A stretch of DNA of 64,000 nucleotides, taken from contig JABAAT010000038.1 in NCBI GenBank assembly GCA_014238615.1, positions 78,363 through 142,362 on the forward strand, in the 5' to 3' direction. Positions within the stretch are counted from its first letter, which is position 1; the number at the start of each line of letters is the position of its first letter. Source of the stretch: Gammaproteobacteria bacterium (GTDB lineage: Bacteria > Pseudomonadota > Gammaproteobacteria > Porifericomitales > Porifericomitaceae). Below, in pieces: positions 1 through 64,000 of the stretch. The position numbers were made by a program, and so were the translations under genes. The notes below the pieces were generated by a model. The model made no database searches, was not told the origin of the DNA, and was given only the letters and a program-made list of their open reading frames with translations.

Positions 1-1226
1 CAGCAGCTCCTCACCCAGCCCCGTCTTCAGGGGCTTGCTGCGCGCCAGCAGCCGCAGCGCTTCCTGCAGTGTGCCGGGCAGGCGTTTCGCGTCCCGCACC
101 TTGTAGCCTTCCTCGTACATGTTGATGTGCAGGGCCTTGCCCGGATCGCGCTTCTGCTCCAGCCCGTCCAGGCCGCCGGCCAGCACCGCGGCCTGCATCA
201 GGTAAGGGTTGGCCGCCCCGTCCATGAGCCGTAACTCAAAGCGGCCGGCCTCCGGCACCCGGATCATGTGGGTGCGGTTGTTGCCGGAATAGGTGACCGC
301 GTTCGGCGCCCAGGTCGCCCCGGAGGTCGTGCGCGGCGCGTTGATGCGCTTGTAGCTGTTCACGGTCGGGTTGAACAGGGCGCAGAGCGCCTCGGCATTG
401 TGCATGATGCCGCCCAGGAACTGGTAGGCCGACCTCGACAGGCCGAGCTTGTCCTTGCGATCCAGGAACAGGTTGCGGCGCCCCTGTGGATCCCAAACCG
501 AGACATGCGCGTGGCAGCCGTTTCCGGTCAGATGCTGGAAGGGCTTGGGCATGAAAGTGGCCCGGTAGCCGTGCTCCTCGGCGATGCTTTTGACCATGAA
601 CTTGAAGAAGGCGTGGCGGTCGGCGGTGCGCAGCGCGTCCGTGTAATCCCAGTTCATCTCGAACTGGCCGTTGGCGTCCTCGTGATCGTTCTGGTAGGGA
701 TTCCAGCCGAGCTGCAGCATGCAGTCGCAGATCGCGCGCACCACGTCATAGCGGCGCATCAGGCTTTGTTGATCGTAGCAAGGCTTGACCTGCGTATCAC
801 GCGGATCCGAGAGTGCGTCGCCGTCCTTGGAGACCAGGAAATACTCGCACTCCACGCCGCTCTTCATGCGCAGCCCAAGCCGCTCGGCGCGCTCCAGCTG
901 GCGCTTCAGGGCGACCCGCGGCGAGGCCTCCACCGGGCTGCCGTTCATCACCAGGTCGGCGGCCAACCAGCCGACCTCGGGCTTCCAGGGCAATTGGATC
1001 AGGCTGTCCGGATCGGGCAATGCGAACATGTCCGGATCGGCCGGGGTCATGTCCAGCCAGGCGGCGAACCCGGCGAACCCGGCACCGTTTTTCTGCATGC
1101 CGTCAATGGCGCGCGCCGGCACCAGCTTGGCACGCAGCACCCCGGCCAGATCGACGAAACTGACCAGGAAATACTCTATTTTCTTCGCTTTCGCGATCTT
1201 GCTTAGACTCTTTTCTTTAACTGCCA
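1..1226 (-). CDS. Glutamine synthetase family protein (GmaS/PuuA-like gamma-glutamyl-amine ligase), partial: the N-terminal ~408 aa lie in the window and the C-terminus runs off the window start
   Basis: Hand translation of the reverse strand from the ATG at 1224-1226 gives MAVKEKSLSKIAKAKKIEYFLVSFVDLAGVLRAKLVP...NSYKRINAPRTTSGATWAPNAVTYSGNNRTHMIRVPEAGRFELRLMDGAANPYLMQAAVLAGGLDG. The NSYKR and NPYL GS-family motifs are present. Absent from the ORF track because it is truncated by the window edge. Confidence 0.8.
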
Positions 1227-1288
1227 TGATGACCCCTCTGTTTCATCCTGCCAGGAAGCAGGAAATAGCACAAATTGAGATTACACTA

Positions 1289-2095
1289 ATGATGATGGGA
1301 AATCCTGTAAAGCGACCCACAAGGCCCGCCGCGCCGCGCGACCGGCGACGCCTGCTGCTCTTCAAACTGCAGCGAGCGCCGACCGCCCTACGGGCCGAGG
1401 AGGGTGATTTCGAACATTACTTCGCGCGCGGTCTGGGGGTGGCGGTGGAAGAACTGCGGGTCGTGGAAACGGTGCGCGGCGAGGAGGCTCCGCCGCCAGG
1501 GGAGGTGGCCGGGGCGATCTTCAGTGGCTCCGATGCCATGGTGACCGAACCCACGGCCTGGATGGAAAAGCTGCGGCAGTGGGTGCGCACGGCCCTGCGG
1601 GAGCGCGTGCCGCTGCTGGGCGTCTGTTTCGGACACCAGCTACTGGCGCAAACCTTGGGCGGCCGCGTGGACTGGAACCCGGGCGGCCCGGGTTTCGGCT
1701 CTGAGCAGCTGACCCTGAGCGAAGCCGGGCGCGCCGACTCCCTGTTCGCCGAGGTCGCGCCGCGGCCGCTGTTTCAGCTCTGGCACCAGCAGGCGGTGAC
1801 CCGTATGCCGCCGGAAGCGGTGCTGCTGGCCGGCAACGCCAGGGTTTCCGTGCAGTCCTTCCGCTGGCGGGACCAGGTTTGGGGCACGCAGTTCCATCCC
1901 GAATTCACGCCGGCGGTGGTGCGCGGCTACACGCGTGAGCTTAGTGCGAAGCTGCCAAAGCTGGGAACCGATCCAAAAGCCCTGCTGGATCGATTGGAAG
2001 ACAGCCCGGCCGGACCACGGGTGCTCGGCAACTTCGCCGCCCATGCCCTCGGTGAAACCCGGTCTCACGACGACGAAGCCCAAGCCGGGAAGTGA
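1289..2095 (+). CDS. Class-I glutamine amidotransferase-like protein (GuaA N-domain/PuuD-like), putative gamma-glutamyl-amide hydrolase
   Basis: C-terminal part of ORF 785..2095: LLGVCFGHQLLAQTLGG...GTQFHPEF carries the GATase1 catalytic Cys-His signature. Start chosen at the in-frame ATG cluster at 1289. Divergent from the GS-like gene. Confidence 0.7.
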   Translation: MMMGNPVKRPTRPAAPRDRRRLLLFKLQRAPTALRAEEGDFEHYFARGLGVAVEELRVVETVRGEEAPPPGEVAGAIFSGSDAMVTEPTAWMEKLRQWVRTALRERVPLLGVCFGHQLLAQTLGGRVDWNPGGPGFGSEQLTLSEAGRADSLFAEVAPRPLFQLWHQQAVTRMPPEAVLLAGNARVSVQSFRWRDQVWGTQFHPEFTPAVVRGYTRELSAKLPKLGTDPKALLDRLEDSPAGPRVLGNFAAHALGETRSHDDEAQAGK

Positions 2096-2904
2096 ACCGG
2101 GGCGAGGCGGGTCAGCAGCAGGGCGGCCATGACGCGGCCCTCAACGCTGAATTCCGGCGGCTCATCGACCAACCAACGCTGCTCCCGGGCGTGGCTGCTG
2201 AAAGGCGCCCGCGCCTCGGCGTCCCGTGGCTGCTGTGCGGCCGGTGGTGGCTGCCGCCCTCCTGGTGGCTTCCGCCCCCCTGGTTCCGGAGCTTCCGCCC
2301 GCTCTTCCGCCTGATCCGGCGCCTCCCCCTCCAGGAGCGCCCGCCGCAGCTCCATGCGCCGCCGCGGGGTGGCGACCCAGCGCGAGTCCGAAGCACCCGG
2401 AGCATGGCCCGCGGCGCAAACCTCCCGGGCCGCCCCGCAGGCTTCCCGGGCACCACGCCGATCGCCCCTGGCGTTCAGCAGTTCGGCGTGGTTCACGAAA
2501 GTCACGGCTTGCGCGGTGCGTAAGGCCGCCAGGCAGTCGGCGCGCGCCGCGCGCTCGTAGTGCGCGGCGTGGCGCCGCCACAAGCGCAGATGAAACAGGG
2601 AACTGCGGCCGCGCGGGGTCAGCCGTGCGCGTTCCAGCCAGGTTTCGGCCTCGCGCCAGCACTCCGCCGCGGCCTGGTTCAGGCGCAGCGCCTCCCCCTC
2701 CGCGCCGCGGATGCGACGCGCCAGGGACAGGTTGGAAGCGCCGGCGGCGCGGCGCGGGTCGGCGGCGGGAAAACGCTCCGCCATGGGCGCCGCCGCCTCC
2801 CAGGCGGCGGCCGCAGCCCGCCAGTGACCGTCCAGGCAACAGGCCCAGGCCGCCTCACAGTCGCGCAGCCAGGCGAATTCCGCATCTCGGATCCGCTCCG
2901 ACAT
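2065..2904 (-). CDS. Hypothetical Ala/Arg-rich protein, possibly a TPR-like helical repeat; start uncertain
   Basis: Long ORF 2065..3030 with GC3-biased codons downstream of the ABC operon. Upstream starts overlap livF-like, so the MSERIRDAEF... start was chosen. No recognisable motif; could be a high-GC artefact. Confidence 0.25.
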   Translation of the reverse strand: MSERIRDAEFAWLRDCEAAWACCLDGHWRAAAAAWEAAAPMAERFPAADPRRAAGASNLSLARRIRGAEGEALRLNQAAAECWREAETWLERARLTPRGRSSLFHLRLWRRHAAHYERAARADCLAALRTAQAVTFVNHAELLNARGDRRGAREACGAAREVCAAGHAPGASDSRWVATPRRRMELRRALLEGEAPDQAEERAEAPEPGGRKPPGGRQPPPAAQQPRDAEARAPFSSHAREQRWLVDEPPEFSVEGRVMAALLLTRLAPVHFPAWASSS

Positions 2905-2932
2905 CCAGCCGGCAGCGTCCCGAGGTCCCCCC

Positions 2933-3637
2933 TCAGATCCCCAGGTATGCCTTGCGTACATGCTCATTGCCCATAAGCTCCACGGCCGTTCCCTGCATCC
3001 TGAGGGAACCGGTCTCCAGGACATAGCCATAGCGCACCAATTCCAAGGCCAACTCGGCGTTCTGCTCCACCAGCAGGATGGAGATGCCGCGTCCCTGTAT
3101 TTCCCGTAGCAGGCGCGCGATGCCCTGCACGATCAACGGCGCCAGGCCCAGCGAAGGCTCGTCCAGCAGCAGCAGGCGGGGCCGCGCCATGAGAGCCCGG
3201 CCGATCGCGAGCATCTGCTGTTCACCGCCGCTCATGGTGCCGGCCTGCTGCCCTCCCCGCTCCTTAAGGCGCGGCAGGTGCTGGTAAACCCATTCCAGGT
3301 CGGTGTTGATGCCCGCGCGATCACGGCGCGTGTAGGCGCCGAGCTCCAGGTTTTCGCGCACGCTCAGATCCTTGAAGACGCGGCGGCCCTCCGGAACATG
3401 GGCGACGCCCAGGCGCACGATGCGATCCGCGGACAAGCCGTCCAGGCGCTGATCCCCGAAGTGGATTTCACCCCCGCGGATCGGCACCAGGCCGGAGATC
3501 GCGCGCAGCGCGCTGCTCTTGCCGGCACCGTTAGAGCCGATGATGGCGGAAAAACCGCCCTCCTCCACGCGCAGGGACAGGCCACGCAGCGCCGCCACCT
3601 TGCCGTAGCTTACATGCACATCATCCACCCTCAGCAT
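2933..3637 (-). CDS. HAAT-family ABC transporter ATP-binding protein (LivF/UrtE-like)
   Basis: Walker A GSNGAGKS, signature MSGGEQQML and Walker B LLLLDEPSLGLAP. Last gene of a five-gene transporter operon. Confidence 0.85.
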   Translation of the reverse strand: MLRVDDVHVSYGKVAALRGLSLRVEEGGFSAIIGSNGAGKSSALRAISGLVPIRGGEIHFGDQRLDGLSADRIVRLGVAHVPEGRRVFKDLSVRENLELGAYTRRDRAGINTDLEWVYQHLPRLKERGGQQAGTMSGGEQQMLAIGRALMARPRLLLLDEPSLGLAPLIVQGIARLLREIQGRGISILLVEQNAELALELVRYGYVLETGSLRMQGTAVELMGNEHVRKAYLGI

Positions 3638-4425
3638 GATGCGCGCTCCGTCCCACCGGCTGCGCTGCCCAGGTAGGCCTCAAGCACCGCCGGATCACGG
3701 CGGACCGACTCCGGCGTGCCCTCCGCCAGGAGCCGCCCGAAGTTCAGCACGGTGACGAAGTCGCAGAGCCCCATCACGGCTTTCATGTTGTGCTCCACCA
3801 GCACGATGGTGATCCCCGAGCGCCGCACCTTGCGGGTCAGTTCCATCATGTGCGCGGTCTCCGCCGGATTCATGCCCGCGAAAGGCTCGTCCAGCAGCAG
3901 CAGCCGCGGTTTTGCCAGCAGGGCGATACCCAAGGCCAGGGCCCGCTGCGAACCGAGCGGCAGTTCGGAGGCCAGCTGCGCCCGGCGTTCCCGCAGGCCC
4001 ACGAAATCCAGGATGCGCCCGGCAGCCTGCCGCTGCCGCTCCAAACGCTCCCGATCCAGGCCGAGCAGCGCCCTGAACAGGCCGGAGGACGCATGCAGGT
4101 GGCAGCCGGCCTCCAGGTTCCGCATGACGCTCAACTCCTGGAACAAGGTGGTCTCCTGGAAAGTGCGCACCACCCCGAGGCCGGCGATCTCGTACGGAGG
4201 GCGCCCGGAAATGGGGCGGCCGGCCAGCAGGATCTCCCCGGCACCGGGCCGGTAAAAACCGGCGATGTTCTTGAACAGGGTGCTCTTGCCGGCGCCGTTC
4301 GGCCCGATCAGGCCCCTGATCTCCCCCTCCCGCACCTGGAAACTGACCCGATCCAGGGCCACCAGGCCGCCGAAGCGCTTGCAGAGCCCCCGCACTTCCA
4401 GCAGGGGTGCCGCCGCCGTCGCCAT
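3631..4425 (-). CDS. HAAT-family ABC transporter ATP-binding protein (LivG/UrtD-like)
   Basis: GPNGAGKST and LLLLDEPFAGMNP motifs. Start taken at MATAAAPLLEVRGL; 7-bp overlap with the downstream ATPase. Confidence 0.85.
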   Translation of the reverse strand: MATAAAPLLEVRGLCKRFGGLVALDRVSFQVREGEIRGLIGPNGAGKSTLFKNIAGFYRPGAGEILLAGRPISGRPPYEIAGLGVVRTFQETTLFQELSVMRNLEAGCHLHASSGLFRALLGLDRERLERQRQAAGRILDFVGLRERRAQLASELPLGSQRALALGIALLAKPRLLLLDEPFAGMNPAETAHMMELTRKVRRSGITIVLVEHNMKAVMGLCDFVTVLNFGRLLAEGTPESVRRDPAVLEAYLGSAAGGTERASC

Positions 4426-4426
4426 C

Positions 4427-5413
4427 TCAGCCTTGCGCCGCCGCGACGCGCCGCCGCCAAAGCCCACGCAGACGGCCCGGCAGGCTCTCCAGGCCGTCCG
4501 GAAGGAAACGCATGCTGAGGAGCAGGATCAACCCGTAGATGGCCGGACGCCATTCGTCATACTGGCGGAAGATCTCGTTCAGAACAGACAGCACCACGAC
4601 CCCGATGACAGGACCGGCGAAGGTGCGGGTGCCGCCGATAATGACCCAGACCAGTATGTAGAGCATCTCGCCGATGGCAAACTGGTTCGGATTGATGCTG
4701 CCCAGGTAGTGCACGAAGAGGGCGCCCGCGAGGCCGGCGAAGAAGGCCCCGCAGGCGAAGGCCAGGGTCCGATAGCGCCAGCTGTTCACACCCACCGCCT
4801 CGGCCAGGGAGGGCTGCCAGTGCACCATGTGCAGGGTCAGACCGATGCGCGAGTGCTCCAGGCGATAGAGCAGCAGCAGGGAGACACAGGTCACGACCAG
4901 GAGCAGCAGGTAAAAAGGGATCGGCTCAACGAAGGACAGGGGCTGCTCCAGGAAAGGCAGTTGCAGCTCCAACGGGGGGATCAACTTCAGGCCCTTGGGG
5001 CCCCCGAAAGGATAGACAAAGTACTTCCAGGCCAGGCGGACGGCCTCGCCGGCGGCGTAGGAACCGATGAGGAAATAAAAACCCCGCATGCGCAGCAGCG
5101 GGAAACTGAGCAGCAGGGCGACGGCGGCGGTCAATAAAGCCGCCAGCGGTATGGACAGCCAGACGAGGAGGTCGGCGCGCTTGCTCAGCAGGGCGCTGGC
5201 ATAGCCGCCGCAGCCCATCAGCACCATGTGTATCAGCGACCATTCACCGCTTAGGGTCACGAGGCGGTAAGAAACCACCAGCATCACGTCCAGGAGCAGG
5301 AAAATCATGAAGTCCTGCCGGTGAAATGGCAGGAAGAAGGGCAGCGCGGCGAGCGCGGGCAGCAGTACCGCCGCCGCCAGCCACCAGCCGTGCCGGCGGG
5401 AGGCGCTATTCAC
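4427..5413 (-). CDS. HAAT-family ABC transporter permease (LivM/UrtC-like)
   Basis: Polytopic membrane protein with LivM-type conserved segments (GGYASALL..., INPNQFAIGEMLYILVWVIIGG). Confidence 0.8.
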   Translation of the reverse strand: MNSASRRHGWWLAAAVLLPALAALPFFLPFHRQDFMIFLLLDVMLVVSYRLVTLSGEWSLIHMVLMGCGGYASALLSKRADLLVWLSIPLAALLTAAVALLLSFPLLRMRGFYFLIGSYAAGEAVRLAWKYFVYPFGGPKGLKLIPPLELQLPFLEQPLSFVEPIPFYLLLLVVTCVSLLLLYRLEHSRIGLTLHMVHWQPSLAEAVGVNSWRYRTLAFACGAFFAGLAGALFVHYLGSINPNQFAIGEMLYILVWVIIGGTRTFAGPVIGVVVLSVLNEIFRQYDEWRPAIYGLILLLSMRFLPDGLESLPGRLRGLWRRRVAAAQG

Positions 5414-6276
5414 GCAGCCGGGATCCCATGAGGCCGGTGGGTTTGATCACCAGCACCAGCAGCATGATGAACAGGCCCAGCATCGTGGCCAGGGTGCCGC
5501 TGTAATAGGTCGTGACGAAAGTGTGGAAGAAGGCGTACAGCACGGCTGCAAGCACGGCCCCCCGGATGCTGCCGATGCCGCCTACGATGGCCACGATGAA
5601 GGCCGTGATGATCACCGCGTGTCCCATGTAGGGCTCGACGCGCACCAGCGGCGCCATGAGAGCGCCCGCGGTGCCGGCCAGGGCGGCGCCCAGGCCCATG
5701 GCGAACATGCCGATGCGCCGCACACTGATGCCCTGCAGCGCGGCTGCCTCCCGATCCATGGAAACCGCGCGCAGCGCCCAGCCCAGGCGGGTCCAGGTCA
5801 GCAGCCAGCCCACCGCGGCGAGCAGTCCCAGGGACACCACCAGGGCCACCGCACGCTGTACGGGAATGCGCACCTCGAAGGGCAGTTCCAGGGTGCCCGG
5901 AAAGGCCGGCGGCACATGCTTCATCAGGCCCAGGCCGCCGATCTGCACCGCGAGCACCTGCAGGATGAAAAGCAGGCCGATGGAATTGATGAGACCGCCC
6001 AGCGGGTTCTCCCGGAAGGGCTGAAACAGGAAGCGCTCCATGCACAGCCCAAGCAGGCACACGATGAGCGCCGCCGCGAGCAGCGCGAGCGGAAAAGGAA
6101 GCCCCTGTCCGGCGTACAGCAGCCAAACCGTGTAAGCCCCCACCATCACCATCTCGCCATGGGCGAAGTTGATAATGCCCATGACGCCGAAGATCAACAC
6201 CAGGCCCACGGCCCAGAGGCTGAAAAAGCCGCTCTGGACCAGCGCGTTGGCGATGCTTTGCAGTACCAGTTCCAAG
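5406..6276 (-). CDS. HAAT-family ABC transporter permease (LivH/UrtB-like); start uncertain, possibly the TTG at ~6276
   Basis: LELVLQSIANALVQSGFFSLWAVGLVLIFGVMGIINFAHGEMVMVGAY matches the LivH/UrtB N-terminus. No ATG lies near the expected start; the ORF track extends to 6416 into the binding-protein gene. Confidence 0.75.
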
Positions 6277-6340
6277 GTCTTGATGTTCTTATTCGTGGGG
6301 ACGGGCGGGGCCGCGGCGCGACCCCGCCCGCATGGCAGAC

Positions 6341-7615
6341 TCAGCCCTGCTGGTAATGCATCAGCCCCATGGCTTCCATGTGCTTGACCAGGAGATCCTT
6401 GTAACAGGACCACCATTCGGGGATGCTGCGGAACTCCTCGATGCGCGCCCGTCCGTCACGCACGGTGACCACCGGCCAGTTGCCCACCAGGGCGTTGTCA
6501 ATGCCCCAGAGCTCCTCGCCCCACCAGGAGGCGTCGCCGAAGGCATGCGGCGCGCGGCCGCCCTGCTTCATGGCCTCCAACACCGCCAGGGGCTCCACCG
6601 AAGCGGCCTGCTCCGCCGCCGCCTTCCACAGGTCCATGATGGAAGCGTACTCCCAGGCCACCGCCGACCACTGTCCGGGGTGGCGCTCAACGAACTTCTC
6701 GTAGAAGTCCTTCGGCCGCTTGAAGTTGATGAAGTCCTGGCGCAGGGCCGGGTCGTCGAAGTCCGGGAACTGGAAGATGAAGCCCTCCACGAACTCCTTG
6801 CTGGTCTTCTCGATGACGTCCTGGTAATTGTCAAAGGTACAGGAGATGATCTTGCCCTTGAAGCCCTGGTGAAAGAGTTGCTCCGTGATCAGGTTGACGT
6901 AATCCGCGTAGCAGGTGTCCAGGCAGACGATGTCCGGCCCGGAAGCCAGCATGGAGGTCACGACGGGGGCAAAGTCGGTGGTCGACGGATCGAAGATGTT
7001 CTGATCCACCACGTCGATGCCGGCCGCCTCGAAGGCCGCCAGGTAGGTCGCCACCGAGGGCAGCCCCAGGGAGTCATTCTGGGCGCAGATCGCGGCCCGC
7101 TTCAACTCCGGGAAGTTCTGGGCCATCCATTCCACTCCGGTCACGTTGTAGATCGGATGCACCTCGCAGGGAGCAATGTGGTAGGGAGCGTCCGGCGACA
7201 GGTCACTGGGCAACAGCGTGGAAGTCAGCAGCTTGCGCCGGGTGGCGAAAGGCTGCACCGCCGGCCAGGTGTCGCCGCCGAGCATCATGACGAACTTGAC
7301 ATCATGCTCGCCGACCAGCTTCTTCATACCCTGCAGGGCCTTGTCGGGAAGGTATTCGTTGTCGTAAGAAACGAACTCCACCTTGTAGTTGTCGCCGCCG
7401 ATGCGCAAACCGCCGGCGCGGTTCACCTCCTCGGCCCAGATTTCGCAGCCCTACAGACCCGGCAGGCCCCAGGCCGCCACCTCACCGGTAAGAGGCGCCA
7501 AAAAGCCGATCCGCACGGTGCGCGAAGCGGCACGCGCGGCGCCCGGCAGGCCACCGCAAACCATGACGCCGCCGAGCGCGGCGGCGCGCAACAATTCTCT
7601 ACGTGTAATAGCCAT
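6341..7615 (-). pseudogene. Periplasmic substrate-binding protein of the HAAT (amide/urea/branched-chain) ABC transporter with a Tat signal peptide; interrupted by an in-frame TAG at 7451-7453
   Basis: ORF 7451..7648 (MAITRRELLRAAALGG...TVRIGFLAPLTGEVAAWGLPGL*) and ORF 6341..7426 are in the same frame. The hand-read junction is ...GLPGL-TAG-GCEIWAEEVNRAGGLRIGG. AGGAGG RBS 7 nt before the ATG at 7613-7615. A Tyr is expected at the stop position by homology. Confidence 0.6.
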
Positions 7616-7729
7616 TTCTGATCCTCCTGGTGAATGAAACGCAAACACTCCCGGGGGAGCCTTTGCCTGTTTTCAACGATTGTCTCTGTGATTTCGTGGG
7701 TCCGGCGTGCCGCACGCCCGGGTAGAAGC

Positions 7730-8329
7730 TCAGGGGGTTTCCTCCTCCATGGGCCGCAGCTCCGCATAACGCCCGCGGAAATACAGCAGGGGCTCGGCGC
7801 GCGGCGCGTAGTGCACCACGCTGTCCACCTGTCCTACGAAAATGACATGGTCTCCTCCCTGGTAGGTGTAGTGCGTGCTGCAATCAAACACGGCCAATGA
7901 GTCCGGGAACCAGGGGCTGCCGTTCGGGGTTTGCCGCCATTCCGTGGTCGCCCATTTATCGCCCATGGGCACCGCGAAGCGCGTCGCCAGGTCGCGCTGT
8001 CGAGTGGACAGGACGCTGACCGCGAAATGCGCGGTGGAGAGGAAGGCTCGCAGGCTGTAGGCGCCCTTGTCCAGGCTGAACAACACCAGGGGCGGCTCAA
8101 GGGACACCGAACTGAAGGAATTCGCGGTGATGCCCAAGCGCTCCCCACGCTGCCCGCCGGCGGTGATGATGGTCACACCGGTGGCGAAATTGCCGAGAAC
8201 CCCACGCAGCTCCCCGCGGCTGAGCGGCGCCCGGGATTCCACAACGGGTTTTGACTCGGAGGATTCCGACACGATCTCCAGGGAGCTTCTTTCCGAGCGG
8301 CCGGCCGGGGAATGATCAGAGGCGGCCAT
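7730..8329 (-). CDS. NAD(P)H-dependent flavin reductase (HpaC/RutF-type, flavin_reduct domain)
   Basis: LRGVLGNFATGVTIITAGG...SFSSVSLEPPLVLFSL is typical of the small flavin reductases that partner two-component monooxygenases. Confidence 0.8.
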   Translation of the reverse strand: MAASDHSPAGRSERSSLEIVSESSESKPVVESRAPLSRGELRGVLGNFATGVTIITAGGQRGERLGITANSFSSVSLEPPLVLFSLDKGAYSLRAFLSTAHFAVSVLSTRQRDLATRFAVPMGDKWATTEWRQTPNGSPWFPDSLAVFDCSTHYTYQGGDHVIFVGQVDSVVHYAPRAEPLLYFRGRYAELRPMEEETP

Positions 8330-8331
8330 CG

Positions 8332-8660
8332 CTCAGGATTGCACCCGCTCTTTGCGCGGGTCGTAGAAGGGGCTCGGCACCACGCGCGCCGGGATGCGCT
8401 TCTGGTGACCGTCCAGCTTGCCCACCTCCACGGCGGCGCCCTCCGCGGCGATGCCGCGGCGCGGGATGCAGGATCTCGCGGGACGATGCGCCTTCACGGA
8501 TCCAGCACCGTGAGTCGGTCACCGGCCTGCAGTCCGAGCCGGATAGAGCCGCCGCCGTGGCCCTGGCAGCGCTCCCGCCCAGGCGGCAGGGCCGCCTGCC
8601 TTGACAGGGACGGCGTGGCCGGAGTGAGTACGGGGGATGCCGCCATTGGCAGGCCTTTAA
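8332..8660 (-). pseudogene. Collapsed remnant of a second tdm-like (DUF1989-GcvT) gene: ~57 N-terminal codons joined out of frame to ~40 C-terminal codons
   Basis: Bases 8332-8470 align to the 3' end of the intact gene at 14943-15075 (VEVGKLDGHQKRIPARVVP.PFYDPRKERV). Bases 8470-8660 align to its 5' end at 17150-17318 (MAxxxxLTPxxPxxSRxAxxPPGRERxQxxGGGSIxxGLQAGDRLTxLDP). Roughly 80-85% nucleotide identity, so this is not a recent copy. Confidence 0.6.
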
Positions 8661-10069
8661 GCCTTCCCGGAACCAGGTAGTGCCTTTTCGGACTCCGCCA
8701 CGAGGCGTTCGCCCAAGGCGCGTTTGGACTCCTTGTCAAGCTTTTTCAACTCGTTGTTCAGTACCCTTTCGTTGAGCGCCTGGTTCCAGTAGTCCAGCGA
8801 TTCGAAACCGAGCAGCACGGACTTGCCGACGAACTGGCGCAGCACTTCGTTGGTCGGTCCCATCACCCAGCCCGCCTTGCCGTCCCGCAGGTAGCGTTCA
8901 ATGCCCAAGGCCGGCTTGTAAGCGGTGCCGCCGCAGGCATGCAGCATCTTGTCCGAGACGTGGGCCACGTTCTTGGCGGCGGTGAACTTCACCTGCCACA
9001 TCCAGTGCAACAGGTCGGAGCGGGGCAGCGCCGAGACATCCCGGTGGATGGACCAATCGCAGTCACCGGTACAGCTGTCCAGGGCCTGGGCCATCATGAA
9101 AACCATGGCGCGCGAGGCGTTCGTGTCGATCAGCGCCTCCACGACGTAGTCCTGGATCGTCGGATAATCCGCCACCCGCATGCCCACATCAGCGTGTTTC
9201 TTGCGGGTGGTGTGCACCTTGGCGATATCAATGAGACCGAGTGAAATGCCGTTCCAACAGGAAGAAGACATGAGCAGGAAGAACGGATCCACCGCCTCGT
9301 CGTTGGAAACGGCGCCGTCACCCACGGGCCCCACGAGCCGGGCGGCCGGTATCTCGACCGCGTCGATCTGGATGGGGCCGGACTGGTTGCCGCGCAGGCC
9401 CAAACCGTCCCAGCTGGCCGGATCCGACTTGACCTCGTCGCCGAGAATCAGGAAGCAGGACAGGTTCGAATAATCGCCGCCGAAATCCGGGCTGGTGGTC
9501 TGTACGATGTACCAGTCCGCGAAACCGCCCGAAGTGGTCCAGGATGCCTTCTTATGAACCCGCCAGCCATGTTCGATACGCTCCGCCCGCGAGCTGACCG
9601 GGTACCAGAAGTGCGAGCCGGTCTCCGGATCGGAATAGGACAGGGTGCCGATCAGCACCTCCTTGTCCAGGCGCCCCATGAGCTCCTGGATCACCTGGTT
9701 GTCGTGATGACGCAGCAGGGCCGCGGCCACGGCGCCCGCGTGCATGGTATAGCACATGGCGGTGCTGGCACAGCCGTAGCGCGCGATGGTCTCCACCACC
9801 ATCGCCACACAGGCATGGTTCTCCCCCATGCCGCCCAACTCCTCCGGCACCAGCAGCCCCAGCACCCCGAGTTCGGCCAGCGCCTCAAAGTTCTTGCGCG
9901 GGTAAAGCAGCTTCTTGTCGCTCTCCACGGCGTTCTCGCGCAGAGTGGTGTGACACAGTTCGATCAGATCGGCCTGCAGGCGTTGCTGCTTGTCCGTCAG
10001 CACCCACTGCGGGTCATATTCATAACCCAACCCCCAAAAAGGTTCCGTACCCCATTTCTTGTTGCTCAT
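8657..10069 (-). CDS. Acyl-CoA-dehydrogenase-fold flavin-dependent oxygenase (group-D two-component monooxygenase-like: DszC/SfnB/IBAH family)
   Basis: ACAD N/M/C-domain signatures (LAELGVLGLLVPEELGGMGENH, ...GTLSYSDPETGSHFW..., ...YLRDGKAGWVMGPTNEVLRQF). Start taken at MSNKKWGT with a GGGGAG RBS. A flavin reductase lies 330 bp downstream in the same orientation. Confidence 0.75.
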   Translation of the reverse strand: MSNKKWGTEPFWGLGYEYDPQWVLTDKQQRLQADLIELCHTTLRENAVESDKKLLYPRKNFEALAELGVLGLLVPEELGGMGENHACVAMVVETIARYGCASTAMCYTMHAGAVAAALLRHHDNQVIQELMGRLDKEVLIGTLSYSDPETGSHFWYPVSSRAERIEHGWRVHKKASWTTSGGFADWYIVQTTSPDFGGDYSNLSCFLILGDEVKSDPASWDGLGLRGNQSGPIQIDAVEIPAARLVGPVGDGAVSNDEAVDPFFLLMSSSCWNGISLGLIDIAKVHTTRKKHADVGMRVADYPTIQDYVVEALIDTNASRAMVFMMAQALDSCTGDCDWSIHRDVSALPRSDLLHWMWQVKFTAAKNVAHVSDKMLHACGGTAYKPALGIERYLRDGKAGWVMGPTNEVLRQFVGKSVLLGFESLDYWNQALNERVLNNELKKLDKESKRALGERLVAESEKALPGSGKA

Positions 10070-10611
10070 TCGTCTTACTCCCCAGCTTTCAGCCCACTTC
10101 AGCGTACTGATGAAGTGGATGCGGGTGTGTTGATGTGAACCAGAACAGGCCAAGGTCATGTCTGCATCAGGGATTATCGCCGGATGCAGGTTGTCTTTCA
10201 AGGTACCTATCCAGCATACCTGCCATTTTTTAGGTGGATCATGCTATATCTTTATGGATAGAGCCGAGATCAGACCGCCGCTGGCGCCTCCCAGGCGCCC
10301 AGGATAGTGTCGCATCCGACCGGGGCGCTTCGAAAGCAGGAGCTTCTTATCCCCGCTTTCGGCCGGTGGTGTCTGTCCCTGGTGTGCGGCGTTTGGCCGA
10401 CCTGAAAGTCGGCGGGCACGTAGGCCAGGTCATCATTTTGCGTCAAGTCGGCGGCCAGGCGGCCGATGACGGCGCCGGCACGCGGCAACAGGGAGGTTTT
10501 CCTTCGCGGGATGCTCCAGTCCCATGCCCCGCTCCACCTCGTGGGGGCGCGGCACGCGCCCCTTAACTCTCGTTGACCTGATGATCAAGCCAGGCCACAA
10601 GTCAGCCTGGG

Positions 10612-12600
10612 TCAGGCCAGCCCCAATTCCTGCTTTCTGGGCAGCGCCCACCTGTTGATCAGATGGTCCATTGCAAGCCCCATAAAGGCGACACACAAGC
10701 CTAACACCAAGCCTTTACCCATATCGCTCTCGGAAAGCGCCTGCATGATTTCCTGTCCCAAATCCTGGGTTCCGATAAAGGCGCCGATAATCACCATGAA
10801 CAAAGCAAATATAACCGTTTGATTCACACCAAGCATAATATGTGGAAGCGCCAACGGCAGTTCGATCTTAAACAGCCTTTGTATCCTGCTCACACCCGAC
10901 ATCGTCGCCGCCTCCTGTAAACCCTGTGGAACACTGCGCAAACCCTCTATGGTGTAGCGCGTGGCTGGAATCGAGGCATAAATAATCACCGCGGTAAGCA
11001 CCGACACATCGTTGACCTGGAACAGCATGATCACGGGGATTAAATAGACGAAAGATGGAAAGGTCTGAAGAGTATCGCAAATCAACAGCGCGTACCTGGT
11101 CGTGAAGCTTCTGCGTGAGGCGATGATACCTATCGATAAACCAATGAACACAGAGATGAGCACCGAAAAACTGACCATGTAAGCGGTAATCATCGCTTTA
11201 TTCCACCAGCCGGTCAAGGCGATGAAGGCAAAGAAAGCGCCCACGATGAGCGCGGAGCGCACCCCGCCAAGGAACAGGCCGGCGCCCATCAGCAGGGCAA
11301 ACACCGCAACCATCGGCAGCGATGTATAAGCGTCCCGCATGGGAATTAATACTTCCACCAACAGGAAGGTTCGGAATTGCTGTAACCCGGAATACCAATT
11401 CCTCACAACCCAATCCACCATGAAATCCCAAAAAGGAGCAGTGGTGATCGCGACGGAGCGGGGAATCTTATAAGCATAAGGAAAAAACTTTGAGACGATG
11501 ATGCTGAGCAGCGTCAATCCGACAATGGCAAGCCAATATTTATAGCGTACATAAAAAGGCAGATCGGCGCGATAATCAGGCTGTTTGTGCGCCCAGGCCA
11601 GGGACAGCCTGTCAAGCACAATGGCGATCAGGACAATGGAAATACCAAGCTCCAGGGCCTTCCCAATCTTCAGGCTTCCCAACATCACCAGCAATGTATA
11701 ACCCAATCCGGAAGCGCCGATAAACGAAGCGATCACCACCATGGCCAGGCATTGCATGATCACCTGGTTCACACCAATCATGATGTCGTGCCGGGCCGAG
11801 GGTATCTGCACCTGGGTCAACAGCTGCAGGTTATTGCACCCACTCATCCTGCCGGATTCGAGCACCTCCACGGACACTTTCTTCAATCCCAGCAAAGTCA
11901 AGCGAATCATCGGTGGAGTCGCAAAAATAATCGTCGCAATCGCACCGGCGTTATCACCGATACCAAAGAAAACCAATACCGGAATCAGGTAGGAAAAATG
12001 GGGAAGCGATTGGGCGACATTCAACAAGGGAGCCAGCGTCAGCTCCACGACCTTGTACCTGTAAGCCAACACCCCCAGGGATAAGCCCAGAACCAGGGCA
12101 ATAGGCACCGCAACGAACACCAGGGATAAAGTACGCATGGAATCCTGCCATTGCCCGAAGACGGCCAGGTAGATCACGCTAAGGCCCGCAAGCAACGATA
12201 ATCTCCAGCCCTGCAGGGCGTAACCTATCACAAAGGCAATTCCCGCCACGGCGGTCCACGGCAGCGCCGGCAGGGCGAATCCCTTCCGCCCTCCCAGAAG
12301 AATGTTACGCACTACGTCAATACTCGACTGCAGCGCATCCGACACACCCCTGCTTATCAACATCACCGCCGTTGTCTCTTCCGCAAGATCTTCTTCCACG
12401 TCGATGACTGTAATCTTCCAGAATTCATCCTGCAGGAAGAACAAAGCCTGGTTCAGCCACTCGGCTATCGGCAATGTGACGGAGGCGGGCCACGTGAGCA
12501 GCCAACCCGGCATCACACCCTTCCCTGCCACCAATACGGCGAATACGATAAAGAGAAGGGCAACCTGTATTGACTTACGGTCTGTGGGCAGGTGTACCAT
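10612..12600 (-). CDS. Glycine-betaine/TMAO-type ABC transporter permease with two fused ProW-like domains (TmoW-like)
   Basis: 662-aa polytopic protein with two BPD_transp_1 cores (EAA-like loops). Confidence 0.8.
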   Translation of the reverse strand: MVHLPTDRKSIQVALLFIVFAVLVAGKGVMPGWLLTWPASVTLPIAEWLNQALFFLQDEFWKITVIDVEEDLAEETTAVMLISRGVSDALQSSIDVVRNILLGGRKGFALPALPWTAVAGIAFVIGYALQGWRLSLLAGLSVIYLAVFGQWQDSMRTLSLVFVAVPIALVLGLSLGVLAYRYKVVELTLAPLLNVAQSLPHFSYLIPVLVFFGIGDNAGAIATIIFATPPMIRLTLLGLKKVSVEVLESGRMSGCNNLQLLTQVQIPSARHDIMIGVNQVIMQCLAMVVIASFIGASGLGYTLLVMLGSLKIGKALELGISIVLIAIVLDRLSLAWAHKQPDYRADLPFYVRYKYWLAIVGLTLLSIIVSKFFPYAYKIPRSVAITTAPFWDFMVDWVVRNWYSGLQQFRTFLLVEVLIPMRDAYTSLPMVAVFALLMGAGLFLGGVRSALIVGAFFAFIALTGWWNKAMITAYMVSFSVLISVFIGLSIGIIASRRSFTTRYALLICDTLQTFPSFVYLIPVIMLFQVNDVSVLTAVIIYASIPATRYTIEGLRSVPQGLQEAATMSGVSRIQRLFKIELPLALPHIMLGVNQTVIFALFMVIIGAFIGTQDLGQEIMQALSESDMGKGLVLGLCVAFMGLAMDHLINRWALPRKQELGLA

Positions 12601-12634
12601 GGGGTTGCCTGTCGGGGACTAAGCGCCGGACCCC

Positions 12635-13672
12635 TTAGCTGGGCTTCCCGAATAAAATATGCAGTATCCTCTTGCAGTTTAAAACACCGATAATTTCCCC
12701 CTGCCCATCAACCACGGCGACCGGTTTGGTTGCAGACAACACCCGCTCGGCAACCTGCTCAATGATGACATCGGCTGCAACGGTGAATTCACTCAACTCC
12801 TGCCCTTCCTGCTTCGGCTCCATCACGGACGCCGTGGTCAGGACCCGCTCGCGCGGGACTTCGTTGGTAAATTTTTTCACATAGTCGGTCACCGGATTGA
12901 GTACAATATCAACCGGGGCGCCGATTTGCTCAACTCTGCCGTGGTACATAATGGCGATTCTATCCGCCAATCGCAGGGCCTCATCAAAATCATGGGTAAT
13001 AAACACGATGGTCTTGTTCAGCAGGGACTGCAGGCGCAGAAATTCGTCCTGCATTTCACGGCGAATCAGCGGATCCAAGGCTGAGAAAGGCTCATCCAAA
13101 AACCAGATATCGGGTTCCACCGCCAGCGATCGGGCGATGCCTACACGCTGCTGCTGCCCTCCCGACAACTCTCGCGGGAAACTCTTTTCGCGACCCACTA
13201 AGCCCACCAATTCGATCATTTCCCGCGCACGCCCGTGGCTGTCAGCGGTCTTTACACCTTTGACCTGCAGGGGAAAAGCAATATTTTCCAGAACGGTTTT
13301 ATGCGGGAGTAAGGCGAAATTCTGGAACACCATCCCCATCTTATGACGGCGAAGCTCTATCAGATCCTTGTTGCGCATCTTCAACAAGTCTTGACCGTCG
13401 ATGAGGATTTCCCCCGCGGTCGCGTCAGTCAGGCGGGAAATACAACGTACCAAGGTCGATTTACCCGAGCCGGACAGACCCATCACCACCAGCATTTCTC
13501 CCTGGTGTACCTCCAGGGAAACATTATTCACGCCAATAATGCAGCCTGCCTTACTGAACTCTTCCTCATCTACCCGGCCCTTGCTTTCTTCCAGCAGTTT
13601 CCGGGCGTTCTCCCCAAAAATTTTGTACACGGAACGGCATTCTATAACCGCCTGTGCCTTCTCTTCCGCCAT
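12635..13672 (-). CDS. Glycine-betaine/TMAO-type ABC transporter ATP-binding protein (ProV/TmoV-like)
   Basis: GLSGSGKST, LSGGQQQRVGIARSL and IWFLDEPFSALD motifs, followed by a C-terminal CBS-like tail. Confidence 0.85.
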   Translation of the reverse strand: MAEEKAQAVIECRSVYKIFGENARKLLEESKGRVDEEEFSKAGCIIGVNNVSLEVHQGEMLVVMGLSGSGKSTLVRCISRLTDATAGEILIDGQDLLKMRNKDLIELRRHKMGMVFQNFALLPHKTVLENIAFPLQVKGVKTADSHGRAREMIELVGLVGREKSFPRELSGGQQQRVGIARSLAVEPDIWFLDEPFSALDPLIRREMQDEFLRLQSLLNKTIVFITHDFDEALRLADRIAIMYHGRVEQIGAPVDIVLNPVTDYVKKFTNEVPRERVLTTASVMEPKQEGQELSEFTVAADVIIEQVAERVLSATKPVAVVDGQGEIIGVLNCKRILHILFGKPS

Positions 13673-13770
13673 GCGCGCTTAACCTCTAGAGAGGATCCAA
13701 TTACCAAAGGCACTTGCCGCGGCAAACGCGCGCGGCAAGTACCCCTGGTAACGGATAGTTTTTCGTCTGA

Positions 13771-14715
13771 TTAATCTTTAAGCCATGGTTTCCAGGCAGC
13801 TTCATTGTCTGCAAGCCACTTATCCGCAGCCTCTTCGTGCTCTAAACCGTCGATATCCACCAACTTCGCCATGGTCGCGATTTGCACCTTGTCGAAATCA
13901 ATGCGCGTCAGCAGTTTGTAGGCTGCCGGCCACTTTTTCGGCATTTGATAATAGGCCGCCTTCTTCAACCAACCCGCCGGCGGGCTGCCGCAAACACCAT
14001 CACCGCCATCTTCCTTCCTGCAACCTTCATAATACTCCGGGAACTCGATAAAGTCACCCCCGTAAAGCGCATCGGTGAAATTAGGCGACCAGTTGAACAG
14101 TACGATGGGCTTGTTGTTTTTCTTGGCGGCTTCCAATTCCGCCCATAAGGCAGCCGCGGAACCGGCGAACACAGCCTTATAATCCATCTTTAAGGCTTCA
14201 ATGCGGTCCTTGGTCTCCTGCCCGTGCCAATCAGCCGGACCATCCAGGTAACGGCCCAAAGGCGCGGTTTCCGGGCTGCTGAATGTCTCCGCACAGGCGT
14301 TGAGCGCCTCCCAGCTGGGCAATCCCGGACAAAACTCGGTCACGTAAGCAGGATACCACCATTCTTCCCGGGTTTTTGCCGTATGGGTGCCCGCATCAAT
14401 GATGCCGCCCTTGTCCAATGCCTCGTTAAAGGATTTTCCAAAGGTACTTTGCCAAACTTCCATAGAGACGGTGACATCGCCACGGCGAATCGATTCATAC
14501 ACCGCCTGGCTGTCCGCCGGTTTGTACTCAACATTATCACCGAGTTTCTCAAACAACTTACCGACAACGTAAGACATGACGATCTGACTGGACCAGTTGT
14601 GCGTCGGGAGGATAATCGGATCCTTGGAATCCGCAGCCACCGCCCATCCTGACAGACCAGCCAGCAGCATACTGACAAGCGCCACCGGCAATAGTTTTCT
14701 AAGCATGAATTTCAT
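13771..14715 (-). CDS. OpuAC-family periplasmic substrate-binding protein (glycine betaine/choline/TMAO-binding, TmoX-like)
   Basis: Signal peptide MKFMLRKLLPVALVSMLLAGLSGWAVA, then an OpuAC-like fold sequence. First gene of the transporter operon adjacent to the tdm-like gene. Confidence 0.8.
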   Translation of the reverse strand: MKFMLRKLLPVALVSMLLAGLSGWAVAADSKDPIILPTHNWSSQIVMSYVVGKLFEKLGDNVEYKPADSQAVYESIRRGDVTVSMEVWQSTFGKSFNEALDKGGIIDAGTHTAKTREEWWYPAYVTEFCPGLPSWEALNACAETFSSPETAPLGRYLDGPADWHGQETKDRIEALKMDYKAVFAGSAAALWAELEAAKKNNKPIVLFNWSPNFTDALYGGDFIEFPEYYEGCRKEDGGDGVCGSPPAGWLKKAAYYQMPKKWPAAYKLLTRIDFDKVQIATMAKLVDIDGLEHEEAADKWLADNEAAWKPWLKD

Positions 14716-14942
14716 AATTCAGATACTCCCTAAAAATGACCTGCAAAGCCCTTCCTAGATAAGGTCCTTGCTACAGTGATAGCTTGCGCCATGAACCCGG
14801 TACACCGCCCGCTACAGGCGACGCATCGGGATTTTCTTATCGCGCGGGACACTCCGTATAGCCGTATAGCACCGCGCCCTTGAAAATACGAAAAATTCCG
14901 GCCGGGATGTCGAACAGGAATGGGGCGGAGGCAGTCACCGCG

Positions 14943-17318
14943 TCAAGCCCGCACCCGTTCCTTGCGTGGGTCGTAGAAGGGGATCGGCACCACGCGCGCC
15001 GGAATGCGCTTCTGGTGACCATCCAGCTTACCCACCTCCACGGCAGCACCCTCCTCGGCGGCACTGACATCCATGCGGCATAAGGCGATATTGCGGCGCA
15101 GGACAGGCGAGCGCACGGCGCTGGTCACCACCCCTGTCTGGGCACGACCCTGGTGCACGCAGTCACCGTGCCCGGCCGCTTCGTTGCCCTCCAGTTCCAG
15201 TCCTACCAAGCGTCGCTGCGGGTGCGCCTTGCGCTTTTCCAGGGCCGCCCGGCCCACGAAATCGTCCTGCTTGCCGCGCAGCGGCACGCAAAAGCCGATG
15301 CCGGCCTCAAAAGGATCGGTTTGATCGCAGAATTCGTAGCCGGCGAAGACCAGGCCGGCCTCAATCCGCAGCATATCCAGGGCCTCCAGGCCCAGGGGCG
15401 CCAACCCCAGGGGCTGTCCGGCCTTCCAAAGCGCGTCCCAGACTTCAACAGCGGCGTCCGGATGACACCAAAGTTCATAACCCAGCTCACCCGTATAGCC
15501 GGTACGCGAAATCATCAGGGGAACACCCTTGAGATCCCCCAGGCGACCGATCGTAAAACGGAACCACTGCAGTTCCTCCAGGGTCGGTTGCGCCGGGGGC
15601 GTCCAGATCAGTTCGCGCAGCAATTCACGCGAGCGCGGCCCCTGCACGGCGATATTGTGGAGCTGATCCGTGGAGGATTTGACCCAAACCCGGTATTTCT
15701 TTTCCTTGGCCTGCTTGCGCAACCAGTCGCCGCCGTATTCCTCACCGCAGATCCAGCGAAAGTTATCGGCTCCAAGTCGGAATAAAGTACCGTCATCCAA
15801 CATGCCGCCGCTCGGGTAACACATGGCCGAGTAAACTACCTGCCCCACCGCCAGGCGCCGCACGTCGCGGGTGATCGACCACTGCATCAGCGCCTCCGCA
15901 TCCGGACCGAACACCTCAAATTTGCGCAACGGGGAAAGATCCATGACCGCAACGCGCTCCCGGCAGGCATGATACTCCTCGATGGTGCCGTATTCCTGGT
16001 AGGAAGTCGGGAGCCAATACCCCCGGTACTCAGTAAAACGCCGCGTCAGCGCGGAACTGCGGGGGTGAAAAGCCGTTTCGCGGGTCATTCGGGTCTCCGA
16101 GTCGGGGTGCAGACGGAAAGCAACGGCCTTGCTGAACATATGCCGTGAAGGATAGACTCGCACCTGCACATCGGTGGGATTCCAGCCATTCGCCGGATCA
16201 ATGTCGTCCGGGCAGGCCGAGGAAGAGCAGACCAAATCGGTCAGGGCGCGCAGCAACACGTAGTCGCCCGGACGGGACCAGGATTCATCCAGGTAAATAC
16301 TATTTGAATCATCAATACCGGTGTTGTAGAAAAAATTCACGGCCGGCCAGGCAGGGCGTGCCCGCACACCGTAATCCCGCAAGGCCGCGTTGAAGTTATC
16401 CGAACAGTTCGGGTGTCCGAAATAGCCACGTTCCTCGTAAAACCTGGCATAGCAGGCCAGGCCAAAGGTGTCGTGCCGGCCGCAGGTGTCACGCACCACC
16501 TCCAGCAAGGGGTTTAGATCCTGATCGTAGAACTTGGAGTACAGGCCGGGCTGCGGACAGGTAAAGCCCATCAGGGAGCGCGTGGCAGTGGCATCCAGGC
16601 TGTTCTCCCGGCCCGCCTCCAAGGGCGCGTGTGCGAAGGCCAGGAAGTCTGAACATTGGTGACCGGCGATATCCATCACCTGGATGTATTCTCCGGCACG
16701 CACCAGGTAGGCGTGCGCGGTACGCGCCTGGATACGCAGATCCAGGCGCGCTTCAGCCAAGGGCTCAGGCAGAGACTCAAGCGGGTTCGGAACCTCAATC
16801 GGATGCTCCCGATCCACGAAAGCGATCAATTCCGTGGCGGGCCGATGGCCGGCCACGGCGCCCTCTATCGGCATCGCACCGCCCACCGACACCAGGATGC
16901 AGTTGCAGGCCACCGCCGCGCGCAATTCCCGGCGCAATCCGGGCTCGGAGTCAGGCGCGAAGAGGCGCACGCCGCGCAGGTGTCCCCGATCGGCCACGGT
17001 CGCCTGGAGACGCTTGCGCAAACGCGCGGCGTTCGGATCCGCCGCCAACTGCAAGAGCGCCTCGCGTGCGGGTGGCAGATCGGAGGCATTCAACAGATTC
17101 GCGTCACTTTTCCCCGTCTCATCAAACACCAGGATCTCACAAGGCTGTGCGCCTTCCGGGTCCAGCAACGTAAGCCGGTCACCCGCCTGCAGACCGATCC
17201 AAATCGAGCCGCCGCCGGGGACCTGGTAGCGCTCCCGCCCGGGCGGCGGGGTCGCCAGCCTCGACAAGAACGGGGTGGCCGGGGGAACCGTCGGAGTCAG
17301 TGACAGGGCTACCGCCAT
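14943..17318 (-). CDS. tdm: DUF1989-GcvT fusion protein, trimethylamine N-oxide demethylase (Tdm)-like
   Basis: 791 aa. The N-terminal ~400 aa resemble the DUF1989/urea-carboxylase-associated family. The C-terminal ~380 aa form an aminomethyltransferase (GcvT) fold (RERVAVMDLSPLRKFEVFGPDA...GYTGELGYELW...). This is the architecture of characterised Tdm, next to a betaine-type transporter. Confidence 0.65.
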   Translation of the reverse strand: MAVALSLTPTVPPATPFLSRLATPPPGRERYQVPGGGSIWIGLQAGDRLTLLDPEGAQPCEILVFDETGKSDANLLNASDLPPAREALLQLAADPNAARLRKRLQATVADRGHLRGVRLFAPDSEPGLRRELRAAVACNCILVSVGGAMPIEGAVAGHRPATELIAFVDREHPIEVPNPLESLPEPLAEARLDLRIQARTAHAYLVRAGEYIQVMDIAGHQCSDFLAFAHAPLEAGRENSLDATATRSLMGFTCPQPGLYSKFYDQDLNPLLEVVRDTCGRHDTFGLACYARFYEERGYFGHPNCSDNFNAALRDYGVRARPAWPAVNFFYNTGIDDSNSIYLDESWSRPGDYVLLRALTDLVCSSSACPDDIDPANGWNPTDVQVRVYPSRHMFSKAVAFRLHPDSETRMTRETAFHPRSSALTRRFTEYRGYWLPTSYQEYGTIEEYHACRERVAVMDLSPLRKFEVFGPDAEALMQWSITRDVRRLAVGQVVYSAMCYPSGGMLDDGTLFRLGADNFRWICGEEYGGDWLRKQAKEKKYRVWVKSSTDQLHNIAVQGPRSRELLRELIWTPPAQPTLEELQWFRFTIGRLGDLKGVPLMISRTGYTGELGYELWCHPDAAVEVWDALWKAGQPLGLAPLGLEALDMLRIEAGLVFAGYEFCDQTDPFEAGIGFCVPLRGKQDDFVGRAALEKRKAHPQRRLVGLELEGNEAAGHGDCVHQGRAQTGVVTSAVRSPVLRRNIALCRMDVSAAEEGAAVEVGKLDGHQKRIPARVVPIPFYDPRKERVRA

Positions 17319-17479
17319 CCGCCTACCCTATGCGCCTTACCGAGGCCAGGCACCCGCGCTTCCCCGTCTTCCCCCACGGGCACTCGCCCTAGGACAAACC
17401 ACGTTTTCATGCTGCAAATCTTCTCCGCTTTGATCTATCAACCGTAAACACCACGGGGCGATGGAAGAACGGCATACCG

Positions 17480-17660
17480 ATACCATCCCACCGTAAAGAA
17501 TTATCACTGTATCCGTCCTGTCCCGCAATCTAAATCTAGGGATAACTTGAAGTATTTAGTTATACTTACTTCCTTTAGTACAATGACTATCTATCCTTTA
17601 GAGATAGTTCACAAAGCCGCCATCGCACGGAATCCTCCCAGCCTTCACCGGAAAGCGGCT
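17480..17660. promoter_or_regulatory. AT-rich (~35% GC) intergenic island upstream of the tdm-like operon, with repeated TCCTTTAG motifs
   Basis: tacttcctttagtacaatgactatctatcctttagagatagttcac. The two TCCTTTAG copies are ~21 bp apart, and a CTATC...GATAG palindrome is present. Sits between the soxG-like stop and the tdm-like start. Confidence 0.35.
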
Positions 17661-17667
17661 ATATGAA

Positions 17668-18444
17668 CTATTTCCGGGCTCCTTTTTCCCCGAACGCCTG
17701 TGGGGCCTCCTCCCACGCACCCAGAAAAGCGTCACAGCCGACCGGAACGCCGTCAAACTCGAGCGCGGCGTCCCCGATACACTCCCACAGGTATTCGGCC
17801 GCGGCGCTGTCCATCAGCAGGTGGTAGGCGGGCAGTGCCGGCGCGCCGGCACACACGCAATCCTCCCGCAGCAGCAGGACATTCATGCGCGCCATGACCG
17901 TCTGCGCCACCCGCAGATTGGGGAAACGATGCGTCCGCAGATCCAGCGCGCAGAGCTTGGCAAACATGGCCGGCGCCTGGGTGCCGCCGATCCGCAGCCA
18001 GGCCGAAAGCGACTGGCGCGGCACCGGGAAGACCCCGGACGGCCGCTCTTTTTCCCAGTCCGCCGCACAACGCTGACATGCCTCGGCCGCGGCCCGCGCC
18101 GCTCCCAGCAACAGTGCCTCGTCACCCATACGCGCCGCCAGCAGGCCGTCCCGGGAACACCTGGTTTCGCCGCTCTCGCCCACACCCAGACCCCGTGCGC
18201 GTAACCAGGAAAGCGCCTCCCAGCCCTTGTAACCAAGCCGCGGCAAGGGGCTGAAGTCGGCCCAGGCCAGGCACCGCAAACGCTCCTCCTCCTCCGGCGA
18301 CGCACCGCAGTCCGCGACAACCACCGTGTCCGCAAAAGCTCGGCAACGGGCGCCGGCTGCTTCAAGGCGCCGATACAGCGGGCTGCGCGCAACGCCATCG
18401 GTCGCCCGGGGAGCAGCGTTCTTACTCTCTTTCACCATCTTCAA
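17668..18444 (-). CDS. Sarcosine oxidase gamma-subunit family protein (SoxG/MgdD-like)
   Basis: Last gene of the B-D-A-G operon; 4-bp overlap with the alpha subunit. Size and position fit SoxG. Confidence 0.65.
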   Translation of the reverse strand: MKMVKESKNAAPRATDGVARSPLYRRLEAAGARCRAFADTVVVADCGASPEEEERLRCLAWADFSPLPRLGYKGWEALSWLRARGLGVGESGETRCSRDGLLAARMGDEALLLGAARAAAEACQRCAADWEKERPSGVFPVPRQSLSAWLRIGGTQAPAMFAKLCALDLRTHRFPNLRVAQTVMARMNVLLLREDCVCAGAPALPAYHLLMDSAAAEYLWECIGDAALEFDGVPVGCDAFLGAWEEAPQAFGEKGARK

Positions 18445-21425
18445 ACTTCCTGGCGCTGGTTTCCCGCATCGTAGAAGGGGGCAGCCACCACGCGCGCCTG
18501 CAAGATGAGCTTTTCATCCTTGCTTTTGCCGTGCGGCGCCTGTCCCTTGATATGCAGCACTTCGCCGACCTTGGAGTCGCTCGGTGCGTAAGCCAGGCCG
18601 ATGGTTTTGCGCAGGGCCGGCGACCAGGCCACCGAGGTAACATGACCAACGATGGCGCCGTTGCGCAGCAACAGGCTGGATTCCCGAAGCAGCGTTCCCA
18701 AATCCGGATCATCCCCCGCCTCAAAAGCGACCAGGCGGCGATCGGACAACTGGTGCCGAGCGCGCAACTCCAGGGAGCGTCCACCAACAAAGAACGGTTT
18801 TTTGCCGGCTACCGCCCAGTCCATCTGCAGCTCTTGAGGGGTACTCATGGCATCGGTGTCCTGGCCGATGATCACGTGTCCTTTTTCCAGGCGCAGCACG
18901 CGCTGCGCCTCGATGCCCACCGGCCGCACGCCGAACTCTACGCCGCCGCGCAGCAAGGCGTCCCAGAGCGCCTCACCGTGGGTTGAAGGCACATGGATTT
19001 CGTAGCCCAGTTCGCCCACGAAGCCGATCCGCAGGAGCCGCGCCGGGAGACCCGCGACACGCCCGCAACGCACTCCCAGGTAAGGAAAGTCCGAAGCTTC
19101 AAGCCGCAGGTCTGCCGCACATACGCTCCGCAACACCTCGCGCGCCCGGGGGCCGGACAGGCTGACCCCGGCGTAGGCGGCAGTGACGTTGCAGATATCC
19201 ACGCGCAAACGCCACTGCGCGTTCCACCACAGCATGTTGCGGTAAACATTCTCCACCCCACCGGTGGTCGCGGTCACGTAGAAATGATCCTCGGCGAGGC
19301 GGCAGGCCACCCCATCATCCGTCACGACCCCCGCCTCGTTGGTCATGAGCACGTAGCGTACCCGGCCCACCGGTTGCTTCTTGTAAGCAAACGTGTAGAT
19401 CCGGTTCAGGAATTCGGCCGCGTCCGGCCCACGCACTTCCAGGCCGCCCAAGGTGGAGACATCGATCATGCCGACCCCATTGCGCACCGCCAGCACTTCC
19501 TCCTGAATGCACTGCTCCCGCGCGGCCTCTCCCGGTGAATAATAAGCTGGTCGCCACCACAGGCCGGCCGCCAACATGCGCGCCCCGGCCTCCAGGTGCC
19601 GGTGATGCATGGCAGTGCGCCGCTCCGGTTCAAAGCAACGCCCGGCGAGCACCCCCAGTTTTTCGGCAGCCACGGGCGGCCGCGCCGTGGTCACACCCAC
19701 CCGCGCCGGCTCGCTCCCGGTGGCGCGCGCCACCAGGCGCGCCGTCGCCAGCGCCGAGTGGCGCCCCTGGGAAGGCCCCATGCCCACCGTGGAATAGCGC
19801 TTGACCAACTCCAGCTCCGCGTAGCCGTCGGCGCAGGCGTTCAGGATATCGGCGATCTGCAGATCCTCGTCGCGATCCACGAATTCCTTGCCGCGCGCAT
19901 GCTGGAAGATGGGCCAGACCGGGGACGCGGCGCCGCTCTCCTCCGGGGACGGGAAATCCTGCGCCGCTTCGCCGTCCCCCCCATTCCCGGCAAGCGCGGC
20001 GACGGCGGCGGCGCCGACCGCCCGACCGTCCGCCAGCACCTCTTCCAGGCTCCTGAAACCGCGCACGGCGCCGGCCAGGCGTACCCGTTCCGGCAAACCG
20101 CTGATCCGAAATCCCTCCAGGTCCCCGGCATGGCTCAGGCGCGCGCCGGCCTGCAAGGGCAGCTGGTAGGTCGGCATGCGGCCCACACTCATGCACAACA
20201 GGTCGCATTCCAGGCGCACTTTAGAGTCCTCGCAGGAACCCCCGGAGATGATGTGAGCGAGCCGCACGGCCGCCAGATGACCGCCGCGCCCGGCCTCGGC
20301 TTCCAACACGCAGCTGCCGGAAAACACTCCCAGGCCACGCCGCACCACCTCCTGGAAACAGTCGCCCTCCGGGGCCGGACGCATATCGACGACCGCGCTC
20401 ACTTCCACCCCGGCTTCCAGCAGATCCAAGGCCACCTCGTAGCCATCCGCGGCGGCCGTGAGCACCACGGCGCGCCGCCCGGGCCGTACCCCGTAGAGAC
20501 GCAGCAGGCGCTGCGCGGCCGAGCCCAGGATCACACCGGGCAGGTCATTGTTGCGGAACACGGCGGGCTGCTCCATGACGCCGGTGGCCAGGATCAGTTC
20601 GCGTGCGCGCAGCTTGTAGAGCCGTCGGCCTTGCACCAGGGGCAGCCAGTTATCGGCGAACCAAGCGTTGCAGAGCGTACCGGAAAGGAACTCAATATTC
20701 GGTGTCTCCGCCACCTCGCGCAACAATTCATCGCGCCGCCCGGACTCGCCGTCCGGCACGTCGCGGGCATAATTCAGCATCCCACCGGGCCGCTCCTCCT
20801 GCTCCACCAACAGCACCTCGCACCCGCCGCGAGCCGCTTCCAGGGCCGCCGCCATACCGGCCGCACCGGCCCCGATCACGGCCACATCACAGAAACGGTA
20901 CATTTTGTCGTAATAAGCCGGAGGCGCATCGCGCCGCACCCGCCCAAGACCGGTCATGGCGCGCACGATGGGTTCCCAGAAATACTGCCACGCAAGGCGC
21001 GGCCGATACATGGCCTTATAGTAGAAACCGACCGGCAGGAAGCGTGAGAAAATACCGAGCAACGCCGATGGATCCCAGCGCAGGCCGAAGGGACCGCAGT
21101 TCTGAGCGCGTATCTCCATGCCATCGCGTAAAGCTTCCATATCAGCCTGAACATTTGCTTCGCCGTTCACCCGCACCAAGGTGTCAGCCTCCAGGCCGGC
21201 CATGGAAAGCGGGCCGCGCGGCCGGTGGTACTTGAAGGAACGCGACAACATCCAGACGCCGTTGGCGAGCAGGGCGCTGGCGATGCTATCCCCCTCGAGG
21301 CCGCTGTACGCGCGACCTTCATAGCGAAACCGCAGCGGCCGATCGCGCCGCACACACAGTCCCGCGGGAGCCGGCAGACGCCAAGGGGCGTCCGCGGCCA
21401 GCGGCGTTGCGGCCGCCTTGCTCAT
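18441..21425 (-). CDS. Sarcosine oxidase alpha-subunit family protein (SoxA/MgdC-like) with FAD/NAD-binding and GcvT-like domains
   Basis: 994 aa. VAVIGAGAAGMAAALEAARGG Rossmann motif, and a C-terminal aminomethyltransferase fold (GELGYEIHVP). Confidence 0.85.
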   Translation of the reverse strand: MSKAAATPLAADAPWRLPAPAGLCVRRDRPLRFRYEGRAYSGLEGDSIASALLANGVWMLSRSFKYHRPRGPLSMAGLEADTLVRVNGEANVQADMEALRDGMEIRAQNCGPFGLRWDPSALLGIFSRFLPVGFYYKAMYRPRLAWQYFWEPIVRAMTGLGRVRRDAPPAYYDKMYRFCDVAVIGAGAAGMAAALEAARGGCEVLLVEQEERPGGMLNYARDVPDGESGRRDELLREVAETPNIEFLSGTLCNAWFADNWLPLVQGRRLYKLRARELILATGVMEQPAVFRNNDLPGVILGSAAQRLLRLYGVRPGRRAVVLTAAADGYEVALDLLEAGVEVSAVVDMRPAPEGDCFQEVVRRGLGVFSGSCVLEAEAGRGGHLAAVRLAHIISGGSCEDSKVRLECDLLCMSVGRMPTYQLPLQAGARLSHAGDLEGFRISGLPERVRLAGAVRGFRSLEEVLADGRAVGAAAVAALAGNGGDGEAAQDFPSPEESGAASPVWPIFQHARGKEFVDRDEDLQIADILNACADGYAELELVKRYSTVGMGPSQGRHSALATARLVARATGSEPARVGVTTARPPVAAEKLGVLAGRCFEPERRTAMHHRHLEAGARMLAAGLWWRPAYYSPGEAAREQCIQEEVLAVRNGVGMIDVSTLGGLEVRGPDAAEFLNRIYTFAYKKQPVGRVRYVLMTNEAGVVTDDGVACRLAEDHFYVTATTGGVENVYRNMLWWNAQWRLRVDICNVTAAYAGVSLSGPRAREVLRSVCAADLRLEASDFPYLGVRCGRVAGLPARLLRIGFVGELGYEIHVPSTHGEALWDALLRGGVEFGVRPVGIEAQRVLRLEKGHVIIGQDTDAMSTPQELQMDWAVAGKKPFFVGGRSLELRARHQLSDRRLVAFEAGDDPDLGTLLRESSLLLRNGAIVGHVTSVAWSPALRKTIGLAYAPSDSKVGEVLHIKGQAPHGKSKDEKLILQARVVAAPFYDAGNQRQEV

Positions 21426-21724
21426 CTCGCCTCCCCCGCCGCGCCGGACTGCGCCGCACCGGACTTCTCAAAATACTCAGCCACCGTGTATGTCTTCAGG
21501 ATGCGGTCGCTGACCGTATCCCGCTCGGCGATGAACCAATAGCTGCTGGGCAAGTGGCACCACCATTCGCGCACCACGCCTGCCTTGTTCTCGGAAAACC
21601 ACACGTGCTCGGCCCATTCCCTGTCCTCACAGGCTTTTGCATCAGGCATCTCAAGTAGTTCTCCCAGGTACAGGAATTCGCTGATGTTGCGCGGTCCGTT
21701 CAGGGGACAGGTCATGACTTTCAT
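21422..21724 (-). CDS. Sarcosine oxidase delta-subunit family protein (SoxD/MgdB-like)
   Basis: 100 aa with MKVMTCPLNGPRNISEFLYLGE (SoxD N-terminal Cys motif). Lies between the beta and alpha genes. Confidence 0.75.
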   Translation of the reverse strand: MKVMTCPLNGPRNISEFLYLGELLEMPDAKACEDREWAEHVWFSENKAGVVREWWCHLPSSYWFIAERDTVSDRILKTYTVAEYFEKSGAAQSGAAGEAR

Positions 21725-21767
21725 GGTCGGCTCCGGACGATACCCAAAACAAACTCAGCAGGCAGGA

Positions 21768-23009
21768 TCAGTGGCTGGCGGCGGTGGCGCCAGCCTCGTT
21801 GCTTAAGTTGAAAGAATAAAAACGGTCCAGGGCGAAAGGCCGGATCAACTCCGGCACACGGCCAGTTGCAATCGCCTGCGCGATGCTCTGGCCGGCCACG
21901 GGAATGGCCTTGAAGCCCCAGGTGCCCCAACCGGCGTCCAACCAATAACCCTCCAGGGGCGTGTGGCCCATGATGGGGCTGTAGTCCGGGGTCATGTCGG
22001 TGATCCCGGCCCACTGGCGCACCAGGCGCAGCTCGTGCAGGAAGGGAAACAGGCCCAGCACCCCGGCGATGAGCGATTCCTTCAACTCCAGGGTGGAACG
22101 CGTGGAATACAGGCTGTAGGGATCGGAACCCCCGCCGATGACTAACTCGCCACGCGCCGTCTGCGACACGTAGGCATGCAGGGAGGCCGAACTCACCAGC
22201 GGGTTCAGGAACGGCTTGACCGGCTGGGTCACCATGGCCTGCAGGGGGAAACTGCGGATCGGCAGACGTAGCCCGGCCATCGCCGCGACCACCGAACTCA
22301 TTCCGGAGACCGCCTGCAACACATGCCCACAGGACAATTCGCCGCGCGACGTGCTCACTCCGGTGACCCGATTCCCGGAGCGCAGGATACCGGTCACCTC
22401 GGTACGCTGGTGCACTTCCACGCCCAGCTCGACGGCGCGCCGAGCGTAACCCCAGGGCACCGCATCATGCCGTGCCAGGCCGCCATCCGCATGCCACAGG
22501 CCACCGAGCACGGGCCAACGCACCCGGCGCGACAGGTTTAGACACGGCACCAAGTCGCGAATCTCTTCCAGGTCCACCATCCTGGAACGCACCCCCAGAT
22601 GCCTGTTGACCTCGGCGCGCAAGCGAAAAGTGCGCAGGCTGGCCTCGGTATGCGCCAAGGTGAGCTGGCCGCGCCGGGAATACAGCAGGTTGTAGCCTAA
22701 TTCGCCGGCCAGCCCCTGGTACATCTCCACGCCTTTCTTGTAAAAGCGTACCGCCTCGGGGGAGATATAGTTCGAACGGATCACCGTGGTATTGCGGCCG
22801 GTGTTGCCGCCGCCCACGTAGCCGCGCTCCAACACCGCAACCTTGCGGATACCGTGCTCGCGTGCCAGGTAATAGGCGGCCGCCAGGCCGTGCCCACCGC
22901 CGCCGATGATCACCACATCGTAGCTGGGACGCAGCGCCTGGGGCGGCGGAATGTCCACCCGCGCCGGGTAGCGCCTGGAAAAACCGTACTTAAGCAGCGC
23001 CCAGGGCAT
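21768..23009 (-). CDS. Sarcosine oxidase beta-subunit family FAD oxidoreductase (SoxB/MgdA-like)
   Basis: YDVVIIGGGGHGLAAAYYLAREHG dinucleotide-binding motif, DAO fold, 413 aa. First gene of the operon, with a GGAGAC RBS. Confidence 0.85.
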   Translation of the reverse strand: MPWALLKYGFSRRYPARVDIPPPQALRPSYDVVIIGGGGHGLAAAYYLAREHGIRKVAVLERGYVGGGNTGRNTTVIRSNYISPEAVRFYKKGVEMYQGLAGELGYNLLYSRRGQLTLAHTEASLRTFRLRAEVNRHLGVRSRMVDLEEIRDLVPCLNLSRRVRWPVLGGLWHADGGLARHDAVPWGYARRAVELGVEVHQRTEVTGILRSGNRVTGVSTSRGELSCGHVLQAVSGMSSVVAAMAGLRLPIRSFPLQAMVTQPVKPFLNPLVSSASLHAYVSQTARGELVIGGGSDPYSLYSTRSTLELKESLIAGVLGLFPFLHELRLVRQWAGITDMTPDYSPIMGHTPLEGYWLDAGWGTWGFKAIPVAGQSIAQAIATGRVPELIRPFALDRFYSFNLSNEAGATAASH

Positions 23010-23421
23010 CCGCGTGTCTCCAGAAAGTCCGACAAAAAAAGCGCGGTGCGCGGTTGACGCTCAGCGCGTGATTTTACAGGGATATCTTACTAACCTTATC
23101 CGGAGGAACACCCGGCAAGGCACCCCCGCGACCCCGCAGGGGAACAGGAAAGCTGCGACCCAATACCGCCTTCATCGATAAAGACCGCCTGCGGCCCGCC
23201 CGCGGCGAAAGCCGACCCCCCTCCCCGGTCGACAGTCAGCAGGCGAAGTGCGAATAAGACCCTACCTTCGTCACGCTCCCCCAGGAACTCCGCCAACCTT
23301 CAGGCGCGCAAGACGCTCGATGCCGTACGGGACCGGCAACACGACCCAACCAGGCGGTGCACAGGCGATCCAGACGATTCAAGAACCCGCGCCGCCTGCC
23401 GACATCTTCCCGGCAAGCCGA

Positions 23422-23710
23422 TTAGCCAAAAAACGTAACGCGCCCGATCTTCCAATAGAAGTCCCTTCCCCGGCAACCCCTAATACAGACTATTCTTTTA
23501 GGAGTAGTATCGGTACCGGACAGGCTGGCGAAAAGCCGCCGGAGACTCCAGGGTGGCCGGCACGGGAAAGAAGCCGGAGTGAGGCGCCCCGACCTCGGAG
23601 GCTGCCTTGCCCAGGCGGGGCACGGAAAACCGTGCTTAAGCAGCACCCAGAACACCCGCGTGTCTCCAGGAAGTCCAGCGAAGGAAGCGCGGCGCGCGGT
23701 TAACGCTCAG
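23422..23710 (-). pseudogene. Fragment duplicating the mgdA/soxB 5' leader and first ~10 codons, fused to unrelated sequence
   Basis: 23590-23710 is ~80% identical to 22960-23080 (leader, RBS ggagacacgcgg, start M[PF]W[AV]LLK[YH]G). After ~10 codons the reading frame diverges (ORF 23422..23655). Confidence 0.4.
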
Positions 23711-23866
23711 CGCGCGATTATCCGGGTGGGGTCCACCCAAGAGGAGGACAAGGCCAAGGCTAACTAAGGCCAGGAAGGACAAGAAGTATGAATGGGCGGG
23801 GCAACGCCCGGCCGGGCCGCAGCAGGCCCGGGGCCGGGTGTCATCCCCCCTCCCCACGGACAGCTC

Positions 23867-23920
23867 AGCGCGTTGCCGCCCCGACGCCGCGTTGCCGCCC
23901 CGACGCGTTGCCGCCCCGAA
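23867..23920. repeat. Three tandem 17-19-bp direct repeats (CGCGTTGCCGCCCCGAC) immediately downstream of the porin gene
   Basis: cgcgttgccgccccgac gc cgcgttgccgccccgac gcgttgccgccccgaac, read directly from the sequence. Confidence 0.6.
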
Positions 23921-23921
23921 C

Positions 23922-24641
23922 TTAGAAGCTGCGTGCCGCCGAGAACACTACCCGGGAACTATATATAGGACTGCTGTCTTCATCCGTATCGTGGTAGCGC
24001 AAGTCCAAATCAAAACTCAGGATCGATTTGCTGACACCCAGTTCCCAGTGCAGATAGTTGAAATTTTCACTTCCCGGGGCACCCGTTTCCTCAATATATT
24101 GATAGCCAGCGCCGAAATCCACTCCGAAGTCATTCGGCAGGCTGAAAGACACGGAAGGCTTCAGGTAATGCGCCGTGGTGTTGTCCGTACCATTCCCCCA
24201 ACGCGGGGAATAGGCATAGAGCAGGTTCAGGGTGGGCGCGGCCGCCCCCTCGAAAGTATGCGAGGCATTAGCCCATATCTCAAAGATGTTATAGCCACTG
24301 TTCTCGGGGAAATAATAGAAGATGGGCTGTATCCAGAAATCGATGCCTCCAACGGAGTTCCCATAGCCAGCGTAAAAGTCCAGTTCAACGTCAAAACCGT
24401 TAAGACTCGTGCCCCAGACTCCGGCAAACAGGTAACCTCCGGCGTTCAGGTCATTAGCCCAGTCGAAGCTACCCTGGATCGCCGGGTTTTCGTTTGAAAA
24501 CGAAGTGCCACGGAAAATATAGTCGGTGGTCAGGGTCAGCGTGTTGCTAAAGTTTTCCTCGCTGAGGGCGCCTTCGGCGAGTGCCGGCTTCCCTCCCAGA
24601 CTGACAGTCAGGATGCAGAGTGCGAATAAGACTTTCTTCAT
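23922..24641 (-). CDS. Outer-membrane beta-barrel protein of the Gcw_chp/TorF porin-like family
   Basis: Signal peptide MKKVLFALCILTVSLGGKPALA, alternating aromatic/hydrophobic beta-strand pattern and C-terminal ...VVFSAARSF, characteristic of this ~240-aa proteobacterial family. Confidence 0.65.
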   Translation of the reverse strand: MKKVLFALCILTVSLGGKPALAEGALSEENFSNTLTLTTDYIFRGTSFSNENPAIQGSFDWANDLNAGGYLFAGVWGTSLNGFDVELDFYAGYGNSVGGIDFWIQPIFYYFPENSGYNIFEIWANASHTFEGAAAPTLNLLYAYSPRWGNGTDNTTAHYLKPSVSFSLPNDFGVDFGAGYQYIEETGAPGSENFNYLHWELGVSKSILSFDLDLRYHDTDEDSSPIYSSRVVFSAARSF

Positions 24642-25149
24642 TACGAAATCTCCTCAAAGTTCATAAGGTCTTCGGCGCGCCCGGCGCCGGATGGCATGGC
24701 AGGTTCCGGCTAACGCGAACCGGCGGTTCTGAAATCGACGGGACATAGTATAGATGATTTACTTCTTTAGGAATAGGCCGAGCCGCGGCGGCGCGTAAAG
24801 GTGGCTTAAGGTTGCCGGAACATGCTGTCCTTTGCATCGGCCGGGCGGCGCTCCCGTGCCAACGTCGCCGGATACTCCGGCATCTTGCCCGGGCGGTGAC
24901 AGCGGCGCGTTGCCGCCGGCGCGGCGCGGTGACTCCAGTTGCCCGGGTCGAGCCGCCTGGTGCACCGAAACCGCGATTTCCAGCGGCCGCGCCAGGGGCG
25001 CGCTACCTGTTTCCAGTCAACCGCCGCGTCCCCAGGCGCACCAGCGTCACGGCAAAACCGTATCGCCCCCGGCACCAGGGGGCTGCTGCCGGAGCTGCGC
25101 CGCGGCAGCGGCGCCTGGGTCTGCCCCTGCAACTGCCCCTGCAACTGCC

Positions 25150-25860
25150 GGAAAACACTCCCAGGCCGTGCCGCCTCCCGAAATTAGGGACCGCACGCAA
25201 ATCGACCGCGCTGCTCACTTCCACCCCGGTATCCAGCACATACATGGCCGCCTCGCAGCCTTCCGCGGCGGCTATGAGGATCACGGTGCACCGCCCGGGA
25301 GCCGCGGCAGGCGCGGTGCAGCCGAGCACGGGAACACGACGAGCGGAATCGTTAGTTGCGCAACACGACGGGCTGCTCTATGACGCCGATAGCCGGAATC
25401 AGTTCGCGGGCGCACGGCTTGTAGAGCCGCTGCCCCCGCACCAGGGGCAACCGGCTGTCAGTGCACCAGGCGTTGCAGAGCCTGCCCCCAGGAGTTCGAT
25501 GTTGGGGTCTTTCGCCGCCTTGTGCAGCCCCGCCCGGCCACACACGGGGCGCGGACGCGGTGCCGCTGGACCGCACCAGCAGCACCTCGGCGCCGTTGAG
25601 GGCCCGCCAGGCCGGGCACGGCCACACACGGGTAACGGCGGGACTTATCGTGCACATCGTGCCGCAACCGCCCGAGGCCGGTCATGGCGCGCACGATGGA
25701 TTACCAGGAAGTACGGCCAGGGAGCGTGCGGCCGGTACATGACCTTACCGTAGATAGAAGCCGACCGGCAGGGAACCAGAAAACAGTACGGGCAATTCCG
25801 AGGGGCAGGTTGGCACTATTACCCAGTTCGTCGGCAGATCATCGGCAGACGTCGGTCAAT
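25150..25860 (-). pseudogene. Degenerate internal fragment of an mgdC/soxA-like gene (alpha-subunit residues ~100-370)
   Basis: Collinear nucleotide similarity (~75-80%) to 20320-21120 of the intact alpha-subunit gene. Multiple frameshifts and no intact ORF. The flanking 25020-25140 carries a ~35-bp patch similar to 28990-29030 of the GGDEF-EAL gene. Confidence 0.6.
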
Positions 25861-25899
25861 CCTCGGCACATCTCCCCACCCCCTCTTTAATGGAAGCGC

Positions 25900-26170
25900 G
25901 CCGCCTCCGGTGAGTATGTGGTTCGGGTGGATCACCGTGGTGTTGCGGCCGACCGGATCGCCGCGTAACACCTCGACCTTGCGGACGCCTTGTTCACGCG
26001 CCAGACAACAAGCGACCAACAGGCGACCGTCAAGCCATGCCCGCCGCCGCCCACCACATCGTAGCCGGGGCCTGGTGCACGGAGGGCGGGATGTCGATGC
26101 ACGCCGGGTAACGCGCCTGGATAAACCGTACTTGAGTAAGGCCCGGAACAGGCCCTGAACAGACCCAGAG
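25900..26170 (-). pseudogene. Degenerate 5' fragment of an mgdA/soxB-like gene
   Basis: Similar to 22800-23060 (LLKYG...VVIIGGGGHG...NTTVI) but frameshifted (ORF 25819..26340 reads ...FRALLKYGLSRR...RNTTVIHPNH). Confidence 0.55.
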
Positions 26171-26377
26171 AAAGCCCGGGAGAGCAGACCCAAGGCAGCT
26201 GGATACCGTCTCTTCGAACGATGCAGTACACACCTCGGCACCCCGGAAATCCATGGCTGCCCGAAGCGAGACGGGACAGAAGGTGATGAGAAAAAAGTCA
26301 GGGATAACACGCCGACGCCCTCATAGAGCCCAGCTTGCACAGGGAGCTATGAGGGCGTCCACGTTGAACGTTGAAAT

Positions 26378-27178
26378 CTAGAAACTACGTGACACTGTAA
26401 AAACCACCCGCCTCTTAAACAAGTGGAGGTCCGGGCGAGTATCGCCCCAGTAATCCTTTACAAGGGGAGAGTCCAGATCCACATCCATATCGTGCATGCG
26501 CACGTCCCAGTTGAAGCCAAGGAAAGAGTTGCTGAGACCAACCGTCCAATTCCAGAAGGCCTGGGGTGATGATTGTGCATGCTTTCCTTCCACGTACTGG
26601 TAGCCGGCAGTGAAGTTCAAGCCGAAGCCCCGCGGCAAGTTAAAGGCTATGGAAGGCTCAAAGTAGTGCGCTATACCCCAATTGGTATAACTCCAATCCG
26701 GGGAAAAGGAGTAGAACATGCCGACAGTCGGTGAACCTGGTCCCTCGATGCCGCGCGAAACATTAAAATAAATCTCCCCGGCGTCTGTCTCACCAGCCCT
26801 GTCATGTGCGTTAGGGTAACTATACCAGATCGGCAGTATCGAGTAATTAAACGCGCCGATCGAATTCGCATAACCGATGTATGGGTAGATCGTGGAATGA
26901 TAATTGCTGTAGCCGGAAAGGCTTGCGCCGCCGATGCCGGCGAACACGGTACCACCGTCTCCCAGCGAGTGACTCCAGTCAAAAGTTCCTGCAACAGACG
27001 GGTCTCGATCTGAATACGAGACGCCACGAAACACGTAGTCACTGCGCATGGTAAACGTGGCACTGAAATTCTCCTTGGCGAACATACCACCTTCACCAAA
27101 AACATCACCGGCGAAGGCTGACCTTCCTGCCAGGCTAACGGCTAATACACACAGCACGATTAATACTCTTTGCATCAT
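26378..27178 (-). CDS. Outer-membrane beta-barrel protein of the Gcw_chp/TorF porin-like family (paralog of 23922..24641)
   Basis: Signal peptide MMQRVLIVLCVLAVSLAGRSAFA. Collinear similarity to the first porin (TxRSDYVFRGVS...FAGxxGxSL...GYAN...FSxxRSF). Confidence 0.65.
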   Translation of the reverse strand: MMQRVLIVLCVLAVSLAGRSAFAGDVFGEGGMFAKENFSATFTMRSDYVFRGVSYSDRDPSVAGTFDWSHSLGDGGTVFAGIGGASLSGYSNYHSTIYPYIGYANSIGAFNYSILPIWYSYPNAHDRAGETDAGEIYFNVSRGIEGPGSPTVGMFYSFSPDWSYTNWGIAHYFEPSIAFNLPRGFGLNFTAGYQYVEGKHAQSSPQAFWNWTVGLSNSFLGFNWDVRMHDMDVDLDSPLVKDYWGDTRPDLHLFKRRVVFTVSRSF

Positions 27179-27270
27179 GAATCTCCTCTAATTCCGCCAG
27201 CCTTTAGCAGGCGCGTTGCTTTGCAGGCGCGTTTTACGCCGGATGTGCGTGTTCAGAAGTCAGGATCGGA

Positions 27271-27321
27271 AGCGTGAGTCAAACCAGGCGAGTCGAGCCA
27301 GGCGAGTCGAGAACTCACGCT
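27271..27321. repeat. Hairpin (9-bp stem AGCGTGAGT/ACTCACGCT) enclosing two tandem 14-bp repeats CCAGGCGAGTCGAG
   Basis: Read directly from the sequence, ~100 bp upstream of the second porin gene. Confidence 0.45.
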
Positions 27322-28030
27322 GTCCATGCTACAGGCGATTGCAAACTTGTAGATCTCGGTGGAAACCGTGATTTAAGCAATTTTGCAACAGCTGTCCTCC
27401 TCCTAAGCAACTGTTTAGTGTAGGTTGTTTTTGAAGATTGTATATTACTTTTCAGGGATAACCCATCAATATTATTTATCTACCCTTAAGGATATACCCC
27501 CTTGCACTCAACCACGCAATACAGCGGGTTGCGCGGTCGGCGGCATAAAGCCCAGGGCTCGGACTGACCCGGTCACCCTGTGGCAAGAAACCAACAGTTC
27601 GATGATTTCCAACGGATATCTTCCCGGGCTGTCCCTCTTGATCCGCTCCGGTCGGCGGCGGCGGGTCGTGTTCCAGATGCGCGCTGCAGGCCTTCCATTC
27701 CTGATACTTGATGCGGACCCGCCTTCAAGGGCTTGCCGCCGCGGCGCGTCGTGCAGCGTGGAAGGCAAACGCTTTGCACTCCGCACTTTGTGAGCTTCCT
27801 TACCTGGTGTGCGGACGCGGATGTGACTGACACGCCTGTTTAAGGACTATCGCCGGACCGATTCTCCACCGCCATCTGAACCCGGGGGGAGCATGACGAA
27901 GTACGCCCCATCTTATGAGGCAGGCACTGCCTCACTCAATAAACTGGACAAGAACCGGGCAACAACCGGGCTGAATCTCCGCGATTCCACCGGAGTCCAG
28001 GAGTTCTCTGGCGCGGACGGGGGCGTTGAC

Positions 28031-30220
28031 TCAACCGGTCTTCAGACTGACCTTACCCCGGCCGGGGCAAACCAGCATCGCCAGGTACTCCGACACCCGG
28101 TCGGGCGACAATAGCGGCGCGACCGCTTCGCCCTGTACGTAGTCGACCTCGGCCCGGCGCAGCGACTCCAGCTGCTCGGGCTGATCCACCTGGTGCGCCA
28201 GGGTCTCAAGGTCCAACTGTTGCGCCACACGTATCAGGCGCCCCGTCTGTTCTTCGTCGGCGGCCAGCGCCTCCAGGCGCACCAGGTCAATGCATCGCCG
28301 GCGCCACAGCAAGGCCGTATCGCCGCTGCCGAAAGCATCCAGCATCAGGTGGATGCCGCTGCCGGAGATGCGTTTCAGCATCCCTTCCACCGCGCGGCTG
28401 CGGGCTCCCAGTACTGTCTCCGTGATACCCAGCATCAGCAGTGGTTGCGTGGAGCGCCACCCGGAGAGCAAAAAATCGGCCAGCCGCAGAATGGCATCGG
28501 CATCCAGAAGCGTGGTGCCGCTCACCAGGATGCCCCCGGGGGGCATTCCCACATCGGCCGCGCGGCGCCAGGACTCCATCTGCCGCCTCATCTCCCGGAA
28601 CACCCACTCCCAGAGCGCGGTCACTTGGCGCGAGTCCTCCAGATCGGGCACGAACTGCTCGGCGAACAGCAGGCCACGATGCTGATGCGGCCAGACCAGG
28701 CGCGACTCCAGGGCGTGCGGGGCGCCGCTCGCCAGTTCAATCACCGGTTGCCAGTGGAGTTGCAGTTCCTCGGCGCGCAGCGCCGCTTCCAACTCGCGCG
28801 CGGTAGCCCCGCGCAGGGCCACGAGGGCGTGGCCGCTCGGATCCTCCAGTTCGAAGCGCGCGCCGCCCAGGGAGTGGGCGCGGGACAGCGCGGCGCGCCC
28901 GGCGGCCAGCAGGGTTTCGGCGTCCCGCCTGCCGTCTTCCTCCAGAACGATGCCGATGCTGACCGTGACCTGTAAGTCCGCCTCCTCCGGCATCGGCAAC
29001 GGTGCCTGGGCCTGCCCCTGCAGCTGCCGCGCCGCCGCCACCGCCTTGGAAACCCCGGGCGACACCGCCAGCAGCAGCGCGTACAAGCCGTCGTTCTCCA
29101 GCAGGCAAAGCGAATCCAGCGGTCCCAGGGTCTCGATCAGGCGCCGCCCCAACTCCGGGAGCAGGTGCGTTTCGTAGTCTTTCCCCAAGCGTTGCTGCAG
29201 TTCCCCGCAGCGGTCCACGCTCAGCAGCATCAGGATAAAGCCCTGCCCCTCCAGGTGCGCGCGCCGGATGGCCCTGCGCAGGCGGTCCAGGAACAGGAGC
29301 GGAGTCGGCAGGCCGCTTTGCTCTTCATGTAGAACCAACCTCCGACTTTCCCGCTCGGCGATCGCACCCCGGCTCGCCTCCAGGATGATCCCCTCCAGTC
29401 CAAGCAGCATGCCGCTGGTCGTGAACACTCCCCGGCCTCGCTCCAACACCCAACACATCCGACCTCCGCGGCCCACCAAGCGATAATACAATTCAAAATC
29501 ACGGCTTTCGCGCAGGCCGAGCCGCACTTCACTGCGCACCCGCTCACGATCTCCCGTGTAGATTAAGTCGGCAAAGGCAACGCTGTGGTTGTTAATGATT
29601 TCATCAGGTTGATAGCCACACAGCACCGCACTGCCCACGCTGACGTATTCCATGGTCCAGTGACGATCATTGCGGCAGCGATACAACATCCCCGGCAACT
29701 GTCCGACCAGGTTCTCCAGGCCGCGATAATGAGCCCGCGTGATTTCCTCGGCCTGCATGATCTCACCGATGTCGTCCAGGGTGCCGAGCAATTCAGCGGC
29801 ATCCGGCACCGGCCCCAGCGGCTCGGCACGCAGCAGGAACCAGCGCGGTGTACCCTCGGGCATCAACAAACGCAGCCTGAGACCGGCCTCCGGGGCGCTA
29901 CCGCTCCGCACCTGCTGCAGGAAAGCGCGGCAGGAACCTTGATCCTTCGGGTGCAGGTACTTGAGGAAAACATGTCCGCAGGACTGTTCCGCCGAGCGCC
30001 CGGTCAACTCCCGCCAAGCGCCGCCGCCGAAGCGAATGACTCCAAAAACGTCCAGGCAAAATAAGCCCTGTGGCAACTTCTCAAGCAACGCGGCGCCGCC
30101 GGGAAGCGACCCGCCCCGAAAGTCGCGCGGCGACCCCTTCTTCAAGCGGGCCAGGAACTGTCGGGCGGGCGCGGCACAGCGTTCAGCTAGAGCTGAAAAT
30201 CTTGATGCTGCAGAGCCCAT
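28031..30220 (-). CDS. Signal-transduction protein with PAS, GGDEF-like and EAL-like domains; both catalytic motifs look degenerate
   Basis: 729 aa. PAS region (YRGLENLVGQLPGMLYRCRNDRHWTMEYVS), GGDEF-domain core with ENDGL in place of GGDEF, and an EAL-domain core lacking a canonical EAL triplet (..HALESRLVW..). Confidence 0.7.
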   Translation of the reverse strand: MGSAASRFSALAERCAAPARQFLARLKKGSPRDFRGGSLPGGAALLEKLPQGLFCLDVFGVIRFGGGAWRELTGRSAEQSCGHVFLKYLHPKDQGSCRAFLQQVRSGSAPEAGLRLRLLMPEGTPRWFLLRAEPLGPVPDAAELLGTLDDIGEIMQAEEITRAHYRGLENLVGQLPGMLYRCRNDRHWTMEYVSVGSAVLCGYQPDEIINNHSVAFADLIYTGDRERVRSEVRLGLRESRDFELYYRLVGRGGRMCWVLERGRGVFTTSGMLLGLEGIILEASRGAIAERESRRLVLHEEQSGLPTPLLFLDRLRRAIRRAHLEGQGFILMLLSVDRCGELQQRLGKDYETHLLPELGRRLIETLGPLDSLCLLENDGLYALLLAVSPGVSKAVAAARQLQGQAQAPLPMPEEADLQVTVSIGIVLEEDGRRDAETLLAAGRAALSRAHSLGGARFELEDPSGHALVALRGATARELEAALRAEELQLHWQPVIELASGAPHALESRLVWPHQHRGLLFAEQFVPDLEDSRQVTALWEWVFREMRRQMESWRRAADVGMPPGGILVSGTTLLDADAILRLADFLLSGWRSTQPLLMLGITETVLGARSRAVEGMLKRISGSGIHLMLDAFGSGDTALLWRRRCIDLVRLEALAADEEQTGRLIRVAQQLDLETLAHQVDQPEQLESLRRAEVDYVQGEAVAPLLSPDRVSEYLAMLVCPGRGKVSLKTG

Positions 30221-30861
30221 ACTGCAGCCTCCAGGCGTGAACGCAGGTTGAGTTTACGTAACAGGTTCTTGACATGTACCTTGACGGTGCCGTCGCTGAT
30301 GTTCAACGTGTTCCCAATCAATTTATTGCTGAAACCCTTAGTCAGAAGCTTGAGGATCTCACGCTCGCGGCTGGTCAGGCGGGAATATTGAACCTCCCCG
30401 GGCACAAACCGGCGATCGCGAAAAGCGCGGGTCAACAGCTGGGTTAACGATTCATCCATGATGACCTGGCCGGCGGCGGCGCGGCGCAGATGTTCCAACA
30501 GCTGGTTCGGGTCGGCGTCCTTGAGCAGGTAGCCGTCTGCTCCGGCGCGCAAGGCCGCTACCAGGTCCTCTTCCAGGTCTGAGACGGTCAGCACGATGAC
30601 CAACGACTCCAATTCATTTTGCTTAAGCCTGCTTAAGGTTTCCAGCCCGCTGATTCCTTTTTTCATGTTCAGATCCAGAAGGATGATGTACGGGCGCAAT
30701 TTCAGGGCCATCTCCAGGCCTTCCTCTCCCGACTGGGCCTCCCCCACGATGCGGAAATCGGGCTCCAGTGCAACCAATTGCGCCACACCGCGGCGCAACA
30801 AGGGGTGATCGTCGATGACCAACAGGCTTCGCTCAACAGGCATGGCTTTCTCCGGACTCAT
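30187..30861 (-). CDS. NarL/FixJ-family response regulator (REC + LuxR-type HTH)
   Basis: LLVIDDHPLLRRG...LLDLNM (receiver) and LTSREREILKLLTKGFSNKLIGNTLNISDGTVKVHVKNLLRKL (HTH). ATGA overlap with the upstream kinase. Confidence 0.8.
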   Translation of the reverse strand: MSPEKAMPVERSLLVIDDHPLLRRGVAQLVALEPDFRIVGEAQSGEEGLEMALKLRPYIILLDLNMKKGISGLETLSRLKQNELESLVIVLTVSDLEEDLVAALRAGADGYLLKDADPNQLLEHLRRAAAGQVIMDESLTQLLTRAFRDRRFVPGEVQYSRLTSREREILKLLTKGFSNKLIGNTLNISDGTVKVHVKNLLRKLNLRSRLEAAVWALQHQDFQL

Positions 30862-32093
30862 GAGCTTCGTTGCACGCGTCGCGGCGAAAGCGCAGCGCCG
30901 GACGCGTCGCAGGACGCCTGGAAGCGCAGGCACACGCGCGCCCCGCCCAGCGGGGCGCGTTCCAGGCTCAAACGGCCATTCATGTCGCGCACGCGCTGGC
31001 GCATGATGGTCAGGCCGTGCCCGGAACCATATCCCCTGGAAGAAGGAAACCCCTGACCGTTATCGTCCACCAGGATGCAAACCTCGTTGTCCCGGTTGCA
31101 GCGCAACGACAACCGCACTTGCTGCGCTTGGGAGTGACGCACCGCGTTGGACAGGGCCTCGCGTACAATCTGCAGTACCTGCATCTCCTCGTCCACGCTG
31201 AGCGCCCCTTTCGACAAACAATTGTCCACCTGGAAAGCGATGCCGCTACGGCTCTCGAACTCCTCCACCGAGCTCCCCAGGGCCTCGCCCAGGCTGCGCC
31301 CGTGCATGGTCAGGCGGAAGGTCGTGATGAGTTCCCGCAGCTGGCGGTAGGCGAGATTCAATCTGCCGTCCAGTTCCCGAATGACGCCGGAGGCGTCGCG
31401 CAGTGGCCGCGTTTCCTCCTCCCGGGCCAGGGCATCAAGGCGCGCCACCTGGATCTTCAGGTAGGAAAGCGACTGCGCCAGGGAATCGTGCAGTTCGCGA
31501 GCGATCAGGGCGCGCTCCTGGTAAAGCACCTGGCGCCGCCTGGAACGCTCCTGGGAAACGCTCTTCAGGAGCGTGGAGAATTCGATCGCGAGGCGCTCGT
31601 AAGAGTCCCTGGACACCGTGCCCAGGTTTTCCCCGGCGGGCAGACGCAACAGCAATGCGTCAGCCTGGTCCTGCCCATAGAGCCCCAGGGACAACCAACA
31701 GCAGCCATTCACCCATAATTCCGCGACCGGACACGACACCTCCCACTCGGCTTCAGTGCGTAAGGCATGGAGCAGGGCTGTCCTCCCCCACTTCTCATGT
31801 CCGGGAACATAAACGAGCAGCGACGGCCCGTCGTCTATCCCGGTCCGGCAAATCGCCCCAGCCTCCACGCTGCCCGGTCTCAACAGCTTATTCAGCAACA
31901 AGGAGTATAAGCGGTCCTCTTCCTCCCCATCCAAATGCTTCAGAAGGTCACGTAGTACAGAGAACCACGGCAGGATGTCCTCGGCGTCAGACGCGCTTTC
32001 AGAGCGGCGCTTTTGCGCACGCGCCCCAAGCGGGAACACCGGTTCGCGCAGCATCTGCGCGAAAACCTTCAACGAGGGTACATTCCTCCCCAT
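30858..32093 (-). CDS. NarX/UhpB-type sensor histidine kinase (HisKA_3 + HATPase_c) with a cytoplasmic N-terminal sensor region
   Basis: ARELHDSLAQSLSYLKIQV H-box and ...ILVDDNGQGF...GHGLTIMRQRV ATPase motifs. No obvious TM helices. Confidence 0.8.
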   Translation of the reverse strand: MGRNVPSLKVFAQMLREPVFPLGARAQKRRSESASDAEDILPWFSVLRDLLKHLDGEEEDRLYSLLLNKLLRPGSVEAGAICRTGIDDGPSLLVYVPGHEKWGRTALLHALRTEAEWEVSCPVAELWVNGCCWLSLGLYGQDQADALLLRLPAGENLGTVSRDSYERLAIEFSTLLKSVSQERSRRRQVLYQERALIARELHDSLAQSLSYLKIQVARLDALAREEETRPLRDASGVIRELDGRLNLAYRQLRELITTFRLTMHGRSLGEALGSSVEEFESRSGIAFQVDNCLSKGALSVDEEMQVLQIVREALSNAVRHSQAQQVRLSLRCNRDNEVCILVDDNGQGFPSSRGYGSGHGLTIMRQRVRDMNGRLSLERAPLGGARVCLRFQASCDASGAALSPRRVQRSS

Positions 32094-32621
32094 GATGAAT
32101 TTCTAGCAGCGTGTTTCCATAGCGTGGGAGAAGCTATACGACCGCGGGCAAATCAAAACTCAAGTCCTCCTTAAGCCAAGAGCCATTGACGAGTTCAACA
32201 CGGCTTGATTATACTCCACCCGGCCATTGAGTTCGTAGCACCGCCCTTTCACTTTAGTCGCCACCGGTCTCACAAATCCGGATTCCACCCAATTGAGGGT
32301 ATTTCATTATCGTTGTGTTACCTTGTAAGGAGTATTCTTATCTGGTGATTGAGCGGTTGGCTCAGCTTGATTAGGATTTCCCGTCTATTTCAAGGGAACC
32401 GCCGAGATTCTGGTCTGAACGGTATGCGCCGCACGTGTTGAGGCTTAAAGGTGTGCGCGGCGGGCGATCCGACCTCTTCAGGTAACGCCGGTACCCTGAG
32501 TTGATGCGTTCCGGTCGGAACCGCCCCGGCATGCCTCGGGAATCCGGGATATCATCCTTAGAACACAACTGGGAAGTCACCGCTCCTCGAACGCAACCTC
32601 AAAAACAGCTAAATTATAACC

Positions 32622-33962
32622 ATGACCATTCCCAAGCACGCTAAGTATCTCATCCTCGGCGCCGGCATCCACGGCCTGAGCACCGCCTACCACCTGGCGC
32701 GGGGCTTGCGCGTTCTGGGACGCGGCGACGGCCGGGACATCCTGGTGATCGACAAAACCGGAATCGGCGCAGGTGCCTCGGGCATCGCCTGCGGAGTTGT
32801 TCGAAATAACTACTTCCAACCCGCCATGCGGGAGCTGATGGTACACAGCGTGGAGGTCTGGGAGAGTGCGGCGCAAACCCTGGCGTATCACCCGGTGGGT
32901 TACGTCCAGCTGGCGCCGCGGTCGATGCAGGAAGACATCGCGTCCATCGCCGCCCAGCAACGCGCCATCGGCTACGACTCGTTGTTCGTGGAAGGCGGGA
33001 AAGACTGCGACGCCTACATGCGGGGTTATTTTGAGGACTGGCGTGCGCAGGGCATCGAATGCCTGCTGCACGAGAAGCGCGGCGGCTACGCCAACAACAT
33101 GCGCAGCATGCGGGGGCTGGCCGGCATGGCGACAGCGGAGCAGGTGTCCATCCTGGACCAGACCCGGGTCACCGCAATCCACCGCGATAACGGCGGCTCT
33201 GTCACCGGGGTGGAAACCGGGCAGGGAGCAATCGCCTGCGATTACCTCGTGGCGGCGCCCGGGCCCTGGGCTAAAAGCGTTTGGGAAATGTTGGACATGC
33301 CGCGCCGCGTGACCCTGCGTGAGGGACCCGCCGGCCGCCAACGCGAGGTGCCGATGTGGGTTTACTGGTGCCTGCAGGAAGGCACCCTGGACGTGGATCC
33401 GGGAAGCTTTACCAGCAACAGCGGAGAGCAACCGCCGGTCCTGCACGTGGACAGTTCGGCGCCCCTGTATTCGGATCGGGACGGTTCCCTGCTGCGCGAG
33501 GACCTGTGGGGTATCTACTACAAGCCGGACTTTGATTTCGGGGGCGTGCAGGGAGGCGCCGCACCCTACCGCGTGGAGACCGACCCGGAACAGGTGCGGG
33601 TGGACCCCTACGGCCCCGACTCACCCGAGTACACGGTGGACGATGGTTTCGCGGAAATGTGGATTTCCGCCCTGGCCCACTGCCATAAACGCTTCGCCGG
33701 CACCCTGCCGCACTACCGGAAAGAGGCTTCCGGCGGGATCGGCGCCTTTACCCCGGACAATTTCCCGGTCTTTGACGTGTTCCGGGAAAACTGCTACCTG
33801 ATCGCCGACTCCAATCACGGCTACAAGATGGTCGGCGTGGGCAAACTCGTCGCCGAAGAGATTCTCGGTAAGACCTCAAGCCTGCTGGAGCCCTTCCGCT
33901 ACGCGCGTTTTGCCGAAGGCCGCCTGCATCCGGTCTCCAACAGCCCCTTCCCGTGGAGTTGA
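32622..33962 (+). CDS. FAD-dependent oxidoreductase, DAO family (stand-alone SoxB-like)
   Basis: KYLILGAGIHGLSTAYHLA dinucleotide-binding motif; 446 aa. First gene of the plus-strand operon that continues into the GS-like and mgs-like genes. Confidence 0.75.
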   Translation: MTIPKHAKYLILGAGIHGLSTAYHLARGLRVLGRGDGRDILVIDKTGIGAGASGIACGVVRNNYFQPAMRELMVHSVEVWESAAQTLAYHPVGYVQLAPRSMQEDIASIAAQQRAIGYDSLFVEGGKDCDAYMRGYFEDWRAQGIECLLHEKRGGYANNMRSMRGLAGMATAEQVSILDQTRVTAIHRDNGGSVTGVETGQGAIACDYLVAAPGPWAKSVWEMLDMPRRVTLREGPAGRQREVPMWVYWCLQEGTLDVDPGSFTSNSGEQPPVLHVDSSAPLYSDRDGSLLREDLWGIYYKPDFDFGGVQGGAAPYRVETDPEQVRVDPYGPDSPEYTVDDGFAEMWISALAHCHKRFAGTLPHYRKEASGGIGAFTPDNFPVFDVFRENCYLIADSNHGYKMVGVGKLVAEEILGKTSSLLEPFRYARFAEGRLHPVSNSPFPWS

Positions 33963-34067
33963 ACAACGCCCCCGACGTCAAGCCCGGAGCTCCCCTGCGA
34001 GTCCGGTACACACCCGGTGCGCCGTCGGGCCTTTGAAATCCATCGCTAACTTTTAAGGAGTTTCATC

Positions 34068-35543
34068 ATGGCTACAACTGACCTGCAGAACTTCCTGAAC
34101 AGCAAGCAACGCGACCAGCAGGTACGGGCGGTACGCAGAAAGATCAAGCAACTCGACATCCGCTACATCTACTACCAGTTCGTCTCGGTGACCGGTCGTA
34201 TCATGGGCAAGGGCACTCCCGCCTCGCAATGGGAACGCATGGCCGCAAACGGGTTTCAGCTTGTTTACGGTGCCACCGCCAACCTGTTCATTGACCGCAG
34301 CAATAACTACATTGCCTACGGGCCGGAAGCCTGGGAACTGGTGGGCCTGCCGGAACCCGACACCTTCCTGCAACTGCCTTGGGACAAGCGCGTGGCGCGG
34401 GTCTTCTGCACCCTGTTCCGGGGACGCGAGCATGAAGAAAATCCCGGTTCCTACCTGACCTCCGACTGCCGCGGCAACCTGCGCCGCATGCACCAGGATT
34501 TCCAAAAGCGTCACAAGCTGCAGTTGCGGGTCGGCACGGAGCCCGAAATGATGTGGCTGAAGCGCGGCGAAGACGGCAAACCGGCCGGCGGCTTCAGTAA
34601 GCCCTTCTGCTACCACGTCGATCAATTCGAATCGCTGCGGCCCGTCTCCATGAAAGTCATCGAATACGCCCAGGCCATGGGTCTGGACATGATCCAGGGG
34701 GACCACGAGGACGCCCCCGGACAGCTGGAATTGAATTTCACCTATGACGATGTGATTCGCAACGCGGACCGCCTCACCACCTACCGGCAACTTTGCGCCC
34801 AGGTGGCCCGCGAGCACAACCTCATCGCCTGCTTCATGTCGAAACCGTTCATGCACGTTTCGGCCTCCGCCTGCCACACCAATCTTTCGCTCTGGAAAGG
34901 CGGCAAGGATGAGCTGAATCCGGTCGGCAACGATCCCCTCCCCGGCCTGGATACGCCCTTTACTTACGTGCAGGGGGGCACCAACACCCTCATGCCCTCG
35001 GGCAAAAATCCGCGGAAACCTGGCAAAATCGGCCTGCTCGCGATGGGCGGCCTCCTGGAACACGTACGCGGCTTGACCGTACTCGGCTGCTCCACGGTCA
35101 ACTCCTACCGGCGCCTGCTGGACTTCGGCTTCTGGGCGCCGCTGTACGCCAACTGGGGCTACCAAAACCGCACCGCCGGGGTGCGCAACTCGGCTCCCGG
35201 GCGCTTTGAATACAAGGCCGCGGATTCCATGCACAACCCTTACCTGATGGGTACCGGCCTGCTGCGCGCGATTGACGACGGCCTGGAGCGCAAGATCGAT
35301 CCAGGGCCGGCCGAGCAACGTAACATCTACGAACACATTGACGAGATGCAGAAGAAATACGTCAAGTTGCCGATGTCCCTGGGCGAGGGCCTGGACGCCC
35401 TGGAGCAGGACAAGGTGGCACGGAGCGCCCTGCCGGGCGAAATGTACAAGGTGTTCATGGACTATAAGCGTGACGAGTGGGACAAGTTCCTGGCGACCGT
35501 CACCGAGTGGGACATGGAAAACTACCTTGACTGTCTCCCCTGA
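34068..35543 (+). CDS. gmaS: Glutamine synthetase family protein, putative gamma-glutamylmethylamide synthetase (GmaS-like)
   Basis: GS catalytic-domain motifs (NSYRRL, ...SMHNPYLM...). Lies immediately upstream of the three glutamate-synthase-domain genes, which is the canonical gmaS-mgsABC arrangement. Confidence 0.65.
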   Translation: MATTDLQNFLNSKQRDQQVRAVRRKIKQLDIRYIYYQFVSVTGRIMGKGTPASQWERMAANGFQLVYGATANLFIDRSNNYIAYGPEAWELVGLPEPDTFLQLPWDKRVARVFCTLFRGREHEENPGSYLTSDCRGNLRRMHQDFQKRHKLQLRVGTEPEMMWLKRGEDGKPAGGFSKPFCYHVDQFESLRPVSMKVIEYAQAMGLDMIQGDHEDAPGQLELNFTYDDVIRNADRLTTYRQLCAQVAREHNLIACFMSKPFMHVSASACHTNLSLWKGGKDELNPVGNDPLPGLDTPFTYVQGGTNTLMPSGKNPRKPGKIGLLAMGGLLEHVRGLTVLGCSTVNSYRRLLDFGFWAPLYANWGYQNRTAGVRNSAPGRFEYKAADSMHNPYLMGTGLLRAIDDGLERKIDPGPAEQRNIYEHIDEMQKKYVKLPMSLGEGLDALEQDKVARSALPGEMYKVFMDYKRDEWDKFLATVTEWDMENYLDCLP

Positions 35544-35622
35544 ACGGGACACCGGTTTTCCCCATCCGACAGCCGGCCCTTCACACGGTGCCGGGTGACC
35601 AGGCTTTTAAGGAGTCATTATC

Positions 35623-36573
35623 ATGTGTGGAATCGCGGGACTAATCTATCGCGGAGAACAGGGCGGGATCGGCCGGGAGATGACCTCCATGCTGCATTCC
35701 CTCAAGCACCGCGGGCCGGACTCTACCGGCTTCGCCCTGTTCGGGCCGGTGCAGGAGGAACAAAATATACTGCGCTTCAAACTGGCCGAACCCCAAGAGA
35801 TGTTTGGCGAGAACCAGCAAAGCAACTTCCAAATCGAGGAGCAGCTCAAGGAGCGCCGCCGGCTGGTGGATGAGCGGCTCCAGGGGCTGGGAGTCGAGCT
35901 GCACGATCAACAGCAGTTTACGGACTACGCCTGCCGCTACAGCTTTACCTACCAGGGAGACGGCGCGGACCTGGCCCGGCGCATTGAGGATATAGAAGGT
36001 GTGGAGATCCTCTCCATGGGAAAAAGCCTGGAGCTGGTCAAGGATCTGGGCGACGCCAACACGGTGGCCGCGCGGTATGAACTGGAATCCTTCCAGGGTT
36101 CGCACGGCATCGGACACACCCGCATGGCCACGGAATCGGACGTGGATATCCGCTCGGCGCATCCCTACTGGGCCTTCCCCTTCAACGACATCGCCGTCGT
36201 CCACAACGGGCAGTTGACTAACTACTGGACCAACCGCCGCGACATGGAACGACGCGGACACCGTTTTACCTCCAAGTGCGACTCGGAGTTGATCGCGGTT
36301 TATATCGCCGACCGCCTGAACCAGGGAGACACCCTGGAAGCCGCCATGCACCGCTCTATCGAGGAACTGGACGGTGTCTTCACCTACCTGGTGGCCACCA
36401 GGGGGCAGCTCGGCATGGCCAAGGACGTGATGGCCGCCAAGCCCCTGGTGCTCTACGAAAGTGAACAGTGCGTGGCCATGGCTTCGGAGGAAGTCGCGAT
36501 CCGCGCGGTCTTCCCCCAGGAAATCGACACCTGGGACCCTTATGACGGAGAAGTGATGGTATGGCAGACATGA
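35623..36573 (+). CDS. mgsA: Class-II (Ntn) glutamine amidotransferase domain protein, N-methylglutamate synthase subunit A-like
   Basis: Starts MCGIAGLI (N-terminal nucleophile Cys), ~316 aa. First of three split GltB-domain genes. Confidence 0.75.
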   Translation: MCGIAGLIYRGEQGGIGREMTSMLHSLKHRGPDSTGFALFGPVQEEQNILRFKLAEPQEMFGENQQSNFQIEEQLKERRRLVDERLQGLGVELHDQQQFTDYACRYSFTYQGDGADLARRIEDIEGVEILSMGKSLELVKDLGDANTVAARYELESFQGSHGIGHTRMATESDVDIRSAHPYWAFPFNDIAVVHNGQLTNYWTNRRDMERRGHRFTSKCDSELIAVYIADRLNQGDTLEAAMHRSIEELDGVFTYLVATRGQLGMAKDVMAAKPLVLYESEQCVAMASEEVAIRAVFPQEIDTWDPYDGEVMVWQT

Positions 36574-37409
36574 ACAACACGCAGAGCGATGCACATGACA
36601 TGGGGCTGCATACCGAGCAGCTCGCGGGTCGCAGCAGGAAGGTCTTCTTCACCGCCGACACGGAGGAGCATTTCACCCCGGCATGGGAATGCCCGGTGGA
36701 TTTCCAGCGTGAAGCCGAGTTGGACGCAAGCGACCTTGACTCCCGGGAGGTCAATCAGCGCATCCGCGACCTCATGAGTGAGGGCTTCGGGAGCATCACG
36801 GTGCGTAACCCGGGAGCCCGGCACGGGCTGGGGGTAGGCATCCTGAACCGCCTGCGGCTGCAGTTCGACGGCAGCCTGGGCTATTTCGGCTGCGGCCTTC
36901 TGGATGGCCCGAATGTACGGGTCAGCGGCCGCGTCGGCTGGTCCTGCGCGGAGAACATGATGTCCGGCACCGTGGTCATTGAGAAAAACGCCGGTTCCAC
37001 CTTCGGCGCGGCCATTCGCGGCGGCGACCTGGTCTGCAAGGGAGACGTCGGCTCCCGCACCGGCATTGACATGAAGGGCGGCACGATCCTGATCGGCGGC
37101 CGTACCGGGGCGTTCTCCGGCTTCATGATGCAGCGCGGCCGCATGATCGTGCTGGGCGACGCCGGCAAGAATCTCGGCGACTCCATGTACGACGGCCTCA
37201 TCTTCATCGGCGGAAAAATCCAGAGCCTGGGGGTGGACGCGGTGGAAGGCGAGCTCAACGACCTTGAGCGGAAATGGCTTGCCGAGAAGCTGGCACGCTA
37301 TGGACTGGAGGCGCCGCGCGGCGTGGAAAACATGACCAAGATCGTCTCCGGCAAGCAACTTTGGAACTACGACAACCTGGAACCAGCGGAGAAGAAACTG
37401 GTGCTCTAA
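36561..37409 (+). CDS. mgsB: GXGXG-motif (glutamate synthase C-terminal domain) protein, N-methylglutamate synthase subunit B-like
   Basis: Repeated G-x-G motifs (GLGVGILN, YFGCGLLDG, VCKGDVGSRTGIDMKGGTILIGG) typical of GltB domain 3. Overlaps the mgsA-like stop. Confidence 0.75.
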   Translation: MADMNNTQSDAHDMGLHTEQLAGRSRKVFFTADTEEHFTPAWECPVDFQREAELDASDLDSREVNQRIRDLMSEGFGSITVRNPGARHGLGVGILNRLRLQFDGSLGYFGCGLLDGPNVRVSGRVGWSCAENMMSGTVVIEKNAGSTFGAAIRGGDLVCKGDVGSRTGIDMKGGTILIGGRTGAFSGFMMQRGRMIVLGDAGKNLGDSMYDGLIFIGGKIQSLGVDAVEGELNDLERKWLAEKLARYGLEAPRGVENMTKIVSGKQLWNYDNLEPAEKKLVL

Positions 37410-37452
37410 GGCGAGTACCCCGACCAACTCCCCCACCCTAAGGAACCTTAAC

Positions 37453-38841
37453 ATGAGTGCTTCGAAACAAGCCGTTCCAATGCAATCCCCTCCACCCGAG
37501 ACAGAGCATCCGGAGCGCAACCGAAATGTGCTGGGGAAAAGCTTCATCTTCCCGCCCGAGGTCATCGACGACATCCATATCAAGTCTGAACTCGGGCGCT
37601 ACCGCATGCGGGGCTTCTCGATTTTCAAGCGCATCCCCTCCTGGGATGACCTGACCTTCATGCCCGGCACCCTGACGCGCTTCGTGATCGAGGGGTACCG
37701 GGAAAAATGCCTCACCGCCACCACCATCGGCCCCCGTGCCCGCCGCCCCATACAGCTGGACATCCCGGTTTACGTTACCGGCATGAGCTTCGGCGCGCTC
37801 AGCTACGAGGCGAAAGTCGCCCTGGCGCGCGGCGCCACCATGGCCGGCAGCGCCACCTGTTCCGGCGAGGGCGGCATGATTCCGGATGAGCGCCGCTATT
37901 CGGAGAAGTGGTTCTACCAATGCATTCAATCACGCTACGGCTTCAACCCGCAGCACCTGCTCCTGGCCGACGGAGTGGAGTTTTTTATTGGGCAGGGCTG
38001 CAAGGTCGGCCTGGGCGGCCATCTCATGGGACAGAAAGTCACCGACCAGGTCGCCGAAATGCGCTCCCTGCCGGCCGGCATCGACCAGCGGTCGCCGGCC
38101 CGCCATCCGGACTGGCTGGGGCCGGACGACCTGGCCCTGAAGATACAGGAAATCCGGGAGGCCACCAACTGGGAGATCCCGATCCAACTGAAGCTGGGCG
38201 CGGCGCGGGTGTATGACGATGTCCGCATGGCCATCAAGACCGATCCGGACAGCATCTACATTGACGGCATGGAAGGGGGCACCGGCGCCGGCCCCCACCT
38301 GGCCACCGAGGAAACCGGGGTGCCGGGCATCGCCGCCATTCGCCAGGCGCGCCGCGCCCTGGACGAACTAGGCAAATCCGGAGAGATCTCCCTGGTCTAT
38401 GCCGGAGGCATTCGCAACGGCGGCGATATCGCCAAGGCCTTGGCCCTGGGCGCGGATGCTATCGCCATCGGCCACTCAGTGCTCATGGCGCTGAACTGCA
38501 ACAAGGCGATCCCGGAAGCCGACTTCGAGAAAGAAATAGGAGTGCCGGCCGGCTCCTGCTACCACTGCCACACGGGCCGTTGCCCGGTGGGGATCACCAC
38601 CCAGGATCCCAAGCTGCGCGCACGCCTGAATCCGGACGAAGCGGCCGAGCGCGTTTACAACTTCCTGCACTGCCTGACGATTGAATGCCAGATGCTGGCC
38701 CGCGCCTGCGGCAAAACCAACATCCACTCCCTGGAACCGGAGGATCTGGCGGCTCTCACCATGGAGGCCTCGGCCATGGCCCAGGTACCCCTGGCCGGCA
38801 CCCAGTACACGGTCGGCCGGCCCGACCTGAAACGTTTCTGA
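37453..38841 (+). CDS. mgsC: Glutamate synthase FMN-binding domain protein, N-methylglutamate synthase subunit C-like
   Basis: GltB domain-2 signatures (YVTGMSFGALS, ...GEGGM..., ...IDGMEGGTGAGP..., CxxC...C FeS-cluster cysteines). Confidence 0.8.
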   Translation: MSASKQAVPMQSPPPETEHPERNRNVLGKSFIFPPEVIDDIHIKSELGRYRMRGFSIFKRIPSWDDLTFMPGTLTRFVIEGYREKCLTATTIGPRARRPIQLDIPVYVTGMSFGALSYEAKVALARGATMAGSATCSGEGGMIPDERRYSEKWFYQCIQSRYGFNPQHLLLADGVEFFIGQGCKVGLGGHLMGQKVTDQVAEMRSLPAGIDQRSPARHPDWLGPDDLALKIQEIREATNWEIPIQLKLGAARVYDDVRMAIKTDPDSIYIDGMEGGTGAGPHLATEETGVPGIAAIRQARRALDELGKSGEISLVYAGGIRNGGDIAKALALGADAIAIGHSVLMALNCNKAIPEADFEKEIGVPAGSCYHCHTGRCPVGITTQDPKLRARLNPDEAAERVYNFLHCLTIECQMLARACGKTNIHSLEPEDLAALTMEASAMAQVPLAGTQYTVGRPDLKRF

Positions 38842-38878
38842 CACACTCCATCCCCGCAATACCGGAGAGCATCCCGCC

Positions 38879-39277
38879 ATGACGAAAAACCACCCCGATC
38901 CGGACCGCTTCCTGAAGGACACGGACCTGGAAAAACAACGCGAGAAAATGATCGGCCAACACATTGGCTACCGTTATGACGTCAACATGATGCCGGACTA
39001 CCAGCGGCTGACCCCCTTCCTGCGCAAGTACATGGAAACGATGGGCTGGGAGGATCTAAATTGGCTGGAGGACGTGCACATGGGCTACGAGGAACAGCGC
39101 GCGGCCGTGTTTGACCGCAATATCAACGGCTGGGTCGGTGTGCCGGAGGACATGGGGCTTCCCAAAGATCAACAGGCTCGGGACATGCTCGCCCGCGAAT
39201 TACTCGTGAAATTCCAGATGTCGCGCAACCACCCGCTGGTTGACTTGCGCAAGGCTTACGGCAAGTTCCGCCGCTAA
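38879..39277 (+). CDS. Hypothetical conserved protein downstream of the mgsC-like gene
   Basis: 132-aa ORF with balanced composition (not Ala/Arg/Pro-inflated), 37 bp after the mgsC-like stop, followed by a GC-rich hairpin. Confidence 0.5.
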   Translation: MTKNHPDPDRFLKDTDLEKQREKMIGQHIGYRYDVNMMPDYQRLTPFLRKYMETMGWEDLNWLEDVHMGYEEQRAAVFDRNINGWVGVPEDMGLPKDQQARDMLARELLVKFQMSRNHPLVDLRKAYGKFRR

Positions 39278-39280
39278 GCT

Positions 39281-39312
39281 CTCCCCCGGGGGTCTCTCCC
39301 GGGGGAACGCCC
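39281..39312 (+). terminator. GC-rich palindromes (CCCCCGGGGG / CTCCCGGGGGAAC) after the gmaS-mgs-like operon
   Basis: taagctctcccccgggggtctctcccgggggaacgcc immediately after the last ORF. No clear U-tract, so weak. Confidence 0.3.
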
Positions 39313-39804
39313 TGTTCCCCGCACGCCGCCCACACTTTCTCCCCCCAGGCACGAACCCACTTCGGAATGGGTGAAAAAGCCCGCGCCGGCCCGATGCCGC
39401 CCCAGACGAGGCCCGTCTCACCGGCGTGGGCAGGGAATCAGCACCGTCGCCGGACCGCTACCCTTCGTGCATCAATCCCGAAGTCAGCCCCGAGGTCAGC
39501 CTGAGCCGGGTGCAACGCATCCGGGATCGCGCTTTTTCTCGCATTTCTACCCACTTAGTAATGCTTTCACGCCCCTGATTTATCTCATTTAGCCTATATT
39601 GCCTTTTCAAACAAAAGGGTGCTAGAATCCACGGCTTAGAGTACACGCTTTTAAGGGCCGTCCCTTTCAGGCTGTCCTTTTAAGGGTTGTGACAAGAACA
39701 AATTCGACTTCGCAACATTCCGCGGGCCTCACAACATCCTGCGATTGAGGCAGTCCGGCCTGCGCCGTTCTTCACCTAACGCCATCATACAAGGGAGAAC
39801 ACTC

Positions 39805-41208
39805 ATGAGCGACCAACTTACTTCACTGGTCACTATTTTTACCGAATTCTATTACTGGATCACCATCCCGCTGATGTTCCTCATCCACGTGGGGTTCTGC
39901 ATGTACGAGGTAGGCGCTTCGCGCTGGACCAATCACATGCATACCCTGATGAAGAACACCATGCTAATCCCCCTGGTGACCATCACCTTCTTCTTCTATG
40001 GCTGGTGGATCTACTTCGCCTTCCCGAAATTCCCATTCTTCGGCGACCTGGTGGCCTCACCCACCGCCGAGCCCTGGAGCCAGCTGATGGGTCCGCACCT
40101 GGGCGGCGTACCGGCTAACTCAGATTTTGAGGCGGGTGACACCATCCTGTGGTCACGCCTGAATGGAGTCTTCTGGGCGGCCTTCCTGCTCTTCTCCTGG
40201 ACCGCGGCCTCCATCGTCTCCGGCTCGGTGATCGAGCGCATCCGCCCTTCGGCCTTCTGGCTGGCCGCCATCCTGATCGGCTCCGTGGCCTGGGTCATTG
40301 ACGCCTCCTGGGGCTGGCATTACGACGGCTGGATGGTGGAAAAACTGGGCTACCATGATGCTTACGCATCCGGCGTTATCCACGCCATCGCCGGCGGCTT
40401 CGCTCTCGGCCTGCTGGTCGTGCTGGGGCCGCGCATCGGTAAGTTCCGCCCAGACGGCACCGCACGCAACATCCCACCCCAGAACCCCTGGCTGGTAACG
40501 CTCGGCCTGTTCATGATCTATGTCGGTTTCTGGGGCTTCTACGTGGCCTGTAACATCCCTATCATCGACATCGACCAGGCCGACGACCGGGTGTTCTTTT
40601 CCGCCACCAACATCTACCTGGGTCCCACGACCTTGTCCGCCATCACCGTCAACTTCCTGATGTCATTGTCCGGCGGACTGCTGGCGGGCTACATCGTCTC
40701 CCGAGGCGACGCCTTCTGGACCTACTCCTTGGGTCTGGCGGGTATCATCACCGCATCGGCGGGTAATGACATGTACCACCCCATACAGGCCATGCTGGTC
40801 GGTGCCGCCGGGGCGGTCGGCGCCTACTGGTTGCACTACTGGGTAGAGCGCACCTTCAAGATCGACGATGCCGTGGGGGCCGTGGCCGTGCATGGCTACG
40901 CTGGGTTCCTGGGGCTTGTCATCTCCGGCTTCCTGCTCTGGGGTTTCCCCACCTCGCCCATCCACGCTGAGTCCTTGATTACCCCCCATGGGCAGTTCCT
41001 TGGTGCCCTCGTCATGTTCGTAGTACTTGGGTTCATCCCCGCCTTCATCCTGGCCAAGATCCTGGATTTCTTCGGGTTGTTGCGGATCCCACGTAACGTT
41101 GAACTGGCTGGCCTGGACCTGAAAGTCATGCAGGAACGCGCCGAGGATGCGGAAGAGCTCAGGAAGGCCATCAAGGAAGAAGAAGCCGGGAGCGCAGGAT
41201 CGGCCTGA
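39805..41208 (+). CDS. amt: Ammonium/methylammonium transporter (Amt/MEP family)
   Basis: 11-12 TM protein with Amt signatures. Start MSDQLTSLV with RBS AAGGGAGA; ORF-track start 39745 is likely too early. Confidence 0.85.
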   Translation: MSDQLTSLVTIFTEFYYWITIPLMFLIHVGFCMYEVGASRWTNHMHTLMKNTMLIPLVTITFFFYGWWIYFAFPKFPFFGDLVASPTAEPWSQLMGPHLGGVPANSDFEAGDTILWSRLNGVFWAAFLLFSWTAASIVSGSVIERIRPSAFWLAAILIGSVAWVIDASWGWHYDGWMVEKLGYHDAYASGVIHAIAGGFALGLLVVLGPRIGKFRPDGTARNIPPQNPWLVTLGLFMIYVGFWGFYVACNIPIIDIDQADDRVFFSATNIYLGPTTLSAITVNFLMSLSGGLLAGYIVSRGDAFWTYSLGLAGIITASAGNDMYHPIQAMLVGAAGAVGAYWLHYWVERTFKIDDAVGAVAVHGYAGFLGLVISGFLLWGFPTSPIHAESLITPHGQFLGALVMFVVLGFIPAFILAKILDFFGLLRIPRNVELAGLDLKVMQERAEDAEELRKAIKEEEAGSAGSA

Positions 41209-41306
41209 ACGATGGACCAGCGCGTTTTATGAATGACTAATCTCACACGCCGCCGCCCGGTGCCCCCGGCCCGGGCGGCGGACAGTCACACGGGAGTATT
41301 CACCTC

Positions 41307-41543
41307 ATGGTACTTGAACTGATCAACAACAACGCCGGAATCGAAAACTGGGTCGGAGACATTTCCGAGATCGGCGCTATCTACCCCTTCGTAGGCTACG
41401 AAGGACTCATGGTATTGCTTGGCCTCATCTTCTGGATCGGATGGCACATCCTGCAAATAAAGGACGAAGCGCGTGAATGGCGGGAAACCATCGATGCCCA
41501 CGCTCACAAGCAGACTCCAAAGCCGGGCGACGATCAACTCTAA
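41307..41543 (+). CDS. Small membrane protein (one predicted TM helix) co-transcribed with amt
   Basis: 78 aa, hydrophobic core YPFVGYEGLMVLLGLIFWIGWHIL. Lies 98 bp after the amt stop on the same strand. Confidence 0.45.
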   Translation: MVLELINNNAGIENWVGDISEIGAIYPFVGYEGLMVLLGLIFWIGWHILQIKDEAREWRETIDAHAHKQTPKPGDDQL

Positions 41544-41844
41544 GGCTCTTCTTTCCCAGGCTCTTCTTTCCAGCTCCTCTTCCTCCTCCGGGGCTCCTCT
41601 CGGAGTCCCCTTGAAGAGGGCTTGAGAACTTGAGGGCGGGGGCCTGGGGGTGATCTCGATCGCGGCCGGTTCACTGGATACCGGCCTGTCGGCTGGATCA
41701 TCAAGAAAGACAACCGGTTCCCGGCAAGGCCATCATCCAACCATGCAACGCCCCTCCCCGGGAGAACTGCGGGAAAACGGTAAGCACGATAGGATGGGCG
41801 GGGCCCTTTTCAATTCACGGGGACGACATCCCACGGGAACGACA

Positions 41845-43116
41845 TTAACTCCCCGGAATACGACAGTAGCGTCCATCCAACTGCGCACACACGGCGCCGC
41901 GTAACTCCAGGGCGAACAACGAGGCTGAGAGAAATTCCGGGGAAAAGCCGCTGCGTTGCGCCAATTCGTCGGCATCGGCCGGATCCCAGCCCATCACATC
42001 CAGAAGACGCTGCTCCTCGGCGCTGAGCGGCTCTTCCGGCACCGCCCGCTCCCCCCTGGTTCGGGATGCGGGGGCGGCCTGGACGGACCCTTGGGAAGAT
42101 GCTTCCCAGTTCAGTTCGCGCAGGATGTCCACGGCATTCTCCACCAGGGCGGCACCCTGGCGCAGCAGGGCGTGGCAACCACGGGCCAATGGGTTGAAGA
42201 CAGACCCGGGGACTGCAAAGACGTCCTTGCCTTGCTCCAGGGCATGTCGGGCGGTGATCAAAGAGCCACTGCGCAGATCGGCCTCCACCACCAAGGTGGC
42301 GGCGCTCAGGGCGCTGATGACCCGGTTGCGTCTCGGGAAATGTTCCGGCAGCGGGGGAACATCGGGGGAATGCTCACTGAGAAGGACCCCGGCCTCCACG
42401 ACGCGCTGCGCCAGGCTGCGGTGTGCCCTGGGATAGATTTGACCCAGACCACTACCAAGGACAGCGATGGTATCCCCCCCGGCGCGCAGGGCGCCTTCGT
42501 GTGAGGCACCGTCAATGCCACGCGCCAGGCCGCTGGTCACTATCACCCCGGCATCAGCCAGGTCGCCCGCAATGCGCTCGGCAATGCGACGCCCCTGGAC
42601 ACTGGGCGCGCGACTGCCCACCATGGCCACCTGGCGGCATGTGAGCAGACCTGGATCACCCTGACCGAACAAGAAAGGCACCGGTGGACAAGCCCGTCGC
42701 AGTCCCTCCGGGAATCCCTGGTCCGAGGTGTGGAGCAGGAATCCATCCCGCTCCCGAAGCCAACCCAACTCCCGATCGGCGCGCTCCCAGTCCGGGCGGC
42801 GCAACGCGGCAAGGCTTTCAGCCGGCAGGCGAAAACGGCGGGCCGCATCGACCGCCCGATTCAAGACCTTCTCGGGAGCACCGAAGGCGGAAAGCAAGCG
42901 CAGGTACATGGCGGGACCCACACCGGGCGCGTAGGAAAGCACCAGCCAACACCGCAGGGCACTCCATTCCCGGGAAGTCAGCGATAAAGGTGGGGCGACA
43001 CCCCCCCTCGGAGCAAAACCAGGCTGCACGGGGAGCCCGCCTGAAGAGGGAGATGAGGAAGAAGATGAAGAAGAAAGCGTCTCCTCCCTGGATTTAGCTG
43101 CTTCCATCCGGGCCAC
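41845..43116 (-). CDS. dprA: DNA-processing protein DprA (Smf)
   Basis: Rossmann-like DprA core (VAMVGSRAPSVQGRRIAERIA...VTSGLARGIDGASHEGAL...AVLGSGL..). Ser-rich low-complexity N-terminus, so the true start may be internal. Confidence 0.8.
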   Translation of the reverse strand: MARMEAAKSREETLSSSSSSSSPSSGGLPVQPGFAPRGGVAPPLSLTSREWSALRCWLVLSYAPGVGPAMYLRLLSAFGAPEKVLNRAVDAARRFRLPAESLAALRRPDWERADRELGWLRERDGFLLHTSDQGFPEGLRRACPPVPFLFGQGDPGLLTCRQVAMVGSRAPSVQGRRIAERIAGDLADAGVIVTSGLARGIDGASHEGALRAGGDTIAVLGSGLGQIYPRAHRSLAQRVVEAGVLLSEHSPDVPPLPEHFPRRNRVISALSAATLVVEADLRSGSLITARHALEQGKDVFAVPGSVFNPLARGCHALLRQGAALVENAVDILRELNWEASSQGSVQAAPASRTRGERAVPEEPLSAEEQRLLDVMGWDPADADELAQRSGFSPEFLSASLFALELRGAVCAQLDGRYCRIPGS

Positions 43117-43207
43117 CTCCTTGTGGCGGGCAATCGACTCCCCCCGGGGGACGGGGGGATTGAGGGAACCTGGGCCTGCGAGCCGCGCTCAGTGCGCCGC
43201 GTTCAGA

Positions 43208-44491
43208 TTAGCGCGGATTGCCGACCTTGTCGTAAAGCACGGGAGGATAATCCATCTCCACGATCAACGCGTAGCTGAGGTTCGGGTAACTCCGAAAAAC
43301 CATGGCCTTACCGATATATCCCGACGGCAATTGCACCTCCACCCTCGGCGGCACACCGGCTTCCAGGAAACGACCCAACCTGGTGTCGTCAAACCTTTGC
43401 TTAAGGCGCCTGGCGTCATTCGCAACCTGACTCACCAGGTTGGTTGCCGGGGAATTCTCCTCACCCTCAAAGTACAAGGGCTGCTTGCGGCGCTCCTCCG
43501 CCTTCCGCTCCGCCTCAATGGGATCATTCACCTGGCCCCCGAAAGCCTGGTAGATGGAGACCACCGAACCCGGATCCACCCCGGCCTCCCTGCCCACATC
43601 CAGCACCACCACGTGGAACTGGCCGATATTCCGCACACCGCCGACGACATCCACGATATAGCCGTCAATGTCCCGTTCCGGGGCATGCGGCACGAAACCC
43701 ATGAGTTGTTCGCCTTCGCTATAACCGTAACCAGTCACCCGGAGTCGGTCTCCCAGTTGCATTTCCCGCGTCGAATGAATGATCACGGCCACGGTCGGAT
43801 CGCCGCGCTTCAGTATCTCCAACGTGCCGACCAGGTCCGCCCGATAGCCCAGCACCTCGCCCTGCTCCCCCTTACGCGCCGGCGCGTGGCGTATCTCATG
43901 GCTCTCCCGGTAAACCACGAAGCGACGCTGCCCCTCGGGCACATCACCACGCAGGTACACCTTATCACTCTCAATGCCAAGCCTGCGTTCACCTCTTTCC
44001 CCCATGGCAACCACGTAAGGCCAGGATTCCATCTCATCCTTTTCCACGATCAGCAGTTCCTTCAGGAAAGGACGCAGCACCTTGAGCGGCAGGGTCTCAA
44101 TCGCACCGGCGTTGGAAGAAATACGGATGCGCGGTGAAAGCTTTACATCACGATCCGCAGGACTCCCGCGCGGCGTCGCGGCAACCTCGCCCGCCCCGGC
44201 ACCCCCCCGCTCCAGCTCCAGGCGGGGGGCACCATCCTCGTCATAGACAAGCCGCACCGTGTCGCCCGGGAAGATGAGATGCGGATTCTCAATCTGGGGG
44301 TTGATATTCCAGACTTCCGGCCAGCGCCACGGCTTCTCCAGAAACCGCCCGGAGATATCCCACAAGGTGTCCCCTTTCCTCACGATGTACTCATCGGGAT
44401 GCCCGGGAGCCAGCCTGATGACATCAGCCGACACAACCATGGCCGGGAACGCCAGCAAAAGAGCCAGGAAAACTTGGAATTTCAGATTCAT
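43208..44491 (-). CDS. LysM domain-containing protein, TsaP-like (conserved between dprA and def)
   Basis: Signal peptide, then LysM (YIVRKGDTLWDISGRF). Position between dprA and def matches PA0020/TsaP synteny. Confidence 0.7.
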   Translation of the reverse strand: MNLKFQVFLALLLAFPAMVVSADVIRLAPGHPDEYIVRKGDTLWDISGRFLEKPWRWPEVWNINPQIENPHLIFPGDTVRLVYDEDGAPRLELERGGAGAGEVAATPRGSPADRDVKLSPRIRISSNAGAIETLPLKVLRPFLKELLIVEKDEMESWPYVVAMGERGERRLGIESDKVYLRGDVPEGQRRFVVYRESHEIRHAPARKGEQGEVLGYRADLVGTLEILKRGDPTVAVIIHSTREMQLGDRLRVTGYGYSEGEQLMGFVPHAPERDIDGYIVDVVGGVRNIGQFHVVVLDVGREAGVDPGSVVSIYQAFGGQVNDPIEAERKAEERRKQPLYFEGEENSPATNLVSQVANDARRLKQRFDDTRLGRFLEAGVPPRVEVQLPSGYIGKAMVFRSYPNLSYALIVEMDYPPVLYDKVGNPR

Positions 44492-44910
44492 TGATGAATA
44501 CTCCTCACGCGTTTCCGCACAAACATTCCCAAAGCGCTTAAACTAGGCTGATCCGCCTCTATCACTTGGTCGCCCGGCCCTCTATCACCGGCAATCCGCC
44601 CGACCGACCCCCGCCCAATCAATCCCGCGTGGGCCGATTTCGCCTGGATACAAGCAGTACCGTGTCCGAACTTCCACCATTTTATTCCACTTCGCGCCCA
44701 TTGCCGGACCCCTGCCATGGCCCGTAGTATAACAAAAAGGCCGGCGGGACGGAAGGGCGCCGGGCGCTCCGGCGCTCCGTTTACCCCGGCCGAGTGATTT
44801 GCTATGGTAGAGCATACCAGCGTACCCCGCGCGAAGCGGCGCACGGGTGTGGGGTGGGTCCGGTCCCAGCCCCCTCCACGCCGCCCCAAGGCTTGAGAAC
44901 GCGCTACCCA

Positions 44911-45426
44911 ATGGCCGAATTGACCGTTCTGCGTACACCAGACCCGCGCTTGCGGCGCAAAGCCGCGCCCGTTCGGGATTTCAACGGGACCTTAAAGAAA
45001 CTGGCTGAAAACATGCTGGAGACCATGTATGCGGAAGACGGCATCGGACTGGCCGCGATACAGGTGGGAGTGACCAGCCGCCTGGTCACCATGGACCTTA
45101 GTTCGGCTCGAAACCACCCGCGCGTGCTGGTGAATCCCGAAATTCTGAGCCGGGAAGGCCGCGTCTCCCACCGTGAAGGCTGCCTGTCAGTGCCCGACTA
45201 CTACGATTACGTGGAGCGCGCCGCGCGCATTCGCTTGCGGGTAATGGATCTAGACGGCCAGGCGCGGGAGGAAGACTGTGAAGGACTGGAGGCGATCTGC
45301 ATCCAGCACGAAATCGACCACCTGAACGGCAAGCTTTTCATTGACTACCTGTCGCCGATGAAACGGCGCCGCCTGCTCAAAAAGCTGGGAAAACTAAAGC
45401 GCCGGGAAACAGCTCCCGTGCTGTGA
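44911..45426 (+). CDS. def: Peptide deformylase
   Basis: MAELTVLRTPDPRLRRKAAPV...GIGLAAIQVG...EGCLS...HEIDHLNG (the three PDF motifs). Start set from the ORF-track frame; the printed text is one base off here. Confidence 0.85.
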   Translation: MAELTVLRTPDPRLRRKAAPVRDFNGTLKKLAENMLETMYAEDGIGLAAIQVGVTSRLVTMDLSSARNHPRVLVNPEILSREGRVSHREGCLSVPDYYDYVERAARIRLRVMDLDGQAREEDCEGLEAICIQHEIDHLNGKLFIDYLSPMKRRRLLKKLGKLKRRETAPVL

Positions 45427-46376
45427 ACAAACGGCGCCTGCGCCTTGGCTTCGCGGGTACTCCAAAGCTCGCCGCCTGTTTCCTGCACGATCTGCTGGGC
45501 TGGGAGGCGGTGCAGGTCCTCTTGGTCTGCACCCGCCCGGATCGTTACCAGGGACGCAAGGCACGCGGTAAAAGCTTTGGTCCCGTGAAGGAATTGGCCG
45601 TCAGCCATGGCCTGCCCGTACTGCAACCGGAATGTGCGGCGCATTTGGCCCCCGAAGCGTTGCGGGACCTGGACGTGCTGCTGGTGGTGGCCTACGGTCT
45701 GCTGCTGCCGGCGGCCGTGTTGCGGGCGCCGCACCTGGCTTGCGTCAACGTGCATTTTTCCCTGCTGCCGCGCTGGCGCGGCGCGGCGCCCGTTGCGCAC
45801 GCGCTCCTGGCCGGGGACGAAGAGACCGGCATCAGCCTGTTCCAAATGACGGAACGCCTGGACGCTGGCCCCTTGCTACACCAGGAAAGCTGTCGCGTCA
45901 GCGCCCGGGACACCACGGGCAGCCTGGAGCAACGCTTGGTGGCGCTCGGTCTGCCCTGTGTGCGGGAAAGCCTGCTCACGCTGCGGGACGGCAACGCGCG
46001 GCCCCGCCCCCAGGAGCAGGGGCACGCCTCGTACGCCCCCCGGCTGGACAAAAAGCAGTTCCGGCTTGACTGGAAGCAACCAGCGGCGCTGCTGGAACGA
46101 CAGGTGCGCGCCTGCCATCCCCGTCCCGGCGCTTACCTGGATCTGGAGTGCGGGCGACTCAAGGTGCATCGCGCCGTGGTGCGCGCCGGCGCGGCGCGCG
46201 GCACACCAGGCCAGGTGTTGTACTCCGGGAACGACGGCGTTGACATCGTCGCCGGGGACGGAGCGATCCTGAGACTGCTGGAAGTGCAGCCGGCCGGGCG
46301 CCGCGTCATGTCGGCCGCAGCTTTCCGGCATGGCTGGGGCAGATGCCTGGAACGCTCCAGGACGCTGCCCGGCTGA
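45423..46376 (+). CDS. fmt: Methionyl-tRNA formyltransferase
   Basis: LRLGFAGTPKLAA... formyl-transferase N-domain and C-terminal domain. ATGA-type overlap with def. Confidence 0.85.
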   Translation: MNKRRLRLGFAGTPKLAACFLHDLLGWEAVQVLLVCTRPDRYQGRKARGKSFGPVKELAVSHGLPVLQPECAAHLAPEALRDLDVLLVVAYGLLLPAAVLRAPHLACVNVHFSLLPRWRGAAPVAHALLAGDEETGISLFQMTERLDAGPLLHQESCRVSARDTTGSLEQRLVALGLPCVRESLLTLRDGNARPRPQEQGHASYAPRLDKKQFRLDWKQPAALLERQVRACHPRPGAYLDLECGRLKVHRAVVRAGAARGTPGQVLYSGNDGVDIVAGDGAILRLLEVQPAGRRVMSAAAFRHGWGRCLERSRTLPG

Positions 46377-46393
46377 AGGCTCCGGAGTAGCGC

Positions 46394-47059
46394 ATGCGGA
46401 CCGCCACCCTACGCTTGTCGCGTCGCTTTCCGGAAAAGCGTGCGGCTCCTCCCCAGGCAACCATGGAGCGGGCGGAACCGGATACCCCGGCCCCCACGGG
46501 AACCGGCCGACGCGTGCTGTTCGCGAGTTTGCTGCTGGCTGTGCTGGGCGGCTTTCCCATGCCCGGTGCCCAGGCCGCCGGGGGGTTTCGCCTGAAGCAG
46601 GCCGAGGTCCTGCGTGAACCACGGCACTTCCTGGTGAACCTGCGCATCGATTACCATCTGTCCCCGGAGATGCTGGATACCCTGCTGCACGGAATCCCCC
46701 TGCAACTGCGCGTTGAAGTGGAATTGCGCCGCCTGGGATGGCTTTACGATCCGCTGGTGCGACGCCTAAACCATCAGCGGCGCCTGGAATACCACGTATT
46801 GCGCGGTCTCTACCAGGTCACCGACTTGCAGGACGACACCCGGCGCTACTTCGCCCAGTTGCGTGAAGCCTTGCGGTCGCTCGGCAACCTGCGACGGTTG
46901 CACCTGGCGCTGCGAACGCCTTCAGCAAGCTCCAACTACCGGATGCGCGCCCGGGCCGGCCTGGTCATAGACGCCCTGCCCGCACCGCTACAGCCGCGCG
47001 CCTACCTGCATCCTTCCTGGCGGACGGCCCTGTCCTGGCGGGAGTTGCCGCTGCCATGA
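46394..47059 (+). CDS. DUF4390-family periplasmic protein (commonly precedes ntrY)
   Basis: Signal peptide followed by ...LNLRIDYHLSPEMLDTLLHGIPLQLRVEVELRR.... Overlaps the ntrY-like start. Confidence 0.55.
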   Translation: MRTATLRLSRRFPEKRAAPPQATMERAEPDTPAPTGTGRRVLFASLLLAVLGGFPMPGAQAAGGFRLKQAEVLREPRHFLVNLRIDYHLSPEMLDTLLHGIPLQLRVEVELRRLGWLYDPLVRRLNHQRRLEYHVLRGLYQVTDLQDDTRRYFAQLREALRSLGNLRRLHLALRTPSASSNYRMRARAGLVIDALPAPLQPRAYLHPSWRTALSWRELPLP

Positions 47060-49278
47060 AAAAAATCGGGAAACCAGGCAAGCGTTTACTGCTGTTGATC
47101 GTCGGCGCGGTCCTGCTCACACTCCTGGTCGCCCTGCTGCAGTTCATGAGCATCGCCACCCGCGACGCTTCCGGGTTCAGCAGATTATTCCTGCCGCTAC
47201 TGCTCATTTACTGCGCCGGCCTGCTGGCCTTGCTGCTGCTCATCGGCATGTACAGCGTCCGCCTGGCGCGGGATTTCAGGGCGCGGCGCCCGGGCGCCCG
47301 CCTCACCCTGCGCATCGTGCTCATGCTGGCCCTGGTGGCGCTGGTGCCGCAGGGTGTGGGACTCTGGTTCTCACTGGATCTCCTGCGCCGCGGCATTGAC
47401 AGTTGGTTTGACCTGAAAGTGGAACAACAAATCATGGATGAATCCCTGAAATTGAGCCGTATCTCCCTGGAATTGCAAAAACACGGCCACCTGCGGGACA
47501 CCCGCCAAGTAGCAGAAAGCGTCGCCTCCCTGCAGAACACCGTCACGCCCTTTGAACTGGATGAACTGCGCCAGCGCGTCGGCGCCGCGGAACTCACCTT
47601 GTTTTCGGATACGGAACCGATCCTCTTTGCCAGCAGCGCCGACATCGATCGCATTGTGCCCGTGGGGCTGAGCAACAACCTGCTGATGCAACTGCGCCAC
47701 AGTAACAGCTACCTCGGCCTGGACCCCCTGCCCAGCCTGGGTCTGCATACACGCGTCGCCGTGTACGTGGATGACCTGGAGCCAGGCCGGGAACGACGTA
47801 TTCTGCAGGCCTTGTATCCCGTCCCGCGGGAAATCGCGCGCCTCGCCGCCCGGGTGGAGGATAACCTGCGACGTTACCAGCAGCTTTCTTACCTGCGTCC
47901 CCAACTGACACTGATTTTCTCGCTGACCCTGGTCATGGTGATCCTGGTCACCATGTGTGGTTCCGCCTGGCTGGCTTTTCTCGGCGCCCAGCGACTGGTC
48001 GCACCCATCGTGGAATTGGCCCAGGGCACGCAGGCCGTGGCCCGCGGCCGTTACGACATGCGCCTGGCCACTTCCGACCGCCCTGAACTGGGTTTCCTCC
48101 TGAACTCCTTCAACGAAATGACCGATCAGCTGGGACAGGCGCGCGGCGCGGAACAAGAGAGTCGCGCCCGGGCACAGGCTCAAAACGCCTACCTGGAGGG
48201 GGTGCTGGGTTGCATTTCCTCGGGAGTGCTGGTGTTTGATCAAGACGAACAATTACGCGCCTCCAACAGGTCCGCGGATCGTCTGCTGGACGCCTCGATC
48301 AGTTCCATGCTGGGCGCGCCGTTGGCGACCCTGGGGCAACAACACCCACGCCTGGAACCACTCGTCGCCATGCTCCAGCCGCTGCTGAAACATAGCCTGC
48401 AGTGGCGCCGCCAGGCCGCATTGGAAACCCATCGTGGACACCGCACCATGCTCTACAACGGCGCCGCGCTTGAAGCAGACGAGAAAGGCGCCCGAGGGCA
48501 TGTCATCGTGATTGACGATATCACCACGCTCCTGCGCAACCAGCGCACCGCGGCCTGGAGCGAGGTGGCGCGCCGCCTGGCCCACGAAATCAAGAATCCG
48601 CTGACGCCCATCCGCCTGTCGGCCGAACGGCTGCGCCACAAGTACCTGCCGTTGCTGCCGTCCGGGCAGGACACCTCCATGAAACGCCTGACCCACACCA
48701 TCATTGAGCAGGTACAAAGCATGCAGAGCATGGTGGACGCCTTTTCGGAATACGCCAAGGCGCCGCGCCTGAAGTTCGAGCGACTCGAGTTGAACCGAAT
48801 CGTGACTGAAGCCGCGGATCTTTACCGTAATATGCGCAGCGATCTGATCCTGGACCTGGAACTGGGGGTGCTGCCGAAATTGCATGCTGACGCCCGCGGC
48901 TTACGCCAGGTGCTCAACAACCTGCTGAATAACGCACTGGAGGCCTGCGCCGCGGGGAGCGTCCCCCACATCCGCATAGTCACCCGGTGCCTCCCAACGG
49001 CCACCGGACTCGTCCTGGAACTCAGCGTCCGCGACAACTGCGAGGGACTTCGGGAGGATATCCTGAAAAACGCCGTGGAGCCTTACATCACCACCAAGAG
49101 AAAAGGCACCGGGTTGGGCCTGGCCATCGTGCAGCGCATCGTCGAGGAGCACGGCGGCGACCTCCAGCTGGAGAACAACCAACCACCGCCCGGGGCCACC
49201 GTGCGCGTCTCGCTGCCGCCACACCCCCCGGAGAGCGCTATAATACGCTCCCCGCCACACCCCGAGGAAATGTCTTGA
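47056..49278 (+). CDS. ntrY: NtrY-like sensor histidine kinase (TM, HAMP, PAS, HisKA, HATPase_c)
   Basis: LAHEIKNPLTPIRLSAERL H-box and ...GTGLGLAIVQRIVEEHGG G-box. N-terminal TM segments. Confidence 0.75.
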   Translation: MKKIGKPGKRLLLLIVGAVLLTLLVALLQFMSIATRDASGFSRLFLPLLLIYCAGLLALLLLIGMYSVRLARDFRARRPGARLTLRIVLMLALVALVPQGVGLWFSLDLLRRGIDSWFDLKVEQQIMDESLKLSRISLELQKHGHLRDTRQVAESVASLQNTVTPFELDELRQRVGAAELTLFSDTEPILFASSADIDRIVPVGLSNNLLMQLRHSNSYLGLDPLPSLGLHTRVAVYVDDLEPGRERRILQALYPVPREIARLAARVEDNLRRYQQLSYLRPQLTLIFSLTLVMVILVTMCGSAWLAFLGAQRLVAPIVELAQGTQAVARGRYDMRLATSDRPELGFLLNSFNEMTDQLGQARGAEQESRARAQAQNAYLEGVLGCISSGVLVFDQDEQLRASNRSADRLLDASISSMLGAPLATLGQQHPRLEPLVAMLQPLLKHSLQWRRQAALETHRGHRTMLYNGAALEADEKGARGHVIVIDDITTLLRNQRTAAWSEVARRLAHEIKNPLTPIRLSAERLRHKYLPLLPSGQDTSMKRLTHTIIEQVQSMQSMVDAFSEYAKAPRLKFERLELNRIVTEAADLYRNMRSDLILDLELGVLPKLHADARGLRQVLNNLLNNALEACAAGSVPHIRIVTRCLPTATGLVLELSVRDNCEGLREDILKNAVEPYITTKRKGTGLGLAIVQRIVEEHGGDLQLENNQPPPGATVRVSLPPHPPESAIIRSPPHPEEMS

Positions 49279-50615
49279 CCATCGCCCGCATACTGGTCGT
49301 TGACGACGAAGAGGATATCCGCTCCCTGATCCGCGAAATCCTGGAGGATGAGGGATATGAAATTTCCGCCGCGGCCTCTGCGGCGACGGCGCACGAGTTG
49401 ATGAAAACAGCGGCACCGAACCTCGTGCTGCTGGATATCTGGATGCCGGACAAGGACGGCATCAACCTGTTGCGCGAATGGAGCGAATCCGGCCTGCTGC
49501 GTTGCCCGATTATCATGATGTCCGGCCACGCCACCGTGGAAACCGCTGTGCTGGGGACGCGCCTGGGCGCCTACGATTTCCTGGAAAAACCACTCTCCAT
49601 GGCGAAACTCCTGCTGACCGTGCGCCGCGCCCTGGAGAACGCCAACCTACGTAAGGAAAACCAGCGCCTGCGCGACGGAGAGGCAACCTTCTACCAGCCG
49701 TTGGGGAAAAGCCCGGCCATGCGTGAATTGCGCGACCAGCTGCAGCAGGTCGCACACCACAATACGCCGGTGTTGCTGATCGGCGAAGCCGGCACCGACA
49801 AGGAACGGTACGCCCGCTATTTGCACGCCATTTCGCCGCGTTCTGGTCATCCTTTCCTGATCGCCCCCCCCTCGGCGCTGGCCGGCGCGCACGCCACCGA
49901 AACGCTGCTGGGCCGGGGCGGCGCACGCCCCCGGCCCGGCCTGCTGGCGCAAGCGGCCGGCGGCACCCTGTTACTGAAAGACATCACCGAACTGGATACA
50001 GATGTACAAGCCATGCTGCAGGAAATACTGGATCGCCTCACCTTCCAGCCTGTTGACAGCGCTCCGGAACCCCTGCAAACCCGTATCATCGCCGCCACCC
50101 GGCACGATCTGCAAGGGCACGTCGCTCAAAATCTTTTTCGGCGTGAACTCTATTACCAGTTGAGCGTCGTCCCCATCCACCTGCCTCCGCTGCGCGAATA
50201 TAACGAGGACGTTCCCGAACTGCTGGAACATTACGCAAGCCTGTACGCGGAACAGGAAGGACTGACGTACCGGCCCTTCAGCCTCTCCACCCAGAACCGG
50301 TTGCGCGCTTACCCGTGGCCGGGAAACCTGCGCGAGTTGCGCAACCTGGTACAGCGCCTGCTCATCAGGGGCAAAGATCCGGAAATCAGCGATTCGGAAC
50401 TGGACCAGGCGCTGGGCGGAGCCTGGGCACGCATCGATTCGCCGCTCTTCGAGCTGCCCCTGCGGGCCGCCCGGGAACGCTTTGAACGGGCCTACTTCCA
50501 ATATCAACTCGAACAGGAGAAGCAAAATATCAGTAAAATCGCCCACAACTCGGGGATAGAACGCACGCACCTCTACCGTAAACTCAAAAACCTGGGCATC
50601 GAGTTGAAGAACTAA
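49275..50615 (+). CDS. ntrX: NtrX-like sigma-54-dependent response regulator (REC, AAA+, Fis-HTH)
   Basis: ILVVDDEEDIRSLI...LLDIWMP (receiver), sigma-54 interaction domain, C-terminal HTH. Probable TTG start overlapping the ntrY-like stop. Confidence 0.8.
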   Translation: MTIARILVVDDEEDIRSLIREILEDEGYEISAAASAATAHELMKTAAPNLVLLDIWMPDKDGINLLREWSESGLLRCPIIMMSGHATVETAVLGTRLGAYDFLEKPLSMAKLLLTVRRALENANLRKENQRLRDGEATFYQPLGKSPAMRELRDQLQQVAHHNTPVLLIGEAGTDKERYARYLHAISPRSGHPFLIAPPSALAGAHATETLLGRGGARPRPGLLAQAAGGTLLLKDITELDTDVQAMLQEILDRLTFQPVDSAPEPLQTRIIAATRHDLQGHVAQNLFRRELYYQLSVVPIHLPPLREYNEDVPELLEHYASLYAEQEGLTYRPFSLSTQNRLRAYPWPGNLRELRNLVQRLLIRGKDPEISDSELDQALGGAWARIDSPLFELPLRAARERFERAYFQYQLEQEKQNISKIAHNSGIERTHLYRKLKNLGIELKN

Positions 50616-50728
50616 CGCCCTCACGAACTGATGCCTCCCAGCACCCTGCTCCCCCCGCCACGAAGCCTGCATCGCCGCCACGGACGGCCTGTACTGACAC
50701 CCACGGTCGGCTTCCTCGCACCCCTTTC

Positions 50729-52105
50729 ATGAAGCTGCTGATTCTCGGTGCCGGCCAGGTCGGCAGTAACCTGGCTGCCAGCCTGTCCCGGGAGCGCCAT
50801 GACATCACTGTCGTGGACATTGAACCAAAACGCCTGCAAAAGCTGCGCGAAAGCTACGACCTGCAGACTGTACTCGGCGTCGGTTCGCATCCCGAGATAC
50901 TGGAGCGTGCCGGCGCACACGACGCCGACATGATCATCGCCGTGACCAACTGCGATGAAGTCAACATGCTGGCCTGCCAGGTCGCTTATACCACCTTCCA
51001 CACGCCGACCAAGATTGCGCGGGTGCGCAATCTCGCCTACCTGCGTCACCCGGAATTGTTCTCCCAGGAAGCCCTGCCCATCGATGTGATCATCAGTCCG
51101 GAACAACTGGTCACGGAACACGTGGCGCGCATCATCCAGTATCCGGGCGCCCTGCAGGTGCTGGATTTCGCCGACGGCAAGGCGCAGATGATCGCGATCA
51201 AGGTGGAACCGGGCAGCTTCCTGGACGGACTGTCGGTGCATCAACTGGCGGATGCCTTGAAGGACATGGAATTCCGCATTCTCGCCGTGTATCGGGGCGG
51301 CGAAAGCGGTGTCCTGCTGCCCGGCCCAGATACACGCATCCGGACCGGAGACATCGTCTTCATCCTGGCCTCCACCCCCGTCATCAAGAACCTGATGCAA
51401 ACCATTGGGAAAACCAGGCGGGTGCGCCGACTGCTGCTCGCGGGTGGAGGCAATATCGGCCTGCGCCTCGCCGCGCACCTGCAATCCGACTACCAGACAA
51501 AACTGGTGGAACACTCGACCGAGCGCGCCGAAACCGCTTCTCAGCTGCTGAGCAATACCATCGTGCTGGAGGGGGACGCCACCGACGAGGCGCTGCTCCA
51601 GGAAGAAAACATCGACCGCGTGGACGTGTTCTGCGCACTCACCGAATCGGACGCCACCAACATCATCTGCTCCATGCTGGCGAAAAAGCTCGGCGCCCGG
51701 CGCGTGCTCAGCCTGATCAACCGCGCCACCTACAGCACCCTGGTGCAAAGCGGGGTCATCGACATCCTCATTTCACCACAGCAAATCACCATCAGCGGCC
51801 TGTTGGCCCAGGTGCGCCGCGGCGACGTGGTGGCCGTGCATTCGCTGCTCCACGGCAGCGCCGAGGCCATGGAGGCGGTGGTGCACGGTGACCGGCATTC
51901 TTCCAAGGTCGCGGGCCGCGCGGTCTCCGAGATCGGGCTGCCGCGCAACACCGCACTCGGCGCCGTGGTGCGCGGCGGTGAAGTACTGATCGCCCACCAT
52001 GACACGGTGATCGAGAGCGAGGATCACCTGATCTTCTTTGTGGCTGACAAGCAAAGGCTGCCGGAACTTGAACGACTGTTTCGGGTCGATGTGGTTTTCG
52101 TCTGA
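50729..52105 (+). CDS. trkA: Trk potassium uptake protein TrkA (tandem NAD-binding + RCK_C domains)
   Basis: MKLLILGAGQVGSNLA and second LLLAGGGNIGLRLA Rossmann motifs; 458 aa. Confidence 0.85.
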   Translation: MKLLILGAGQVGSNLAASLSRERHDITVVDIEPKRLQKLRESYDLQTVLGVGSHPEILERAGAHDADMIIAVTNCDEVNMLACQVAYTTFHTPTKIARVRNLAYLRHPELFSQEALPIDVIISPEQLVTEHVARIIQYPGALQVLDFADGKAQMIAIKVEPGSFLDGLSVHQLADALKDMEFRILAVYRGGESGVLLPGPDTRIRTGDIVFILASTPVIKNLMQTIGKTRRVRRLLLAGGGNIGLRLAAHLQSDYQTKLVEHSTERAETASQLLSNTIVLEGDATDEALLQEENIDRVDVFCALTESDATNIICSMLAKKLGARRVLSLINRATYSTLVQSGVIDILISPQQITISGLLAQVRRGDVVAVHSLLHGSAEAMEAVVHGDRHSSKVAGRAVSEIGLPRNTALGAVVRGGEVLIAHHDTVIESEDHLIFFVADKQRLPELERLFRVDVVFV

Positions 52106-52162
52106 CCACCGGCGGCGGCGCACCATGCGCAACCGCAACGACTGACAAGGCCGCTTTCCCCC

Positions 52163-53617
52163 ATGTACCCGCTGCTTAGCCTGCGCATCCTCGGTGTCAT
52201 GCTGATGCTGTTCAGCCTCAGTATGCTTCCGCCACTGCTGCTCTCTTACCTTTACGATGACGGCGGCGCGGCCGCCTTCCGTCACTCCCTGGTCGGTTGC
52301 TGCAGCGTCGGCCTGCTGTGCTACCTGCCGACGCGCCGGGGGCGCCGGGAACTGCGCCCGCGCGATGGCTTCATCGTGGCGGTAGCGGCCTGGGTGGGCC
52401 TGGGCATCTTTGGTTCCCTGCCTTTCCTGCTGCTCCCGGAACCGGAGATTTCCTGGAGCAATGCCCTGTTTGAATCCATCTCCGGGTTGACCACCACCGG
52501 TGCCACCGTGTTCGGCTCCCTGGAAACGATGCCGCGCTCCCTGCTTTTCTACCGGCAGGAGCTGCAATGGCTGGGAGGCCTGGGCATCCTGGTGCTGGTG
52601 ATAGCCCTGATGCCCATCCTCGGAGTAGGCGGCATGCAGCTCTACCGGGCCGAGATGAGCGGCTCCATCAAGGACAACAAACTGACACCGCGCATTGCGG
52701 AAACCGCCAAGTACCTCTGGTACCTGTACCTGTCGCTGACCGTGCTGTGCGCCTTCTGCTACTGGCTGGCGGGCATGAGCTCATTCGACGCCGTGGCGCA
52801 CAGCTTTTCGACGATCTCCATCGGCGGCTTCTCCCCTTATGACGACAACCTCGGGCATTTCCAAAACAGTGCCGTGCACTACATCGCCATGTGCTTCGTG
52901 TTCATAGCCGGCGTCAACTTCAGCCTGCACATCGCGGCCTGGCGCAGCGGCAAACTGCGGGGCTACCTGGAGGACTCCGAATTCAAGACCTACGCCATCC
53001 TGCTTTGCACGATTAGCCTGTTCTGCTGCATCTATCTCGGCCTGCGCGCGCTCCACACGGAACAACCCACGATGTTTGCAGCGGGGCTCTTCCACTCCCT
53101 GTCCATCGCGACCACCACCGGCTTCACACTCTTTGACATGCAGCAGTACTGGCCCGCTTTCATCCCCATCCTGCTGCTGTTCACCAGCTTCGCCGGCGGT
53201 TGCACCGGCTCCGTGGGCGGCGGCCTCAAGATCATGCGTATCCTGCTGCTGTTCAAGCAGGTGCTGGGCGAGCTCCGCAAGCTGGTGCATCCCAATGCCG
53301 TGATTCACACCAAGATCGGTGGACGAGCGATTCCGGAGCGCGTCACCCAGTCCGTGTGGGGCTTCTTCGCCGCCTACATCTTTGTTTTCACCCTGCTCCT
53401 GATGCTCATGCTGGCCTGCGGGGTCGATATGGAAACCTCCTTTTTTTCCATGGTCGCCTGCATGAACAACCTCGGCCCCGGCCTCGCTGAGGTCAGTTCC
53501 CATTACGGGAACCTGCCGCAGCCCGCGAAATGGATCCTGACGGTGGCCATGCTCATGGGCCGCCTGGAAGTTTTGCCGCTGCTGGTGCTTTTCACCCCGA
53601 CCTACTGGCGGGCATGA
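52163..53617 (+). CDS. trkH: Trk potassium uptake protein TrkH
   Basis: 484-aa polytopic membrane protein with TrkH pore-loop repeats. Confidence 0.85.
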   Translation: MYPLLSLRILGVMLMLFSLSMLPPLLLSYLYDDGGAAAFRHSLVGCCSVGLLCYLPTRRGRRELRPRDGFIVAVAAWVGLGIFGSLPFLLLPEPEISWSNALFESISGLTTTGATVFGSLETMPRSLLFYRQELQWLGGLGILVLVIALMPILGVGGMQLYRAEMSGSIKDNKLTPRIAETAKYLWYLYLSLTVLCAFCYWLAGMSSFDAVAHSFSTISIGGFSPYDDNLGHFQNSAVHYIAMCFVFIAGVNFSLHIAAWRSGKLRGYLEDSEFKTYAILLCTISLFCCIYLGLRALHTEQPTMFAAGLFHSLSIATTTGFTLFDMQQYWPAFIPILLLFTSFAGGCTGSVGGGLKIMRILLLFKQVLGELRKLVHPNAVIHTKIGGRAIPERVTQSVWGFFAAYIFVFTLLLMLMLACGVDMETSFFSMVACMNNLGPGLAEVSSHYGNLPQPAKWILTVAMLMGRLEVLPLLVLFTPTYWRA

Positions 53618-54201
53618 ACGAAACAGCAACAGGACAGAACCGGGAGCTCCGCCATCAAGCCGGCGCGGCGGCTCCGGCCGAGGCCTGCGCGGTGCTGCGG
53701 GGAAACCCGCAACTATTGCCCCACACCGGCGCGGCCCTGGACCTGGCCTGCGGCTGCGGCGGCAACGCCCTGTTCCTGGCGCACCGCGGCCTCCGGGTGA
53801 CCGCCTGCGACATCTCGAAGGGAGTGCTCCGAAAACTGCGCGAGGAAGCCACCCGCCGGGAATTGCGGATAGAAACCCAGGTCTGCGACGCGGCCGAAGC
53901 AGTGCGCGAAGAACAGGCATGGCATGTCATCACCATCAGCCATTTCCTTGATCGGAGCATCACGGACCAACTCATCAAGGCGCTCACCCCCAACGGTCTG
54001 CTCTACTACCAAACCTTCACCACGGACCGCCAGGGCGACCACCCCCGCAACCCGGACTACCTCCTGCGCCCGAATGAACTGTTGCGACTTTTCGCCTCCC
54101 TGGAGCTACTGTATTACCGGGAAGAACGCAACGCCGGGGACGGCGTACGCCGACTCCCGGGTAAGGCCTGCCTGGTAGGGCGCCGCCGGGAAGGCGCATG
54201 A
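53614..54201 (+). CDS. Class I SAM-dependent methyltransferase (TehB-like small MTase)
   Basis: ALDLACGCGGNALFLAHRG (motif I), ...WHVITISHFLDR... Start MNETATG overlaps the trkH stop (ATGA). Confidence 0.65.
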   Translation: MNETATGQNRELRHQAGAAAPAEACAVLRGNPQLLPHTGAALDLACGCGGNALFLAHRGLRVTACDISKGVLRKLREEATRRELRIETQVCDAAEAVREEQAWHVITISHFLDRSITDQLIKALTPNGLLYYQTFTTDRQGDHPRNPDYLLRPNELLRLFASLELLYYREERNAGDGVRRLPGKACLVGRRREGA

Positions 54202-54578
54202 AAAAACCGCAAGCCAGCCAGGTCGTACAGCGCACGGCACAACTGGAAGAACAACTGCGGAAGCTCGAGTCCGACGGTAGGGACAACGCCCTCCTCCGCT
54301 TCAGCCTCGGACAAGGCTACTGCACCATCGGCCGGCACCAGCAGGCGGTCGCACACCTGGCCAAGGCCGTGGCCCTGAGCCCAAAACACTCAGCAACCTG
54401 GAAACTCTACGGCAAGGCCCTCGCCGCACGGGGAAACCTCCAGGCCGCGCGCACCGCCTACCAGCGCGGGATCCAAACCGCCCAGGAGCACGGCGACCTC
54501 CAGGCCGCCGCCGAAATGCGCGTCTTCCTGCGCCGCCTACAGCCACCCCCAGGCGCGAACCACGAAAAGCAAGGCTGA
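54198..54578 (+). CDS. Tetratricopeptide-repeat protein
   Basis: 126 aa with TPR-like helical repeats (LGQGYCTIGRHQQAVAHLAKAVALSPKHSATWKLYGKAL...). Confidence 0.5.
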   Translation: MKKPQASQVVQRTAQLEEQLRKLESDGRDNALLRFSLGQGYCTIGRHQQAVAHLAKAVALSPKHSATWKLYGKALAARGNLQAARTAYQRGIQTAQEHGDLQAAAEMRVFLRRLQPPPGANHEKQG

Positions 54579-55137
54579 GAGACAACCACCCTCAAGCCGT
54601 GGTGCTCCTGAACCTTTAGACAACCTGGCGGCCTGATGCAGGCCCTGGACTCCTCTCCCCACACGAGAACCCAGGCGCCGTATTGCCCCGGGGCTGAATC
54701 CTACAGGACACCCCCTGGCAGCAAGCCCGCGAGCAAGCCTGAAAGCAGGTCAGCGGAACGCTTCAACCCTGCCGGCTCCGTCCATACTCTCCCCTCAAGC
54801 TTGCTTCACCCCTGGACAAATCAAGCTTTTCGACCCACCCCCAGGCCTTCTTGTCCCCCTGGATTACAAGCCCGCCCGCGACGCAGGCTCCTTTGCCGTG
54901 GGGAGTCGATTGCCTGTAGAAAACCCCCAGGCTCCCCTGTAAGGATGGCTGCACCAAGGCACCTACTGGTACGAAAGCTCTGCAATCGCGCGTCCGGAGC
55001 GGCGGAAAATCCTGAACCCGGCAGGCGTTGCAAGGTGCTTTCGGAGTACCCGGGAGCGCCTCGGCAGCAGCGGCAGTCTTCCCCTGGGCGTCCCTGAACT
55101 AAAGCATTCCCCGTGGCATGCCCCGGGTCGTGGGTAC

Positions 55138-57435
55138 TCAGGCGATACGGGCGGTCTTCCTGGAGCGGCGCAGCTTAGCCTCTGTCTCGATGTGCGGTTC
55201 ACCATCCCGCAGTAAGACGCGCGCCCGGCCGCCGTGCTCCAGTTTGCCGAACAGCATGGCATCAGCCAGCGGCTTCTTGATGCGCTTCTCGATGAGGCGC
55301 TTCATGGGGCGAGCTCCCATGACAGGATCATAACCATGATCGGCCAGCCAACCCAGCACTTCGTCGCTCACTTCCAGGCTCACGCCGCGCTCCTCCAGAA
55401 GTGACTCCATCTCGACTGCGAACTTGCTGGCCACGTTCAGGATCGTCTGACGCTCCAGCGGCCGGAACTGGATGACAGCGCTCAGCCGGTTGCGAAACTC
55501 GGGGTTGAAGGTTTTGCGCACCACCCCCAACACGTCACTGCCGTGGTTTTGTTCGGAGAACCCGATGGAAGCCCGATTCAGGAGTGCGCCGCCGACGTTT
55601 GAGGTCATCATCAGGAACACATTACGAAAGTCGGTCTTGCGGCCGTTGGTGTCGGTCAGCGCTCCATGGTCCATGATCTGCAGGAGCAGGTTGTAGACGT
55701 CCTTATGCGCTTTTTCGATCTCGTCCAGCAACAGCACGGAATGCGGCTGCTTGTGCACTGCGTCCGTCAGCAGGCCGCCGTTCTCATAACCCACGTAGCC
55801 GGGCGGCGCGCCGATGAGCCGGGAAACGGTGTGCGCCTCCATGTATTCGGACATATCAAAGCGCAGCAGCTCCACTCCCAGGAGGCGGGCGAGCTGGCGG
55901 GCCAGCTCGGTTTTGCCCACCCCGGTGGGACCGACACAGAGGAAAGAGCCGATGGGATCCTCCCGTTCCCCGATCCCGGAGCGGGACAACTTGATGGCCG
56001 AGGTCACCGCCTCGATCGCCTGGTCCTGACCATAGATACAGAGCTTCAGGTCACGCTCCAGGTTCTGCAGAACGCGCTTATCCGAAGAGCTGACCACGCG
56101 CAGCGGGATGCGCTTGAACTGGGATACCATGTGCTCGATCTCCGCCACGCCGATAAGCTGCCTGCGGCGGCTCGGCACCTGGAGCTTCTGCGCCGCGCCG
56201 GCCTCGTCGATGAGATCGATAGCCTTGTCCGGAAGGTAGCGATCGTGGATGTGTCGATCACTTAACACCACGGCCGAGCGCAGGGCCTGGTGGGTATAGC
56301 GGATGCCGTGGAACTCCTCGAAACGCGATTTCAGGCCTTCCAGTATTTGCACCGCCTCGCTGATGGAGGGTGCCTGAACGTCGATCTTCTGGAAGCGGCG
56401 GGACAGCGCCCGGTCGCGCTCAAAGATGCCCCGGTATTCCTGGTAGGTGGTGGAACCAATGCAGCGCAACCGACCGGAGGCAAGCAGCGGCTTAAGAATG
56501 TTGGAAGCATCCATGACGCCGCCGGAAGCCGAGCCGGCACCGATGATGGTATGGATTTCATCGGCGAAAAGAATCGCCTTGCCGTGCTTCTCCAGGCGTG
56601 CCAGCAGGTCCTTCAGGCGCTGCTCAAAATCGCCGCGATACTTCGTGCCAGCCAGGAGGGCGCCTAAATCCAGGTTGTAGATGGTGCAGCTTTGCAGGAT
56701 CTCCGGCACCTTACCGGCGACGATCAGCCCGGCCAGGCCCTCGGCCAGGGCGGTCTTGCCGACCCCGGCTTCTCCGACAAACAGGGGGTTGTTTTTGCGG
56801 CGGCGGCACAGCGTCTGGATGGTACGCTGGATTTCCACGCGCCGCCCGATCAGTGGATCAATGCGGCCCTGTTCAGCCAGCGCGTTGAGATCCGTGGTAT
56901 AAGCTTTCAGCGGGTCGGCGGCGGGGTCCCGAGCGCGGCCTTCCTTGCCCCCCCCCTCCGCCTCCTCCTCTTCCAGGGCGTCCGCGCCCTCCTCCGTGGC
57001 GACCCGGCCGATCCCATGGGAAAGGTAGGAAATCACATCCAGTCGGGTCACCTGCTGGGCCTCCAGGAAATAAAGCGCGTGTGATTCGCGCTCGCTGAAA
57101 ATAGCCACCAGCACGTTGGCACCGGTCACCACCGGGCGCCCGGTGGTGGATTGCACGTGATACACCGCCCGCTGTAGAACGCGCTGGAACCCCAGCGAAG
57201 GCTGGGTCTCACGGCTCTCAGAATCTGCGAGCGACGGGCAGTGCTCCGTCAGAAATTCACGCAGCTGCCGCTCCAGCTTCTCCAAATCGGCGCCGCAAGC
57301 GCGCAGCACCTCCGAGGCCACGCCGTTCTCCAGCAAGGCCAGCAACAGGTGCTCTACGACCACGAACTCATGCCGCCACTTGTGGGCTTCGCGATAGGCT
57401 TTACCCAAGGTGGCTTCCAAGGCGCTGTCAATCAT
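55138..57435 (-). CDS. clpA: ATP-dependent Clp protease ATP-binding subunit ClpA
   Basis: Two AAA+ modules (GEAGVGKTALAEG, GPTGVGKTELARQLA) and a Clp_N domain; 765 aa. Confidence 0.9.
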   Translation of the reverse strand: MIDSALEATLGKAYREAHKWRHEFVVVEHLLLALLENGVASEVLRACGADLEKLERQLREFLTEHCPSLADSESRETQPSLGFQRVLQRAVYHVQSTTGRPVVTGANVLVAIFSERESHALYFLEAQQVTRLDVISYLSHGIGRVATEEGADALEEEEAEGGGKEGRARDPAADPLKAYTTDLNALAEQGRIDPLIGRRVEIQRTIQTLCRRRKNNPLFVGEAGVGKTALAEGLAGLIVAGKVPEILQSCTIYNLDLGALLAGTKYRGDFEQRLKDLLARLEKHGKAILFADEIHTIIGAGSASGGVMDASNILKPLLASGRLRCIGSTTYQEYRGIFERDRALSRRFQKIDVQAPSISEAVQILEGLKSRFEEFHGIRYTHQALRSAVVLSDRHIHDRYLPDKAIDLIDEAGAAQKLQVPSRRRQLIGVAEIEHMVSQFKRIPLRVVSSSDKRVLQNLERDLKLCIYGQDQAIEAVTSAIKLSRSGIGEREDPIGSFLCVGPTGVGKTELARQLARLLGVELLRFDMSEYMEAHTVSRLIGAPPGYVGYENGGLLTDAVHKQPHSVLLLDEIEKAHKDVYNLLLQIMDHGALTDTNGRKTDFRNVFLMMTSNVGGALLNRASIGFSEQNHGSDVLGVVRKTFNPEFRNRLSAVIQFRPLERQTILNVASKFAVEMESLLEERGVSLEVSDEVLGWLADHGYDPVMGARPMKRLIEKRIKKPLADAMLFGKLEHGGRARVLLRDGEPHIETEAKLRRSRKTARIA

Positions 57436-57501
57436 GTCGCTGTTCCGGCATTAACTGTTTCCGATGACTGTTTCCCTGGGGCGACTCTCAGACCGTTTCC
57501 A

Positions 57502-57852
57502 TCACGCGGGTTCCATTTTGCACAGCAGCGGATGCTGATGCTCGCGTGCAAAGGACAGCACCTGGGTCACCTTGGTTTCCGCGATCTCACGGACGTACAC
57601 GCCGCATACGCCGATACCGCTGGTGTGCACTTCCAGCATGATGCGGGTCGCGGTATCCGTATCCTTGGAGAAGAACGCCTGCAACACGCGCACAACAAAT
57701 TCCATGGGCGTATAGTCATCGTTGATCAGCAGCACCTTGTAGAACGGAGGCCGTTGCAACCGCGGCGAGGCTTCCTTAAGCGCAGTCTCCTGCTCCTGGG
57801 AAAGCTCAAGCGGTGCTTCATTGTTGCCGCCGACCGAGTTCATGACGAGCAT
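57502..57852 (-). CDS. clpS: ATP-dependent Clp protease adaptor ClpS
   Basis: [24 protein letters not shown]...[15 protein letters not shown]. Start trimmed to the MLVMNSVGG Met. Confidence 0.8.
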
Positions 57853-58082
57853 CTTAATCGGCGCCAAGCGGCCCTGGGGCAATCTCCAATTGCAACTTAA
57901 GTATGGCCCCAGCGCGGGTTGAAACCCCAATCGAGAGCCCGGAAAGATTCATTCCTCCTGGCAATATCACCACGATTCCCTCTAAAAAGCTTTCTTAGGC
58001 TACCTCAATCATCATGATTTAATTAAACCTATTCCAATTCTAGTACACTTTCTCGAAAGTGCAAATCTGCGGCGGGGAATGG

Positions 58083-59015
58083 CTATGAGCTCACCTCGGG
58101 GAGCGGCCCGGGATCGGTTTCAAGCCCGGCCAGGCGCAGGAAATCCTGGGCCAGGGGCTTCGGCAGGCCAGCGGAGTTCGGCGGCAGGTAAACTCCGTAA
58201 GTGGATTCCGGCGCCGGGCGGATGGGGACACACGCCAACCGCGCGTCTCCGTCCGGGCAATAGTTATCCACAACGGCCACACCCAGGCCCTCCGCCACAC
58301 AAGCCGGCAAAGCGGCGGCCGCACCGATACGCAGATGGACGAGCGTCCGGACGCCGCGCTCCTCCAGCAGGGGGCGCAGACGCTCCCAAGGTGGATGTCG
58401 GCGCAGCGGCAAGATCAGCCGGCAGGCGGCAAGCTCTTCCGGGGCAAGCACGGCACGGGGCGCCAGCGGGTGCGCGGCAGGCACCAGTAACCGCAACCCG
58501 GCTGGCGGTAACGGCAGGAAGCGCAGTCCCGGCGGCCGCACAACCAGGCTCCCGGCATACAAGTCCAGGTTCCCGCTCATCAGGCGCCGCGTCGGCAATA
58601 GGGGCGAATCTTCCACCGTCACCTCGACCTCACCCTGATCCCACTCCAGGCCGCGCAGCAGGCGCGGCAACCAACCCGACAGTAATGGCTCGGCGGCTGC
58701 CAGGCGTAACCGCCTGTCCTGCTCCCGGCGCAGCAGCCGCAACTTTTCGGGCAGGCCCTCCACCTGGTACAGCAGGGGCAGTGCCAGCTTAAGCAACGCC
58801 CGGCCGGGCGGCTGCAATTGCAGGCGCGGCCCGCGCCGAACGAACAAGCGGCAATCCAGATCCCCCTCCAGCTCCTTGATGAGCATGGATACCGCGGGCT
58901 GACTGAGGTTCAAACGCGCCGCGGCGGCGGACATGCTACCGCTGACCCCGGTTTGGCAAAAAGCCGCCAGTTGCCGCAGACGGTTGCGACGCAGATACCA
59001 GTCCTGTTCCATACT
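58083..59015 (-). CDS. LysR-family transcriptional regulator (divergent from aceA)
   Basis: N-terminal HTH LRQLAAFCQTGVSGSMSAAAARLNLSQPAVSMLIKELE plus a LysR substrate-binding domain. Start taken at MEQDWYL. Confidence 0.75.
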   Translation of the reverse strand, partial: SMEQDWYLRRNRLRQLAAFCQTGVSGSMSAAAARLNLSQPAVSMLIKELEGDLDCRLFVRRGPRLQLQPPGRALLKLALPLLYQVEGLPEKLRLLRREQDRRLRLAAAEPLLSGWLPRLLRGLEWDQGEVEVTVEDSPLLPTRRLMSGNLDLYAGSLVVRPPGLRFLPLPPAGLRLLVPAAHPLAPRAVLAPEELAACRLILPLRRHPPWERLRPLLEERGVRTLVHLRIGAAAALPACVAEGLGVAVVDNYCPDGDARLACVPIRPAPESTYGVYLPPNSAGLPKPLAQDFLRLAGLETDPGPLPEVSS

Positions 59016-59477
59016 CAAGCCTGCACCAGGAAACCTGCTGGCGCGCACGCCGCCCAAGGCAGGAAAACGGGCGGGGGAAACGGGCGGGGGAAACGGTCTT
59101 TCCCGCGTGGAAGTTTCTGGATACCAGTCATTATACAATATTCTAATATAAAAGATAAGCATATACGGCTATTGCAAAATGTTGCGCTGCATCGTAAATT
59201 ACTTACCGGGTGACCCCGATGGGGGCAAAGTCCAGCCGACAGGCCGACAGGCCTAGACCAGGCACGGTGCCTCATCCCACTCCAGCCAGGTGTCTATGCA
59301 GACGGCACCCCGGCGTTTTTTGAAGCGGGTTCGCGCAGGGCAGCGCGAGCGGAACCCGGGTAAACCACCGGGATCCATCAGACCGTTTCCCAGCTATTTT
59401 CCAGGGCTGTTTCCAAGCCGTTTTGCAGGGTGACCAAGGTCCACCTGCTTGACCGACTTTAGGGAGGAACAAAATCT

Positions 59478-60797
59478 ATGGCGATCAACTTAGAAGAAGA
59501 CGCGCGACAGCTCCAGCAGGACTGGAATACGAATCCCCGCTGGCAGGGAGTCCAACGCCCATACAGCGCCACCGACGTTCTCCGCCTGCGGGGAACGATC
59601 CAGGTGGAACACAGCCTGGCCCGCCAAGGTTCGGAAAAACTCTGGGGGAAGCTGACTCAATGCGGGGAAACAGACTTCATCTCGGCACTTGGCGCTCTTT
59701 CCGGCAACCAGGCCGTACAACAGGTCAAAGCCGGCCTGCCCGCCATCTACCTGAGCGGATGGCAGGTCGCCGGTGACGCCAACCTCGCCATGGAGACTTA
59801 CCCCGACCAGTCACTCTATCCCGCGAACAGCGCCCCCCTCCTGGTGCGGCGTATCAATAACGCGTTGCAGCGCGCCGACCAGATTCACCACTTGGAAGAC
59901 GACCACAGCGTGGACTGGGCAGCTCCTATCGTGGCCGACGCCGAGGCTGGTTTCGGCGGCGTGTTGAACGCCTACGAGATCATGAAGCACTTTATCGAGG
60001 CCGGCGCTTCCGGCGTGCATTTTGAGGACCAGTTGGCGGCTGCCAAAAAATGCGGCCACATGGGCGGCAAGGTGCTGGTTCCCACCCAGGAGGCCGTCAA
60101 CAAGCTGATCGCCGCCCGGCTTGCAAGCGATGTGCTCGGCACACCCACCCTGCTGGTGGCCCGCACCGACGCCTTGGGTGCCGCGCTGCTCACCTCCGAA
60201 TGCGACGAGCGGGACCGTCCCTTCATCACCGGCGAACGCAGCGTGGAAGGCTTCTTCATCACCCGCGCCGGCTTTGACCAAGCGATCGCGCGCGCCCTGG
60301 AATACGCCAGGTACGCCGACCTGTTGTGGTGCGAGACAGCCATCCCCGACCTGGGCTTCGCGCGCCGTTTCGCGGAGACGATCCAGCGTCAATTCCCAGA
60401 CCAAATGCTGGCTTACAACTGCTCACCCTCCTTCAACTGGAAAAAGCATCTGGATCGTGCCACGGTTGACAAGTTTCAGCATGAACTGGCCGCCATGGGC
60501 TACAAATTCCAGTTCATTACCTTGGCTGGCTTCCACACTCTAAATTACTCCATGTTCGAGTTGGCCAGGAACTACCAGAAGCATCATATGGCCGCCTACA
60601 TGGACTTCCAGGAAAGCGAATTTGCCGCCGAGGTGCACGGCTACACGGCCACCCGCCACCAACGCGAGGTCGGTGCCGGCTATTTCGACGCCGTGACCAC
60701 GGTGGTGACCGGCGGTCAATCCTCGGTCACCGCCTTAGACGGCTCCACCGAAGAAGCCCAGTTTGAGGAACACCCCGGTCTGCGCGCGGCGCGCTGA
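59478..60797 (+). CDS. aceA: Isocitrate lyase
   Basis: ...[13 protein letters not shown]... catalytic motif (K-K-C-G-H) and full-length 439-aa ICL. Confidence 0.9.
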
Positions 60798-60829
60798 TCA
60801 AGCGTCGCGCGGGCACCCGGCTACCCGGT

Positions 60830-61294
60830 TCAGGTCTTCGGAGCAGCCTCCGGAGGCCGGGACCGCAACCAGAAAGTCACCGGGCCGTCATTGACCAGTT
60901 CCAGGCGCATATCCTTCCCGAAGCTTCCGGAGGCGGTATGCGGATGGCGTTCCGCGGCGCGACGCAGCAGGTACTCAAAAAGGAGCCGGCCTGTCCCGGG
61001 CGCCGCGGCCGACGTGAAGCTCGGGCGGGCGCCCTTCCGGGTGTCGGCCACCAGGGTGAATTGCGGCACCAGCAGCAAACTGCCGTCCACTTCACACAGG
61101 CTGCGCTCCATGCGCCCCTCGGCATCGGCAAACACCCGGTAGCTCAACAGGCGTTCCAAGAGCCTTTCAGCCTGCGCCTCGCCATCGCCCCGCTCCACTC
61201 CAATCAGCACCACCAGGCCACACCCGATGGAACCCAGCACCACACCCCCCGCGCGCACCTCGGCACGCGTCACCCGCTGCATCAGTCCGATCAT
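60830..61294 (-). CDS. dtd: D-aminoacyl-tRNA deacylase
   Basis: MIGLMQRVTRAEV...LVVLIGVERGD...NDGPVTFWL (SQFTL-like and NDGPVT motifs). Confidence 0.85.
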   Translation of the reverse strand: MIGLMQRVTRAEVRAGGVVLGSIGCGLVVLIGVERGDGEAQAERLLERLLSYRVFADAEGRMERSLCEVDGSLLLVPQFTLVADTRKGARPSFTSAAAPGTGRLLFEYLLRRAAERHPHTASGSFGKDMRLELVNDGPVTFWLRSRPPEAAPKT

Positions 61295-61342
61295 CGGCGC
61301 CCCGCCGCCGCTCAGAGGCGGCGCAGCCGCTCAGACCACCTC

Positions 61343-62023
61343 TCAGGCCACTTCACGCACGCCCCGGCTCCCGGCGACCAGCAACAAATCAGCCGGACAA
61401 CTCACGAACAGACCGTGACCGACCACCCCCGGCAGCCGGTTCAAACGCTCTTCCAGTTCCAGCAGGGAGCGGCCGGCGCAGCCATGCAAGTCCAGGATCG
61501 GGTGACCGTTGTCGGAGAGAAAATCGCGGCGCCATTCGGGCCGCAGGCCCCAACCCGTAAAGCGCCGGGCCGCCAGGCCGCGGGCCAGCGGCAATACTTC
61601 CACCGGCAGGGGCCGACGCAGGGCCAGCGCCTCCACGAGCTTACCGTCATCCAGAATGCAGAGAAAGCGATCCGCAGCCTCGGCCAGGATCTTCTCACGC
61701 ACCATCGCGCCTCCGCCGCCCTTCAACAGATGCTTGTGCGGATTGGCCTCATCGGCACCGTCTATGTACAAAGGCAACCGATCGACCTGGTTCAGCTCCA
61801 GCACCTCGATACCCAAGGCGCACAGGCGCCGCTCGCTGTTCAGGGATGCCGCGACCACGCCACGCAGGCGGCCGCGTACACTCCCCAGGGCCTGGATCAG
61901 GCAATCCACCGTGCTGCCGCTGCCCACGCCCAGCACACCGTCAAACGGAAGGTGACTAAGCGCGGCCTCGGCCACCCGCTGTTTCTTTTCTTCCTGTGTC
62001 ATGCAAGAGCCGACGCGCCGCAC
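61343..62023 (-). CDS. rpiA: Ribose-5-phosphate isomerase A
   Basis: LGVGSGSTV...YIDGADE...KGGGGA motifs. Confidence 0.8.
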   Translation of the reverse strand: MRRVGSCMTQEEKKQRVAEAALSHLPFDGVLGVGSGSTVDCLIQALGSVRGRLRGVVAASLNSERRLCALGIEVLELNQVDRLPLYIDGADEANPHKHLLKGGGGAMVREKILAEAADRFLCILDDGKLVEALALRRPLPVEVLPLARGLAARRFTGWGLRPEWRRDFLSDNGHPILDLHGCAGRSLLELEERLNRLPGVVGHGLFVSCPADLLLVAGSRGVREVA

Positions 62024-62177
62024 AAACGGGACGCCGCCAGCCTCCCGGATTTTACTATAGACGATCCCAGGGTCTTACCACGCGGCGTTTCCCACGGGCC
62101 GACCCGGGGCCGGGAACACCCAATGCCCCGGCCGCACCGGGGGGGAAACGGCACCACCCCGCTTCCCGGGCAACCCT

Positions 62178-63552
62178 CTTGAAGAAGCAGGAAAACTCGA
62201 AGCTGCATTGCCCGCACTGCCGGGCCCTCCTATGGGCGAACAAAGAGTTGCTGACCGTTCGCCAAGTGCGCTGCGGCCGTTGCCACAAAGTCTTTGACCC
62301 ACTACAGCAGCTGACAACGGCTTCCCCCGCCGCGCCCGCTCCGCCCCCGGACACGGTGGCGCGGGTCATCCCGAACGACGCACAAAGAGCGGAAACAGGT
62401 CGAGACTGCTCCGGGGAAGAGGGCCTATGGGCCGAGAACAACGCGCCCACCGCGCGCGACGCTCCCCAGGCGCTGAGTCCCGCACTGGAATTCCTGGTCG
62501 GGAAATTGCAATCCCGCGTCTCGAACATAATGCAGAATTCCACGCGGCCCGACCGGGACAGCCACACCTCCGGCGGTCACGCACCGGCGGAGCACGCCCC
62601 CGGCGTGGGCAGCCCTCCCTCGACGCGCGATGACTCCGGGGCGCCGGAAATCCCGTTCTCCACTCCGGACACGGGCCTGGAACAGCCCATGCTGTCGGCT
62701 GCTCCCAATGCCGCAACCGCCGGCGACACCATGTTCACCGCTATCCCCACACGCGCTTCGCCCGGCGCGGACGCCCCGTCCTCCGCCCCCCGGGAGGACG
62801 CGGCCTGGGAGGATCGCTCGCCGCCCCAGGGCGTGGGCCCCTCCCCACACCCGCCCAAGGCTTCGTCCACCGCCACCATTACACTCGCACCGTCCGTGGC
62901 AAACATCGTCCGAGGCTACTCACCCACACATCAGGACGCCGCGCCCGAGACTACCGCAACCATCGAAGCTCCGGCCGCTGCTCCAGGAGACCCGGCACCG
63001 CCCCGCGCCGCACCGCATGGAAAAACGGAGCTTCCCGATATTCCCATCGCCCTGTTGGAAGAGCTGGAGGCCCCGGCGCCATCCCGGCGCTTCGCCTGGA
63101 CCTTGCTCTGCTTCCTGCTGCTACCCGCCCTGCTGCTGCAAATCGCCTGGTTCAATCGCAACATCCTGGCGGCCAGAGTGCCGGGCGCGCCGGTCTGGCT
63201 GAGAAGCCTGTGCCGCGAAATAGACTGTCAACCGCTGCGCGAGGATTTCCTGGACAAGCTGCGCATACTGCAGCGTGATGTACGCAACCACCCCTTCCGG
63301 GCCGATATCCTGCTGGTCAACATCCTTTTCCGCAGCGACGCGACAGGCAGCATCCGCTACCCCGCCCTGCGCCTGGTGCTGCGTGACGAGGCTGACCGGC
63401 CACTCCACGTTTACGATCGTACGCCCGGCGCATACCTCGGCGATCCGATCTGGGATGAAGCCGGGCTACGGCCGGGACACCCGGTGCACGTTCTGCTGGA
63501 ACTGCCCGCCCCGAAGCAGGATATCCTGAACTACGAACTGTCCTTCCTTTGA
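62178..63552 (+). CDS. Zinc-ribbon (MJ0042-type) plus DUF3426 membrane protein with a long Pro/Ala-rich linker; start uncertain
   Basis: CPHCRALLW...RCGRCHKVFDP zinc ribbon, proline-rich low-complexity region, TM helix (FAWTLLCFLLLPALLLQIAWF), C-terminal DUF3426-like domain. The ORF-track start (61996) overlaps rpiA, so a TTG near 62178 is more plausible. Confidence 0.55.
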
Positions 63553-63577
63553 ACGGCACGCACGGGAGCCGTCCCAA

Positions 63578-63921
63578 ACACGGGAGCTAGCCGTTACGTT
63601 AAGTGTTGATGGCCTGGAATCCAAGCCGCCAAGTGTTTTTCACTACCAACGGAGGTTAAAATGATGCGAATCTGGAATAGATCCAGCCAAGATGAAGAGC
63701 GGGGGCGGTTGGAGCGGGAACTACGGTGGCTACTCGATAAGATGAGGGAGAAATCCAAACTGTTGAGACAAAAGGCCGCGAACTTGAAGGCCTTCTTGGA
63801 CAGGTAGGCAACCAAGGGCTCCACCAAGCGCGGCGGAGAGCAGCAGAGTGCCGACCCCAACCCCTGAAACCGGCTGTTGCAAAAAAGCATCAACACTTAA
63901 CGTAACGGCTAGACACGGGAG
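63578..63921. mobile_element. Miniature inverted-repeat transposable element (non-autonomous): 25-bp perfect terminal inverted repeats, 9-bp flanking direct duplication, ~50% GC interior
   Basis: Left inverted repeat 63587-63611 (ctagccgttacgttaagtgttgatg); right inverted repeat 63888-63912 is its exact reverse complement. The 9-mer acacgggag occurs at 63578-63586 and 63913-63921, directly abutting the inverted repeats. No transposase inside. Confidence 0.55.
63661..63807 (+). CDS. Small ORF (48 aa, predicted helical/coiled-coil) inside the miniature element
   Basis: GGAGGT RBS 7 nt upstream of the ATGATG. Translation MMRIWNRSSQDEERGRLERELRWLLDKMREKSKLLRQKAANLKAFLDR*. Below the ORF-track length cutoff. 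Confidence 0.35.
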   Translation: MMRIWNRSSQDEERGRLERELRWLLDKMREKSKLLRQKAANLKAFLDR

Positions 63922-63930
63922 CAACACAAC

Positions 63931-64000
63931 TTGAAATCCCAGGAAACGGAAACTGAAGTCGTCATCATCGGCGCCGGACCCTGCGGGCTGTTCCAGGTCT
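63931..64000 (+). CDS. FAD/NAD(P)-binding oxidoreductase (thioredoxin-reductase/ferredoxin-NADP-reductase-like), N-terminal fragment running off the window end
   Basis: TTG AAA TCC CAG GAA ACG GAA ACT GAA GTC GTC ATC ATC GGC GCC GGA CCC TGC GGG CTG, reading ...VVIIGAGPCGL (GxGxxG Rossmann start). Confidence 0.35.
   Translation, partial: MKSQETETEVVIIGAGPCGLFQV

Follow-up and report, generated by a model that had tools for sequence, protein, structure and literature searches.

The DNA analyzed here, a stretch of 64 kb referred to below as the window, carries an intact soxBDAG/mgdABCD-like operon and, upstream of it, two intact porin genes set among decayed copies of neighboring genes. Read along the minus strand, the order of features is an intact GGDEF-EAL gene, a gmaS relic (psi-gmaS), the porin gene porin2, relics of soxB, soxA and the GGDEF-EAL gene (psi-soxB, psi-soxA and psi-GGDEF-EAL), the porin gene porin1, a copy of the soxB leader continuing into 11 soxB codons, a porin relic (psi-porin) and finally the intact operon. 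The rest of the window is densely coding with short spacers, and G+C content in the region is 62-70%. The operon (17668-23080, minus strand, including its leader at 23010-23080), identified through NCBIfam and Pfam matches, comprises four genes in the order beta, delta, alpha and gamma (413, 100, 994 and 258 amino acids), with the domains DAO, SoxD, Fer2_4/SO_alpha_A3/GCV_T and a weak soxG match, respectively. Scores of all four fall below the curated NCBIfam cutoffs (soxB, 473.8 versus 529.45; soxD, 63.4 versus 116.5; soxA, 835.9 versus 1164; soxG, 22.5 versus 143.95), and the operon is a sox/mgd relative at the family level only, whose substrate could be sarcosine, N-methylglutamate or another compound. 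At the opposite end of the locus lies the intact PAS-GGDEF-EAL gene (28031-30220, minus strand; 729 amino acids), recognized by Pfam matches to all three domains.

Both porin genes lie on the minus strand and encode members of the TorF/Gcw_chp family: porin1 (23922-24641, 239 amino acids) and porin2 (26378-27178, 266 amino acids) score 123.8 and 93.2 bits, respectively, against TIGR02001 (cutoff 47.15), and PF09694 matches both. Just 3' of porin1 is a minus-strand hairpin formed by roughly three copies of a short tandem repeat (GCGTTGCCGCCCCGAC; 23860-23921; RNA folding and repeat search) with a folding energy of -34.8 kcal/mol (z = -3.3), and directly 3' of the porin2 stop codon is a strong minus-strand hairpin (26309-26364; RNA folding and inverted repeat; -40.1 kcal/mol, z = -5.4) that is terminator-like but lacks a T tract. 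Porin1 shares 61-66% amino acid identity with the porin of the closest relative (L087) and, by similarity, appears to be the ortholog of the single porin found in related genomes. Porin2 is only 40-43% identical to porin1 and to the L087 porin, and its best other homolog among 5.8e9 proteins is 36% identical.

The origin of the sequence around the porin genes was examined by querying positions 23000-28030 against the window with BLAST, using dinucleotide-shuffled sequences (n = 200) as controls. This comparison revealed significant similarity, with relic E-values from 1e-9 to 1e-73, and none of the 200 shuffles reached the scores observed for the soxA, soxB, leader and GGDEF-EAL matches; the similarities to parts of the operon and of the GGDEF-EAL gene reported in the initial annotation are thus real, although its coordinates were off by up to about 80 nt (the GGDEF-EAL patch, for example, was placed at 25020 rather than 25099). 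Psi-soxA, or mgdC-like relic (25141-25804, minus strand; blastn and blastx), corresponds to soxA codons ~119-372, the match of 25092-25804 (core 25141-25772) to the soxA interior at 20259-21071 being 66-68% identical over 738-821 nt (E 1e-66 to 1e-73). Psi-soxB, or mgdA-like relic (25850-26152, minus strand; blastn, blastx and alignment), covers codons 1 to ~100 and matches the soxB 5' end at 22703-23008 with 67% identity over 317 nt (25850-26150; E 1e-30). The leader copy, here leader copy B (23605-23726, minus strand; blastn, repeat search and alignment), consists of about 70 nt of soxB leader and the first 11 soxB codons, and is 77% identical to positions 22959-23080 over 122 nt (E 2e-19), with a core of 83-85% identity over 94-101 nt. 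The soxBDAG operon is the parent of psi-soxB, psi-soxA and the leader copies.

Psi-GGDEF-EAL (24831-25150, minus strand; blastn, blastx and shuffle control) is a relic of the 3' part of its parent gene (about residues 398-411, 614-640 and 665-723). The ~35-bp patch of similarity noted initially is present (25099-25149 against 28990-29039, 78% identical, with a 35-nt core at 89%) but is only a portion of the relic: positions 24909-25093 match 28142-28333 with 62% identity over 193 nt (E 7e-12; 62.9 observed versus a shuffle maximum of 37), and colinear blastx segments extend the similarity to 24831. Two further relics had escaped the initial annotation. Psi-porin (23189-23347, minus strand; blastn, alignment and shuffle control) consists of about 80 nt of upstream sequence and the first ~27 porin codons, encoding the signal peptide, and is 64% identical over 163 nt to the porin1 5' region at 24562-24721 (E 1e-9), a 64-nt core reaching 77%; against the porin2 5' region the E-value is 2e-4. 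The shuffle control for psi-porin gave 55.6 observed versus a maximum of 26. Psi-gmaS (about 27650-27841, minus strand; blastn, blastx, alignment and shuffle control) represents the 3' end (about residues 357-429) of a gmaS-like gene of the glutamine synthetase family. It sits in the oversized 852-nt spacer between the GGDEF-EAL gene and porin2, outside the interval originally described, and matches the GlnS438 gene of L087 with 65% identity over 113 nt (blastn, E 7e-6) and in two colinear blastx segments (45.3 observed versus a shuffle maximum of 28.6).

The mgdA-like 5' region had been described as present in three copies. Repeat searching does locate the first soxB codons three times (22971-23002, 23617-23648 and 26113-26144), but the third leader and ribosome-binding site is absent: similarity of psi-soxB to soxB ends at the position of the start codon (CTG at 26152-26150), and positions 26151-26377 resemble either leader no better than shuffled sequence does (14.2 versus a mean of 14.4). 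The description of the field as a mosaic of spliced fragments likewise holds for the presence of the relics but overstates their disorder, as blastn and blastx place every relic on the minus strand and colinear with its parent genes, such that the parental gene order is repeated.

The point at which this order restarts is preserved at positions 25141-25150 (no strand assigned), where side-by-side comparison of the sequences reveals the novel join of a first tandem duplication. The join reads GCAACTGCCG, and inside these letters the psi-GGDEF-EAL match gives way to the psi-soxA match. At the corresponding points of both parents lies a 10-nt microhomology, GCAGCTGCCG (soxA 20310-20319 and GGDEF-EAL 29020-29029), a pattern with only three occurrences in the window; a secondary 12-nt tandem duplication, CTGCCCCTGCAA in two copies (25121-25144), precedes the join. 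A join on a shared 10-mer is the signature of microhomology-mediated tandem duplication, and short-homology, RecA-independent duplication junctions have been described for Salmonella and Escherichia coli.

The first event (Event 1) would thus have been an illegitimate tandem duplication of the RecA-independent type, joining soxA codon ~372 to GGDEF-EAL codon ~398 at GCAGCTGCCG and doubling a unit of about 6 kb that probably comprised the 3' part of the GGDEF-EAL gene, the porin, possibly the HAD hydrolase gene found here in relatives, soxB, soxD and the 5' part of soxA. The 3' part of the intact GGDEF-EAL gene, from codon ~398, is itself within copy 1 of this unit. Genes cut at the unit ends would have been dead from the start: psi-soxA ends exactly at the junction and hence was truncated at birth, lacking the C-terminal ~620 residues, and the GGDEF-EAL copy would have been born non-functional, with neither a promoter nor its N-terminal half. 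As no complete alpha subunit accompanied them, the upstream soxB and soxD copies would have been useless and presumably decayed through point mutation and deletion. The porin alone would have stayed intact in both copies, the upstream one, porin2, diverging strongly; we regard porin2 as a retained duplicate.

Psi-soxB now has CTG in place of the ATG start codon, a shifted frame (blastx matches fall in two frames) and a destroyed FAD-binding GxGxxG motif, while psi-soxA is matched by blastx in all three minus-strand frames. Substitutions specific to psi-soxA are distributed over codon positions as 47/54/29, compared with 4/12/26 for intact soxA and 21/13/61 for the L087 gene, and lineage-specific changes in psi-soxB number 18/21/21. 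Psi-soxA has also suffered 12 deletions (107 nt) versus 3 insertions (7 nt). The relics have evolved neutrally, with a deletion bias. Psi-GGDEF-EAL contains internal deletions and frameshifts, and psi-porin has lost its start codon (ATG to ACG, 23271-23269), gained a 2-nt insertion and had its gene body deleted. No open reading frame in the relic field has a Pfam match. Divergence of the sox relics from their parents is about 28% when gaps are excluded, and the leader copies differ by about 17%.

A second, smaller tandem duplication (Event 2), with one end 5' of the porin and the other at soxB codon 11, would account for the remaining relics: it would have left the second leader with its 11 codons (23605-23726) and, after deletion of the porin body, the porin 5' relic at 23189-23347. 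The intervening positions 23348-23604, where the Event 2 junction would be sought, show only weak similarity to the region upstream of porin2 (z = 4.1) or to psi-GGDEF-EAL (z = 3.2); the former, weak match may carry psi-porin on as far as 23524.

Comparison with related genomes is consistent with duplication in this lineage. Six relatives (L087/L088, L089 and L001-L003) carry a single copy of the block histidine kinase (HK), response regulator (RR), GGDEF-EAL, (porin), HAD, soxBDAG. Amino acid identity to L087 is 87, 79, 77 and 67% for the soxBDAG products (87% for soxB in L087/L088) and 66% for GGDEF-EAL. Psi-soxA scores 267 bits against the local soxA, 163 against that of L087 and 108 against the best of 80 GTDB loci; of the sites compared three ways, 95 group it with the local gene to the exclusion of L087 and 42 with L087 to the exclusion of the local gene, and the corresponding counts for psi-soxB are 33 and 16. 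Judged from these sites, both relics appear to postdate the divergence from L087. No comparable imbalance is seen for psi-GGDEF-EAL (31 versus 30) or for porin2 (21 versus 18, at the protein level). Dating signals conflict among parts of the supposed Event 1 unit, which would imply much faster evolution of porin2 and GGDEF-EAL, gene conversion rejuvenating the sox relics, or more events than modelled. In all relatives a HAD hydrolase gene lies between the porin and soxB; no trace of it is left in the window, and further deletions must consequently be assumed. An intermediate, less decayed state was found in no genome. Taken together, common orientation, colinearity, junction microhomology, neutral substitution, deletion bias and single-copy relatives bear out the initial suggestion of duplication and decay through illegitimate recombination, and we consider it likely that two or more tandem duplications took place locally and that their fossil traces, worn down by neutral, deletion-biased decay, make up this region.

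Between the intact GGDEF-EAL gene and porin2, where psi-gmaS lies, no relic is expected under the two-event model. That relic would be covered by a single amplification, perhaps under gene-dosage selection, producing an array of at least four copies in tandem, each comprising more genes (GGDEF-EAL 3' part, porin, HAD, soxBDAG, GATase and gmaS) that were later whittled by deletions, all relics being of one age. The minus-strand order, abbreviated G, S, P, B, A, G, P, B, P, B-D-A-G, fits the cyclic order of L087 with three wrap-arounds, and the divergences of the leader (about 17%) and sox relics (about 28%) suggest ages that are not very different. We nevertheless find a single amplification distinctly unlikely: it needs many more deletions (at least eight) as well as unit boundaries other than the preserved soxA 372/GGDEF-EAL 398 junction, which excludes soxG, GATase and gmaS from its unit; the window's gmaS ortholog is found about 16 kb past soxG, on the far side of a tdm/ABC-transporter block; and the gmaS relic is short and no closer to the window's own gene than to that of L087. 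Very improbable, in our assessment, is the insertion, between the GGDEF-EAL gene and porin1, of xenologous DNA from another bacterium that brought in porin2 along with a second sox/mgd operon and later decayed. Porin2, at 40-43% amino acid identity to porin1, is no closer to it than to the L087 porin, and the porin genes have 52% G+C compared with about 65% in their neighbors; low G+C is, however, typical of the porin family (51% in the L087 porin), and no protein more than 36% identical to porin2 exists in 5.8e9 sequences. Moreover, psi-soxA and psi-soxB have more derived states in common with their local counterparts than with the closest relative and match these counterparts better than any of the 80 GTDB loci or L087-L089, the junction microhomology ties together two local genes, and the field contains no integrase, transposase or repeat boundaries. 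A mosaic of mobile elements (insertion sequence, transposon or integron) was also considered and rejected, given that field open reading frames contain no Pfam family, bounding repeats are absent and blastx returns relics of local genes only.

That the source is a metagenome scaffold, and the region 62-70% G+C, raises the question of an assembly chimera or of chance similarity in G+C-rich sequence, an explanation to which we attach practically no credence. The field, which the initial annotation had allowed might be chimeric, is reproduced by an independent Logan assembly, contig L082 of which equals window positions 13922-28288 with a single mismatch over 14.4 kb and spans the whole field; the exact porin1 protein is carried by eight contigs. 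Repeat-induced misjoins are implausible because the copies are only 57-85% identical and share near-identity over at most 101 nt, and the shuffle controls (0/200) speak against chance. A different question is whether leader copy B has been retained for function, as a tandem second promoter or operator ahead of soxBDAG, as a decoy site, or as driver of a 77-codon chimeric open reading frame (23422-23655). The copy is the best-preserved relic (83-85% identity, where the sox relics reach 66-72% and psi-porin 64-77%) and keeps both the GGAG Shine-Dalgarno sequence and the GTG start (23655-23653) that opens this frame. A functional leader is quite improbable all the same: the leader is unconserved in the closest relative, a consensus promoter was not found in it, it folds no better than random sequence (z = +1.15 and -0.8), the T run of the parental leader is broken in the duplicate, and the 77-codon frame has no homologs in Pfam; a more recent event and the shortness of the copy may be enough to explain its higher identity. 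The only Rfam match in the relic field (E 0.37) lies elsewhere than the leader. A functional leader would be compatible with an origin by duplication. The initial proposal that a promoter or leader copy now drives the porin genes is not supported by the layout of the locus: with all genes on the minus strand, the only well-preserved copy lies 3' of porin1 and 5' of soxB, the sequence 5' of psi-soxB bears no detectable resemblance to a leader and has 1.5 kb of decayed DNA between it and porin1, and a strong hairpin follows each porin gene.

The duplication and decay documented here represent an ordinary kind of genome scar, unusually well resolved, and no new mechanism or system. As in bacterial pseudogenes formed by microhomology-mediated duplication, the copies are head-to-tail on the same strand, joined at 10 nt, with end genes truncated at birth and neutral, deletion-biased decay thereafter. 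Duplications in the laboratory tend to be unstable, homologous recombination usually collapsing them so that no trace is left; in contrast, the array described here has persisted to about 28-34% divergence and been trimmed by illegitimate deletions, such that the junction survives as a fossil. Frameshifted, truncated relics kept in intergenic space, together with a deletion bias, recall the pseudogene-rich genomes of host-restricted bacteria such as Mycobacterium leprae and Sodalis. Unlike in those genomes, there is no genome-wide erosion of unique genes; because the rest of the window is densely coding, decay appears local and a consequence of post-duplication redundancy.

The locus also resembles the innovation-amplification-divergence model (Bergthorsson, Andersson and Roth 2007; Nasvall et al. 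2012), by which new genes reportedly originate, in that a multigene segment was doubled, the porin kept as two diverging copies and the co-duplicated neighbors lost or left to decay. It differs in that the sequence gives no sign of selection, whether for porin dosage or for a side activity, behind the duplication, and divergence of porin2 could stem from relaxed constraint. It is a rather unlikely, tentative proposition that the benefit of a second TorF-family porin to a bacterium using methylated amines led to fixation of the duplications, with porin2 neofunctionalized, the co-duplicated genes decaying and the surviving leader possibly adding a regulatory element; were it true, the locus would be a natural, junction-resolved example of innovation-amplification-divergence. 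For annotation, the plus-strand 313-residue "hypothetical protein" at 24812-25753 runs antisense to the pseudogene relics and is not to be counted as a gene, and the long "intergenic" stretches of this locus are decayed genes rather than candidates for new RNA or regulatory elements. As a single sequence displaying the junction, genes truncated and dead on arrival, neutral decay of co-duplicates and one retained paralog, the locus could serve as a teaching case or help to calibrate how pseudogenes decay in uncultured Gammaproteobacteria.

The minus strand carries every gene of the locus: a TMAO demethylase gene (14943-17318; NF053776, 1205 bits), the soxBDAG/mgdABCD-like operon composed of soxG (17668-18444), soxA (18441-21425), soxD (21422-21724) and soxB (21768-23009), two TorF/Gcw_chp-family porin genes, porin1 (23922-24641) and porin2 (26378-27178), and an intact PAS-GGDEF-EAL gene (28031-30220). 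Because the scores of the sox proteins fall under the curated NCBIfam cutoffs, these proteins are regarded, from sequence comparison, as relatives at the family level only. The soxG-like product (258 aa) has no Pfam match and a weak match to TIGR01375 (22.5 bits), and a spacer of 349 nt (17319-17667) separates its gene from that encoding the TMAO demethylase. The porin genes have a G+C content of ~52% versus ~65% in adjoining genes; the porin of the closest relative lineage (L087, 8021-8788) is also G+C-poor (51% versus 60-65%), and low G+C is therefore a trait of the gene family and no sign of recent transfer. Strong hairpins lie directly 3' of both porin stop codons, one formed by ~3 tandem copies of GCGTTGCCGCCCCGAC following porin1 (23860-23921; -34.8 kcal/mol, z -3.3) and one by a 23-nt inverted repeat following porin2 (26309-26364; -40.1 kcal/mol, z -5.4), and both lack a T tract.

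Coding is dense in the remainder of the window, with the exception of three long non-coding stretches: 23010-23921 (912 nt), 24642-26377 (1736 nt) and 27179-28030 (852 nt). Self-BLAST within the window revealed, exclusively on the same strand as the parent genes, decayed relics (psi-) of several genes of the locus. Specifically, psi-soxA (25092-25804) matches soxA 20259-21071 (66% over 821 nt, E ~1e-73) and covers codons ~119-372, while psi-soxB (25850-26150) matches soxB 22703-23008 (67% over 317 nt, E 1e-30) and covers codons 1-100. Two segments of psi-GGDEF-EAL, covering codons ~398-411 and 614-723, match the intact gene (24909-25093 with 28142-28333, E 7e-12; 25099-25149 with 28990-29039, 78%). 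Nearer to the operon, a copy of the soxB leader and first 11 codons (23605-23726) matches 22959-23080 (77% over 122 nt, rising to 83-85% in a core of 94-101 nt), and psi-porin (23189-23347), consisting of upstream sequence and ~27 codons, matches the porin1 5' end and upstream region (24562-24721; E 1e-9, versus 2e-4 for the porin2 5' end). Lastly, psi-gmaS (~27650-27841), the 3' end of a gene encoding a gmaS-like member of the glutamine synthetase family, was detected against the L087 gene; this relic sits in the 852-nt spacer between GGDEF-EAL and porin2, and is about equally similar to the L087 gene and to the window's own orthologue (1-1227).

For each relic, psi-gmaS included, the observed score exceeded those of all 200 dinucleotide shuffles, and the degenerate copies of operon parts and of GGDEF-EAL proposed in the initial annotation are thus real. 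Two more relics, psi-porin and psi-gmaS, had been missed, and the relic-bearing field between GGDEF-EAL and soxB goes past the interval assigned there (23040-26350), to 28030. A further leader copy had been placed upstream of psi-soxB; this one part of the proposal is rejected, as the sequence beyond the former start codon is no more leader-like than shuffled sequence.

On the minus strand the order is intact GGDEF-EAL, psi-gmaS, intact porin2, psi-soxB, psi-soxA, psi-GGDEF-EAL, intact porin1, leader copy, psi-porin, and the leader with intact soxBDAG. Every relic is oriented as its parent, and the parental order of GGDEF-EAL, porin, soxB, (soxD) and soxA recurs. The most informative site is the join between psi-GGDEF-EAL and psi-soxA: the match to the former stops, and that to the latter starts, inside GCAACTGCCG (25141-25150), and the 10-mer GCAGCTGCCG is present in both GGDEF-EAL (29020-29029) and soxA (20310-20319), at precisely the positions that correspond to the break in each gene, the pattern occurring only 3 times in the 64-kb window. 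By its sequence, this join corresponds to the novel join expected when illegitimate recombination at a microhomology produces a tandem duplication. On this account the duplicated unit began at GGDEF-EAL codon ~398 and ended at soxA codon ~372, ~6 kb in L087 coordinates, and both genes cut by its ends were truncated at birth, which explains the end of the soxA relic at codon ~372 and the beginning of the GGDEF-EAL relic at ~398. It also explains why the upstream soxB and soxD copies became useless, a complete alpha subunit (soxA) being missing. Adjoining the join is a perfect 12-nt tandem duplication (25121-25144) of CTGCCCCTGCAA, which is single in the parental GGDEF-EAL gene and therefore looks like a later slippage event.

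The leader copy and psi-porin fit a second, smaller tandem duplication extending from the porin upstream region to soxB codon 11, after which the porin body would have been deleted; the starts of the leader copies are now 646 nt apart. A weak resemblance links 23348-23524 to the porin2 upstream region (z 4.1), and 23500-23625 displays marginal similarity to psi-GGDEF-EAL (z 3.2), with control genes scoring similarly, and no significant similarity to intact GGDEF-EAL. A third GGDEF-EAL relic at this position, if true, would fix the junction of the smaller duplication. Taken together, these observations support the duplication-decay reading offered initially and sharpen it to a microhomology-mediated tandem duplication whose junction is resolved, together with another duplication of smaller extent.

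Several lines of evidence indicate that the relics have lost coding function and decayed neutrally. The psi-soxB start has changed from ATG to CTG (26152-26150), psi-porin carries an ATG to ACG change and a 2-nt insertion, and blastx matches of psi-soxA are spread over all three frames. Three-way alignments, in which each relic was compared with the local gene and its L087 orthologue, gave 47, 54 and 29 changes unique to psi-soxA at codon positions 1, 2 and 3, compared with 4, 12 and 26 for intact local soxA and 21, 13 and 61 for L087 soxA; those unique to psi-soxB numbered 18, 21 and 21. The intact genes show the excess at third positions that purifying selection is expected to leave, and the relics do not. 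Deletion bias is usual in bacteria, and the indels of psi-soxA (12 deletions totaling 107 nt versus 3 insertions totaling 7 nt) fit this tendency. No ORF of the field matched a Pfam family, and no transposase, integrase or bounding repeats were found in the field. A plus-strand ORF of 313 aa (24812-25753; 8889-9830 of the ENA scaffold) is annotated as a gene in public ENA and Logan records; as it matches no Pfam family and lies antisense to psi-soxA and psi-GGDEF-EAL, the call is almost certainly an error of gene prediction in G+C-rich DNA.

The arrangement is not an assembly artefact. The window has the same sequence as ENA scaffold BUSC20-1 scaffold_1, and an independently assembled Logan contig (SRR11455655) matches 13922-28288 with one mismatch. 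The exact porin1 protein is encoded on eight contigs of the collection. Misjoins from repeats are not expected, as the copies are too diverged (57-85% identical) and too short.

Relatives bear on when the duplications arose. No GTDB representative is close, the best soxB identities being 69-75% (Ca. Oxydemutatoraceae, Ectothiorhodospiraceae and Kiloniellaceae MAGs); protein searches turned up a closer lineage, P0002 (L087/L088), with 87% identity, and another, L089, with 78%, and among 5.8e9 proteins no genome fell between 87% and 100%. A metagenome scan with porin1 returned, among the matches listed, 4 distant ones (30-40%) and no closer relative. In L087/L088, L089 and the further relatives L001-L003, histidine kinase, response regulator, GGDEF-EAL, (porin), HAD hydrolase and soxBDAG form a single-copy block, which confines the duplications to the window's lineage unless they have collapsed elsewhere. 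A HAD-family hydrolase gene lies directly upstream of soxB in all relatives examined, downstream of the porin where present, and is entirely absent from the 64-kb window, the intervals compared being 23010-23921 of the window and L087 8789-10000, L089 3506-4309 and L001 6401-7081. A tblastn search with the L087 and L089 HAD proteins detected no relic, nor did Smith-Waterman alignment of every unexplained spacer with the L087 porin-HAD-soxB interval exceed shuffles. The window also holds a ~15-kb block (2065-17318; TMAO demethylase, OpuAC-type ABC transporter, acyl-CoA-dehydrogenase-like gene, flavin reductase and branched-chain-type ABC components) between soxG and a GATase/gmaS-like pair that in L087 (15373-16350) directly follows soxG. 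In L089 the same locus has decayed independently (4380-6575, 8471-12218, 12291-13602), where IS-like remnants (HTH_23, faint rve_3) separate the HAD gene from soxB, soxA is split into ORFs of 505 and 706 aa, and the gmaS-like gene is split as well.

The origin of psi-soxA was judged by nucleotide comparisons and three-way site counts, not by protein-level placement among 80 loci, in which L005 and the local gene tied for this heavily degraded relic. Local soxA is by far its nearest match, with a bit score of 267 compared with 163 for L087 and at most 108 for the 80 GTDB loci. At 95 sites psi-soxA shares the state of the local gene and differs from L087, and at 42 it shares that of L087 and differs from the local gene, the corresponding counts for psi-soxB being 33 and 16; assuming equal rates, duplication would therefore postdate the L087 split, at roughly 60% of its depth. 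Counts for psi-porin are similar in direction (29 versus 11), while psi-GGDEF-EAL (30 versus 31) and, at the protein level, porin2 (18 versus 21) display no asymmetry. Porin2 is 43% identical to both porin1 and the L087 porin, which are 66% identical to each other, and the best further homologue of porin2 among 5.8e9 sequences reached 36%. This conflict in dating could reflect either faster evolution of porin2 (and GGDEF-EAL), gene conversion that gave the sox relics a younger appearance, or more events than modelled; the simplest reading would be that the retained porin copy diverged at an accelerated rate. The location of psi-gmaS between GGDEF-EAL and porin2 is outside the prediction of the two-event model. 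This relic would fit a larger amplification with multiple copies, which is, however, at odds with the preserved junction.

Most likely, the field has no function. An Rfam scan of 22500-28500 gave a chance-level match only and left the leader unmatched, the leader RNA fold is nothing special, promoter and terminator consensus counts were not above shuffles, with nothing at the leaders, and conservation of the leader does not extend to L087. The suggestion that a promoter or leader copy drives the porin genes is ruled out by orientation, the copy lying downstream of porin1 and upstream of soxB. A 77-codon ORF (23422-23655, minus strand) uses the GTG in the duplicated leader as its start codon and shares its first 11 codons with soxB, followed by unrelated sequence; it has no family match. 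At most, the leader copy could provide soxBDAG with an additional upstream start site or express this chimeric ORF, and support was found for neither. The locus is one more example of a well-known process; it is helpful for annotation and as an illustration, and its general interest is low to moderate.

Follow-up and report, generated by a model that had tools for sequence, protein, structure and literature searches.

A mobile 326-bp element with a 9-bp target duplication

Analysis of the window, the whole 64,000-nt stretch of DNA studied here, showed that the feature at its downstream end is a genuine mobile, non-autonomous element related to insertion sequences (ISs), with a 9-bp target duplication. 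Most probably, it is a 326-bp MITE that lacks a transposase, is mobilised in trans by a family of ISs of about 2 kb, and carries a 48-aa open reading frame (ORF) as a passenger or a leftover. MITEs are a known kind of element, and this one is of an ordinary type.

The two arms of the terminal inverted repeat are 25 nt long, 100% complementary and separated by 276 nt, and an exact 9-bp direct repeat adjoins them (Table 1), both as stated in the original prediction. In the 64-kb window, the 25-mer was found at only these two arms when up to three mismatches were allowed (0 expected, 100 shuffles). The length of the element falls within the MITE size range (about 50–600 bp), and no transposase gene lies inside. 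The lower GC content claimed for the interior relative to the flanks was borne out as well, with 52.8% in the element, 66.4% in the 2 kb upstream and 62.5% in the whole window. The base following ACACGGGAG is C on both sides, so the window copy alone is compatible with a duplication of 9 bp or 10 bp; the G following the right repeat in a diverged copy, that of subfamily B in L005, sets the length at 9 bp. The third, partial copy of the 9-mer that had been pointed out upstream is also present, as native target sequence.

Table 1. Coordinates of the element and its surroundings in the window
Feature	Position	Strand	Remarks
Upstream host gene, zinc-ribbon/DUF3426 protein	62179..63552	+	Pfam PF11906, E = 1.7e-24; gene call in L001
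Native partial repeat CACGGGAGC, outside the element	63561..63569	.	8 nt upstream; in all assemblies of the locus
Left target-site duplication copy ACACGGGAG	63578..63586	.	9-bp direct repeat
Complete miniature element of subfamily A (326 bp)	63587..63912	+	Strand is that of the small ORF; bounded by perfect inverted repeats and the 9-bp duplication
Left terminal inverted repeat CTAGCCGTTACGTTAAGTGTTGATG	63587..63611	+	Homologous repeats bound the ~2-kb ISs in L062, L059 and L063
Shine-Dalgarno-like GGAGGT	63651..63656	+	4 nt before ATG 63661, 7 nt before ATG 63664; identical in subfamily B
48-aa ORF MMRIWNRSSQDEERGRLERELRWLLDKMREKSKLLRQKAANLKAFLDR, stop codon included	63661..63807	+	Sole frame open in both subfamilies
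Right terminal inverted repeat	63888..63912	-	Exact reverse complement of the left arm
Right target-site duplication copy ACACGGGAG	63913..63921	.	Includes GGGAG, the ribosome-binding site for the gene that follows
Downstream host gene, TTG start, pyridine-nucleotide-disulfide oxidoreductase-like	63931..64000	+	Gene call L001 5271-6341, Pfam Pyr_redox_2/Pyr_redox_3

Copies of the element at other loci

Three unrelated loci bear the element, each with its own 9-bp repeat: ACACGGGAG in the window, AGCGGTGCA in L002 and GCGCGCGCC in L005. The copies at the two other loci, near-identical or diverged, lie on contigs from the same metagenomes as the window locus. The host belongs to the BUSC20-1 samples (SAMN14422896-98; run SRR11455659). 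The first locus is represented by the window and by L001, which matches the window identically over 5340 nt. The second (L002 and L004) has a TraG-like gene on one side and a cold-shock gene on the other, and L002 contains the same 326 bp at 4927-5252 with 1 nt changed. At the third (L005–L008), the neighbours are a tRNA-synthetase-like gene and a DUF6134 gene. The subfamily B copy is 330 bp long and can be aligned to subfamily A across the whole element; its inverted repeat is changed at three positions, every time with the matching change in the opposite arm.

Contigs of three other assemblies end 30–55 nt into the element, and since contig ends inside an element are typical of a repeat, this fits the element being repeated. 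The tetranucleotide composition of the window, L002 and L005 is correlated at r = 0.91–0.92, versus 0.53–0.73 with unrelated loci. Taken as a whole, there are at least three independent insertions, of two subfamilies, in what appears to be one genome; composition and shared samples are what suggest a single genome for all three MITE loci. The copy count proposed with the original prediction turned up further copies at two loci, and the element is neither a single copy nor devoid of related ISs. The proposed search for an empty site with a single 9-mer gave none at the window locus, where every assembly with the DUF3426 gene either contains the element or has a contig that ends within it.

Wider searches returned little. 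The exact 18-mer of the inverted repeat had no match in 185,579 GTDB representative genomes and a chance match only, in AT-rich DNA, in JGI metagenomes. With a relaxed pattern of 17 bases there were 39 matches in genomes, of which 38 were chance and L044 alone was real, and three matches in viral contigs, all by chance. A blastn search of the element against plasmids gave no match.

A family of ~2-kb insertion sequences with related ends

L044 is a 1.9-kb MAG contig of ambiguous structure that carries, at 329-367, the right inverted repeat together with 14 subterminal nt, upstream of a truncated transposase-family gene (P0005). The homologues of P0005, P0006 and P0007, are 609–645 aa long. We identified ISs of about 2 kb (1.9–2.05 kb) in three plasmids, L062, L059 and L063, each with one ORF of 578–614 aa that encodes a full-length homologue. 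Their inverted repeats, CAAGCCGTTTACCTTAAGTGGTGCTGGCTT in L062 (Marinobacter), GCAAGCCGTTCGCTTAAGGTGTTGAAA in L059 (Pseudomonas aeruginosa) and CCCAGCCACTTACTTAAATGTGGAATCG in L063 (Rhizobium), align with that of the MITE, with shuffle controls of 0/5000, 1/5000 and 14/5000, respectively. The IS in L062 is flanked by a clean duplication of 9 bp, GCTTGATCT, and the duplication lengths of the two others are ambiguous (7 or 9 in L059; 8 or 9 in L063). Both the inverted repeats (all three aligned) and the duplication length (9 bp in L062) are thus common to the MITE and the autonomous ISs. In addition, two related plasmids have the same site as L059 but without the IS, and represent empty sites. 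The identification in the original prediction of a non-autonomous IS-related insertion is upheld by the three independent insertions, whose 9-bp duplications differ, and by the homology of the repeats to those of the ~2-kb autonomous ISs.

Analysis of the family proteins, which are annotated only as "hypothetical protein" in RefSeq, revealed that all those tested match the NCBIfam model of the IS1 transposase over its first ~80 positions (E 1e-5 to 2e-10), with scores of 25–41 bits versus a cut-off of 100 and matches spanning model positions ~8–109 of 199. For NF050000 (IS1/IS1595 zinc-binding domain), which has a cut-off of 28 bits, P0007 reaches 29.8 bits, other members score 18–24 bits, and five of nine members match Pfam Zn_ribbon_InsA weakly. 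The catalytic domain of the family matched no Pfam family and no PDB family, the PDB profile search returning zinc fingers only, and the AlphaFold2 model of P0007 (3-sequence alignment) had a pLDDT of 35. Because the catalytic domain is unmatched and the model unusable, the label "transposase" is based on how the elements are built, on the IS1-like N-terminus and on the one empty site. The D...D...D motifs, conserved in the alignment only, may be the catalytic residues; the conserved D residues are those of DRQ, DQDSG and VDRFF. Many plasmids have relatives of the family. A distant homologue is located beside dfrG, with a conserved copy in Enterococcus/Staphylococcus plasmids. A literature search on ISMhu11 and the IS1 family gave nothing relevant.

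No autonomous copy with an identical inverted repeat was found, and the truncated gene in L044 is the only one of the family that adjoined this repeat. P0006 (L048) comes from the same metagenome, and its 4.7-kb contig has no recognisable inverted repeats. The MITE interior has no similarity to the sampled ISs or their proteins, so an origin by internal deletion would be hypothetical.

We propose that a transposase supplied in trans would bind both identical 25-bp ends, that the target would be cut with a 9-bp stagger and the element inserted, by a cut-and-paste or a copy mechanism, and that repair of the stagger would leave the 9-bp duplication. Judging from the inverted-repeat homology, the suppliers would be the ~2-kb ISs, encoding a single protein of ~580–645 aa with an IS1 InsA-like zinc-finger/helix-turn-helix N-terminus. 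Mobilisation in trans by this family is what the comparison of sequences suggests.

The 48-aa ORF

The original prediction was right about a 48-aa ORF with a ribosome-binding site, 63661-63807 (+), and wrong about the spacing, since GGAGGT does not lie seven nucleotides before ATGATG. We considered whether the element is a mobile cassette that delivers this helical peptide, for example as a transposition regulator or a coiled-coil binding partner, which we regard as possible but doubtful. This alternative is compatible with the MITE mechanism and concerns the function of the ORF.

Comparison of the two subfamilies provides most of the points in its favour. The ORF, its ATGATG start and GGAGGT are kept in subfamily B despite 25 differences in the central 63 nt, and the homologous product, P0003, is 72% identical. 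The single indel within the ORF is 3 nt long and in frame, versus 1 nt for the indels beyond it, and no other frame is open in both subfamilies. The leucine/arginine helix positions R16, L17, R19, L21, R22, L24 and L25 are kept, five of them via synonymous codon changes, and the variant in L004 has three synonymous versus one non-synonymous change. AlphaFold2 predicted a single helix over residues 2–47 of the peptide (pLDDT 91). The ORF has the orientation of the next downstream gene in all three loci.

Against the delivery of a peptide, however, the overall dN/dS of the ORF is 0.57, and pN is 0.40 versus a pS of 0.39 in the variable centre. In simulations, the chance of having no stop was 0.23–0.29 and that of having at least as many synonymous codons ~0.17, with a joint probability of only about 0.05–0.06. 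Subfamily B has lost the stop codon, and its ORF, 82 aa in total, continues into the right inverted repeat, where its frame is not one that subfamily A shares. Among 1.84 billion representative proteins, homologues of the peptide were limited to the two MITE subfamilies: a word-indexed search matched the ORF to itself alone, and a full HMMER search returned P0003 as well as P0004, a repeat protein that matched spuriously. Pfam, PHROGs and PADLOC gave no match to the peptide. In 63300-64000 of the window, an interval that covers the element, no promoter-like site was detected. ORFs are common in MITEs and mostly of unknown significance (PMC10969869). The evidence from these substitution patterns for protein-level selection on the ORF is marginal.

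The toxin/antitoxin-like role once suggested for the peptide also found no backing: the element has a single ORF, without a partner gene and without a match to a toxin or antitoxin family as expected of a type II system. An ORF in such an element had moreover been thought unusual, and ERIC, BOX, QMITE1 and Anabaena MITEs all carry ORFs (PMC10969869). The ORF as the N-terminus of a transposase was dropped, because in hhalign, tblastn and blastn neither the ORF nor the interior of the MITE resembled the transposase family or its ISs beyond the inverted repeats; the orientation in L044 is also against it. The ORF may be a passenger or a leftover, with a putatively translated product modelled as a single helix. 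The combined proposition that the ORF is translated cargo and that the parent is an IS family unrecognised by annotation pipelines we consider unlikely.

Insertion site and a possible action at the RNA level

The element begins 34 nt after the stop codon of the DUF3426 gene, for whose protein close relatives were not found, and ends 18 nt before the oxidoreductase-like gene, which runs beyond the window end. The ribosome-binding site of the downstream gene is kept by the duplicated 9-mer. Because the element lies between these genes, a transcript derived from upstream must read through it. It could be asked whether the main action of the element is at the RNA level, with a read-through transcript that forms a long hairpin on the 25-bp stem and modulates the flanking genes; we judge this quite improbable. 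The same-strand arrangement, the close spacing to both genes and the preserved ribosome-binding site are in line with it, and a stabilising, terminating or modulating role has been proposed for other bacterial MITEs. The predicted fold of -128 kcal/mol, closed by the full inverted-repeat stem, has a z-score of -5.1, which is not independent information, since any element with perfect inverted repeats folds likewise. Furthermore, no terminator-like site was found in 63300-64000 (element included), and a search of Rfam gave no relevant match for the element even at E <= 10 and none in the whole window. The outward promoter that had been considered for the element likewise gained no support, as this interval holds no promoter-like site.

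Alternative origins of the element

Derivation from an IS4-family (IS10/IS50-like) IS is very improbable. IS4-family elements have 5'-CT termini and a 9-bp duplication (ISfinder), and the terminal CT and the duplication length are all that the MITE shares with them. By contrast, a ~600-aa zinc-finger protein with no DDE_Tnp_1 match is encoded by every autonomous element found to have related ends, and the homology of the inverted repeats to those of the P0007-family ISs is backed by the shuffle controls; the window and the MITE-bearing loci contain no relative of either kind. The IS4/IS10 origin was dropped after these related ISs, with a different protein, had been found.

A non-mobile chance or local palindrome, with flanks from a tandem repeat of CACGGGAGC as the partial 9-mer copy 8 nt upstream might suggest, retains practically no probability, being ruled out by the additional copies, by the unrelated 9-mers at the two other insertions, for which a local tandem repeat cannot account, by a 25-mer match not expected by chance, and by the homology of the inverted repeats to those of true insertions, one with an empty site.

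Comparison with known elements

A MITE mobilised in trans by a co-resident IS is known from Acinetobacter, in which MITEAba12 (113 bp, 9-bp duplication) is paired with ISAba12 (PMC6382973), and QMITE2 of Coxiella has a 7–9 bp duplication and 23–29-bp inverted repeats (PMC10969869). Like these two, the present element is small, non-autonomous and intergenic, with terminal inverted repeats, a 9-bp target duplication and ends that match those of ISs. It differs from MITEAba12 in its length (326 bp versus 113 bp) and in that the matching ISs belong to another family, of "hypothetical" proteins. Unlike for both, no autonomous copy with identical ends was found, and movement is read from sequence alone.

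ORF-bearing MITEs include ERIC, large BOX elements, QMITE1 and Anabaena MITEb/MITEe (PMC10969869). As in these, the ORF of the present element is short and has no database homologue or known function, whereas its own strong Shine-Dalgarno sequence and start codon, retained in a diverged subfamily, set it apart. In contrast to Rickettsia palindromic elements, the ORF is free-standing and not inserted in frame into a host gene. In Bacillus cereus, mobile insertion cassettes (MICs) related to the IS231/IS4 group have IS ends that bracket full-size passenger genes. The present element resembles them in having IS ends around a putative passenger ORF and no transposase, but its ORF encodes only 48 aa and its ends belong to another IS family.

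The putative parents resemble the IS1 family in the InsA-type zinc-finger/helix-turn-helix N-terminus of their proteins and in their 9-bp duplications. IS1 generates 8–9-bp duplications (ISfinder), is about 0.77–0.8 kb long and has two short ORFs joined by a frameshift. Unlike IS1, the parents are ~2 kb long with one ~600-aa ORF, their match to the IS1 model is confined to its first ~80 positions at scores far below the 100-bit cut-off, and their inverted repeats (C-A-AGCCGTT...TTAAG...TG) differ from the IS1 ends.

Implications

On its own, the element is one more bacterial MITE, and the value of recognising it is mainly correct annotation: the identification accounts for the 48-aa gene call and explains why contigs of these metagenome assemblies break at the repeat. 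Naming the ~2-kb family would improve mobile-element annotation in Pseudomonas, Marinobacter and Rhizobium plasmids, and might also help with resistance plasmids of Gram-positive bacteria, in which the distant homologue adjoins dfrG. The ORF and its ribosome-binding site, retained in a diverged subfamily, offer a tractable case on whether MITE ORFs ever function.

Anatomy, copies and mobility of the element

The element is a MITE, an already known kind of non-autonomous element, which occupies 326 bp at window positions 63587-63912 (subfamily A). Sequence reading and the repeat finder bore out the inverted repeats, the 9-bp direct repeats and the low GC content claimed by the original prediction. 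The 25-mer arm has no further match in the 64-kb window at up to 3 mismatches and none in 100 shuffles, and the GC content of the element is 52.8%, compared with 66.4% in the 2 kb before it and 62.5% in the whole window. The predicted Shine-Dalgarno sequence GGAGGT is present; its spacing is 4 nt to the first ATG and 7 nt to the second, rather than 7 nt to ATGATG.

Copies were located via exact-sequence look-up of the 48-aa product, the matches being contigs in ENA assemblies of one sample series. The window locus was recovered with complete identity over 5340 nt, and in three more assemblies of this locus the contigs stop 30 or 55 nt into the element, a break of the kind that assemblers make at repeats. 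At a separate locus (L002), the MITE has a TraG/DtrJ-like pair of conjugation genes on one side and a cold-shock gene on the other; this copy is 326 bp long, differs from the window copy by one C-to-T change, and has AGCGGTGCA on each flank. Its position next to the TraG-like and DtrJ-like genes places it at the border of a host conjugative element. Scanning 1.84 billion representative proteins in full with HMMER yielded P0003 (82 aa, 72% identical to the ORF product), whose contigs (L005-L008) carry a diverged 330-bp copy, subfamily B, at a third locus, where it is flanked by a tRNA-synthetase-like gene and a DUF6134 gene. The subfamily-B inverted repeat CTGGCCGTTACATAAAGTGTTGATG differs from that of subfamily A at three positions, all mirrored in the opposite arm. 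This copy is flanked by GCGCGCGCC, and the duplication length is 9 bp, not 10, because G follows the right duplication. About 90 nt beyond the element, in front of the DUF6134 gene, three motif copies of about 17 nt (CTTCCGAAGTATATTTC) were observed with 14 nt spacing.

The partial third copy of the 9-mer pointed out in the original prediction exists, but the local tandem repeat that it raised as a possible source of the flanking 9-mers is ruled out, since the element has inserted independently three times, each time beside a different, unrelated 9-mer. The tetranucleotide signatures of the window, L002 and L005 correlate at r = 0.91-0.92, compared with 0.53-0.73 against unrelated loci, and the three copies are therefore probably in one genome or sister genomes. 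The L002 site was also found in another sample (L004, flanks 99.94% identical), where the element carries four substitutions and one indel relative to L002; the substitutions all fall within the ORF, two of them matching the subfamily-B state. The pattern suggests that copies have exchanged sequence or undergone gene conversion, or that the assembly has mixed them; in either case more MITE variants exist. The MITE family is rare, having been seen in one metagenome series and one MAG only.

Coordinates of the features of the MITE loci and the related insertion sequences (L059, L062 and L063 in the plasmids named)
Feature	Locus	Position	Strand	Details
Left inverted repeat	Window	63587-63611	+	CTAGCCGTTACGTTAAGTGTTGATG; sequence reading, repeat finder
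Right inverted repeat	Window	63888-63912	-	Exact reverse complement of CTAGCCGTTACGTTAAGTGTTGATG, 276 nt between arms; repeat finder
9-bp direct repeat	Window	63578-63586 and 63913-63921		ACACGGGAG, directly outside both arms; repeat finder
Partial third 9-mer	Window			CACGGGAGC, 8 nt upstream; repeat finder
GGAGGT	Window	63651-63656
ORF	Window	63661-63807		48 aa; ORF listing
Mechanically called ORF	Window	61996-63552		518 aa, GTG start
MITE copy	L002	4927-5252
MITE copy	L004	1932-2258
TraG-like and DtrJ-like genes	L002	2120-4668
Three motif copies	L005	10342-10386
42-nt segment	L044	239-280
42-nt segment	L048	4367-4408
Insertion sequence	L062, Marinobacter plasmid NZ_CP152381.1	1376-3418		2043 bp; CAAGCCGTTTACCTTAAGTGGTGCTGGCTT, arms match 29/30
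Insertion sequence	L059, P. aeruginosa plasmid CP136985.1	2327-4338		2012 bp; GCAAGCCGTTCGCTTAAGGTGTTGAAA, arms perfect, 27
Insertion sequence	L063, Rhizobium phaseoli plasmid NZ_CP013583.1	1418-3305		1888 bp; CCCAGCCACTTACTTAAATGTGGAATCG, arms perfect, 28
P0007-family homologue	L058, Acidovorax pEP1	2654-4219		No inverted repeats detected
P0007-family homologue	L060, Polaromonas JS666	1447-3219		No inverted repeats detected
P0007-family homologue	L061, Trichlorobacter	1468-3240		No inverted repeats detected
P0007-family homologue	L049	6001-7830		No inverted repeats detected
Distant homologue	L064, Enterococcus faecalis plasmid NZ_CP110291.1	1453-3264		About 25% identity

A probable parent family of insertion sequences

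Inverted-repeat searches gave no match in GTDB representative genomes or in plasmids, and a single chance match in JGI metagenomes. A relaxed pattern, left free at the positions differing between the subfamilies, gave 39 matches in GTDB genomes, 38 of them chance; the sole real one, L044, is a 1.9-kb contig of a gammaproteobacterial MAG bearing CTAGCCGTTACATAAAGTGTTGATG and 14 nt of the MITE right subterminal sequence. About 440 nt farther in, on the same strand, lies a truncated gene encoding the C-terminal third of a large protein (P0005), with the homologues P0006 (645 aa, same metagenome series as the MITE) and P0007 (609 aa, Burkholderiales MAG). Neither homologue has a Pfam domain. A tblastn search of PLSDB with P0007 revealed full-length homologues (34-44% identity) on plasmids from Acidovorax, Pseudomonas aeruginosa, Polaromonas, Trichlorobacter, Marinobacter and Rhizobium, every one annotated "hypothetical protein".

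In three of these plasmids, long inverted repeats bracket the family gene. Their repeats align blockwise with the MITE repeat (AGCCGTT / TTAAG / TG.TG), starting at equal distance from the tip; in 5000 shuffles per repeat, the observed score was reached 0 (L062), 1 (L059) and 14 (L063) times. The target duplication is a clean 9 bp in L062 (GCTTGATCT), and fits 8 or 9 bp in L063 and 7 or 9 bp in L059. The empty site of L059, ...ggccctgtatcgctacagg..., is unbroken in a hairpin loop in two small Pseudomonas/Stutzerimonas plasmids (L066, L067), which identifies its 2-kb unit as a true insertion. These units of about 2 kb, with 27-30-bp inverted repeats, target duplications and one zinc-finger protein of about 600 aa, appear to be an insertion-sequence family unnamed by the NCBI pipeline.

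Each tested member of the family aligns with the initial ~80 positions (zinc finger and helix-turn-helix) of the NCBIfam IS1 transposase model (E 1e-5 to 2e-10), scoring 25-41 bits, far under the 100-bit cut-off. Against the model of the IS1/IS1595 N-terminal zinc-binding domain, P0007 scores above the cut-off, and Pfam Zn_ribbon_InsA matches the family weakly. As the likeness to IS1 is confined to the DNA-binding end and the scores stay under the cut-off, we do not count the probable parent family as IS1. The remaining ~450 aa have no match in Pfam or PDB sequences; judging from the family alignment, the conserved acidic motifs DRQ..VNW, DQDSG and SLHxVDRFF..RR could form a DDD/DDE-type triad. 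The AlphaFold2 model of P0007 (pLDDT 35) was unusable.

The four homologues lacking detected repeats may be domesticated copies or pieces of larger elements; their neighbours comprise parAB, an AAA protein, an N-6 DNA methylase, or a SNF2/methyltransferase island. The distant Enterococcus homologue has IS1216 on one side and the trimethoprim-resistance gene dfrG on the other, and about 100 other Enterococcus, Staphylococcus, Listeria and Lactococcus plasmids carry this type, which recurs with 24.7% identity and the same coordinates among the ~20 matches listed, at times named "insertion element protein".

A 42-nt segment is shared by L044 and the P0006 contig (L048), reverse-complemented and 98% identical; it lies directly 3' of the P0006 stop codon and, in L044, at a distance of 50 nt from the MITE-type inverted repeat, on its outer side. 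The segment may serve a P0006-type element as an end or binding site; no inverted repeats were found on the P0006 contig.

The core reading as a non-autonomous mobile element proved correct: the MITE has identical ends, its duplications measure 9 bp at every one of the unrelated targets, and its ends are homologous to those of autonomous elements also producing 9-bp duplications. A transposase of the P0006/P0007 type, produced elsewhere in the cell, would bind the 25-bp ends and insert the MITE at a 9-bp staggered cut. No gene of the probable parent family was found in the window and MITE-bearing loci, and the searches as a whole turned up no intact autonomous copy with ends identical to the MITE. 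No similarity could be detected between the MITE interior and the insertion sequences sampled, a result that favors neither internal deletion of a parent nor capture of unrelated DNA between two ends.

Effect on neighboring genes

The element lies 34 nt past the stop codon of the DUF3426 protein gene and 18 nt ahead of the TTG start of the oxidoreductase-like gene. The right duplication copy contains the GGGAG ribosome-binding site, and the oxidoreductase translation signals are therefore intact. The insertion pushes any upstream promoter 335 bp farther off, and read-through RNA would hold a 25-bp perfect stem in the predicted fold. No terminator-like site was found in window 63300-64000, and no Rfam family matched. 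The ORF is directed at the next gene in all three loci, which is not significant at n = 3. The upstream gene as called starts at 62179 (457 aa, DUF3426), and the mechanically called ORF overlaps the opposite-strand rpiA. Besides itself, the closest relatives of the DUF3426 protein share about 32-33% identity with it across roughly a third of its length, suggesting that the host lineage is poorly sampled.

Conservation of the ORF

Although the two subfamilies differ at 25 positions in the central 63 nt, subfamily B has retained the Shine-Dalgarno sequence, the ATGATG start and an open reading frame 46 codons long or more. The single indel within the ORF is 3 nt, and those past it are 1 nt; the ORF frame alone is open in both subfamilies. 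The residues of the hydrophobic/arginine stripe of the helix are retained, five via synonymous changes, and the L004 variant has three synonymous changes versus one non-synonymous. The AlphaFold2 model of the product is a single helix (residues 2-47, pLDDT 91).

Against a real gene, the frame stays open by chance in 23-29% of simulations, with the synonymous pattern and the lack of a stop jointly at about 0.05. The overall dN/dS is 0.57, rising to about 1 in the variable center. Subfamily B lacks the ORF stop codon, and the downstream frames differ between the subfamilies. Protein and family searches found no homologue or family match beyond the MITE subfamilies. ORFs without known function are common in MITEs (PMC10969869). 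The toxin/antitoxin-like role proposed originally drew no supporting signal from the defence-system search, and the promoter/terminator scan gave none for the proposed outward promoter. Translation and function of the ORF seem doubtful to us; the data suggest conservation beyond what chance alone readily explains, though not convincingly.

The somewhat new points are this degree of ORF conservation and the identification of a probable parent family, left unnamed by public annotation.
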